From an uncultured Candidatus Bathyarchaeia archaeon (GTDB lineage Archaea > Thermoproteota > Bathyarchaeia > RBG-16-48-13 > JAGMEO01), in contig CAZKBR010000002.1 of assembly GCA_964551465.1 (NCBI GenBank), positions 1 through 48,358 on the forward strand: a DNA stretch of 48,358 nt. The letters are read 5' to 3'. Positions 1-48,358 of this stretch are shown here, one piece after another; within the stretch, counting starts at the first letter, position 1; every line of letters starts with the position of its first letter. A program made the position numbers and the translations under genes. A model generated the notes under the pieces. It did no database searches. It was not told where the DNA came from and saw only the letters and a program-made list of their open reading frames with translations.

Positions 1-8767: not shown

Positions 8768-9646
8768 TTATAGAGTGTATAGAAGCTCTTTAAGATCCTC
8801 AAGTTTTCCCTCATCTAATCTGCTTCTATTTTCCATAGCCTTTAACCCGATCTGAATGAGGTTTTCTTGAGATGTTTTTCTAAACTGGACATGCTCAGCT
8901 TCCCCCTTGGCTGGTGAAACCACCAATAATGCGCAGCCTACATTTACTCTGTATGGTTTTCCTTTTTCAAGCCACTCGGCGTTATACATATCGGCAAGCA
9001 CAGTAAAGATTGGAAACTCCATCTCAGTTGCTAAGACACCCATTCTTTTGAAAGCCTTCAAACGACTTTCTAACTCCTCCGGAACGGCTGAAAGAAGTGG
9101 AGTTTCAAATCCGTAAAGCTCCGACTTAGAATGAGTGATCCCTACCCACAGGTTTTCCCGAACCCTGTATCCAACATCCTTTGCAGCCAAAAGTATGGAA
9201 ATGGTAGTTTTCAGATCTGGAACAGCTGGATATTCGTCATGAATAATTAAACGCGTTGTACCGTCATCTCTCACACAGCCTGTGGAAACCACTATGTCAC
9301 CAACCTTAACATATTTCTGTAGACTTCCGCAAGTCCCGATCCGAATTATGGTCGCTTTGCTTTTTTTCCCAAAGTCTATGCTATCAATGATTTCCCGGAG
9401 AACTATAGAGGCGGATGGCGTCCCCATCCCAGTGTTTACGACAGTCACTGGAATCTCATTGTAAAGACCATTGATAACCAATATCCCTCTTTCTTCACCT
9501 TGCTTACTTATCATAACAGGCTTCTTCAGATGGCTGGCTACCCTTCTGACCCTTCCGGGAGATCCACCTGTGAGGATGCTCGGGTTGACCTCGCCCTTTT
9601 TTATCCCTGTATGATAACACCTTCCTCCCTCGTCTCTGAAAATCAT
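8768..9646 (-). CDS. Nucleoside phosphorylase, PNP/UDP family (uridine/purine phosphorylase-like)
   Basis: NTGMGTPSASIVLRE, RIGTCGSLQ and VLATEMEF are the phosphate- and ribose-binding motifs of PNP_UDP_1 enzymes. Confidence 0.75.
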   Translation of the reverse strand: MIFRDEGGRCYHTGIKKGEVNPSILTGGSPGRVRRVASHLKKPVMISKQGEERGILVINGLYNEIPVTVVNTGMGTPSASIVLREIIDSIDFGKKSKATIIRIGTCGSLQKYVKVGDIVVSTGCVRDDGTTRLIIHDEYPAVPDLKTTISILLAAKDVGYRVRENLWVGITHSKSELYGFETPLLSAVPEELESRLKAFKRMGVLATEMEFPIFTVLADMYNAEWLEKGKPYRVNVGCALLVVSPAKGEAEHVQFRKTSQENLIQIGLKAMENRSRLDEGKLEDLKELLYTL

Positions 9647-9884
9647 TTCATCCGCCCACCACTCTATGTATAGAGAATTAATTGATGCACATGGCTGTTA
9701 AATTCACCACTATACCATCTTCTCCCTTTTTACCTTAATCTTATTTTTAGCGGCATAGTAGTGCATCAATGGCTCGCCTCTCACAGCTTCGATCGATCAA
9801 TTAATATCAATGGACTAATGATTCTTACCTAGTGAAGCTTAATATGTCTGCGATTATGATGCCCGCGCGCGATGAGTTGAAAGA

Positions 9885-10478
9885 ATGATGAAAATAATCA
9901 CGCTACTTGGTTTGCCAGCTTCTGGAAAAAGCTACTATGGCAAAAGATTAGCTGAAGAGCTAGGAGCGAGATTTGTACCAGAGATAGCAACTCAGATCAT
10001 TCATGAAAAAGGATACAAAATCGGGGTTAACGCCCCTCCTGAGTTCGATAGGGATGTTTTTGAAAGAGACTTAGAGATGACGAAGAAGGCTCTTCGACCC
10101 AGACTCAAGACTATTATATGGGAAGGCGGACCAGTCTTGGACTACCTCTTCCTAGAAGGCAGGTCAAAACTAGGTACCGCAAGAAAGGAGAGGAAAATCA
10201 TTCTAAAGCTGTACGACAACAGCATGTTCAAAGAGTTAGGTGAAAAGTCAACTTATATATTTTTTAGTGTAGAACCACAGGTTTCCTTACAGAGACAAGG
10301 GGAAAGAAGCAAGCCAGAGCTTTTGACCCCAGACATTGAGCTCCTAAAATTCGTTCACAACAAGCTGATCAACTTTTACGAGGAAAACAGAGACAAAAGC
10401 ATCCTAGTAAATGTGGACAAAACAAAAGAGGAAGTTTTTGAAGAAGTAAAAAGAGAGGTCTCGAAGATAACAAGATAA
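9885..10478 (+). CDS. P-loop NTPase, small nucleoside/nucleotide-kinase-like ATPase
   Basis: Walker A GLPASGKSYYG at the N-terminus, and a ~197-aa size typical of AAA_28/dNK-like kinases. Specific substrate not inferable. Confidence 0.5.
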   Translation: MMKIITLLGLPASGKSYYGKRLAEELGARFVPEIATQIIHEKGYKIGVNAPPEFDRDVFERDLEMTKKALRPRLKTIIWEGGPVLDYLFLEGRSKLGTARKERKIILKLYDNSMFKELGEKSTYIFFSVEPQVSLQRQGERSKPELLTPDIELLKFVHNKLINFYEENRDKSILVNVDKTKEEVFEEVKREVSKITR

Positions 10479-10559
10479 CCAACTTGGGTTAAGAGGGAAA
10501 AAAACAAGAAACATCCTTTCCGGGTGCAAGCACACAAGAAAAATTTGAGCCGAAAAAAG

Positions 10560-10907
10560 TTAAGCCATCTCACGCCAAGTGTAGCCACATTCGATACACC
10601 TGAAAAACTGCGTAGGAGACTCGTCGGTACCCCTTGTCTGAACGATCCACCAGTAGGCTCCAAGATTACCACACTTAGGACACTCGACCTTAACGGTTGG
10701 CATGGTCTTGATCCCAGCTTCCTCCTCACCAATGACAGATATCTGTTCCCGAGGACTATGCTCGATTACTCTCGAGACGGCAGGCGCCTTGGAGGCAACT
10801 GGCACTTCGTAACCGCACTTCGGACAAGCCCATAATCCTTGCACACCCTTTCCCACATCCTTGTAAGTAGGAACCACACGCGTTCCGCACTTCGGACAGA
10901 AAAGCAT
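10560..10907 (-). CDS. tfs: Transcription factor S (TFS; RNA polymerase subunit M-like)
   Basis: N-terminal Zn ribbon CPKCG..x..CPKCG and C-terminal TFIIS-type ribbon CPKCGNLGAYWWIVQTRGTDESPTQFFRCIECGYTW. Start set at MLFCPKCG (ATG 10907). Confidence 0.85.
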   Translation of the reverse strand: MLFCPKCGTRVVPTYKDVGKGVQGLWACPKCGYEVPVASKAPAVSRVIEHSPREQISVIGEEEAGIKTMPTVKVECPKCGNLGAYWWIVQTRGTDESPTQFFRCIECGYTWREMA

Positions 10908-10958
10908 TATCACCACCACACGGAACAGGCGTATTCCAAAACATCCCATCCGATGAAT

Positions 10959-11594
10959 TTAAACCTTTTCGTTCCTAAAGACCGATCGATCGACGGAAAC
11001 CGCCTCAGATAGACTAGAGGCTATCAGATGAGCCATGCGAAGTGGCTCCGGAAAACCGCTCCTCGTACAGCTCAACCTTACTATCCTTTCGGCGTCTCCT
11101 GCGGAAACTCCGGAAACTTGAACGTAAACCGGAGCGACATCTCTACGGACTTTGACCTGGAACACTTCCCCAGCACTCTGAACAGCTCTCCACCTCAGAG
11201 CTCGGTCAGGCAAGTTCTCCAGCGCCCTTCCAAACTCCTCAAAATCTGTCCTCTCCCTAGTCAAAGCTATGACAGGAATGGACGTGGACTCAAACAGCTC
11301 TCTGATGTCGACAACGTTAAACCCGGCAAAAGTAATTCCACTGAGCATCAAAACCCTCAACTGCTCATAGTGGGGGGACTTAGTTACCATGCCCGAAATC
11401 CTATCAGTAGCGTCCAATCCGTCAACGGTCACCTTCGTCCTCATAACACCGTCTAACCAGCGTCCACCTCTGAATACTACGCCCACCACGTCAGCCTTGC
11501 CAGCGGTGTGAGGCACAAAGGCACCGTCATCTATCCCAAGGATCCGTATCTCAGGTTTGATCCCACGAAAACGTACAACCTTACTCGCGCACAA
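10959..11594 (-). CDS. DUF99/UPF0215 family protein
   Basis: RILGIDDGAF...VVGVVFRGGRWLDGV...VDGLDATD matches the conserved archaeal DUF99 N-terminus. Sits in the conserved position next to tfs. Confidence 0.65.
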   Translation of the reverse strand: MCASKVVRFRGIKPEIRILGIDDGAFVPHTAGKADVVGVVFRGGRWLDGVMRTKVTVDGLDATDRISGMVTKSPHYEQLRVLMLSGITFAGFNVVDIRELFESTSIPVIALTRERTDFEEFGRALENLPDRALRWRAVQSAGEVFQVKVRRDVAPVYVQVSGVSAGDAERIVRLSCTRSGFPEPLRMAHLIASSLSEAVSVDRSVFRNEKV

Positions 11595-11991
11595 TACCCA
11601 TACGTTCTCCTATCTCATTAAGCAACTTCGAAAAGGCCTCAACAGGCCTCTCTATGTTACCCCTGATCGTTTCTACGCTTTCCTCAAGCGAGACAACCCC
11701 TTGAAGCCAGGCGTACACAATGAATGCCTCTGAAGCGTCAGCCTGAGTGTGTGTATCCGTCCTTCCAGGAAGATGTCGTTTCAAATTGGCCATCTTCAAA
11801 GCGTCAGCCAAAACCCGACCCTGGACTCTCACACCTGTAGGTTCACCCTTCCTTTTAGACAAAGCCAGAGAGTATATGAAGTTCACATAAGAGTCACCAA
11901 GCCTGGCGAGCTTCTTGCTACACAGAATCTCTCGCAGCGTCATGCGATTTGTGCCCAATCCGCAATTTGCGGATGGGGTTTTGCTCCTCAA
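11581..11991 (-). CDS. RNase III-like domain protein (conserved archaeal partner of the rpoL/csl4 cluster)
   Basis: KLARLGDSYVNFIYSLAL resembles the RNase III / Mini-III signature (LA.lGDa). Alternative start at ATG 11943 (MTLREIL). Confidence 0.4.
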   Translation of the reverse strand: MRSKTPSANCGLGTNRMTLREILCSKKLARLGDSYVNFIYSLALSKRKGEPTGVRVQGRVLADALKMANLKRHLPGRTDTHTQADASEAFIVYAWLQGVVSLEESVETIRGNIERPVEAFSKLLNEIGERMGIVRE

Positions 11992-11997
11992 CCGCGT

Positions 11998-12285
11998 TCA
12001 CTTCTCTTGCCTCAAAGACTCTTCAAATAGTTTTTGGAGTTCCACCATCTTTTCTCCAAGCCTTCTAGCCGCTGTCTCAAGTACATTCTTGGCCTTTTTT
12101 CTACCCTTCGTACGGATGTAGAATACTGATTTGGAGAAGAGTGGATGAGGAACACTATAGCCTGCAAAGTCAACATCTTTATCCTCAAGGAGAACACTCT
12201 GAAGAGCACTGCAAAAGCTGTGCCCCTCCCCCTCAATCTCAATCCGTATTTCATTCCCTGAACTCTTCAATACTTTTACTTTCAT
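11998..12285 (-). CDS. rpoL: DNA-directed RNA polymerase subunit L (Rpo11)
   Basis: 95 aa; IRIEIEGEGHSFCSALQSVLLEDKDVDFAGYSVPHPL is the Rpo11/RpoL fold signature. 4-nt overlap with csl4. Confidence 0.85.
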   Translation of the reverse strand: MKVKVLKSSGNEIRIEIEGEGHSFCSALQSVLLEDKDVDFAGYSVPHPLFSKSVFYIRTKGRKKAKNVLETAARRLGEKMVELQKLFEESLRQEK

Positions 12286-12905
12286 AACTTCTTACTCCCA
12301 GATCCGTGATTTATGGCGAACCCAAAGCTGAATGGAATCCTTCCGTAGAATCTGGAGATTTTCCTCCGCTCCTTCCCTCCACACAACGGGCATCTAAGTG
12401 AACCATTCGCTACATCTAGGGAGCGCCCACAGTGAGAGCAGAGCGCATAGACGACTCCGAACTTCCAATCCTCTGTGGAGAGATGAAAAGTTCTGTTCAT
12501 GGTGCTTATGACTTCGGCGTATACTAGGTCCCCTTGCTTAAATGCGTCAGAGGCTTTCCTAATAAAGGCTTTACTGATGTTGGAAACGTGTATTTGGCCT
12601 AAGAAGTTTCCAAATGACCTCTTTTTGTTGATCATTAAGATTCTTATTTCGGTTCCTCTATCGCGAACCGTTATGACTTGGCCTAAAATAGTGTTTCTTA
12701 TCTTTGGGACTAGTGGCAGGTGAACGCTTGGATAGACGGATATTCTTCTCTTCGGTATGTCAACAAGCGTGTGTCCTGTTATCGTAGAATGTATGTTTCC
12801 TTTCTCTTCGTATGTTCCTTTGCCTGACAGAAATTCTTCGATCACAGCAAGTCTGCTGCCTGGGTATACGAACTCCCCGCTTTTCCTTTCTTGGACTTTC
12901 GCCAT
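12282..12905 (-). CDS. csl4: Exosome RNA-binding subunit Csl4
   Basis: N-terminal PGSRLAVIEEF, a central S1-like domain, and C-terminal zinc ribbon CSHCG..x..CPLCG. Confidence 0.85.
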   Translation of the reverse strand: MAKVQERKSGEFVYPGSRLAVIEEFLSGKGTYEEKGNIHSTITGHTLVDIPKRRISVYPSVHLPLVPKIRNTILGQVITVRDRGTEIRILMINKKRSFGNFLGQIHVSNISKAFIRKASDAFKQGDLVYAEVISTMNRTFHLSTEDWKFGVVYALCSHCGRSLDVANGSLRCPLCGGKERRKISRFYGRIPFSFGFAINHGSGSKKL

Positions 12906-12909
12906 ACTT

Positions 12910-13539
12910 CTATCCCTTCACTATGCGGTACAGATCCACATTTACCATGTGTTTTCTCTCTCTGTGAAAGTTAAAGGTAGGAGGGATAGCCATTCTCATC
13001 TGTGTGGCCTTTGTTATCTTCCCTCCGAGTTCTTCTACGAATTTCATTATGAATTTCCTGTTACTTTCACCACTTTTGTGCACGGAGTATATCACTTCAC
13101 TCATTTGTATGGCCTTCCTCAGGAACTTTCTGTCTGCCCTCCTTTTCTGCACTCCGAAAGGTGGGTTTTGAACCACTGTATCGCATCTCCCTTTTATTGC
13201 TTCTATATCTGATACGACCCATGAGGTCTTTTCTCTGACGCCCGCCTCTATTGCATTTTTTACGGCGATCTTTATCACCGTCGGATCTATGTCGACTCCG
13301 ACTGCTTGTTTTGCCCCTAGTATGGATGCGCCTATTGCTAGGCGTCCCGTCCCACATCCTAGGTCAAACACCGTTTTCCCCGCTATGTCGTTATATGTGT
13401 ATGCGGCCAACCATAGGATTTGTGCTGCTGTCGCTGCCGGTATGGTGTACTGCTCTAGGTATGTTTTTGGTGTAGGAGTTCCTTTTGTTTTTGACAGTAT
13501 TATTTCGAGCGTTTTTTTCCTAAGTTTCTTTGCCTGCAT
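12910..13539 (-). CDS. METTL5-like N6-adenine RNA methyltransferase (COG2263)
   Basis: LEQYTIPAATAA, SAM motif FDLGCGTGRLAIGASILGA, and catalytic VVQNPPFG. Confidence 0.75.
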   Translation of the reverse strand: MQAKKLRKKTLEIILSKTKGTPTPKTYLEQYTIPAATAAQILWLAAYTYNDIAGKTVFDLGCGTGRLAIGASILGAKQAVGVDIDPTVIKIAVKNAIEAGVREKTSWVVSDIEAIKGRCDTVVQNPPFGVQKRRADRKFLRKAIQMSEVIYSVHKSGESNRKFIMKFVEELGGKITKATQMRMAIPPTFNFHRERKHMVNVDLYRIVKG

Positions 13540-13584
13540 CTCCTGTCACTTTTTAATGTGACGCGTGCGTTCGGGGGGAAAGTG

Positions 13585-14337
13585 CTAGGATCCTTTGTCT
13601 TTTTCTTTTGTTGCTTCCACTTTTTCTCTTAGTCTAATCCTTTGTAAGGCTTTTTTGAACACTCCCATCAGGATCGTTGCCTCACGGCTTGAAACGAAGG
13701 ATCTTCCGAGTATGTTGCGGAACGACCTTAAGGCGATTCTCTGCCTGTGGATTTGAAGTCCCGTTTCTTCTACTAGATTTGTGAAATACCTAATTAACCT
13801 TTCTTTTTGTGCGCCGCTCGCCTCAGCCACGTGCTTGGCTTCGTCTTTTCTCGTGGCTTTGTACAGCTCGTAGAAGATTATCGCAGCCGCGTGCGTTATG
13901 TTCATAGTGGGGTAGGTTGAGTTTGTCGGAATCGAGACGATGAAGTCGCATTTTTCTATCTCATCGTTTGTGAGGCCCGAACCCTCCCTGCCAAACAGTA
14001 GAACAACCTTGCCTCTGATTGATGAGAAAATTTTGGCAAACTCGGCTGGTGTTATCGGCGTCCTCTTCACGTTTAATGCTCTTTTCGCGGTTACAGCGGT
14101 CGTTCCAACGACGAAGTCAGCACCGATTACCGCCTCGTTGATGGAATCAACGCTAGTAGCTTGATCTAGAACATCGCGAGCATGCATAGCAAAAGCTCTG
14201 GCCACAGCACCAACACCAACTTCTGACCCGACAAGGCATAGTTCTCTCAGCCCAAAGTTCTTCATCGCACGCGCAAGAAAACCAATGTTGCCCTTAACTC
14301 TAGGCTCAACGAGAACGACACGAACAGATACAGCCAA
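13585..14337 (-). CDS. trmJ: SpoU/TrmH-family RNA 2'-O-methyltransferase (TrmJ-like)
   Basis: VLVEPRVKGNIGFLARAMKNFG, LLFGREGSGL and SIPTNSTYPTMNITHAAAIIFYE are SPOUT motifs 1-3. Confidence 0.8.
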   Translation of the reverse strand: MAVSVRVVLVEPRVKGNIGFLARAMKNFGLRELCLVGSEVGVGAVARAFAMHARDVLDQATSVDSINEAVIGADFVVGTTAVTAKRALNVKRTPITPAEFAKIFSSIRGKVVLLFGREGSGLTNDEIEKCDFIVSIPTNSTYPTMNITHAAAIIFYELYKATRKDEAKHVAEASGAQKERLIRYFTNLVEETGLQIHRQRIALRSFRNILGRSFVSSREATILMGVFKKALQRIRLREKVEATKEKDKGS

Positions 14338-14424
14338 TTTGTTGGCCTCAAACGTGTTTTTCAGAAGTGATTCACCAAACCAACTGTTATGTTCCTCGTG
14401 AAACCACTTTAAGCAAGATTTAAC

Positions 14425-15858
14425 CTATGCTCGAGCGAAAGCGTGAATCAGCTTGATCGATTCAAAGTCTAGCTTCTTCTCAGCTAAGATTTTCGGTTCT
14501 AAGCCATACTCCCTTAGGAGGTGCATCGTTTTTGTCACATCTGAGAGTGTCGATTGGACAAGCAGTATTTTTCCAGGTCTCTTGAGATGTTTGGGTGCTT
14601 CCTTCAGAAACATATCAACGACATCCCTTCCTGTCGGGCCGCCGGCCCAGGCCTTTTCAAGCCAGCCTTGCCCTGATTCTGCCTCAGATGTCGGCAAGTA
14701 CGGAGGGTTGAAGATTATTACGTCAAATTTTTCATTTGGCTTGACGGCTTTGAACAGATTTCCATGCCTCACCTCGATCCTACCCAAGAGACCATTCAGT
14801 TTAACGTTTATTTCTGCACATTCAACAGCGTGGGGATTCAGATCGATCGCTACAACTCTACCCGCATTCTTGGCCGCCACCACACTTAGAATCCCGCAGC
14901 CGGCCCCAACATCTAATACCTCGGACCCCCTTTCGATCATCATGTTGTCTGCGAGAAGGAAGGTGTCGTCGGAAGGCTCATAAACCTCTGGAAGGACATA
15001 GAGGGGGTGGTTCTCGTAAAAAATCTTTTTGCTCTTGATTATCCTTCGGTGGACATCGTTTGAGATTTCTACAAGGCTCCCTAGAGCTAACGTGTAGACC
15101 CTCGCTTCCAAATGTGGCAGGCCCTCTATGAGAACCCTCGCCTCGTTCTTTTTGTAACCTTTCGATCTGACAAACGAAAACATAGCGTTCTTCATCTTTC
15201 GCCTTCTTTGCGTAAAAAGCCCGCCTACAACGTCTGAAAACGTCTCTTTGTCTAGTGTTTTGAAAGCTTTTTCACGCGGTTTTATCCTGACGATCGCAGA
15301 CTCAACTTCGGGTGGGGGATAAAACGTTCTTCTTGACAAGCATTCTAAAACCTCTGCATCTGCCCTATAGTTTGTCATAACTGTTAACCGTCCGTAGTCT
15401 CTGCTTCCCTCCTGAGCCACAAGCCTCTCCGCCACCTCCCTCTGCAATGTCAGAACCGCGCTCTCGAAAGATGTTTCTAAGAGTCTAAAGATCAGAGGAG
15501 TTGAGATTGAGTAAGGAGGATTTGCAACGACTTTATTGAATACTGGAAGCTTGGTCTTTAGCACATCTCCTTCAATCAACTCAACATTTTCTCTGCCACG
15601 CAGCTCATCCCTTAATACCATCACGAGACGAGGATCCACTTCAACAGCGACCACCATTTTTGCAGTTTCTGACAGAAGTTTCGTTAAAAACCCTAGGCCA
15701 GCCCCGACCTCGAGGACTATGTCGTCTTTGCAAAGGCCTGAGTAACCTATCATTCTCCTTAACATGTCTTGGTTTACACAGAAGTTTTGTCCGAGACCTT
15801 TCCTTGGCCTAATACCATATTTTTGGAGGAGACATCTAACCTCGCTCAAAAAAGCCAT
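14425..15858 (-). CDS. ksgA: Fusion protein: KsgA/Dim1 16S rRNA dimethyladenosine transferase (aa 1-~270) plus HemK/Mtq2-like methyltransferase (aa ~290-477)
   Basis: KsgA half: GQNFCVNQ, LEVGAGLGFLT, VVANPPYSIS. HemK-like half: VYEPSDDTFLL, VLDVGAGCGILS, IIFNPPYLP. One uninterrupted 477-codon ORF. Confidence 0.85.
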   Translation of the reverse strand: MAFLSEVRCLLQKYGIRPRKGLGQNFCVNQDMLRRMIGYSGLCKDDIVLEVGAGLGFLTKLLSETAKMVVAVEVDPRLVMVLRDELRGRENVELIEGDVLKTKLPVFNKVVANPPYSISTPLIFRLLETSFESAVLTLQREVAERLVAQEGSRDYGRLTVMTNYRADAEVLECLSRRTFYPPPEVESAIVRIKPREKAFKTLDKETFSDVVGGLFTQRRRKMKNAMFSFVRSKGYKKNEARVLIEGLPHLEARVYTLALGSLVEISNDVHRRIIKSKKIFYENHPLYVLPEVYEPSDDTFLLADNMMIERGSEVLDVGAGCGILSVVAAKNAGRVVAIDLNPHAVECAEINVKLNGLLGRIEVRHGNLFKAVKPNEKFDVIIFNPPYLPTSEAESGQGWLEKAWAGGPTGRDVVDMFLKEAPKHLKRPGKILLVQSTLSDVTKTMHLLREYGLEPKILAEKKLDFESIKLIHAFARA

Positions 15859-15872
15859 CTAGAAGCCGCCAA

Positions 15873-16439
15873 CTAGGATTGACGAGTGAATATACTATAT
15901 TTGGACTTCCCAGAGAGCTCTTCCTGTATTCTGTTTACAACTTTCTTTAAGGGATCAGGAATACCTGTCCTCTTCTGAAGATCTTCAAAACTCTCGAACG
16001 ATTTTTTCTCCCTCTCTTCTAGGATTTTCCACATATACTTTTTACCAATCCCGGGCAGAAGCTCCAATGCATGCATCCTTGGTGTGATGGCCTGTGCAAT
16101 GTTGAAGAATCTGACAAACCTCTCCTCGTGACTAGCAACGATGATTTCGAGGATCAATGGTAACTCGCTTTTTGCCGTGGATGTCAGATCGTCATAGTGC
16201 ACCCGCCCAATTACATGGGTAATCTTATCCCGAGGTTTTTCTTTACCTACATAAACAACCTCGTGAAGTTCAAATGATGAGTCCACTTGCACAGCTGCTT
16301 CAAGCAGTGTGAAATAGGTTTCTCCGATAAGTTGAATTGTAGGCTCTGTCTTGAAGGGTCCTCTTTCCGAGCCGACTCTACCCCTAGGAAGATAATCTAA
16401 AACATGAGCATAATCCTCATACTTCTTGGCACTCTCCAT
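15873..16439 (-). CDS. DUF655 family nucleic-acid-binding protein (COG1491)
   Basis: YAHVLDYLPRGR (OB-like N-terminus) and a C-terminal HhH LELLPGIGKK. Canonical position between ksgA and rpoF. Confidence 0.75.
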   Translation of the reverse strand: MESAKKYEDYAHVLDYLPRGRVGSERGPFKTEPTIQLIGETYFTLLEAAVQVDSSFELHEVVYVGKEKPRDKITHVIGRVHYDDLTSTAKSELPLILEIIVASHEERFVRFFNIAQAITPRMHALELLPGIGKKYMWKILEEREKKSFESFEDLQKRTGIPDPLKKVVNRIQEELSGKSKYSIFTRQS

Positions 16440-16530
16440 ATGATCACCTTACCCTAATTTTTACTACCACTTTGATGATCAAATATTAGAAAGAGATGCT
16501 CAGGATGAACTGGAACCCCGCGAAGGTTTT

Positions 16531-16854
16531 TCATCTGTACTTGTCTAGAAGCTTTAAGATTTCTTCAAGTTTTGAGGCCCTAATAACTTTTTTCTTACTA
16601 GCAGCGAAGAAAACGCGCAATTCTTCCACCGTCGACGGCACACAATTGACTATTTGAATCGCATCCACTCTATCGATTTCCAATTGTTCCAGTTTCTTAA
16701 CTAGCTCCTCAGCTTTCGAAGCCTCAATTTTTGAAAATTTGTTTAAATAATCGAAGGTTCTTTGTTGGAAGGGGTTCAGTTCTCCTTCCTCTTCGAGGAC
16801 CCTTTTCGCTTCGGCTATTGTGATTTCCTTTTCTTCAACAATTTTCTTAGGCAC
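16531..16854 (-). CDS. rpoF: DNA-directed RNA polymerase subunit F (Rpo4)
   Basis: 107 aa, helical, acidic. ...LNPFQQRTFDYLNKFSK...ELVKKL...IVNCVPSTVEELRVFF matches the Rpo4/RpoF HRDC-like pattern. Conserved neighbour of L21e. Confidence 0.8.
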   Translation of the reverse strand: MPKKIVEEKEITIAEAKRVLEEEGELNPFQQRTFDYLNKFSKIEASKAEELVKKLEQLEIDRVDAIQIVNCVPSTVEELRVFFAASKKKVIRASKLEEILKLLDKYR

Positions 16855-16880
16855 AGAGCCACACTCCGCGCAAGGGACCT

Positions 16881-17183
16881 CTAATCCTTGTACGGTTTAA
16901 TATGCTCGGTACGCGCTATTATATTCTTGCTTTTTCCTCCGTCTTTGATCGCAATGACGTAAGCCTTTCCCCTTTTCTCCACGATCCTAGCGATCTTACC
17001 TTGATAGCGTCTATGCGGCATCCCCTTATGGATGCTTGAGTCTATTTTCACAACAACTTTGTCATCCAGCTTATATTCTCGCAGTAGTGCACCTAAAGGC
17101 GGCAGTCCCCTATCACGCGGAGACTTACTTAGCAGTTTTCTAGTCCTTCTGCGAGAGCCCCTAGACTTAGCCAACTCTTTCAC
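16881..17183 (-). CDS. rpl21e: 50S ribosomal protein L21e
   Basis: SRGSRRRTRKLL...HKGMPHRRYQGKIARIV is the L21e signature. Confidence 0.9.
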   Translation of the reverse strand: MKELAKSRGSRRRTRKLLSKSPRDRGLPPLGALLREYKLDDKVVVKIDSSIHKGMPHRRYQGKIARIVEKRGKAYVIAIKDGGKSKNIIARTEHIKPYKD

Positions 17184-18519
17184 CCTTCAACATGACACCC
17201 AACACGTCTAATTCGACGGTTTTGGCTTGAGCACCAACAATCTGAGATATGTTAGGAGTTGTCCTCTCTTGGTCCCCAGTTACTAACTCCTTGACATATA
17301 ATCCACCTTGGGACCGTATTAGAATTTCGATTCTATTCTGTCTTTTCCTTTGGACCCTTGCCTCATATATACGCTTCTCTCTCATCATTTCTGACCGACG
17401 ATGTAAGACGCGTAAAGGAGTCAGTTGCCGAATCACTTGGCCGCTTAACTCTTTCTCCAGCTTTTCTAGTTCTTCGTCAGAGATGTCTCTCTCAAACTCG
17501 ACCGTCACATTATAAAGTTTTTGAGCTTGACCTTCATTCTTAATCTTTTTCACAAAATCTTTTGATGAAAACACTAGGTCAGATACCTCAACCTTTCTTT
17601 GAGCATATTGATTAATTTTCTTCCCTAATTCCCTTAAGTCTATCAGTCTTTTCTTGGGGCTCTTCACCTCAATAACGAAGGGTCTACCTGAGCCTAAAAC
17701 TCTGGCATCAATATCTTCGCGTCCAGCTCCATGAAACTTTGTGCTCACTCCACCGGTCATTTCTAGAAGTGGCTTGGCAATCAGTTCTTCAACTGACTCC
17801 TGGTACATCTTTCCGGTCCAATTACAACTTGAGCATCCTTGACCACGACACTTTCTACAGATCCATTTCGTTTGAGGTATCCCTCTTACCAACTTCCTAT
17901 ATCGCCCAGCTATAAACGAGGAGTTAACATGTAGTCTTATAATGTTAGCAAAAGGATCCAACAAAACAAGTATATCTGGTCTATCGTAGTTCACATGTCT
18001 GTCAGTAATCTGTGAAACACGCTTACCTATTTCACGGCTCAACTCACACCTAATATTTTCTCCCCACTTTATGTCAGACTTAGCGCGTAGCTCGTCCTCC
18101 CGGTTTTCGATATCTTCTCTAGCCTTTACACCGATAAGAAAGCTTTCAAACTCAAATTCGGAGAGTTTTTTGGTTACATCCCTAGCTAGATCATCTAGGA
18201 CATCAAAAACCCCTTGACACAGGTAGCATTTCTTCTCCTCCTCTTTGACTTCCACTCCAATTTCTTTCAGCGTTTCAGCCGCTACTTTGGAGAAGCCGTT
18301 TATTGCGATCAGTCGAAGAGTGTTTTTTGCTTTCTCTTTACCATTGAGGATCGATTTACAGCTTTCAAGCATCAAAAGTTGTTTAATTGCTTTTCCCCTC
18401 TCTTCGTTCGTGAGCCCATGGCCCAGTAGGGCGAATTGTCTTCCTAAGCAATGATCACAGAGAGCATACTCTTCCAGCAAATGTGCAGATTTTTTGAGGA
18501 GACCCATGAAGCTTCCCAT
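17167..18519 (-). CDS. pus10: tRNA pseudouridine(54/55) synthase Pus10
   Basis: N-terminal Zn module CDHCLGRQFALLGHG, second ribbon CRKCRGQGCSSCNWTGK, and catalytic region GAGREDIDARVLGSGRPFV. Confidence 0.85.
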   Translation of the reverse strand: MGSFMGLLKKSAHLLEEYALCDHCLGRQFALLGHGLTNEERGKAIKQLLMLESCKSILNGKEKAKNTLRLIAINGFSKVAAETLKEIGVEVKEEEKKCYLCQGVFDVLDDLARDVTKKLSEFEFESFLIGVKAREDIENREDELRAKSDIKWGENIRCELSREIGKRVSQITDRHVNYDRPDILVLLDPFANIIRLHVNSSFIAGRYRKLVRGIPQTKWICRKCRGQGCSSCNWTGKMYQESVEELIAKPLLEMTGGVSTKFHGAGREDIDARVLGSGRPFVIEVKSPKKRLIDLRELGKKINQYAQRKVEVSDLVFSSKDFVKKIKNEGQAQKLYNVTVEFERDISDEELEKLEKELSGQVIRQLTPLRVLHRRSEMMREKRIYEARVQRKRQNRIEILIRSQGGLYVKELVTGDQERTTPNISQIVGAQAKTVELDVLGVMLKGERVG

Positions 18520-18585
18520 CTTCTCTATCTCTGATGCTACTTATTCATAGGCAGATAGTTTCGAAGAGGAGCACAAATCTCATCT

Positions 18586-19941
18586 TTACCGTTTGCCCGC
18601 GAAACCTCTGCCTGAAAACATCCTGAGTAGCTGTTTAGGCATTCTCCGTTTTCCCAGAACTTTTACGTATTTCTTCATCAAGAAGTATTGTTTCACAAGC
18701 TCTTTTACATACTTTTCATCGATACCCGAGCCTCGAGCAATTCTCTTAGCTCTGGAAGAATCAATAATCTTTGGGTCGACCTTCTCTTCTTTTGTCATTG
18801 ATTGAATAATATACTTCCACTTCTCCATGCGTTCTTCAGCCACATCGATTGCATCATCGGGAACACTATGCCCCATTCCGGGGATCAGCTCCAAGAAACT
18901 TTTTAAAGGCCCCATTTGTTTCATAGCTTCAAGTTGCCCATACATGTCATCGAGCGTAAACTTTCCACTCAAAAAGGCCTTTGCCTTCTTTTCGGGCAAC
19001 ACCACCTCTGCTTCTCTGACTTTTCGAACGAGAGCTTCAACGTCTCCTACTCCTAGTAGTCTACCTATGAATTTGGAAGGCACGAATGTTTCAATGTCAC
19101 CTATTTTTTCGCCTGTCCCAATGAACTTTATTGGTGCACCGATGGCGACCACGGCGGACAAGGCTCCTCCACCTCTTGCAGAACTATCGAGCTTTGCAAC
19201 GAATATTGAACCTATGTCTGTAGCTTCTTGGAAGGCTTTGGCTTGCGCGGAGGCTTGTTGGCCTATGGTGGCATCCACAACGAGCATTATCTCATCGGGC
19301 TTGAGTGATTGAGCAGTGTCCTTCATCTCCTCTATCAGTCCCTTTTCATCTTTATGTCTGCCCGCTGTGTCGACTATGATTAAGTCATATCTCTCATCTT
19401 TGAACTTCCTAACTCCAAGATCGACAATCCTCAGAGGATTCTTCTCCTTTTCATCGCCATAGATCGGAACATCTATTTTTTCAGCTAGTTGCTTTAACTG
19501 GGCGTAAGCCCCTGGTCTGTAGGTGTCTGCACAAATGAGCGCGGTTTTGTGCCCTCTTTTCTGAAAATAGCTTGCAAGTTTAGCTGCGCTCGTTGATTTT
19601 CCAGATCCTTGTATGCCGACGAGCATGAAAATGTTGAGTTTCCCCTTTTCAACACTAACTTCTGCAGGTTTCTCACCTAGAAATTTTGTGAGTTCTTCAT
19701 AAACAACTTTCACGGTATGCTCGTGCCTTGATATTCCAGGCGGAAGTTTTTCTTTCAGAACCCTTTCTTCAATCATTTTCGAAACTTCTAGTGCAAGCTT
19801 AACATTGACATCCGCTTTGAGCAAAGCTCTCTGAATATCTTTAACAAGCTCTTTAACGGCGGCTTCGTCGACCACGGGTGCTCTCACGATTCTGCGTATC
19901 GCCCTCATTAGTGAGGAACCAAAATCTTTGATGGCGGACAT
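18586..19941 (-). CDS. srp54: Signal recognition particle protein SRP54
   Basis: GTPase motifs GIQGSGKSTSAAKLA, DTAGRH and VAKLD, plus a Met-rich M domain (PGMG...). Confidence 0.95.
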   Translation of the reverse strand: MSAIKDFGSSLMRAIRRIVRAPVVDEAAVKELVKDIQRALLKADVNVKLALEVSKMIEERVLKEKLPPGISRHEHTVKVVYEELTKFLGEKPAEVSVEKGKLNIFMLVGIQGSGKSTSAAKLASYFQKRGHKTALICADTYRPGAYAQLKQLAEKIDVPIYGDEKEKNPLRIVDLGVRKFKDERYDLIIVDTAGRHKDEKGLIEEMKDTAQSLKPDEIMLVVDATIGQQASAQAKAFQEATDIGSIFVAKLDSSARGGGALSAVVAIGAPIKFIGTGEKIGDIETFVPSKFIGRLLGVGDVEALVRKVREAEVVLPEKKAKAFLSGKFTLDDMYGQLEAMKQMGPLKSFLELIPGMGHSVPDDAIDVAEERMEKWKYIIQSMTKEEKVDPKIIDSSRAKRIARGSGIDEKYVKELVKQYFLMKKYVKVLGKRRMPKQLLRMFSGRGFAGKR

Positions 19942-20244
19942 CTCTATAGCCTGCGGAGGAAGGTATCTTTAACCTATTATCACTCATAACGGTATTTCAA
20001 GACAACTTGGCATCACTTTGAAACCGTCGGCTTCAGAACTCATAGGTTTCTTCACCGATCAGAAACTCTCTTTCTTCATCAGCCTTGGAGAAAATACACA
20101 TTTCTCGTTAAAGAACCTTTCTGACCATGCATATCCTCATTAATGGACTTTTTCAATGGCACCTACATCATTAACGGAAAAATATGCTCATAGCGCGTTT
20201 TTCTGAAAAAACTTTGTAAAGGGTAAGGAGAGTTAGAGGCACGG

Positions 20245-20652
20245 TCACGCTGAACCTTTTACTCGTGTAACTTTGACTCGGTCAAGGACCTTCCAGTACT
20301 CTACCTCTGCACCAGACAAAAGCCCTCTTTTAACATCCTCCTCTGTTGGCATCGGTGCCCAAAAAACTTCGTATGTTTCTAGATCCATCAGCTGTACCGA
20401 GCTTTCACTTACCGATATCACTTGACCGCCCCGTTTCTCGATTATTGGAGATTCTGTTTTTGCCTCTACCGGACTAACTATGCTTCTCTTGACGCCATCA
20501 AATATTCCTATTGCGACTATGCGTGCCTTTGCCGATCCATGTTTACCAGGCTTAGATTTTTCATATTCGACTATTCGGCATGGCTCATTTTCGATCAGGA
20601 TATGGTGCCCAACCTTTAGGCTTCCGATGCTCACTGGCTTGCTCATTTTCAT
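20245..20652 (-). CDS. eif5a: Translation initiation factor 5A (aIF5A)
   Basis: Hypusine loop SKPGKHGSAKARIV, with the OB-fold C-terminal half. Confidence 0.9.
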   Translation of the reverse strand: MKMSKPVSIGSLKVGHHILIENEPCRIVEYEKSKPGKHGSAKARIVAIGIFDGVKRSIVSPVEAKTESPIIEKRGGQVISVSESSVQLMDLETYEVFWAPMPTEEDVKRGLLSGAEVEYWKVLDRVKVTRVKGSA

Positions 20653-20730
20653 CTCCTCTTGTTATTGACTTCGCGTCTTATATGTATCAACAGCTATTTT
20701 TTAGACTGTTTGAGAAGGTCCAATATAGAG

Positions 20731-21582
20731 TTGTTGGTTGAGTTGTTTAAAAGTGTAGGTATTGTGGCAAGACTTGACCGCAGGGACGCCTTAAGAATGG
20801 CAGAAAAAATGAGCGAGTACCTCTTGTCCAAGGGTTTAGCTGTGGTTCTTGAGTCTAATCTAGCTAGTATTCTCAGAGGAGAAGCCGATTCTGCGACATT
20901 GAGCAGGATGATGACGGATTTTATCGTCGTGATCGGTGGAGATGGCACGATACTTAAGACTTGTCTCTTAATTCCTAGGCCTGAGACGCCGATCTTATCT
21001 ATAAACATGGGGAGAAGGGGTTTTTTAGCCGAGGTTAGCCCGAAGAATGCCATATCCAGCGTCGATAGGTGCATTGTAGGAGATTATGTCTTAGAAAAGT
21101 GCCTTAAGCTCTCACCATCGATCGGTGGGCAGGCGTTGCCTGACGCCTTGAACGAGGTCCTTATGACATCCAGTTACCGATCAAAGGTGCTTGGGTTTGA
21201 GGTTTTCAAGGACCACGCATCGATTTTGCGGTGCTATTCGGATGGCGTAATGGTTTCTACTCCGACAGGTTCTACTGCTCATTCGCTCTCCGCTGGCGGA
21301 CCAGTATTGGATCCAGACACAGAAGCGTTTGCATTAACACCCATTTGTCCTCTTACTCCAGCACGCCCCATTGTCCTACCATCTGACAGCGTAATACAGG
21401 TGGAGCCCATCAAGCCTAAATTACACGTTCAAGTGTTTGTTGACGGCCAATATCAGACGAAGATAGGAAAAAAAGACACGTTAACCATCAAAAGAAGTGA
21501 CCATTACGCTAGTTTCATTCGTTTCGGTCAAGACTTCTACGCTCGTTTAAAGAATCGCCTTCTCTTCACTGTTGGGAGGTGA
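20731..21582 (+). CDS. nadK: NAD kinase
   Basis: VVIGGDGTILKT, INMGRRGFLAE and STPTGSTAHSLSAGGP. ATG 20659 would sit only 7 nt from the divergent aIF5A start, so a TTG start (20731/20734/20743) just before VGIVARLD is more plausible. Start uncertain. Confidence 0.8.
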   Translation: MLVELFKSVGIVARLDRRDALRMAEKMSEYLLSKGLAVVLESNLASILRGEADSATLSRMMTDFIVVIGGDGTILKTCLLIPRPETPILSINMGRRGFLAEVSPKNAISSVDRCIVGDYVLEKCLKLSPSIGGQALPDALNEVLMTSSYRSKVLGFEVFKDHASILRCYSDGVMVSTPTGSTAHSLSAGGPVLDPDTEAFALTPICPLTPARPIVLPSDSVIQVEPIKPKLHVQVFVDGQYQTKIGKKDTLTIKRSDHYASFIRFGQDFYARLKNRLLFTVGR

Positions 21583-21591
21583 GAATTAAAT

Positions 21592-22146
21592 GTGCGGGCT
21601 AAAAAAAGAGTGATTGTTCTTGACACTTCTGCGTTTATCATGGGATATAATCCCACGTCAGTTGATGAGGAACAATACACAACACCTCTAGTTTTTAATG
21701 AACTAGACCCAAAATCCTCCGTCCGCCTACGCTTGAATGTAGCCGTGGAGACTGGTAGAATAAAGCTTCAAGCTCCTAAGTACAGATTTATTAGAAGGAT
21801 AAAGAGTCTCTCGGGAGAGGCTGGAGACTTACGACGTCTTTCAGACATCGATATGCAAATCTTAGCCTTATCCCTTGAGCTTAGTGAGAGAGGCGCTAAT
21901 CCCCTTGTGGTGTCGGACGATTACTCTGTTCAGAACATTGCTGATCAGTTGGGTCTGGAATACAGATCATTAGCAACCTTTGGAATCCGCTACCGTTTTA
22001 AATGGGTTCTGTATTGTCCTGCATGCCACAGAAAATACCCACAAGAATGTAAGAATAAGAGATGCGAAGTGTGTGGAACCTTGCTAAAGAGGAAGGTTTT
22101 GAAGAGAATCCCGGCTAGAAAAGCAAGGAAGATACCAAAACTATAA
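21592..22146 (+). CDS. nob1: Nob1 endonuclease (PIN domain plus zinc ribbon), 16S rRNA 3'-end maturation
   Basis: PIN N-terminus VIVLDTSAFI, ...VVSDDYSVQN, and C-terminal ribbon CPACHRKY..x..CEVCG. GTG start. Confidence 0.75.
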   Translation: MRAKKRVIVLDTSAFIMGYNPTSVDEEQYTTPLVFNELDPKSSVRLRLNVAVETGRIKLQAPKYRFIRRIKSLSGEAGDLRRLSDIDMQILALSLELSERGANPLVVSDDYSVQNIADQLGLEYRSLATFGIRYRFKWVLYCPACHRKYPQECKNKRCEVCGTLLKRKVLKRIPARKARKIPKL

Positions 22147-22246
22147 AGATGCGCCAAGAGTCATATCCAGCAGGTGCGCACAATCAATCACATAGATTTG
22201 GCTATGAAGAAAAGAGGGAAGAACTATTACCGTGTCCAAATGGTGG

Positions 22247-23434
22247 TCACGGTGCTCTCATCTTAGCGATGAAGTGGCCGGGTGTACCTTGTACATCGGG
22301 GTAAAACCTTTGCATGAGTCCGGATTTTGGAAAAACTTTCATCATTCCTGGAGAACCATAGAAGTAGTCTTGCTTCTCAACTTCTAAACCACAGTCCTCA
22401 ACGCCGAACTTGACCACAAACTCATTTTCTTCAAGGGTTAAGGTACATGTGCTGTAGACAACCACTCCTCCCGGTTTAACGATCTCGGAAGCCACTTTCA
22501 AAAACTGTTTCTGATAGTTAGCTAAAGCCTGAATCTCTGCGCTATTCTTATTGTCGTAGAGCTTTGGCCGAGCCCCCAACGCAGAGCATGGTGGATCAAT
22601 TATTACTCGGTCTGCTTTTAGATGCGGTAGGTCAACATCAAGGTATCTCGAATCGTGACAAATTGGCTTAACGTTTTTAACCCCTAGAAGTGCTATCGTT
22701 TCTCTTATCTTCTTTATTTTCTCTTGGTTCCGGTCTACGGCAAGGATTGTCCCCTCATTTTGCGTCAGCTGTGCGATGTGGCTCATTTTCCCTCCTGGAG
22801 CGGCGCACATGTCTACGATTGTCTCTCCGGGCTTCGGATCCAAGACCCTGCTAGTGACAATCGCTGGAAAAGACTGTGGATAAATGTATCCAAGCTTGAA
22901 TTCTGCCATTTCTCTTAGACTCGGCAGGCCGAATATTGGATCGGTTACCTCAACCGCCAAACCGTGCCGGTATGTCAAGATTTCGGTCTCGCCCATCCTG
23001 GCCATTCCAACGCCCACGGCCTGACCATATTCACTGACTATAGTCACCTTGTCTCCTCTTTTGATTCCTTCACATTTTACAACGCCTGGGGCGTAAAGGT
23101 GTGAGCCCTGTAGTATGCTTTCTGAGGAGAATCTGTCGGCTACTATATTCTTCTTGGTTTCTGGTAGTTTGAATGGACCTTCAACCATTAGAAAGATGGC
23201 TTCTGGAATCTCTGCGTGATTTTCTGCTTCTATCCCCTTTTTAGTCAGTCTGCTAATGAGGCTAGCCGGGTCGATTTTAAGAGTATTCACTCTGATCGAG
23301 TAGCGGCTACATGGCGTCTTAAGAGCCCGTAGACATGCTTCAACTTTGGCACCGTAGACAACAGTCAATTTCTCAATGATGTCCTCGGAGAAGCAGTAGA
23401 GGTCCGATAGCCTCTTGATCTCATTCTTCATCAT
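22247..23434 (-). CDS. NOL1/NOP2/Sun-family RNA cytosine-C5 methyltransferase with PUA domain
   Basis: DMCAAPGGKMSH (SAM), IIDPPCSALG (motif IV Cys), VVYSTCTL (motif VI Cys). A PUA-like segment (GAPGVVKCEGIKRGDKVTIV) lies upstream. Confidence 0.8.
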   Translation of the reverse strand: MMKNEIKRLSDLYCFSEDIIEKLTVVYGAKVEACLRALKTPCSRYSIRVNTLKIDPASLISRLTKKGIEAENHAEIPEAIFLMVEGPFKLPETKKNIVADRFSSESILQGSHLYAPGVVKCEGIKRGDKVTIVSEYGQAVGVGMARMGETEILTYRHGLAVEVTDPIFGLPSLREMAEFKLGYIYPQSFPAIVTSRVLDPKPGETIVDMCAAPGGKMSHIAQLTQNEGTILAVDRNQEKIKKIRETIALLGVKNVKPICHDSRYLDVDLPHLKADRVIIDPPCSALGARPKLYDNKNSAEIQALANYQKQFLKVASEIVKPGGVVVYSTCTLTLEENEFVVKFGVEDCGLEVEKQDYFYGSPGMMKVFPKSGLMQRFYPDVQGTPGHFIAKMRAP

Positions 23435-23516
23435 TGTCTTTAATAGTCAAATTGGGTCATATCAGACTTATATTATTCCATAAAATTCTCAACGCGCCGC
23501 ATGTTGTATCGTCGTC

Positions 23517-23680
23517 TTGGAGGGTCTAGACCTGAAGATCGTTGGGGTAATATCGGATACTCACATTCCGACTAGGGCGAAGACCATCCCTGCGAGGGTC
23601 TTTGAGGTTTTCAGAGGAGCAGACCTTATTGTCCATGCGGGAGACCTAGTCCAACTCAAAGTGTTGATGAACCTACTTAA
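23517..23680 (+). pseudogene. 5' remnant (~53 codons) of a YfcE/MJ0936-type metallophosphoesterase gene
   Basis: [45 protein letters not shown] reproduces motifs I-II (DTH, HAGD) only. The reading frame then runs antisense into the convergent intact paralog, whose stop codon is at 23673. Confidence 0.5.
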
Positions 23681-24170
23681 ACTGGATTATCTCTGCTTTC
23701 AGAGCCTGCGTATCAAGCAAAGCATATGTTGACTTTCCGGTCAGATAGCCGCACACTTCACCTGGGTTTATCACGGTCGTGCTAGCCTTTCTGTATGTCT
23801 CTGCTTTGTGGGTGTGGCCGCAGACGACTACATCGTATCCTCCGGAGTTGATCAATGAGTTAAGTAAGTCCTCTTCGTGGCCGTGATACAATGCGATCCT
23901 TAGATCCTCAGCGGAGACTTCGGCGAAGCTCCCTCTGACCTCCACTCCAATCTCCGTGAAAAACTTTCTTAAAAGCTCTCGCTCTGCACAGTTGTTGCCG
24001 AAAACACCGATCATTTTTGGCTTTAGCGGTTTAAAGTGAGACACTGTAAATGGGCTCACGTAGTCACCGGCGTGTAAGACAAGATCTATCTCTCTTTTGT
24101 TTAGTTGCTTAATCACCTCATCGATCAGGTATATGTTGTCATGCGTATCCGAAATTATTCCAATAATCAT
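23673..24170 (-). CDS. Metallophosphoesterase, YfcE/MJ0936 family
   Basis: All motifs present: [36 protein letters not shown]. Start set at [10 protein letters not shown] (ATG 24170). Confidence 0.8.
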
Positions 24171-24261
24171 TTTCCACTCGTTTTTTATATTTGTCATGAA
24201 TAAGTTAAAAGCCAATGTGAAGATGTAAGAAAGGTTCTCGTTGAGATAGGGGAATTATAGA

Positions 24262-25398
24262 TTGAAACGGGCAAAAGTTTACTTTGCGAACGCTAGGTCA
24301 CGCGAAAGAAAGGAGAGCATGGTACTCAAGTTAGAAAGGCTTCTCGAGGAGTCGGGAATAATGGGTGTTTTCTCTGAAGGCGAAACTGTCGCAGTGAAGG
24401 TTCACATGGGTCATAAGCTGTGTACAAGATACGTTAGGCCAAATTTCATCAGAACAATAGTTGACAAAATCAGGGATGCGGGAGGAGTACCTTTCGTAAC
24501 CGACACAACTGGACTTGGACTGGCGCTTCACCCAACCTCAAGTCATCGCTACAACGCAAAAGATTACCTGAGCATGGCTGTGGAACATGGGTTCACGCCA
24601 GAAACGGTTAATGCTCCGATCATAATCGCCGACGGGTTATGGGGAGACGATGATGTCGAGGTGTCATTCGATGGACTTAAACTAAAGAAGATTTCTGTTG
24701 CTAAGGAAATCGTGCAAGCAGACTCTGTTATTTCGGTAGCCCATTTCAAGGGTCATGATCTGACTGGCTTTGGTGGAGCTCTGAAAAACATAGGTGTTGG
24801 ATGCACCAGCAAGGCGGGTAAGTTTGCTTTGCACGCTACAGGAAAACCGTCTATAAACCTTGACTTGTGCGATGGATGCGGTATCTGTCTCAAGTACTGT
24901 TTTGCAGGAGCGATCACAATCAAGAATGCGAAGGCGTTCATAAATTCTGATAAGTGCTCTGGTTGCCTCCACTGTAATGGTCAGTGCCCGCTAGGTGCTG
25001 TCAAGGTCGGCTGGGAGGGATCAGATGCTTTTCAGGTTAAGATGGTTGATGCCGTGGCCGCTGTGATGAAGGTTGTTGGAAATGAACATATAAGCTATGT
25101 AAACTTTGCTTTGGATATCACGCCGCTCTGTGACTGTGCACCATCTTCCGATGTACCGATAGTGCCTGACATAGGCGTCTTCGCATCAGAGGATCCGGTC
25201 GCGATAGACAAGGCATCGGTTGATTCTGTAAACGATTCTATAGGCATGCCGGGTTCCGCGGCTGAGGAGGCTGGAGCTCTAGCTCGAGGCTCTGATAAGT
25301 TCAGGATGATCCACAAGTTAGACTGGAACAAGCAATTCGAGGCGGCTACTAGGCTAGGAATAGGAAGCGCAGAATACGATCTGATAGCGATTTCTTAA
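24262..25398 (+). CDS. DUF362 domain protein with inserted 2x[4Fe-4S] ferredoxin domain
   Basis: DUF362-type N-terminus (VAVKVHMG...VPFVTDT) and two cluster motifs, CDGCGICLKYC and CSGCLHCNGQCP. TTG start. Confidence 0.7.
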   Translation: MKRAKVYFANARSRERKESMVLKLERLLEESGIMGVFSEGETVAVKVHMGHKLCTRYVRPNFIRTIVDKIRDAGGVPFVTDTTGLGLALHPTSSHRYNAKDYLSMAVEHGFTPETVNAPIIIADGLWGDDDVEVSFDGLKLKKISVAKEIVQADSVISVAHFKGHDLTGFGGALKNIGVGCTSKAGKFALHATGKPSINLDLCDGCGICLKYCFAGAITIKNAKAFINSDKCSGCLHCNGQCPLGAVKVGWEGSDAFQVKMVDAVAAVMKVVGNEHISYVNFALDITPLCDCAPSSDVPIVPDIGVFASEDPVAIDKASVDSVNDSIGMPGSAAEEAGALARGSDKFRMIHKLDWNKQFEAATRLGIGSAEYDLIAIS

Positions 25399-25495
25399 CA
25401 CTATCTTTCATAGGAAGCCAAAATCGTGCATGCATCTCAGATTCATCATGAGGTTGCCAATATCGTATATCCTGTTTCGGGCATCCGCGATCCTC

Positions 25496-26074
25496 TTATT
25501 TCGTTGCTGGCTTTGTTTGTCTGATGAGCTGGACCATCCTCTTCCCAAAGTTTCTTACTGTCCTTAGACCCTCCTTATCCTCCGCGACTTCACCCTTCTC
25601 TTTTCCGAAGGCGATGTTCCAATATGTCGAGCCAGGAATGATCATCCCTTGTTCAAGGAAGAAGAACATCAGTTGAGCGATGGTGAAGTTTTGTCCAGCC
25701 CTTCTAGCAACGACAATTGGCCCTCCAACCTTGTTTTCGAAGACTCTTCCCAATGAGTTTGACAGGTAGCCTGCCCTGTCGATTAAGGCCTTTATCTGAG
25801 GCGTCGCTGAGCCAAAGTATACGGGCGATGAGAGGATTATGCCGTCTGCCTCAACCATCCTATTGAAGATGGGGTGGAAACCATCTTTGATGTGGCATTC
25901 CTTCTTCTCTTTGCATGATCTGCAGCCGTCACAGGGCCTAACATCCTTTCCCGCCAGCCTTATCAGCTCAACATCAGCACCTTCCCCAGCCGCGGCTTCT
26001 AAAGCCTCCTTGACCAGCGTCTCTGTATTTCCTCCCACTCTCGGGCTACCTACTATGCCTATAATCTTAACCAT
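25496..26074 (-). CDS. NADPH-dependent FMN reductase / iron-sulfur flavoprotein-like flavodoxin-fold protein
   Basis: IVGSPRVGGNTE, cysteine cluster CDGCRSCKEKKEC, and SSPVYFGS. Confidence 0.75.
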   Translation of the reverse strand: MVKIIGIVGSPRVGGNTETLVKEALEAAAGEGADVELIRLAGKDVRPCDGCRSCKEKKECHIKDGFHPIFNRMVEADGIILSSPVYFGSATPQIKALIDRAGYLSNSLGRVFENKVGGPIVVARRAGQNFTIAQLMFFFLEQGMIIPGSTYWNIAFGKEKGEVAEDKEGLRTVRNFGKRMVQLIRQTKPATK

Positions 26075-26183
26075 TTCCAGTAACTCGCTCCTTGGACATA
26101 ATTAGTGTATTTGGAGTTTAATATTGGGCGGATGCCGAGAAATAGTTGTGATTCGACCGATCCCTAGATTGCGTGTGATCTTT

Positions 26184-27299
26184 TTAATCTATCACCTCTA
26201 ACTCGTGTGCGATTCTTTCTGAAATGGCTTTCCCGACCCCTCGAATACCTCTTAGGCCTTCCACCCCTGTCTTCTGGTATATGACCTTCAAGTCTTCCTC
26301 TAATTCGTCTATTGTCCAAGCCGCTCTCCTGTAGGCCCAGATCCTGTAAGGCTCTTTACCCTCGATTTCCATGTAGTATGCCTCGTTGAAAAACTTCTCG
26401 GCTATCCTCTTGTTCGTGGCCAACTCGCCTAGTTGAATGTATCTTGGCATCCTGTCGACGATGCCGTATTTTCCGCATAACTCTTTGACCTTTCTTCCTA
26501 TAGGACCATAGTAAGAAGTTTTCGGGCTGTATCCACCGTCGTAGATTCTCTTGTAATCGTCTACTAGATGAGGATAGTGCTCTTCGATGGTTCGCATATA
26601 TCGAGTAGCTTGGGCACCACTCATGGTCAGGCCTCCCGCCAAGATGAACGCTCCACCGTTCTCTGCGGTCTCCCTCACAATCGCTTCGAGATTTTCCTCC
26701 ATGTCGCAGATAAAGGGCATTATCGGCATGAAGGCTGTTCCCGTCAAGATGCCTGCCTCTGAGACCTTCCTCATGGCCTCGAATCTGCTCTCGATGGTTG
26801 GTGCGTTGGGTTCGAAAATCTTTCTATAACCCTTTGATGAGTGGTAGGCGATACTCCAGAGAACACAGGCCCAAGACTTGTTTATCTTTCTTATCAGATC
26901 TAGATCTCTTAGCAGGAGGGGCGATTTTTCGTTGATCAACACTGGGAAGCCAAGCTCAAGACACACTTCCAGCATTGCTCTAGACAGTTTGAACCTTGCC
27001 TCAGCTAGCTGGTAGTCCCCTGTGACGATAACGTCTTTCGGTATTTTACTAAGCTCTCTCTTTAGGAGTTCAGCCGCATTCACTTTTACCTTAATGTATT
27101 GGGAGAATGGGTCCTCGAACCCTTGCGCATCCTTCTCCCTCGCCAGCATGTTGTATTTCTCATCCCTCCAGTAGCAATACTCGCACCCATGTTGACATCC
27201 AATATATGGATGCGCTGAATACTTGTTCCAGTACCATCCATCGATGCGCTTGTGAACGTTCACGATCTTCTTAGCTTGGTAGGGCACATACTTGACCAT
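26184..27299 (-). CDS. Radical SAM enzyme, SplB/'DNA repair photolyase' (COG1533)-like, with C-terminal PolX-type helix-hairpin-helix domain
   Basis: CxxxCxxC in GCQHGCEYCYW. The last ~70 aa, NEAYYMEIEGKEPYRIWAYRRAAWTI...LRGIRGVGKAISERIAHEL, mirror the N-terminal HhH / 8-kDa-like domain of family X polymerases. Confidence 0.7.
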   Translation of the reverse strand: MVKYVPYQAKKIVNVHKRIDGWYWNKYSAHPYIGCQHGCEYCYWRDEKYNMLAREKDAQGFEDPFSQYIKVKVNAAELLKRELSKIPKDVIVTGDYQLAEARFKLSRAMLEVCLELGFPVLINEKSPLLLRDLDLIRKINKSWACVLWSIAYHSSKGYRKIFEPNAPTIESRFEAMRKVSEAGILTGTAFMPIMPFICDMEENLEAIVRETAENGGAFILAGGLTMSGAQATRYMRTIEEHYPHLVDDYKRIYDGGYSPKTSYYGPIGRKVKELCGKYGIVDRMPRYIQLGELATNKRIAEKFFNEAYYMEIEGKEPYRIWAYRRAAWTIDELEEDLKVIYQKTGVEGLRGIRGVGKAISERIAHELEVID

Positions 27300-27312
27300 T
27301 CTGTTTTCACCT

Positions 27313-28101
27313 TCAGGGTTCGGTTCTCTTGTTTCTCAGTTTGGAAAGCTCTTCCTTGACTTCGGGTTTTAGATATGTTGCTGCTTTCCGCAGCATGAGC
27401 TTGGACATTTTCTTACTTTCCAAGGTGGTCCTCAAGTATTTTTCTAGGAGTTGTGGTTGATGCTTGCCGATGGTCTTCAGTCTCCAGCCTATCCCCTTGA
27501 TTGTGCTGGTATCTTTCTCCTCGATCTGTAAAGACAACAGTTCTAGAAGCCTCTTTATTCTCTCCTTATCTTTATGGGTTCTCTTCACAAAAGAGTGGAC
27601 TGCGACTCCAACGCTTCGTTTGACCCATCTGTTCTGATCCCTACTAAATCTCTCCAAGTGGGGTAAGGTTTCCTCGAAGTTTTTGAGCAGGGCTTGCCCA
27701 TAGACGCGCTCTCCGAGGATGTCGCAGACATACCATCTGTCACCCTTGATCAGGTACTCTCTGGTCTTTAAGAGGCATAGTCGGAGGTCGATGTCAAGGA
27801 GCACACTTAGTGCTTTACCTATGATGACGTAGCCACCCATCTTGTTGCCTTTTTGAATTTCGTCGAACAGTTCTATGTACTTCAGGGGCACAGACTTGGC
27901 TGCCTCGCCAAAGGCTAAGCCTATGCGGTCAAGTTGCGGGAACGGGATCTTGGAAGTGAGAATTGGGTATAGGGTCTGCCAGAGTTCCTCCATGTTTCCT
28001 GCTTCAAAATGATTGATGCACTTGATGGCTACTTTCATTGCTTCTTTAGCCGAGAGTGTTTGTTTCAAGAGAACAGCTCCAGACAGGATGCGTAGCCGCA
28101 T
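27313..28101 (-). CDS. HEAT-like repeat protein resembling DNA alkylation repair enzymes (AlkD/AlkC, PF08713-like)
   Basis: All-helical, with NRWVKRSVGVA and IKGIGWRLKTIGKHQPQLLEKYL...LRKAATYL matching the conserved W.rR and GigWaLR..gk..p..v..fl elements. Ends 14 nt before the radical SAM start. Confidence 0.5.
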   Translation of the reverse strand: MRLRILSGAVLLKQTLSAKEAMKVAIKCINHFEAGNMEELWQTLYPILTSKIPFPQLDRIGLAFGEAAKSVPLKYIELFDEIQKGNKMGGYVIIGKALSVLLDIDLRLCLLKTREYLIKGDRWYVCDILGERVYGQALLKNFEETLPHLERFSRDQNRWVKRSVGVAVHSFVKRTHKDKERIKRLLELLSLQIEEKDTSTIKGIGWRLKTIGKHQPQLLEKYLRTTLESKKMSKLMLRKAATYLKPEVKEELSKLRNKRTEP

Positions 28102-28232
28102 TCTGTGAGTATCGCGTGTATGTCAAACTTATATTTTGTTGCGGGTCCGCAGCCCTGATTTTTAAGAGGAGTTGAGAACATACATATTATAATAGATAAT
28201 TCTTCATTTGATACACGGAATGGTGGAAAAAA

Positions 28233-29021
28233 ATGGTTCGTTGCGGTAGTTGTGGTAAAGAGGTTCTCCCTGGAGCTGCTTTTTGCTCTAATTGCGGTTC
28301 ATCGATCACTGCGACTTCTAGTCAAGAGAAGTATGAAATTAAGTATAAGCCGTCCTACGCGATGCTTGTCTATCATCTCAACGAGAACGAGAGTATCACA
28401 GCTGAAGCCGGCGCGATGACGTACATGGGCTCTAATGTTGAGGCCAATACCCGTATGAGGGAAAGAAGCATCCTCGGAACATTAGGATTAACAATACTTG
28501 GTAGACAGTCGTTCTTCGTCAACGATTACAGAGCTGTAGGTGGACCAGCTGAAGCTGCCTTCGTGTCAGCTCCTGTTGGGGACATTGCAGTTCTTAACAT
28601 CTCCCCTAACCAGGGATACATTATACAGAAATCGTCCTATATTGCCTCGACCCAGAATGTTGATCTGGATGTCAAGTGGGAGGGGTTTACGAAGGGCTTG
28701 TTTGGACAGGGATTGTTCATGATCAAAGTGTCTGGTAGCGGAGAATTGTTCATCAACACTTTTGGAGCGATAGATCAACACGTGCTTGGGCAGGGACAGA
28801 AGCTCGTTGTGGACAATTTTCACTTAGTGGCTTTCAGTGACACATGCACATACAGGGTAACGAAGTTCGGGGGTCTAAAGGAGACTTTGCTGGGTGGAGA
28901 GGGATTGGTGACCGAGATCACGGGACCTGGAGAAGTTCTGATTCAGACCAAGAACTTGAGGGAGTTCGTAGAATGGCTTTGGCCTCTGCTTGAGTCCAAA
29001 GTTGAATCCAAGGCACGCTGA
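28233..29021 (+). CDS. AIM24/TIGR00266 (DUF124) family protein with N-terminal zinc ribbon
   Basis: CGSCGKEVLPGAAFCSNCG, then a beta-rich body ending GGEGLVTEITGPGEVLIQT, typical of the family. Confidence 0.7.
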   Translation: MVRCGSCGKEVLPGAAFCSNCGSSITATSSQEKYEIKYKPSYAMLVYHLNENESITAEAGAMTYMGSNVEANTRMRERSILGTLGLTILGRQSFFVNDYRAVGGPAEAAFVSAPVGDIAVLNISPNQGYIIQKSSYIASTQNVDLDVKWEGFTKGLFGQGLFMIKVSGSGELFINTFGAIDQHVLGQGQKLVVDNFHLVAFSDTCTYRVTKFGGLKETLLGGEGLVTEITGPGEVLIQTKNLREFVEWLWPLLESKVESKAR

Positions 29022-29132
29022 CCACCTTTTCATTCGATACTGATCAAATTTCATAATCTCTAACTCTTTTTGCGGGCGACAAAATATTATATGTTTTACC
29101 ATTTTTCCTAGAATGGAGGACTAATACGTAAG

Positions 29133-29360
29133 ATGATTGTTGGTGTTTTGGGTTTGATTCTGATCGTCCTCGGATGGGTTCTGGGCTACAAGCAGGTTCC
29201 AAATTTGCGGCTCGCATCACTCTATTTTTTGGGCAGCTTCTTTCTGGCGATCCACACGTTCTTTGTGGGAGAATATTTGTCTTTCACGCTGAATGCGATA
29301 TTGACTGTCCTCGGTCTAATCAACCTGTATCGGAGCTTAAGAAAGGTGAGAAGTTGTTAG
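29133..29360 (+). CDS. Small hydrophobic membrane protein (about 3 TM), unknown function
   Basis: 75 aa, three hydrophobic stretches, basic C-terminus. No recognisable family. Confidence 0.35.
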   Translation: MIVGVLGLILIVLGWVLGYKQVPNLRLASLYFLGSFFLAIHTFFVGEYLSFTLNAILTVLGLINLYRSLRKVRSC

Positions 29361-29456
29361 AGACTTTCCCCATCGAGCGTACGGCGAAAGCCCAAATTGT
29401 GGCGTAACCGCGCTACTTGTCATATCCATCCTAAAATAGCGTTTCTTTTCAATGGA

Positions 29457-30677
29457 TTACTGTATGCTTGGTGGCGGTCGTGTCCCTAACTCAACTTGAA
29501 CCGTCATCGCCTGTCTGTTTCTCACTATTGTCATGCTGACCGTCTGTCCCGGTGAAGTGTGCTCTTCTAGGTAAGATATGAGATCATCCATGTTGGTGAT
29601 CCTTATTCCATCAATCGCTATTACTATGTCACCGCCGATCGTTATCCAACTTCCCGCGATTAGAGCGTTCCCTGTTCCTCCGCGCAGACCCGCTTTATCG
29701 GCTGGTCCTCCACTTACAACCCCGACGATCAACGTACCGTAGGTGACATCAACGCCCATTCTTGTCGCTATATCGTAGTTCATGTCTATTCCTGTTATGC
29801 CCAGCCATGGATGATGATTGTATGATCCCTCGCTGACTAATGATCTGATTTCTCGAAGAATTGTACTTGAGGGGATCGCGAAGCCCAGCCCCTGAGAATC
29901 GGATACTATGGCTGCGGTTATGCCAACAACTTGACCCAGATAGTTCAAGAGTGGGCCTCCCGAGTTTCCAGGGTTTATCGGAGCGGTTATCTGGATCACG
30001 TTGGCTATCGGGTACCCGCCGGTTGTTTCCTCGGTTATTGTTCTTCCGAGCTGGCTGACTATGCCTGTGGTCATCGATCCTGTTAGCCCATATGGATTGC
30101 CGATTGCTATTACCGGGTCACCTACCCTCAAGGAAGATGAGCTGACAATTTCAAGAGGTTTATACTCGTCCTGTGGAGTGTTTGTTGAAAGCACGGCAAG
30201 GTCAGCATATGGATCTGAACCCAAGACGGTTGCCCTGTATCCATCCCCATTTATGAAGGTGACAGTAATATTGATGGCGTTGTTGACTACATGGAAGTTT
30301 GTGACGATTACTATTTGTCCTGTGCAGTTGTAGATGAAGCCTGATCCCTGGACATATGTGTACGTCGTCCCTTGATAAGTGGACTCTACTACGACCCCAC
30401 GAATTGTTACGACAGACTCTTTGATTTCTTCGTACAACGAGGAGAGGGAGGCGCCATCTCCGAAAACATAAGTGACATTCTGAGCTGACCGAAGATTTGT
30501 AATCTGTTCTTGAAGCGTCGAGATCTGGTCCTGGAGGTCAGTGATCTGTTTTGAGACCATCGAATAGCTCAATAGTCCTCCAGCAACTGCTCCAACTACG
30601 ATTGATACCACTATGAGAACAGCTGAGAAACGGGTAATTCTTTGTTTCCTAGAGCTCTCCAAACAAGCTCGCCCCAT
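29457..30677 (-). CDS. htrA: HtrA/DegP-family serine protease (S1C) with N-terminal TM anchor, coiled coil and C-terminal PDZ
   Basis: Catalytic triad contexts TNFHVV, DLAVL and GNSGGPLLN. PDZ region GLRGG...GDIVIAIDG. Confidence 0.85.
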   Translation of the reverse strand: MGRACLESSRKQRITRFSAVLIVVSIVVGAVAGGLLSYSMVSKQITDLQDQISTLQEQITNLRSAQNVTYVFGDGASLSSLYEEIKESVVTIRGVVVESTYQGTTYTYVQGSGFIYNCTGQIVIVTNFHVVNNAINITVTFINGDGYRATVLGSDPYADLAVLSTNTPQDEYKPLEIVSSSSLRVGDPVIAIGNPYGLTGSMTTGIVSQLGRTITEETTGGYPIANVIQITAPINPGNSGGPLLNYLGQVVGITAAIVSDSQGLGFAIPSSTILREIRSLVSEGSYNHHPWLGITGIDMNYDIATRMGVDVTYGTLIVGVVSGGPADKAGLRGGTGNALIAGSWITIGGDIVIAIDGIRITNMDDLISYLEEHTSPGQTVSMTIVRNRQAMTVQVELGTRPPPSIQ

Positions 30678-30711
30678 AGACTAGGCAGATACTTTTAGAA
30701 AATCACTCGCG

Positions 30712-30767
30712 ATCATATAGGTTTTTGAAACGTTTTCGAGGTTTACGACCGTTTTCAAGTACCTCAT
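30712..30767 (-). pseudogene. Decayed 5' stub of a MacB-type ABC ATPase gene (first ~19 codons)
   Basis: 30712-30771 aligns without gaps to 36504-36563, the 5' end of the ATPase at 35861..36559, with 55/60 identical by hand count. It encodes MRYLKTVVNLENVSKTYM, then diverges and stops. Confidence 0.6.
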
Positions 30768-30837
30768 CCACATACCATCTTTTCTAATCTGATTAAGCAC
30801 GCGCGATTTATTTCTGCTTCTTTGCATGTATAGTTCA

Positions 30838-30904
30838 GAGGAATTATAAAAGAGTATTTCAGAATTAGACTCAATTCCGACTTAAATCAGAATCTACTTG
30901 TTAC
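30838..30904 (-). promoter_or_regulatory. Promoter/operator cassette copy A (TATA plus upstream dyad), upstream of the ATPase stub and htrA
   Basis: Minus-strand reading: TTCTGATTTAAGTCGGA..TTCTGAAAT-ACTC-TTTTATAAT. 56/67 identical, ungapped, to copy B. Confidence 0.55.
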
Positions 30905-31010
30905 AACGCGCGTGAAACATGACAGAACGAAGTTTTAAACTAAACTAGTGCTGTTCAGCGGATTCGCACACGCGATATGTTAAACCCCTCTTTTCTGGTA
31001 TTTACTGCGT

Positions 31011-33575
31011 CTATTCTGTCCAGTCTATCGAGGTTAGATAGCTCATCCATGGAACCCAATTAGATCTGGCTTCGGCTCTCCATCTGCCTGCGACCGGTCC
31101 GACGAGTTCCTGTATTGCCCATTGCCAAGTGTTGTCGGATATACCGCGCATCTTCACCGTGTTCAGCAGCACCGAGGTGACACCCCTATTTGGGGTCGTC
31201 TCGTTCGTGTACAATGTGTTAAAGTTGCACCAGTAGTGGGCTAGCCAGTATGCGGCTGCGAGCGTGTCGAAGCCGCTGATACCGTAGATTAAGAGACCCG
31301 CGTATGGGTCGCTCAGTGTAGGACCATCAAGGGCGGCACTATTGGTTTCAAAGAATACACCGTCGCCTATCTGCTCACCGTCGTATATCGATGTCCAAGA
31401 GGTCAGGTTGAGGTCCTCTGCAATGGTTATCAGTGAGTATCCACCGTGTGATGCGGGGTAGAATGTTCCAGTTGGGATGCTGAAGAACCCAGCTTCAGGC
31501 AACTCCGATGCCGTTGTGGCGGGATCAACCCATATGATCCACATGTGATCGTTGAAGTACTCAGAGGCCAGGTTGACCTTTGGACCGCCGATGATGATCG
31601 TGTGGTTTATGTCCCATGATGCGCCGGTCGGCATCGTGAAGAGGCCCCAGTCGACACCCGACTCACCGTTTGTTCTGTTCTGTATGCGTCGCCAGCCCGA
31701 GAGCTTCCATGACAGAGGTATCGTTCCTAGATTGTCGACGTATTCCTTTCCAGCAACAGTCTTGTAGAAGTTCGGGCTGACACCGTAGAATGGGCCGTAG
31801 GCTTCTCCCATGAAGCCTGTTGTGTCCCACATTGCTTCCCACCATGGGTCTAGTCCTGTCACGCTGATGAAGCTGCCGAATGCTTCACCCACCTCTGTTC
31901 CGCCGACAACATCTATCACAGACGCGGCCTCACTTGCGAAGACCATGCCATTGTGCGCTACGCTCGCGCCGTAGATGAACGTCGTGTTCCTCGGGTCGCA
32001 TGTAATGTAGCGATCTATCCAGACGTTTCCATCGTACGTGCTCAGCTTATTCCAAGAGACGCCGCTGAACGGGTACCAGTTGGATAGGTCGAGTGGTTTG
32101 CCGTTTTTGTCTTTGGTTTCGGTTGACAGCTTGTATGTTGTGTTGAAGTACTCTGAGAGCATGTACTTGAGTTCGCCCGCAGTTATCTGTCCACAGTAGC
32201 CTGCCCTGCTGTCCCAGTCGTAGCTCGACGGGCTTCCAACATATCCAAAGGTGTCGGAGCAGTTGGTGATGCCATAGAGTGTGAGGAACTCGGCCTTCCT
32301 GAAAGCGGTCGAGGAACTTAGCGTGAAGTTCCATTGTCCGAGCAGGAGGTTGGCAGCCGCGTAGTGGTTAGCATCGATACTTCTGTACTCAACGCTAAGC
32401 GGTTGGTAGCCGAAGCGTCTGCCTAAACCTTCGCCAATCACGGGCGCGATGTGCAGGTCGTAGGTGAAGTGGTTCCAGTTGTCGGTGTCCCAGTTGCTGC
32501 AGTTAGGATAGTACGCCACGAATGCAACATGATGCTGTGGAGCAACGGAGTAGCCATTTGGAGGAACCCATATGGCTACGCTTGAGTTCGTCCAGACGAC
32601 GGCTAGGCTGTAGTTCTGAGGCCAGTATTCACAACCAGTCCAGAACATGTGATCTTGCTGTCCCTCTTCGGCGGTTAAGCCTGTGAGGTGGCCCTTCCAA
32701 GAGCCTTTCCTAGAGTTGGCGTAGAAGACGGAGAAGCTTTCAGCTTCTCCTTCTTGGAACTTCTGGTCGATGTCGAAGCTCGTCATCCTGCGGAAGACAA
32801 CATCGAGGGCACCGTACTCGGTCTTCAGGTACTCGATCGTCCAGTAGGAGGCGATTTCCTTCGTGTCCTTGAAGAAGACAAAGGTGCCGGTTATTTCAAA
32901 GAGACGGGACTCAAACCCAAACCTGTCTTCAATTTCCTTGTTGTCTGTTAGAACCTTGACCTGAGCGACGAGCAATCTTGAAGTGTTTGTTATAATGGTC
33001 TCGGACTCAGGTATGACATTAACCCTAGCGCGTCTGTATGGTGAGCTGATGTTGCCGTAGATGGCCATCGACACATGCCAATTTGGGTCGATGGCCCATT
33101 GCAGTGTTCCGTTCTTGAACTTCCAATACAGTTGCCAGCCCTCGATCGGGAAGTAGCGCCAGTCGACGCCTGACTTCGTGGGAGTGGCTATGTGCTCGCA
33201 TGGATAGATTCCGTAGTCCGTGCCGTTTGTGCCCGCGGGCATGTCTATCTGCCAGGCTGAATCGGTCGGATACGTCAAGCCGACACCGTACGATGATCCT
33301 GTGCCGAACGGGTCCTGATCTGTGACCATCTCACCGTAGGCCGTGAAGCCCACGTTGATTGAGCGCCTCTGCCACTTCGTGTAGTTGTACTCTGGGAAGA
33401 GCTCATCGTGCAGCATACCATATGCCACTATCTGTCGTTCGCCCGTATGCCAAGAATAGTAATCCAACGCGGCTACAGGAAAGGATAGTAGCATAGTTGC
33501 AATCATCAGAGTCGTTAGCAGTAGACCTAATACGATTTTCTTGTGTGATCTCCATTTCTTCAATCGCGTGCGCAC
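31011..33575 (-). CDS. 854-aa secreted/anchored orphan glycoprotein (unknown family)
   Basis: N-terminal basic stretch plus a hydrophobic signal/anchor (KKIVLGLLLTTLMIATMLLSFPVAA). Very Trp/Tyr-rich, with 16 N-x-S/T sequons by my count. Last gene of ABC operon 1. An IIIGGPKVN segment faintly recalls archaeal S-layer proteins. Confidence 0.6.
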   Translation of the reverse strand: MRTRLKKWRSHKKIVLGLLLTTLMIATMLLSFPVAALDYYSWHTGERQIVAYGMLHDELFPEYNYTKWQRRSINVGFTAYGEMVTDQDPFGTGSSYGVGLTYPTDSAWQIDMPAGTNGTDYGIYPCEHIATPTKSGVDWRYFPIEGWQLYWKFKNGTLQWAIDPNWHVSMAIYGNISSPYRRARVNVIPESETIITNTSRLLVAQVKVLTDNKEIEDRFGFESRLFEITGTFVFFKDTKEIASYWTIEYLKTEYGALDVVFRRMTSFDIDQKFQEGEAESFSVFYANSRKGSWKGHLTGLTAEEGQQDHMFWTGCEYWPQNYSLAVVWTNSSVAIWVPPNGYSVAPQHHVAFVAYYPNCSNWDTDNWNHFTYDLHIAPVIGEGLGRRFGYQPLSVEYRSIDANHYAAANLLLGQWNFTLSSSTAFRKAEFLTLYGITNCSDTFGYVGSPSSYDWDSRAGYCGQITAGELKYMLSEYFNTTYKLSTETKDKNGKPLDLSNWYPFSGVSWNKLSTYDGNVWIDRYITCDPRNTTFIYGASVAHNGMVFASEAASVIDVVGGTEVGEAFGSFISVTGLDPWWEAMWDTTGFMGEAYGPFYGVSPNFYKTVAGKEYVDNLGTIPLSWKLSGWRRIQNRTNGESGVDWGLFTMPTGASWDINHTIIIGGPKVNLASEYFNDHMWIIWVDPATTASELPEAGFFSIPTGTFYPASHGGYSLITIAEDLNLTSWTSIYDGEQIGDGVFFETNSAALDGPTLSDPYAGLLIYGISGFDTLAAAYWLAHYWCNFNTLYTNETTPNRGVTSVLLNTVKMRGISDNTWQWAIQELVGPVAGRWRAEARSNWVPWMSYLTSIDWTE

Positions 33576-33598
33576 CCAATTTCCTAATTCCCTGAATT

Positions 33599-34891
33599 CT
33601 ATTCGTACCTAAGTGCCGTGGCTGGGTCGAGCTTGGCGGCTTTTCTGGCTGGGAAGAATCCTGCTATCACGCTGACTATGATTCCAAAGCTGATCGCGAT
33701 AATTATGAGCTGGGGAGTGAATACTGGTTGGAGGCTACCAAGCCGAAAAGCTCCACCTCCCATTCCCATCGGCGCGCCTCCTGTTATGCCAGCGCCTTGA
33801 CCCTGGCTTTGAAGGCCGGTGAGTAGCCAACTCGCGGTATAAGCCATTACTGCTCCGATACCGCAGCCTACACCGCCTCCGAGGACTCCTATTATCGCTG
33901 CTTCGGTGAGGAACAGCATCATTATTGTCCTGTTCTCTGAGCCCACGGCTTTTAATAGGCCTATGATTCTTGTCCTCTCTATGACCGAGATATACATGAT
34001 GTTGGCTATGCCAACGCCCGCGACTATGAGCGATATAGCCGCTATTCCGCCTAGGAATAACTGAATTTGACTTATCATGGATCCAATCGTCGTTGTAAGC
34101 TGCTCTGAAGACATTATACGAACGTTAGTTCCATACATCTCCTCAAGAGATGTTGTAATCGAGCTCACGTCGTCGATGGTCTTGGCCACGACAATGATGC
34201 CATTGTATTCACCGTAACTTCTTTTCAGCAACATGCTTGCCGCTGGTAGTGACAGAAAAACGCTATCGTCTAATTGAACGAATAGGGAAGTCCCATACTC
34301 GGATAGTACTCCTTTAACCACGTATGTATGCGTTGAGGTGACTGAACCGCTTGCTGTGGCTACCTGTGTCTGGACAGCAAGCAGTTGACTAATGGTTGCG
34401 AAAGTTGTGCCCGGAGAGTCTGGCGGATAAGCGACATTGTAGCCAACAACGATCCCCGAGTAGTCAATTGTTGGTAATAGCGTTCCTTGTGCCACACTCA
34501 TATCTGAAAAAATCTCAGGGAGAAATTCGTTATCGATGCCCATAAGTGTTACGTCATATGACTTGCCGCCGGCTTTCAACGTGACTCTGCTACTGACGTA
34601 AGGGATGACTTCACTAACGCCGTCAATTAGTGCGATCGATCTAACATCAGATGAGGTTAGCTTAACACCACGTCCTCCTGGAAGAAACTCCCCTACTGAA
34701 GAAAGAGTGAGGGTGTTTGCTCCGGTCTTGCCAGCAAGCCCAGTGACGATGACTCTCAGCCCGTCTGTCAGAGATATCAAAACGACTATGGTGGCTATAC
34801 CTATGACTATGCCTAGTATGGTCAATGCAGCCCTGAGCTTACGCGACTTGAGGGCTTCAAACGCCATGCTGAAGATGTCTAATGCCTTCAA
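33599..34891 (-). CDS. MacB/FtsX-type ABC transporter permease
   Basis: FEALKSRKLRAALTILGIVIGIA N-terminal TM, a large extracytoplasmic domain, and a C-terminal FtsX 3-TM bundle ending PARKAAKLDPATALRYE. Confidence 0.85.
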   Translation of the reverse strand: MKALDIFSMAFEALKSRKLRAALTILGIVIGIATIVVLISLTDGLRVIVTGLAGKTGANTLTLSSVGEFLPGGRGVKLTSSDVRSIALIDGVSEVIPYVSSRVTLKAGGKSYDVTLMGIDNEFLPEIFSDMSVAQGTLLPTIDYSGIVVGYNVAYPPDSPGTTFATISQLLAVQTQVATASGSVTSTHTYVVKGVLSEYGTSLFVQLDDSVFLSLPAASMLLKRSYGEYNGIIVVAKTIDDVSSITTSLEEMYGTNVRIMSSEQLTTTIGSMISQIQLFLGGIAAISLIVAGVGIANIMYISVIERTRIIGLLKAVGSENRTIMMLFLTEAAIIGVLGGGVGCGIGAVMAYTASWLLTGLQSQGQGAGITGGAPMGMGGGAFRLGSLQPVFTPQLIIIAISFGIIVSVIAGFFPARKAAKLDPATALRYE

Positions 34892-34892
34892 G

Positions 34893-35864
34893 TTAAGACC
34901 CTTTTTTGGAGATTTCGGGAACCTTCAGCAAACGTCTTCTGTATAGAATAATGGTCAATGCGACTCCGGCTACTAAGCCGATGAGCCCGGGCACCAGCAT
35001 GTCCACTATGGAGGGACCAGCTGTAAGTCGACGCTCAGGCACAGCCGTTTTCTCCGCTTCCTTTACGACTATCACATTCAACTCTACGACCTTAGAGCCC
35101 CAAGTGTTGGTATCATCTTTATAGTTGATGATGAATTTTAGTGGATACGTTCCCGCGTTAGCCTTTGTGACGCGACATGTGACGCTGAATGCCACGGAAG
35201 TTCCTGACGAAACATCGCCTATGAACAAGGAACCTGCCTCCGTGGCGATGAATGGAGGCTCTGATACTATTGAGATGCTGAGTGCCTTTGCCGTGCCTGA
35301 TCCCTCGTTGGTTATCGTGCCTGAAACCGCTAAACTTTGATTTGCAACGGCTGGTGACGGAGAAAATGTTACGCCTGACAGCCATGGGTCTACGAAGCCG
35401 TGGACTGGTAGACTTATCGTTCTGGTCTCGCTCTTGCTGGAGCCTCCAGCGTTATAGCTCAGATCTAGTGAGGCGGAATAGGTTGAACCCGAACTCCCTT
35501 CAGGTGCAAATATGGTGGTTTCTATTGTTACGTTTTTGCGCGGTTCAATCACTTGGAAGAACCATTTGTCATCCTTTCCCATCAATGCAAGGGGGGATGG
35601 GATCGACAGAGTGACCGTCACTACAGTTGCGGCACAGGGACCCCTGTTGACTATTGCTATGGATAGGTTGTTGGCACGGCCCGCTAAGATGTACTGACCC
35701 GTTACCTTCACATCGAGTACGGTAGTAAACTCCTCCGTGTAATCAGCATGTGTTGTCGAAACTAAACCTTGCAATGGCAACAAGATCAGTATAATCAAGA
35801 ATACTGTCATGCACGCTCTTCCAGCAGTTTGGTTTCCATACCTGGAATCTTTTCCTGACATCAA
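34893..35864 (-). CDS. Surface protein with two CARDB/COG1361-like beta-sandwich repeats and a C-terminal TM anchor
   Basis: Signal-like N-terminus, a repeated pattern (...SIAIVNRGPCAATVVTVTL... / ...VSGTITNEGSGTAKALSISIV...), and a C-terminal LVPGLIGLVAGVALTIILYRRR anchor. Start overlaps the ATPase stop by 4 nt. Confidence 0.55.
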   Translation of the reverse strand: MMSGKDSRYGNQTAGRACMTVFLIILILLPLQGLVSTTHADYTEEFTTVLDVKVTGQYILAGRANNLSIAIVNRGPCAATVVTVTLSIPSPLALMGKDDKWFFQVIEPRKNVTIETTIFAPEGSSGSTYSASLDLSYNAGGSSKSETRTISLPVHGFVDPWLSGVTFSPSPAVANQSLAVSGTITNEGSGTAKALSISIVSEPPFIATEAGSLFIGDVSSGTSVAFSVTCRVTKANAGTYPLKFIINYKDDTNTWGSKVVELNVIVVKEAEKTAVPERRLTAGPSIVDMLVPGLIGLVAGVALTIILYRRRLLKVPEISKKGS

Positions 35865-36559
35865 GTTTTCACTTCCTCCTTGACGATTAGACCATCCTTA
35901 AGATAAATTGTTCGTTTCGCCTTAGATGCGATTTTAATATCGTGAGTAACAACAACTATCGTCACTTTCTTCTTGTTGTTTAGCTTATGTAGTAGGGAAA
36001 TTATCTCCATTCCAGTCTTTGAGTCAAGGTTTCCCGTTGGTTCATCTGCCACTATGACCTCTGGATTATTGACCAGTGCTCTAGCGACAGCGACCCTTTG
36101 CTGTTCGCCTCCACTGAGTTGCAGTGGTCTATGGTTGATGCGTTCAGTTAGACCGACGAGGTTGAGCAGGTCTTTTGCTCTCTCTTCCTGCTCTTCTCTC
36201 GTAACTTCGGCTATGGTTAATGGCACTTCCACGTTTTTCAGCGCAGTCAACCAAGGGACCAGCTGAAAAGTCTGAAACATGAAACCGAATTTCTTCAGTC
36301 GGAGATTCGCCAGTTCTTTGTCATCTAACTCTGAAGCATCCAAATCATCAACAAAGACCTTGCCTTCGGTCGGTCGATCTAGGAGAGCAATAATATTGAG
36401 GAGCGTTGTCTTCCCGCTTCCTGAAACACCTAAAAATACCATGAAGTCTTCACTATTGATCCCTAAGTTTATTCCTTTAAGTGCTGGAACGGGCACATCT
36501 CCCATCATATAGGTTTTTGAAACGTTTTCAAGTTTTATGACCGTTTTCAAGTGCTTCAT
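35861..36559 (-). CDS. MacB/LolD-type ABC transporter ATP-binding protein (system 1)
   Basis: Walker [11 protein letters not shown], signature LSGGEQQRVAVARAL, Walker [14 protein letters not shown]-loop VVVTHD. Start set at ATG 36559 (MKHLKTVIKLENVSKTY). Confidence 0.9.
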   Translation of the reverse strand: MKHLKTVIKLENVSKTYMMGDVPVPALKGINLGINSEDFMVFLGVSGSGKTTLLNIIALLDRPTEGKVFVDDLDASELDDKELANLRLKKFGFMFQTFQLVPWLTALKNVEVPLTIAEVTREEQEERAKDLLNLVGLTERINHRPLQLSGGEQQRVAVARALVNNPEVIVADEPTGNLDSKTGMEIISLLHKLNNKKKVTIVVVTHDIKIASKAKRTIYLKDGLIVKEEVKT

Positions 36560-36585
36560 CCACCATATGTGTTGGATGTGATATA

Positions 36586-36909
36586 TCAAATGTCATGTAT
36601 AAACTTAGCTCCATGGGCTAAATTTCTTATCTGATTGAGCGTCGGAACAGAAGAGTCTCGGGTGCGATCTTCGACAGGCTTCATCTTCTTTTTCGCAGGT
36701 AGCGAAACGACACCTACAACCGTCATTATAATTCCCATCATAATTCCTAGACTCTGTAACGCCATGATCGATAGAATTATAATCGGGATATGTGGTTCAT
36801 TGCTTGGAACACCACTAGGAAGATGCCTTGGACCAAGGATTCTAAGGATCAAAGGAAAACAAGCTAAAATCAAAAGAATCAAACCTAGTACTACTAACTT
36901 CTTTCGCAT
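36586..36909 (-). CDS. Small 2-TM membrane protein, first gene of ABC operon 1
   Basis: 107 aa with two hydrophobic helices and a charged C-terminal tail. No family recognised. Confidence 0.45.
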   Translation of the reverse strand: MRKKLVVLGLILLILACFPLILRILGPRHLPSGVPSNEPHIPIIILSIMALQSLGIMMGIIMTVVGVVSLPAKKKMKPVEDRTRDSSVPTLNQIRNLAHGAKFIHDI

Positions 36910-36965
36910 ATCATATCACTTGCAGTCGCGCGCGATGTCGTATCTCCTTTTCCTCAGAATTGCCC

Positions 36966-37032
36966 GAGGAATTATAAAAGTATATTTCAGAATTGGACTC
37001 AACTCTGACCCAAATCAGAACGTATTTATTAC
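36966..37032 (-). promoter_or_regulatory. Promoter/operator cassette copy B (divergent region between ABC operon 1 and the wHTH gene)
   Basis: Minus-strand reading: TTCTGATTTGGGTCAGA (dyad TCTGA-N6-TCAGA)..TTCTGAAAT-ATAC-TTTTATAAT. The TATA lies ~60 nt upstream of ATG 36909. Confidence 0.55.
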
Positions 37033-37086
37033 GAAAGTTCAAGAAGATTTATAGTTCAAAAAGCTAAGTCTCAGGAAGTTCCATGG

Positions 37087-37380
37087 ATGTCAGCCTACGG
37101 ACGCCATCTGAAGTATGTGCTTGGATGGCTGATCGCAGGCACGCGAGGCGGTGTCACACGTGCCCGAATAATCAGAGCCCTGAAAGAGAGGCCACTAAAC
37201 GCAAATCAATTGGCTGAGCTACTCAAAATGGACTATAGAACGATGAGGCACCATCTTGAAGTGCTTCAGAAGAATGGGATAATCATCTCCGCTGGGGACA
37301 AGTACGGCGTAACATATTTTTTGTCTCCTGAAATGGAAGAAAACTACGCTTTTTTTGAAGAGATTCTGAAGAGAATTTGA
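37087..37380 (+). CDS. ArsR-like winged helix-turn-helix transcriptional regulator
   Basis: GGVTRARIIRALKERPLNANQLAELLKMDYRTMRHHLEVLQKNGII is a classic ArsR/SmtB-type HTH (..L...p....eLa..l.......HL..L...Gl). Confidence 0.75.
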   Translation: MSAYGRHLKYVLGWLIAGTRGGVTRARIIRALKERPLNANQLAELLKMDYRTMRHHLEVLQKNGIIISAGDKYGVTYFLSPEMEENYAFFEEILKRI

Positions 37381-37405
37381 AAAAAATTAAAAAGGGTGGA
37401 AAAGA

Positions 37406-37843
37406 ATGAAACGTAACGTGACTAATAGTACAAAACGCGGCCTAATACTGGCAGCTGTCGTGGTAATAGCCATAGTCCTAGCATTCTGGGCTGTTACCTT
37501 TGTGCCTATGCCTTTCCCGTTCAATCCCAGAATAGGCCGCAATATTCGCGGTGATATCGAGCTATTCTATATGGTCAAGACAGCAATCTCGACGATAAAT
37601 GCAGTACTTCTGGTTTTCTTGTTAGTCACGTATGTCGAACTCTATCAGAAGATCAAATCAGAATTCACAACAGCATTGATAATATTTTCCACAGTTTTAC
37701 TTCTTCATGCCTTGACTTCTAACCCCTTGCTACCTCCAATCTTTGGATTCCAAGCATTTGGTCTTGGACCGTTTGCCATGCTACCAGACCTCTTTACATG
37801 TGCCGCAATAATAATACTGGTGTACCTTGCCTTCAAATATTGA
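37406..37843 (+). CDS. 4-TM membrane protein co-transcribed with the wHTH regulator
   Basis: 145 aa with four hydrophobic helices. 25-nt gap after the regulator gene, with a GGGTGG SD-like motif before the ATG. Confidence 0.5.
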   Translation: MKRNVTNSTKRGLILAAVVVIAIVLAFWAVTFVPMPFPFNPRIGRNIRGDIELFYMVKTAISTINAVLLVFLLVTYVELYQKIKSEFTTALIIFSTVLLLHALTSNPLLPPIFGFQAFGLGPFAMLPDLFTCAAIIILVYLAFKY

Positions 37844-38080
37844 ATCGCGGGCAGTACCTGTGGTCAAGAATGAAACGACCCTGACGACAAAAAAAACATG
37901 ATTTCAGTAACCACTACTAAAGGGACGTTTTGTATAGCAGTCTAAATCTTTATGTAACGCCTTTTGGTGTTGCTTCAGAAACTATGGGGTCTATGATGGT
38001 CTTCATGTCCTCGATCAAATGCTGAGAAATGGCATTCTTGTCAAAACGGTCAACTGAATATTATATTTAGCCCTCTTCAG

Positions 38081-38800
38081 TTAAGATTGATGGGACTTAA
38101 GTTTTCCGTCATCGAGATAGAGCATTTTCCCTGTTTGTGAGGCTATGTCGCTGTCGTGGGTTACCATTATGACTGTGGTTCCTTGGTCAACGACTAAACC
38201 GCCATACTTAGGTGCTGTAGAAAATGTACATCTGGCTAATATTGTCATGATCTCGTACTTGGTTTTTTTATCTAGGTTTCCTGTGGGTTCATCTGCTAGA
38301 ACCATAGTGGGATTATTTGCTAGTGCGCGTGCAATGGCCACTCTTTGCTGCTCTCCTGCGCTTAACCGATTTGGTCTATGTCTTTCTCGTCCTGACAAAC
38401 CGACTCTGCTTAACAATTCGTGAGCACTTTTTCTTCTTTCATCCCTCGATTTTTTCGTGCCTTCCATGGGAAGTTCCACGTTTTCGATGGCGCTTAGGTA
38501 TGGTAATAGGTTGAAAGTTTGGAAGATAAACCCAATCTTGTTTCTTCTTATTTTACATAGCTCTTTCTCAGGTAATTCTGTGACATCCATTCTGTCAAAG
38601 ATTACTCGTCCACTTGTCGGTTTGTCAAGACATCCCAGGATACTCAGCAACGTCGTCTTGCCAGAGCCCGAAGGCCCAAGAATCGAAATAAACTCTCCTT
38701 TATTGACTTGAAGATTTACTTCAGAGAGTGCTTGAACTCTATCTTTACCCATTGTATAAGTTTTGGACAAGCCCTCGGTCTTTACAAGAATTTCACTCAT
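38081..38800 (-). CDS. MacB/LolD-type ABC transporter ATP-binding protein (system 2)
   Basis: [43 protein letters not shown]. Carries an 11-aa insertion ([11 protein letters not shown]) before the H-loop relative to system 1. Confidence 0.9.
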
Positions 38801-40103
38801 ACCTCATCGCCTCTGCAGGTCTGGTTCTGGACGCTCTCCAAGCAGGGTATAAGCTACCTAAAGCTCCCAGCAACACTACTGCCCCAAATGCTAGTAATAT
38901 TATTTGTAGATTTGGTGTAACTGTAACAGATTGCGAAAATGCCCCAGGCCCCATACCAAATAGATTGATATGAGGAAGCAAAAGCGATGCTAGGAAGGGT
39001 GCTCCCATGCTTCCTATCACAACGCCAACTACTCCTGCCATTAAACTCAGCAATACTCCTTCAAGCAGAAACTGAACCATAACATTCCCGTTGCTTAAGC
39101 CTATCGCTTTGAGTATGCCAATTTCTTTTGTCCTCTCACGCACAGTATACGTCATTGTGAACAAAACTATTAAGCCAGTAGCAACAATTGCTATGATCAA
39201 CTCTTGAAAGGCGGTGGTTTGCGTCTGGCTGAATGTTGATTCAGCATTCTGTAACATGAATTGATACGATTGCTTCATTCTCTCAAGTTGGCTTAGACGA
39301 TCTGTAGGTGTTGTAATATAGATTAGCGGATATATTGAAGCTATTATACTGGCTATTCTGTCCACATCGGACTCGTCTTCTGCATACACATCTAATCTAC
39401 TTATTTTCCCCTCAAGGTCGGTTATCGTTTGCGCATCATAGATACTCATGTACAATCTAGTATCTGCTGATTCGTAGACTCCTATTACTGTAAAAACGCT
39501 TCCTTTGATATTGACTTCATCGCCTGCTTCTGCTCCGAAATAATTCGTGTTGTTTGAACTCAAGAGAACAACCTCTCTGTCCCCCTCACGTAGGTTTCTT
39601 CCCTCAGCTATGTTCGTTGGCAGTATAGAATAGTTATCAATGAGGGAGGAATTCAGAGGAACACCAACGATCGTGTAATCTGTAACAAAGATAGTGAATT
39701 CCATTCCCATCCGCGTCTCAGTTCGTGAAGTCCCCACGGCGTATTCCAAAAATGGCACAACGTCCTTGACGCCTTGTATGGAAAGAACATCTGAGATCGC
39801 ACTTTCATTCAAGAAATATTCAGTCCTATCGGGCCTTTCAGGCCTAAATTGACCAAATCCGGATGTAGTGCGACATTCTATCAATGTTAATGTTCTGTTG
39901 ATTTCTTCTTCCATATTACCGATTGTTTTATCATAAGATTCCATTAGGCTCGTTGTAGCTGCTTGGTTTGCCATGATGCCCGAGGGAACAGAAATCATGA
40001 TTGCCATAGAGAAGCCTAAGGCAATGACTATCAGCAAAACCCTAATTTTCCTTCTCGAAACACTTCTAAATGCTCTTGTTAAGACACTTGACTGAAACGC
40101 CAT
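38793..40103 (-). CDS. MacB/FtsX-type ABC transporter permease (system 2)
   Basis: LTRAFRSVSRRKIRVLLIVIALGFSMAI N-terminal TM, an extracytoplasmic domain, and an FtsX C-terminus ending [17 protein letters not shown]. Start moved to ATG 40103 because cassette copy C (TATA) lies inside the longer ORF. Confidence 0.8.
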   Translation of the reverse strand: MAFQSSVLTRAFRSVSRRKIRVLLIVIALGFSMAIMISVPSGIMANQAATTSLMESYDKTIGNMEEEINRTLTLIECRTTSGFGQFRPERPDRTEYFLNESAISDVLSIQGVKDVVPFLEYAVGTSRTETRMGMEFTIFVTDYTIVGVPLNSSLIDNYSILPTNIAEGRNLREGDREVVLLSSNNTNYFGAEAGDEVNIKGSVFTVIGVYESADTRLYMSIYDAQTITDLEGKISRLDVYAEDESDVDRIASIIASIYPLIYITTPTDRLSQLERMKQSYQFMLQNAESTFSQTQTTAFQELIIAIVATGLIVLFTMTYTVRERTKEIGILKAIGLSNGNVMVQFLLEGVLLSLMAGVVGVVIGSMGAPFLASLLLPHINLFGMGPGAFSQSVTVTPNLQIILLAFGAVVLLGALGSLYPAWRASRTRPAEAMRYE

Positions 40104-40142
40104 CTTACGATCACTTTTTAACGGTGTAGAAGGGTAGGTGCG

Positions 40143-40200
40143 AACTATAAAAGAGTTTTTCAAAGTTAATTCTAATTCTTATCCTAATCTGACCCATTTA
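40143..40200 (-). promoter_or_regulatory. Promoter/operator cassette copy C (diverged), upstream of ABC system 2
   Basis: Minus-strand reading: TGGGTCAGA....CTTTGAAAA-ACTC-TTTTATAG. The TATA-proximal ~26 nt match copy A closely. The TATA lies ~45 nt upstream of ATG 40103. Confidence 0.45.
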
Positions 40201-40360
40201 CTCGAAAAAATCTACGTAACTCGTGGCAATTTCAGTTAGGGCAAGTGCTTTTTTGGTGATCTGTCAATAACAGCACGATAAGTTATCGCGGTGCCCTCTG
40301 CTTCCTAAAATATGCGAAGTTTTCGACAGACTGTTAAGTGGTGGTGTTCCGCCAGCATCT

Positions 40361-41509
40361 CTACCATACGAGGGTATATTTAGCCCCGTCAGAGTCGAAA
40401 AATACTATTTTTGTCTGGGCTTGTTGGGATTTCAGGATGACGTATCCGTCTGCTCCCTGAGTGAACACTATCCCGTCTTGGGTCATCTCTAAGCCTGTGC
40501 CGTTGACCTGTACGATGCTGATGTTGAAGGGCGGTGCCAAGACCTCGGAGCCGAGAAGAATCTTGTTTATCGTTACATTTGCGACTTGTCCAGGAGGCCC
40601 TGAAGGCTGGGGGTAAGTGAAGTGTATGCGGTAGATCCATTGCTTGTCGGTGGCGTTGTAATCGAGGTATGCAGGAAAACATGCAGGAGGGGGGCCCGGA
40701 GCGTAAGGGATTTGGAGCTTACTACCCCCGCCAGTTGCTGAAATGCCGATGTTGAAGGGGGGACCCGGGTTAGCTTGGACTGGGATTATCAGCATAAGTA
40801 TGAAGGGCGTGAGTGTTAGGAGGGCGATGAAGATTTTCAGGTTTCGTCTCTTCGTCCATTTGAGACCTTTAACCTTTCTCAGAAGACTTGTGGAGGCGGA
40901 GAACAGCGTTGAAGAGAGTGTTAGTCCCTGCGCTATGAAGGGAAGAACGAAGAATAGTACTTCTTCAGTGTCGATGATCGGGAGATAATTCTTGAAGAGC
41001 AGTGCAGAGTCGGTCATGATGAAGAGAGGCTTAGCCATACCGAGGAAGGAAAGTGCACTGACGACTAGTAGGGCGCACTCAAGGATCAGCCTGTGCCTCT
41101 TGCTTAGGAGAAGATAGAGGGCGACGAGTAGAAAGAACCAGATGGGAAGTAGGTACATGAATGCTGCTGGAGGAAAGATGAAAAGGGGTAGGACAGCGAC
41201 GATGGTGCGGGGAGCTAGGATGACCAACATCAACAAGCCGAGGAGGTGTCTGACTCTAAGGAGGCCAGAAGTGAGCCTGTCAGCCTCCTTCCCCAGACCT
41301 ACACCGCAGTAGGGACAGAGCTTAATGTCATCGGGAAAAGTGGAGAGGTCGGAGCCACACTTAGAACATTTACGTTTTGTAACGGGTTGCAGAGGTATTT
41401 CAGCCCGTTGTTTGAGAGAAGCCATGATAAGGAATCCTATGCCGATGAGTATTATGCCCAGCGAGACGAGCATCAGGATTGAGCCTATTCCAACGATGAA
41501 TACAGCCAC
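40361..41509 (-). CDS. Polytopic membrane protein with cytoplasmic zinc ribbon and C-terminal extracellular beta-rich domain
   Basis: CSKCGSDL..x..CPYCG ribbon after the first TM, several further TM helices, a Pro-rich linker, then a sequon-bearing domain (NAT, NVT, NIS, NGT). GTG start, with a TTATATAA box ~55 nt upstream. Confidence 0.5.
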   Translation of the reverse strand: MAVFIVGIGSILMLVSLGIILIGIGFLIMASLKQRAEIPLQPVTKRKCSKCGSDLSTFPDDIKLCPYCGVGLGKEADRLTSGLLRVRHLLGLLMLVILAPRTIVAVLPLFIFPPAAFMYLLPIWFFLLVALYLLLSKRHRLILECALLVVSALSFLGMAKPLFIMTDSALLFKNYLPIIDTEEVLFFVLPFIAQGLTLSSTLFSASTSLLRKVKGLKWTKRRNLKIFIALLTLTPFILMLIIPVQANPGPPFNIGISATGGGSKLQIPYAPGPPPACFPAYLDYNATDKQWIYRIHFTYPQPSGPPGQVANVTINKILLGSEVLAPPFNISIVQVNGTGLEMTQDGIVFTQGADGYVILKSQQAQTKIVFFDSDGAKYTLVW

Positions 41510-41696
41510 CCCGATAATGATGAGAAGGATTCCTAAACGTTTGTTAGACAGGATCCTACCCCCTTATATAAGACTGCAAATCCTGACGTTTTTGCACCCC
41601 AATAATGGGCAAGACCATCTCCTACAAAAATAATCATGAGAAGACTTTTTAAGGTTGTAACCTTAGTGACCTTAAAACCCTATGCTTACATGTCTT

Positions 41697-42956
41697 TCAC
41701 ACGCGGTGTCGTTTTCTTAAGAGATAATAAATTGAGCTGGCAATCATAACGACTGCTGCAACGATCCAAGATGCCTCGGGTAGGGAGAACATCAGAATGA
41801 TGCAGCTGACTATTCCGAGCGAAGGAATCAAAGGATACAATGGGGCCTTGAAGGTTTTCAGTTTCGGGGTCTTCTTCCTGAGTCTTATTGCAGAATAGTT
41901 TAGAACCACATGAGTGGACAGTATTGAAAAGCTTGTTATGGCTGCGGTCTGTTTCAAATCTGAAACAAAGGCTAGGGTAGCCATTAGTGCTCCCATGAAA
42001 AGGATGGAAACATATGGTGTTCCAAATCGTGAGTGGACTTTTGCTATGAAACTTGGAAGCTGCCCGTTTCTTGCCATCGCAAATGAGACTCTGGAGAGAC
42101 CGATGAGGTTGGTCAAGAGAACGCTTGCTGTGGCGATTAGGGCTCCAAAGGAGATAGCTGCTGTTACCGCGAGGTTTCCCGTCGCTCTTGCGGCGTCGGC
42201 AATTGGTGATCCTGATTCTGCAAGGACTCTATAGTCTTGGAGACCGGTTGCGGTGAAGCCCGTCAAGACATATAAAATCATGGAGGTGGTTAACGCAAGT
42301 AAGATCGAGGGTGGCAACGTTCTTTTTGGGTTCCTCACCTCCCCGCCAAGTGCTGCTATCCTTCCGAAACCCAAATACGCGAAGAAGATGAAAGCTGCTC
42401 CTTGAAGAATTCCAAGGAAGCCGTTTGGGGCGAATTGGGAGTAGTTACGCGGACTTATTTGAGAGATTCCGGTTCCAATGAATAGACAGATGATTGCTAT
42501 CTTTGTCAGGACTAAGATGTTGTTGACGGTGGCAGATTTTTTTGTTCCAATGAGGTTCAAAGCCGTTAGTGTCAATGCCGCTGAAACTGCGACAATTCTC
42601 AGCGAAAAGAATGGAAAGATCGCCACGAAGTAGCTTGCGAATCCCAAGCTTATCGCTGCTCCAGCCACGGTTTGTCCGAACAGCCATAGACAACCCACAA
42701 TGAAAGCTAAAAAAGGAGAGATTAACTCGTAGGTAAACTCGTATGCTCCGCCTTCTTTTGGAATTGCTGAACCGAGTTCGGCGAAGCTGAATGCGGTGAA
42801 GGAGGCGACGATGCTCGCGATCACCATGGAAATGATGATCGCTGGCCCAGCATAGCCTACGGCGATGCCTAGGACGACGAAGATTCCTGCACCTATTATT
42901 GCCCCGATTCCAATTGATGTGGCATCGAGAAGATTCAGGGTTCTCTTTAGTTTCAT
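41697..42956 (-). CDS. APC-superfamily amino acid/polyamine permease
   Basis: LLDATSIGIGAIIGAGIFVVLG signature N-terminus and ~12 TM segments. Confidence 0.85.
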   Translation of the reverse strand: MKLKRTLNLLDATSIGIGAIIGAGIFVVLGIAVGYAGPAIIISMVIASIVASFTAFSFAELGSAIPKEGGAYEFTYELISPFLAFIVGCLWLFGQTVAGAAISLGFASYFVAIFPFFSLRIVAVSAALTLTALNLIGTKKSATVNNILVLTKIAIICLFIGTGISQISPRNYSQFAPNGFLGILQGAAFIFFAYLGFGRIAALGGEVRNPKRTLPPSILLALTTSMILYVLTGFTATGLQDYRVLAESGSPIADAARATGNLAVTAAISFGALIATASVLLTNLIGLSRVSFAMARNGQLPSFIAKVHSRFGTPYVSILFMGALMATLAFVSDLKQTAAITSFSILSTHVVLNYSAIRLRKKTPKLKTFKAPLYPLIPSLGIVSCIILMFSLPEASWIVAAVVMIASSIYYLLRKRHRV

Positions 42957-43005
42957 AATCGTTCGCGACCAGCAACTTTTCCTAGGCGAGCATCTTTGTC
43001 TCCTC

Positions 43006-43959
43006 CTAGTGAGATGATAGTCTCTTCAAGAGAGCTTCTGTGATTAGGGGTAGCAGAACGGTGACGTCTCCTTCGAGGGTCACATATTTGGCGTCTTTCT
43101 TCAGTTGCTTCCAGGAGACTGCTTCCCGCATCCTTGCGCCAGATAGACTGCCGTCCCATTCTGCCGCCGTGGTTATGTATGCGGCGTAGTCTAGTCCGTC
43201 TTTGAGGGCGTTCCACCATATGACGTGATGTTTGCTTATCCCGCCGCCTAGTATCAGTGCACCTGATTTTTTGGCACCCCAGACTAGGTCGCTGAGGAGC
43301 TGCTCGTCTTTGAGAACATTTATTTTGAAGTCCTTGTGCTTTTGGTAGAATTCCCATAGATGGTATCCGACTGCGCCGTCTGTGATTCCTGGAATCAATG
43401 TGGGAATCTTGTTCTTCCAAGCCCAGTAGAGAATCGAGTCTGCTTTTCCTATGAACTCTCCGAGCTCCCAAGCGAGTTCGTAGGTTGCGAGTTCCTTGTC
43501 TTGTTTGTAGACTTCGTCTAGAAAGCTTCTCATCTTCTCCTCTATTATCAGGCCGTAACTCTCGTTTGGGACCAAGACATTTCCGAGCCTGCTTATTCCC
43601 TTTTCTCGTAGTTCAGCGTCGTTCATCAGGAAGCTGCCGTGATAGTATTCTTTGAAGCTCCTAGCTAAGTCGTGGTCTAAGGTTCCACAAGTCGTTATGA
43701 CGACGTCGAAGATTCTCCTCTTGACCAGCTCTTTGATCACGCCTCTTGTGCCTGTTGCGATTATGCAGGCTGGAAAAGAGAGGAACTTTAGGCAGCTCTC
43801 TTCTCTCAACATTTTTTCAAGGATGTCTACGGCTACGCCGACCTTCTTCGCAACGAAACCGCCGGACTCGTACATCCTTTTGAGCAGCTCGTCGATCTCT
43901 CTGCTCTCACTGACATCGATGTCTTTTACTGGCTTCATTCCACCGCCTCGAAAACTCAA
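43006..43959 (-). CDS. dys: Deoxyhypusine synthase
   Basis: GGFVAKKVGVAVDIL, ITTCGTLDHDL, ISRLGNVLVPNESY, ILGGGISKHHV. The start may instead be MKPVKDI (ATG 43938). Confidence 0.9.
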   Translation of the reverse strand: MSFRGGGMKPVKDIDVSESREIDELLKRMYESGGFVAKKVGVAVDILEKMLREESCLKFLSFPACIIATGTRGVIKELVKRRIFDVVITTCGTLDHDLARSFKEYYHGSFLMNDAELREKGISRLGNVLVPNESYGLIIEEKMRSFLDEVYKQDKELATYELAWELGEFIGKADSILYWAWKNKIPTLIPGITDGAVGYHLWEFYQKHKDFKINVLKDEQLLSDLVWGAKKSGALILGGGISKHHVIWWNALKDGLDYAAYITTAAEWDGSLSGARMREAVSWKQLKKDAKYVTLEGDVTVLLPLITEALLKRLSSH

Positions 43960-44016
43960 TATATCTAGAATTTCTAGTCTTTAAAAAAGAGAATGCGTTA
44001 GCAGATTGCACGCGCA

Positions 44017-44760
44017 TCAAAATAACAATTCATAACGTATGCCTTCTTTCTCAAGGGCATTAGCAAGTTCTACCTTCTTCTGGATAAAGAAGGTGTTGGT
44101 CATCGCATATTCTAACTTGTACTTTCTGTATACCCAGTTAGCGTAGTGGTAGTTCAATCTGTCGACCAGCACATTGTCCACTTTTCCGCTCAGCTGTGCT
44201 GCTAGCCCTTCGGTCTTCGGGAGTATGGGTCCTATCATCGCGAATGTCTTGACACCAGCGGAATGTAGCTTCTCTAACGCTTCGATCCTTTGTTTGATCG
44301 GTGGTGAATTGGGTTCAAATATCCTTCTGATATCTTCATCGGCTGTGGTGATCGTGAACCCCACCTCGATCTCATCAAATTCTCTTAAAAATTCTAAATC
44401 GCGTAGTACAAGGGGGGACTTTGTCTGGACAGTAACTGGCCAAGCATGCTTCAGTAGAATCTCAAGACAGCCTTTCGTCAGTTCGTATCTTTTCTCAAGG
44501 GGCTGGTAGGGGTCGCATACTCCGCTTATCCAGACCTTTCCAGCCTTTTTCCTTTTTATCTCATTCTCCAGTAGGCTTACCGCGTTGATCTTCACGTCGA
44601 CGAAGCTGCCCCACTGCTCGTTGTGGCCGGTAAACCTCTTCATGAATCGTGCGTAGCAGTAGGTGCATCCGTGCTCACAACCGATGTAAGGGTTGATGGT
44701 GTAGTCGGAGACTTTCGATTTAGATAAGATATTTTTTGCAAAGACTTCCTTCACGATCAT
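44017..44760 (-). CDS. Radical SAM enzyme, SplB/COG1533-like (short form, no HhH tail)
   Basis: GCEHGCTYCYA CxxxCxxC motif. Overall collinear with the N-terminal 250 aa of the 26184..27299 protein. Confidence 0.7.
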   Translation of the reverse strand: MIVKEVFAKNILSKSKVSDYTINPYIGCEHGCTYCYARFMKRFTGHNEQWGSFVDVKINAVSLLENEIKRKKAGKVWISGVCDPYQPLEKRYELTKGCLEILLKHAWPVTVQTKSPLVLRDLEFLREFDEIEVGFTITTADEDIRRIFEPNSPPIKQRIEALEKLHSAGVKTFAMIGPILPKTEGLAAQLSGKVDNVLVDRLNYHYANWVYRKYKLEYAMTNTFFIQKKVELANALEKEGIRYELLF

Positions 44761-45090
44761 AGAAGCATCAACTTCGATCGGTTCTTATTGGGTGTTTGAA
44801 TCTAGGGTTTTCTTTTTTGTTCGGATCTCTTGCTTTCTAGAACGATCGACTTGTGTGGTCTTGTTGTAGAAACAGTTGTTGGAAAAGAAGCATTTATATG
44901 TTGAGAGGCGTGGCGATCGATTGTCTAATTGTATGGAGAGGAAGTGGTTTGTACCGTGAGAAAACTGACCCTATTTGTGGAGAGGCAGGCATGAGGTGTT
45001 CTCTACCCTTGTCCCAAATTTTTTTTCTTGGTGTGGAAAGGCTTTTGAAGAGCCTGTTTTTGAAAAGGGGTTCAGGAATTGAATATTATG

Positions 45091-45170
45091 TTGGATAGGA
45101 TTGGATTTTTTTGGATGGTGTAGGATTGTGTTGGAGGGTGTAGGATTTTGTTGGAAGGGGTTGGATTTCA
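45091..45170 (+). repeat. Four tandem 20-bp repeats = eight T(T/A)GGA pentamers at exact 10-bp phase
   Basis: ttggataggattggattttt / ttggatggtgtaggattgtg / ttggagggtgtaggattttg / ttggaaggggttggatttca. Units 2 and 3 are 18/20 identical. Confidence 0.8.
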
Positions 45171-45498
45171 CGCTAGATTGTGTACGCGTGGCCGCGTCTG
45201 TATTCCAAAGTTCGTAGTTGAATCCTATGGGCTTTGGGTTGGCACAAGGATCCGTGTTCATGCACATTTGATCGAGCGTGCCTCCAAGTACATAAGTTTT
45301 GGAGCAATGGTCAGACGCGGCTTCATCTTCACCATACCGGAACAAGAGCTTGCCGTTCTTAAGGGAAGCCCTCGAGATTTATTGGAGGTCAGGATCACTA
45401 AGGAGGAGATCAAGAAGACCGAGGCCGCATCTTCACAGCCGCTTGGAAAAGTCGAGGTCTTGCCTACAGGAGGCACCTTCTGCAAGAGCTTCGGATAA
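45148..45498 (+). CDS. Putative AbrB/SpoVT-like DNA-binding protein with two swapped-hairpin halves
   Basis: ARLCTRGRVCIPKFVVESYGLWVGTRIRV and RRGFIFTIPEQELAVLKGSPRDLLEVRI both fit the AbrB pattern (kGqi.IPk.....l.l..Gd.l.v). Only TTG start candidates exist (45148, 45151, 45178), and the start overlaps the repeat array. Confidence 0.4.
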   Translation: MLEGVGFHARLCTRGRVCIPKFVVESYGLWVGTRIRVHAHLIERASKYISFGAMVRRGFIFTIPEQELAVLKGSPRDLLEVRITKEEIKKTEAASSQPLGKVEVLPTGGTFCKSFG

Positions 45499-45629
45499 TG
45501 TGTGTATTTTGATTTTTAAGCCCATTGTTTCGTGCCGATTAAAGGTTAATAAGGAATAGTAGGGAGAAGGAGCGTTCTTGAATGAGGGAAAGACTACTTT
45601 CGGCGAGTAGAGAAAAAGGGTGCTGGATG

Positions 45630-46043
45630 TTAGCCGAATAGTTGTTTGATGAGTTTGCGGCAGCTTTCTAGGGCTTTCTTGACCTTGGGAAGGATTTCCT
45701 TGACAGTTGTTTCATATTTTTCTGGAGGGTGTTCGTATGGGTATCTGAATTTTGGTCTTCCTCTAGCTAGGTTATCTGTGACTTCAGCTATCGCTTGGAT
45801 TTGTTTTAGGAACCATGGAGGATGTTTCTCCTCTATTTCTTTCAGAAAGCGGCCTACCGCATGGATTTTTGGATAGTCTATTCCATAGGATATTAGAACG
45901 GCCTTCACCGCGTACTCTGTACATTCCTGAAGATACTTCATGGAGCCAACGTAGTCTTTGTCCTCTGAGCATTTGACGGCGTTCCTGAATTCGCGTTCTG
46001 CGATCTTTATTGCTTTTTCAGCTCTGTCCTTGTTTATAGCCAT
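45630..46043 (-). CDS. HEPN domain protein (toxin partner of the MNT-HEPN module)
   Basis: 137 aa, all-helical. AEREFRNAVKCSEDKDYVGSMKYLQECTEYAVKAVL... plus the C-terminal motif FRYPYEH (R-x4-H). Starts 3 nt after the MNT stop. Confidence 0.75.
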   Translation of the reverse strand: MAINKDRAEKAIKIAEREFRNAVKCSEDKDYVGSMKYLQECTEYAVKAVLISYGIDYPKIHAVGRFLKEIEEKHPPWFLKQIQAIAEVTDNLARGRPKFRYPYEHPPEKYETTVKEILPKVKKALESCRKLIKQLFG

Positions 46044-46046
46044 CTG

Positions 46047-46841
46047 TTATCCCAAGTCTATTTCTATTGGTTCGCCGGGGGCGATGTCGGGCTTCAGGAA
46101 CCACGCGTATGCTCCATCGGAGTATTCGATTCGAGTGGTTCCCAGATCCTTGAGCGATCCTTGAAGCTTCTCCATCAATCTCTGAAAGAATGCCTCTCTG
46201 TCGTAGAGGACAACCCTGTGAGAGAGCATATCGAGGTACACGGGCTGAAATTTCTTGGCGTAGCTTTTCTGCAGAGACGCCGTGGTAACCTCAGGGTATC
46301 CGTAGGTTCCAAGCATTTTTAGCCAATAGTCGCAGGCTCTGTACTCCCATGTTGATTGGAAGACTTTGAAGACGCTTCCTTCGCGTTTCCATATGTTTCT
46401 CGAATCGTCTTTGAGAACGTAGAGCAGGTCTACGTCACTTCCACCCAGTTGGAAGGAGCCTTTGACCGCCGAACCGTAAAGAACGATGGAGATTAGTTCA
46501 TCACCAAATTCGTTATGAAACAGTTCTGTGAGACGCCTCAACGAGATTCTCATCCATCCATACCTAATCTTAACAAATTCTTCGTGGTTAACCCACTTCT
46601 GCTCAGATTTTCCTTCAAACTCTGCTATTTTGAGAGTCGTATCAAAGCCTTCGCTTGTAATTTTGTAGTGATCTCCAGCTTTCTGAATTAGGCCCTCAGC
46701 CACCAGATCCTTTAACCTCCTAGTTAGCGTCCTCGTGTTAACGACAAACTCATTTAGCTCTTTAAACCTAGCCTCCCCTGTACAGAGTCGAAGCAGAACG
46801 TCAAGGGCTCCATCCCTCGCCAACGCACCGAGCTTAATCAT
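46047..46841 (-). CDS. Minimal nucleotidyltransferase (MNT) fused to an N-terminal winged-helix domain
   Basis: wHTH: ARFKELNEFVVNTRTLTRRLKDLVAEGLI. NTase motif: LYGSAVKGSFQLGGSDVDLLYV (GS...D.D). Confidence 0.75.
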   Translation of the reverse strand: MIKLGALARDGALDVLLRLCTGEARFKELNEFVVNTRTLTRRLKDLVAEGLIQKAGDHYKITSEGFDTTLKIAEFEGKSEQKWVNHEEFVKIRYGWMRISLRRLTELFHNEFGDELISIVLYGSAVKGSFQLGGSDVDLLYVLKDDSRNIWKREGSVFKVFQSTWEYRACDYWLKMLGTYGYPEVTTASLQKSYAKKFQPVYLDMLSHRVVLYDREAFFQRLMEKLQGSLKDLGTTRIEYSDGAYAWFLKPDIAPGEPIEIDLG

Positions 46842-47131
46842 ACTGTACCCAAGTAAAGTAAACCCAAAGCATCTAATAAAGCTTAGGGAGCTTGAGATGC
46901 CACATAATCAAGAACAGCGAAGGCAGAGTCAAAAAACGCAAGTCTACATAAACTCAGCATGCAATCAGTCATAGGATAATAGTTAAAGATATCAGTTGAC
47001 GGCATACTCATTGCTTGTTGAGGGGAATTTCGGCACAGTTGTTGGGGCGTGTTTTTGTGAATTATGTTCCCGAAGCGTTGATTTTGAAGTTGGGTATAAC
47101 ACCCAGTATGAAGAGCTGAAACGAGTGTTGG

Positions 47132-48112
47132 CTATAGGGGAAGCTTCGTTCCGGCTCCTCTCTTCTTGGCTTTTTCGTAGATGAGTTTGGCAGTTGCCAT
47201 GTCTTCTATTGCTAGGCCTAAGTTCATTGACATGATGCGTTCATCGGGGTCTTCGCGTCCAGGTTTCTTGCCGCTGACGATTTCGCTTAGGTCTGCGTAT
47301 GCTTGGGGGATGTCGGAGAAATAGCCGAGTTGTCTGTAGTACTTCAGTTGTTCGCCGTCATCGGTACAGAACTTGTCCATGGAGTGCATGGCTTCTGGTT
47401 TCCAGTATGAGTCGAAGTCTAGGGGGCATGCAAAACCGCCGTCCTTGAACCATGAAGCTTCGATCACGGGGCGAGGATTCTTCAAGATCGGGCCGGCAGT
47501 GACTACTATGTCGCAGTTTTCAACAGCTTTTTCGGCCGAGTTCACAGGGACGACTTTCACTCCATGTTTGGCGGTCATCTCCTCGACATATCTGCGCAGA
47601 TTCTCAGCATCGATGTCGTATGCCTTTACCTCTTCTAGGTTCCTGCAGACAACAACCAAAGCCTCGAGGTTGCTTCTGCCTTGGACGCCGCAGCCGAGAA
47701 TGCCGAGCGTCTTTGAGTCTTCTCTGGCTAAATGCTTGGCGGCGACTGCGGTTGCTGCGCCTGTTCTCTTGGCCGTTATCCAAGTACAGTCCATAACGCT
47801 TATTGGGAAACCGGTTTCAGGGTCGTTCAAGATGAGGAGACCAGATATGTATGGTAGGTTTCGCTTTGGATTTTCTGGAAATCCGCTGACCCATTTGATT
47901 CCTGCAGACCTCATCTTTGGCAGATAGGCTGGCATAGCGTGAATAAAGGCATCCTCTTGAGGGTGGATCCCTGGTTTTGGCGGCACTTCAGCTCTTCCAT
48001 GTGCCTTCTCAATGAAGGCCGCTTCGACAGCTTTAATGACCTCTTCCATGGAAATGTCTAGTTTCTCTATTTCAGCTCGAGATAGATATAGAAGATCTCC
48101 CAAAGAATTCAT
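47132..48112 (-). CDS. Ornithine cyclodeaminase / mu-crystallin family NAD(P) enzyme
   Basis: GIKWVSGFPEN, ITAKRTGAATAVAAKHLA and the Rossmann motif ILGCGVQGRSNLEAL. Start set at MNSLGDLLYL (ATG 48112). Confidence 0.8.
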   Translation of the reverse strand: MNSLGDLLYLSRAEIEKLDISMEEVIKAVEAAFIEKAHGRAEVPPKPGIHPQEDAFIHAMPAYLPKMRSAGIKWVSGFPENPKRNLPYISGLLILNDPETGFPISVMDCTWITAKRTGAATAVAAKHLAREDSKTLGILGCGVQGRSNLEALVVVCRNLEEVKAYDIDAENLRRYVEEMTAKHGVKVVPVNSAEKAVENCDIVVTAGPILKNPRPVIEASWFKDGGFACPLDFDSYWKPEAMHSMDKFCTDDGEQLKYYRQLGYFSDIPQAYADLSEIVSGKKPGREDPDERIMSMNLGLAIEDMATAKLIYEKAKKRGAGTKLPL

Positions 48113-48358
48113 GATAGAAACCTCTTTGTAGACATCATATAAAAGTGTCGTGTTTGAAAATCTTGGCAAGAAGGCACTATAACTTATGCATGATTCTGCC
48201 CTTTTCTATGACCTCGACGATGAATCGGTTTGATTCAAATTTTACGAAAGTAAAGAGCCTATATATACCCCCCTCCCCAGGCTCAGAGAATAGGGGCTCA
48301 GAGAGCTTATCGCTATAGAACTTTCAATTCCCCTTACTTGGGATTTTTACTTGAATCT

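Follow-up and report, generated by a model that had tools for sequence, protein, structure and literature searches.

In bacteria, HtrA/DegP proteases are induced by envelope- or secretion-stress regulons (CssRS-HtrA/HtrB, CpxAR, sigmaE-DegP), and peptides are detoxified by modules such as BceRS-BceAB and MacAB. Inverted repeats are the classical binding sites of ArsR/SmtB dimers, and direct repeats with 11-bp periodicity form the pho box of OmpR/PhoB-type operators. In Bacillus subtilis, the ArsR-family autorepressor SdpR is paired with a polytopic membrane immunity/signal protein, SdpI, and a sequestration mechanism has been described for the two (PMC2910880). Within the window (the whole 48,358-nt stretch of Bathyarchaeia DNA that was analysed), three copies (A-C) of one promoter element precede htrA and two MacB-type ABC operons, in the neighbourhood of genes for a wHTH protein and a DUF8036 membrane protein (Table 1). 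With a probability of about 0.6, the copies would be promoter-operator units of a single Bathyarchaeia-wide regulon, with the wHTH binding the repeats and DUF8036 as membrane sensor, which points to an archaeal cell-envelope regulon in this class that had not been described before.

Table 1. Features of the window.
Feature	Position	Strand	Details
htrA	29457..30677	-	TM/coiled-coil N-terminus, trypsin-like protease, PDZ; Pfam Trypsin_2 3.9e-32, PDZ_2 2e-11
Chimeric stub ORF, 48 codons	30681..30827	-	MQRSRNKSRVLNQIRKDGMWMRYLKTVVNLENVSKTYMIASDFLKVSA-stop; 3' end 4 nt before htrA ATG
ATPase1 N-terminal coding remnant	30712..30771	-	duplicated along with copy A; homologous to 36504-36563
Copy A core	30844..30888	-	lineage-specific promoter before htrA; 36.1 bits
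Copy A repeats	R1 30888-30878; R2 30877-30867; R3 30866-30856	-	GATTTAAGTCG; GAATTGAGTCT; AATTCTGAAAT
Copy A spacer; TATA box	30855-30852; 30851-30844	-	TATA TTTTATAA
Operon served by B	31011..36909	-	five genes
854-aa secreted protein	31011-33575	-	operon B
FtsX/MacB_PCD permease (FtsX1)	33599-34891	-	operon B
CARDB-like 323-aa protein	34893-35864	-	operon B
MacB/LolD-type ATPase1	35861-36589	-	operon B
107-aa membrane ORF	36586-36909	-	operon B
Copy B core	36972..37016	-	promoter of small ORF-ATPase1-CARDB-like-FtsX1-854-aa protein; 40.0 bits
Copy B repeats	R1 37016-37006; R2 37005-36995; R3 36994-36984	-	GATTTGGGTCA; GAGTTGAGTCC; AATTCTGAAAT
Copy B spacer; TATA box	36983-36980; 36979-36972	-	TATA TTTTATAA
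Probable TATA box of wHTH gene	37024..37032	+	ATTTATTAC; ~57 nt before wHTH ATG
wHTH, 97 aa	37087..37380	+	ArsR/SmtB fold, candidate regulator; Pfam HTH_20 2.2e-9, HTH_5 3.5e-9
DUF8036 protein, 145 aa, four TM	37406..37843	+	candidate membrane sensor/partner; Pfam label from precomputed annotation
Operon served by C	38081..40103	-	FtsX2 and ATPase2
ATPase2	38081-38800	-	operon C
FtsX/MacB_PCD permease 2	38793-40103	-	operon C; start per public gene callers
Copy C core	40145..40189	-	promoter of FtsX2-ATPase2; 30.1 bits
Copy C repeats	R1 40189-40179; R2 40178-40168; R3 40167-40157	-	GATTAGGATAA; GAATTAGAATT; AACTTTGAAAA
Copy C spacer; TATA box	40156-40153; 40152-40145	-	TATA TTTTATAG
Copy C possible fourth repeat	40200-40190	-	TAAATGGGTCA

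As in SdpR-SdpI (PMC2910880), a small ArsR-fold wHTH gene lies directly upstream of a co-directional gene for a multi-pass membrane protein (25 nt apart), the wHTH has no residues for metal sensing, its second-best NCBIfam match is the SdpR family, and the context is envelope defence or maintenance. A DUF8036 homologue directly follows the wHTH gene in 80 of 81 loci, the lone exception being a contig end. Unlike SdpR, the wHTH stays below the curated NCBIfam cut-offs (~36 bits against 55 for the ArsR metalloregulator; 35.5 against 100 for SdpR), DUF8036 has four TM segments and no detected sequence similarity to SdpI, and conserved sites occur at promoters nearby and, in some cases, far away (HtrA, ABC exporters), whereas SdpR represses its own operon only. 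The system is also archaeal, with BRE/TATA promoters, and sequestration can here only be conjectured.

The predicted wHTH structure (AF2, pLDDT 88) has the alpha1-alpha2-alpha3-alphaR-beta-hairpin-alpha5 order of ArsR/SmtB repressors (SmtB, CzrA, CadC, HlyU, BigR, SqrR) and shares their HTH_5/HTH_20 domains, with HlyU first among the top Foldseek matches, followed by CzrA, SmtB, CadC and SqrR (TM ~0.7). Unlike these proteins, it has neither Cys nor an alpha5 His/Asp site and so does not sense metals or persulfides. Among its 1738 homologues, the top 120 are 74-88% identical, and the recognition helix (DYRT-RHHL) is invariant.

The conserved unit is 45 bp long, consisting of three 11-bp-phased direct repeats, RATTnGG (distal, R1), RATTTGGGT (middle, R2) and AATTCTGAAAAA (proximal, R3), with a fourth in some units, and a TATA box (TTTAATAA or TTTTATAA) starting 3-4 nt after the last repeat. 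This arrangement differs from the 12-2-12 inverted repeat of ArsR/SmtB repressors. R3 overlaps the BRE position, every repeat contains a self-complementary AATT/ATT core, and the most invariant block (CTGAAAAA-N3-TTTAATAA) is situated at the BRE/TATA itself. The consensus from 255 non-redundant instances is TtaGATTAGGgATAGATTTGGGTnTAATTCTGAAAAACcCTTTAATAA, with information of ~0 beyond that stretch; the direct-shift correlation has its maximum at 11 nt (0.40), accompanied by a weak dyad component (best operator axes 0.38-0.39). With ~7 conserved bp and 4 variable ones in each repeat, phasing of one helical turn and a position abutting the core promoter from upstream, the element resembles OmpR/PhoB operators in how it may work, though the protein fold family is different, a receiver domain is absent and homology is not implied.

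The initial annotation had described a 67-bp cassette with a TCTGA-N6-TCAGA dyad, TTCTGAAAT, a spacer of 4 nt, TTTTATAAT and, 38 nt past the TATA, a CGCGCG block, all of which occur in A and B, the dyad being imperfect in A. As a shared operator, the dyad is not supported: it is perfect solely in the window's copy B, imperfect in both sister species, and its upstream arm carries no information in the family profile, where the three repeats are the conserved pattern. Likewise, information content is about zero from 3 nt past the TATA, and the dyad and the CGCGCG leader are non-conserved parts.

In a repeat search of the window, copies A (30838-30904) and B (36966-37032) were identical at 56/67 positions (84%, gapless; D1), and a 27-nt family (30841-30867, 36969-36995 and 40142-40168; 85-89%; D3) joined them to C, so the reported likeness is real. 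All three are on the minus strand, 5' of minus-strand genes. A 45-column profile trained only on 59 other Bathyarchaeia species, with the window sequences excluded, matched the window at A, B and C alone (scores in Table 1; best other position, -4.5 bits), and 4 Mb of Markov-simulated sequence contained no position of 8 bits or more. Copy C had been thought to retain only the TATA-proximal ~26 nt and a half-site; the 27 nt are indeed common, but C is a full-length member, gapless over 45 nt (GATTAGGataa GAATTAGaatt AACTTTGaaaa actc TTTTATAG), and its GGGTCA lies one 11-nt repeat farther upstream than that of B and is therefore not homologous to it. Copy C is identical to A/B at 29-30/45 positions, below the family mean (32.5/45), which marks it as an independent member and no recent copy.

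Copy A has a different history. A second A/B repeat that had gone unnoticed (D2; 30712-30771 and 36504-36563, 60 nt, 92%, blastn E = 2e-19) covers the ATPase N-terminus and is offset by 336 nt less than the promoter block, indicating that the small-ORF body was deleted in the duplicate. The copy A core, in which R1 is missing the conserved GG, matches the window's B at 38/45 positions and the sister species' B at 41/45, and no element was found in the gp844-HtrA spacer (115 nt) of sister L207 or the FtsX-HtrA spacer (81 nt) of sister L209. Copy A arose when the 5' end of operon B was partly duplicated, recently and in this lineage only, which gave htrA its own promoter. The extra A/B similarity is due to this event, and conservation "well beyond BRE/TATA" loses its weight as evidence in itself. 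The stub ORF combines the start and tail of a small-ORF homologue, fused to ~20 ATPase1 codons, and is probably a leader or uORF remnant.

Ancestrally, a single operon (ATPase-CARDB-FtsX-gp854-HtrA) was driven by B, before the B promoter, leader and first ATPase codons were duplicated ahead of htrA as an internal promoter; copy C is older and independent, and sits at the canonical FtsX-ATPase pair. In L207, operon B gene order is kept with HtrA directly next, and the orthologous B copy scores 42.7 bits. The htrA product also matches the NCBIfam Do/HtrA family. By sequence clustering, the FtsX2-ATPase2 pair is orthologous to the FtsX-ATPase(-HtrA) operon that is canonical in Bathyarchaeia (permease cluster 0, 65 FtsX2-like vs 3 FtsX1-like proteins; ATPase cluster 1, 62 ATPase2-like vs 6 ATPase1-like). 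That A and B are merely a recent segmental duplication and C a chance AT-rich promoter likeness, with no common operator, would fit the origin of A and the A/B upstream flank (13/25 alike; family mean, 6.9). This reading is very improbable, being contradicted by the window-excluding profile (30-40 bits for all three), by the element's presence before orthologous genes in ~80 species and 120 metagenome loci, and by C being no nearer A/B than unrelated family members are.

Across 80 Bathyarchaeia loci (80 species) selected solely for wHTH presence, the element occurred in 78, and 138 of 143 copies were ≤2.5 kb from the wHTH gene, which supports the initial choice of this ArsR-type protein as the obvious candidate regulator. 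Most copies were upstream of the wHTH gene (n = 123) or just past DUF8036 (n = 16), pointing away in both cases; only two pointed into the wHTH gene. In the reverse search from the DNA pattern alone, a wHTH gene was ≤2.5 kb upstream in 31/49 copies and ≤6 kb upstream in 17/20 copies with enough flank. About one third of copies with ≥2.5 kb of upstream flank had no wHTH within 2.5 kb, and some were >5-10 kb from any, so there the regulator would have to act in trans, which is expected of a regulon yet weakens the linkage argument.

A same-strand ORF of ≥70 aa started ≤350 nt downstream of 135/146 copies. Across 1.29 Mb, GAAAAA-N3-TTTAATAA occurred 78 times inside elements and never elsewhere, with TATA-only matches at chance level; the element is not a generic promoter. 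A mobile or dispersed MITE-like repeat, the initial annotation's own refuting alternative, could account for several copies per locus, and is scarcely credible, being contradicted by the orientation fixed relative to the downstream gene (the same 135/146), the lack of terminal inverted repeats, confinement to the wHTH neighbourhood and orthologous positions kept across species.

FtsX was part of element-driven chains in 52 loci, the ATPase in 53 and HtrA in 39, and such chains included a ~180-aa secreted protein (c3) in 31 loci, further targets being CARDB/ABC-2 systems, a PAP2 protein and membrane proteins with coiled coils; all identifiable targets are thus envelope proteins, and the claim that one conserved cis element joins htrA to MacB-type ABC operons stands. 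The proposed analogy with bacterial envelope-stress and peptide-detoxification modules holds for the outputs, HtrA with PDZ and FtsX-fold ABC exporters that carry an extracytoplasmic domain, which would be co-regulated from a common cis element. It does not extend to BceB (10-TM), since the permeases are 4-TM and MacB/LolCE-like, nor to CssRS, CpxAR or sigmaE, as neither a two-component system nor an ECF sigma factor is present here, and the putative archaeal regulator is a wHTH of the one-component type that has a membrane partner.

In the favoured regulon model, the wHTH would bind the repeats cooperatively on one helix face and control TBP/TFB access to the abutting BRE/TATA, with repression likelier than activation. 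DUF8036, co-transcribed, may relay a signal from the envelope or membrane, by analogy with SdpR/SdpI through membrane sequestration of the wHTH, and the output would be the HtrA secreted-protein protease, MacB-type FtsX-ATPase exporters and small proteins, either secreted or at the surface. As a counterpoint to the wHTH as binder, the conserved signal is one of direct repeats with only that weak dyad component.

A possible but distinctly less probable variant has the wHTH as an activator, recruiting or stabilising TFB/TBP from the phased repeats, with DUF8036 controlling its availability. In archaea, sites that precede or overlap the BRE can also serve activators, some of which bind immediately 5' of it; the repeats occupy roughly -35 to -70, entirely 5' of the TATA, leaving the TATA and the TSS uncovered, and HlyU, the ArsR-fold relative and top Foldseek match, acts positively. 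However, the TATA and A-rich BRE region are near-consensus and almost invariant, as is more typical of strong repressor-held promoters, R3 overlaps the BRE position, and most ArsR/SmtB proteins, and SdpR (PMC2910880), are repressors. It is unlikely that a factor encoded elsewhere, either another transcription factor or a specialised TFB/TBP paralogue with an extended BRE, reads the element and that wHTH-DUF8036 is a mere member or neighbour. Such a factor would suit the invariance centred on the BRE/TATA and the copies far from any wHTH, but TFB contacts just ~6-7 bp upstream of the TATA, which leaves 33-44 bp of phased repeats unexplained by TFB, and the wHTH is the sole consistently adjacent DNA-binding gene (78/80 loci), is rarely pointed into by copies (2/143) and has a recognition helix as invariant as the element core.

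The BRE side of the wHTH gene's own probable TATA box abuts R1 of copy B, 7 nt apart. In most of the 80 loci, GTAATAAAT(G/A)TG (reverse complement) is conserved equally far from the start of the wHTH gene, and the matching positions in copy A have decayed (GTAACAAGT).

In envelope-gene promoters, a conserved triple-repeat element lies directly against the BRE/TATA, and it shows tight linkage to the gene pair encoding the wHTH, a 97-aa candidate regulator, and DUF8036, a four-TM protein. Using a 45-column profile of the element, constructed from 59 of 80 species with the window left out, three positions in the window were recovered, copies B, A, and C (40.0, 36.1, and 30.1 bits, respectively), while the fourth-best position scored -4.5 bits and no position in 4 Mb of Markov-simulated sequence reached 8 bits. 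As the window did not contribute to the profile, scores of 30–40 bits identify all three copies as bona fide members of a class-wide element. A repeat search returned the gap-free A–B match reported in the initial annotation with the same count (67 nt, 56 identical, 84%), as well as a three-member 27-nt repeat family. All three copies occur on the minus strand, each 5' of minus-strand genes, and gene and domain annotation agreed with the units proposed for them: a stub ORF and HtrA (A); the 107-aa membrane ORF, a MacB/LolD-type ATPase, a CARDB-like protein, an FtsX/MacB_PCD permease, and the 854-aa protein (B, operon B); and a second FtsX/MacB_PCD permease with its ATPase (C). The TATA box is followed by a start codon after 41 nt in C and 62 nt in B; in A, the stub ORF starts after 17 nt and htrA after 166 nt. 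Copy C had been regarded as a partial copy sharing the half-site GGGTCAGA with B, an alignment possible only with an 11-nt gap; aligned without gaps, C fits the profile and is a full-length member, in which GGGTCA is a possible fourth repeat.

Positions of the element copies, associated genes, and minor features (window coordinates unless a homologous locus, L, is named)
Feature	Position	Strand	Detail
Copy A, A/B repeat	30838-30904	-	
Copy A, core	30844-30888	-	45 nt
Copy B, A/B repeat	36966-37032	-	
Copy B, core	36972-37016	-	45 nt
Copy C, core	40145-40189	-	45 nt
27-nt repeat family	30841-30867, 36969-36995, 40142-40168		
Second A/B repeat	30712-30771, 36504-36563		60 nt, 92%
Chimeric ORF	30827-30681	-	48 codons; ends 4 nt before htrA ATG
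854-aa secreted protein	31011-33575	-	end of operon B
854-aa protein homologue, L207	1659-4193		844 aa
107-aa two-TM ORF	36586-36909	-	directly after copy B
Probable wHTH TATA box	37024-37032		ATTTATTAC; distal end of 67-nt copy B
wHTH	37087-37380	+	97 aa
DUF8036	37406-37843	+	145 aa, four TM
Inverted repeat I5	31044-31072 / 37061-37089		common GTTCCATGGATG
382-aa multi-TM protein	40361-41509	-	directly upstream of copy C
HEPN-domain/264-aa pair	~45630-46841	-	L001: 18544-19755
Peptidase_M48/M56, L209	6804-7727	+	directly after DUF8036
70–90-nt segment, L024	~9800-9885	-	

Two neighboring features of the window were recorded. The 382-aa multi-TM protein has a weak zinc-ribbon signal, belongs to no known family, and has no element copy. 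In the precomputed annotation, a HEPN-domain protein (137 aa) adjoins a 264-aa protein in which an HVO_A0261_N wHTH is faintly detected; the two, unrelated to the element, resemble a pair of the toxin-antitoxin or defence type.

The consensus from 255 non-redundant instances (TtaGATTAGGgATAGATTTGGGTnTAATTCTGAAAAACcCTTTAATAA) consists of three A-T-T-n-(G/T)-G-(G/A) units 11 nt apart (repeats 1–3, distal to TATA-proximal), a 3–4-nt spacer, and a nearly invariant TATA octamer (TTTAATAA or TTTTATAA). The form upstream of the wHTH, which reads aGATTAGGnatAGAATTGGGTntAATTCTGAAAAAtcnTTTAATAA in the direction away from that gene, is present in nearly all of 80 loci, and some species possess a fourth in-phase repeat (e.g., L072 and L076). 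With a TATA-like octamer, an A-rich BRE, and a suitable distance to the gene, the element has the predicted features of an archaeal BRE/TATA core promoter. Self-correlation of the frequency matrix for the 255 instances was highest at an 11-nt shift (0.40), compared to weak dyad axes within the repeats (0.38–0.39), and information content was approximately zero upstream of repeat 1 and from 3 nt past the TATA box. The TCTGA-N6-TCAGA dyad that had been proposed as the operator is perfect only in copy B of the window and imperfect in A and in the loci of two sister species, L207 (TCTGT...TCAGA) and L209 (TCTGA...TCGGA); nor is it conserved in the family, where the upstream arm carries no information across the 255 instances. 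Similarly, a CGCGCG leader, suggested as a shared feature, is not found in C or in the family profile; A and B have it at an equal distance, but the intervening 31 nt are only ~30% identical. An Rfam scan of the window, leaders included, returned no match.

Linkage between element and regulator was explored in 80 loci from 80 species genomes, fetched on the wHTH protein alone with 10-kb flanks. Within this 1.29 Mb, 143 copies scored ≥12 bits, of which 138 were ≤2.5 kb from the wHTH; 123 were upstream and pointed away from it, 16 were just past the wHTH-DUF8036 pair and also pointed away, and four were placed otherwise. A same-strand ORF started within 350 nt downstream for 135 of 146 element copies. 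A generic Bathyarchaeial promoter was ruled out by sub-motif controls, in which the BRE-TATA half (GAAAAA-N3-TTTAATAA) occurred 78 times inside elements and not once elsewhere in the 1.29 Mb and TATA-only matches occurred at chance frequency. The initial annotation had named a dispersed repeat, such as a MITE, as one outcome that would overturn its proposal; terminal inverted repeats, placement in either orientation, and occurrence at many unrelated loci were not found, and the fixed orientation relative to the ORF, the proximity to the wHTH, and the lack of information outside the 45-nt core led to rejection of this possibility. Thus, placement, downstream ORFs, and sub-motif controls collectively indicate that the element is neither a generic promoter nor a mobile repeat. 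In the reverse direction, public metagenome contigs were scanned with the DNA pattern of the element alone, returning 120 loci, and the wHTH was ≤2.5 kb upstream for 31 of 49 copies, and ≤6 kb upstream for 17 of 20 copies, with enough flank. Copies without a nearby wHTH preceded a coiled-coil membrane-anchored protein, a ~190-aa secreted protein, an FtsX-ATPase-HtrA operon, or HtrA alone. The regulon is mainly local, with a few distant members, all of them envelope proteins.

In the canonical layout, the wHTH-DUF8036 pair is divergent from an element preceding a ~180-aa secreted protein, followed by a second element preceding FtsX(MacB_PCD)-ATPase-HtrA. Element-driven chains contained the ATPase in 53 loci, FtsX in 52, HtrA in 39, and the secreted protein (cluster c3) in 31, and in several species HtrA and the wHTH form a directly divergent pair. 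Further targets include CARDB/ABC-2 transporter sets, a PAP2 protein, and a repeat protein weakly matching LTXXQ (CpxP/Spy-like). As this association occurs across the loci of other species, the proposed link between htrA and MacB-type exporters holds beyond the window and is ancestral in the class. Both window permeases match MacB_PCD and FtsX (Pfam), and both ATPases have best NCBIfam matches to MacB/LolD (1e-64 to 1e-71, below equivalog cut-offs); this is the composition of a MacB-type (type VII) ABC exporter, an FtsX-fold permease with an extracytoplasmic MacB_PCD domain and a MacB/LolD-like ATPase. The exporters had been compared to those of bacterial MacB/Bce-type modules, of which only the first part stands; the permeases (430–456 aa, MacB_PCD plus one FtsX domain) are closest to LolCE/MacB, while a Bce-type module has a 10-TM BceB-type permease and a cognate BceRS two-component system, neither of which is present. 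No histidine kinase or response regulator occurs among the genes of the locus.

Several proteins of these neighborhoods were noted. Cluster c9 (~160 aa; L016, L020, L078, L099, and L209), driven by some element copies, is secreted, with internal repeats and an LTXXQ-motif Pfam match below cut-off (E = 0.006), and, if that signal is real, would be a periplasmic-chaperone-like regulon member. L209 adds to this neighborhood another gene for membrane quality control, encoding a Peptidase_M48/M56 (HtpX/BlaR1-like) membrane protease, with no element copy ≥6 bits before it.

Copy A has a distinct history. A second A/B repeat, offset by 336 nt less than the promoter repeat, covers the N-terminal codons of ATPase1, the ATPase of operon B; copy A thus marks one end of a partial duplicate derived from the 5' region of operon B. 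(Homology blocks were placed by blastn and local alignment, as a MAFFT alignment misplaced the second block.) Present in the duplicate are the promoter, both ends (start and tail) of the 107-aa ORF (GCTTAATCAGATTAGAAA compared to GCTCAATCAGATAAGAAA), and ~20 ATPase codons; the small ORF has lost its body, leaving a chimeric ORF. Consequently, A/B conservation beyond BRE/TATA, which had been taken as evidence of an operator, by itself shows shared descent. The B-type elements of both sister species, the two closest relatives, precede operons ending in HtrA, small ORF-ATPase-CARDB-FtsX-gp844-HtrA in L207 (wHTH 85% identical to the window) and ATPase-CARDB-FtsX-HtrA in L209 (88%), and the spacers before HtrA (115 and 81 nt, respectively) contain no element, indicating that copy A is an innovation of the window lineage. 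Judged from sequence, it is an internal promoter derived by duplication of the operon's own promoter-operator. The core of A, which has lost the conserved GG of repeat 1, matches the sister's B copy at 41 of 45 positions and the window's B at 38 of 45. Copy C, which serves an orthologue of the canonical FtsX-ATPase pair, shares only 29–30 of 45 positions with either A or B, fewer than the family mean (32.5), and is thus an old independent copy.

Two members of operon B merit comment. The 107-aa ORF is uncalled by public gene callers on all identical contigs; the protein is conserved in L207, where the ATG is ACG and only an internal 57-aa ORF is called, and it probably represents a genuine small membrane protein, the start of which is uncertain. 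The 854-aa protein has no Pfam family and, being present in L207 but not L209, is a recent addition to the operon. Inverted repeat I5 was rejected as a signal and considered a chance match, as it falls in the conserved C-terminus of the 854-aa protein (SNWVPWMSYL, kept in L207).

The wHTH, annotated as ArsR-type and divergent ~50 nt from copy B, starts 54 nt from that copy when measured. It matched HTH_20 (2.2e-9; 37.6 bits, cut-off 27) and HTH_5 (3.5e-9; 36.8 bits, cut-off 22) in Pfam, and the AF2 model (pLDDT 88; α1-α2-α3-αR-β1-β2-α5) predicts an ArsR/SmtB topology, with HlyU, CzrA, SmtB, CadC, SqrR, and BigR as the best Foldseek PDB matches (TM 0.67–0.72). A sequence search of solved structures was less informative than the fold search, with only a weak match (PH1932, E = 0.003). 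The protein has no cysteine and no histidine in the C-terminal helix (EMEENYAFFEEILKRI), so it is not a metal or persulfide sensor, and it scored 35.8 bits on the NCBIfam metalloregulator model (cut-off 55). The family comprises 1738 matches, the best 120 of which share 74–88% identity, with an invariant recognition helix, DYRT(I/M)RHHL; identical proteins occur on 18 metagenome contigs. A probable wHTH TATA box is conserved ~57 nt before the ATG in most species and decayed in A. The gap between it and repeat 1 of B is 7 nt in this genome (~35–45 nt in most species), making autoregulation plausible here.

ArsR/SmtB operators are classically inverted repeats bound by a symmetric dimer. Most likely, the wHTH would bind the phased repeats, probably as at least two dimers on one DNA face, and the self-complementary ATT/AATT core in every repeat could reconcile a symmetric dimer with direct repeats. 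Once bound, the wHTH would gate TFB/TBP binding. Activation from a site just upstream of the BRE is possible; the balance tips slightly towards repression, given an invariant BRE/TATA close to consensus, the overlap of repeat 3 with the BRE, and the prevalence of repressors among ArsR/SdpR relatives. DUF8036 is a candidate for coupling the switch to membrane or envelope status. The closest mechanistic precedent, by analogy, is from Bacillus subtilis, where SdpR leaves DNA when the polytopic SdpI, encoded in the same operon, sequesters it upon exposure to an external toxin (PMC2910880). Likewise, an ArsR-type regulator is here paired with a polytopic membrane protein (in 80 of 81 loci, a DUF8036 homologue begins 308–506 nt past the start of the wHTH), and the SdpR autorepressor is the second-best NCBIfam family of the wHTH. 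However, that score is below the curated cut-off (NF033789; 35.5 bits, cut-off 100) and DUF8036 shows no SdpI similarity (Pfam scan of the 145-aa protein: no SdpI family match; only DUF7649, E = 0.046), such that membership in SdpR/SdpI is not established.

At its broadest, and with a probability of about 0.3, the wHTH-DUF8036 pair and its 45-bp triple-repeat operator would represent the first defined archaeal envelope-stress response, one-component, gated by membrane sequestration, and Bathyarchaeia-wide. In this circuit, HtrA, MacB-type exporters, and small secreted proteins would be switched on when the ArsR-fold repressor is released or captured by the four-TM sensor, and promoter duplication, as for copy A, would wire in new genes. 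A one-component wHTH regulator of a local regulon is familiar, as is an envelope-stress output that combines HtrA with FtsX-type exporters; the regulator family, the membrane partner, an operator of direct repeats fused to an archaeal core promoter, and the phylogenetic setting are new. In the library searched, neither this regulon nor DUF8036 nor any HtrA/ABC envelope regulon of archaea is the subject of a paper. To our knowledge, almost nothing is known of how archaea sense and repair envelope damage, and nothing of gene regulation in Bathyarchaeia, which are among the most abundant sediment lineages and have almost no cultured members. The locus supplies a defined operator with a position-specific profile, a candidate regulator that should purify easily, a candidate membrane sensor, and a coherent set of targets, namely HtrA, MacB-type exporters, and small secreted proteins; each is open to EMSA, footprinting, and in vitro transcription without cultivation. 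The profile can be used for regulon annotation in hundreds of MAGs, and the window offers a clean case of regulon rewiring, in which an operon promoter and operator were duplicated to form an internal htrA promoter.

In five loci (L015, L023, L024, L027, and L077), the wHTH-adjacent copy is followed, 20–110 nt downstream, by a 70–90-nt segment that is not an ORF and in which a conserved stem (GGTTGGTGGAGG...CCTCCCCAACC) encloses a CU-rich loop. Predicted folding differed between L024 (-17.2 kcal/mol, z = -3.0) and L023 (z = -0.5), and an Rfam search of the segment returned no match; it may be a small RNA or leader. A second conserved non-ORF sequence, GGAGGTTGAGAACAAGTCnGCAAnAC..., occurs past the wHTH-adjacent element in L036, L053, L056, L076, and L079, has no stable fold (z = +1.6), and may encode a very small protein.
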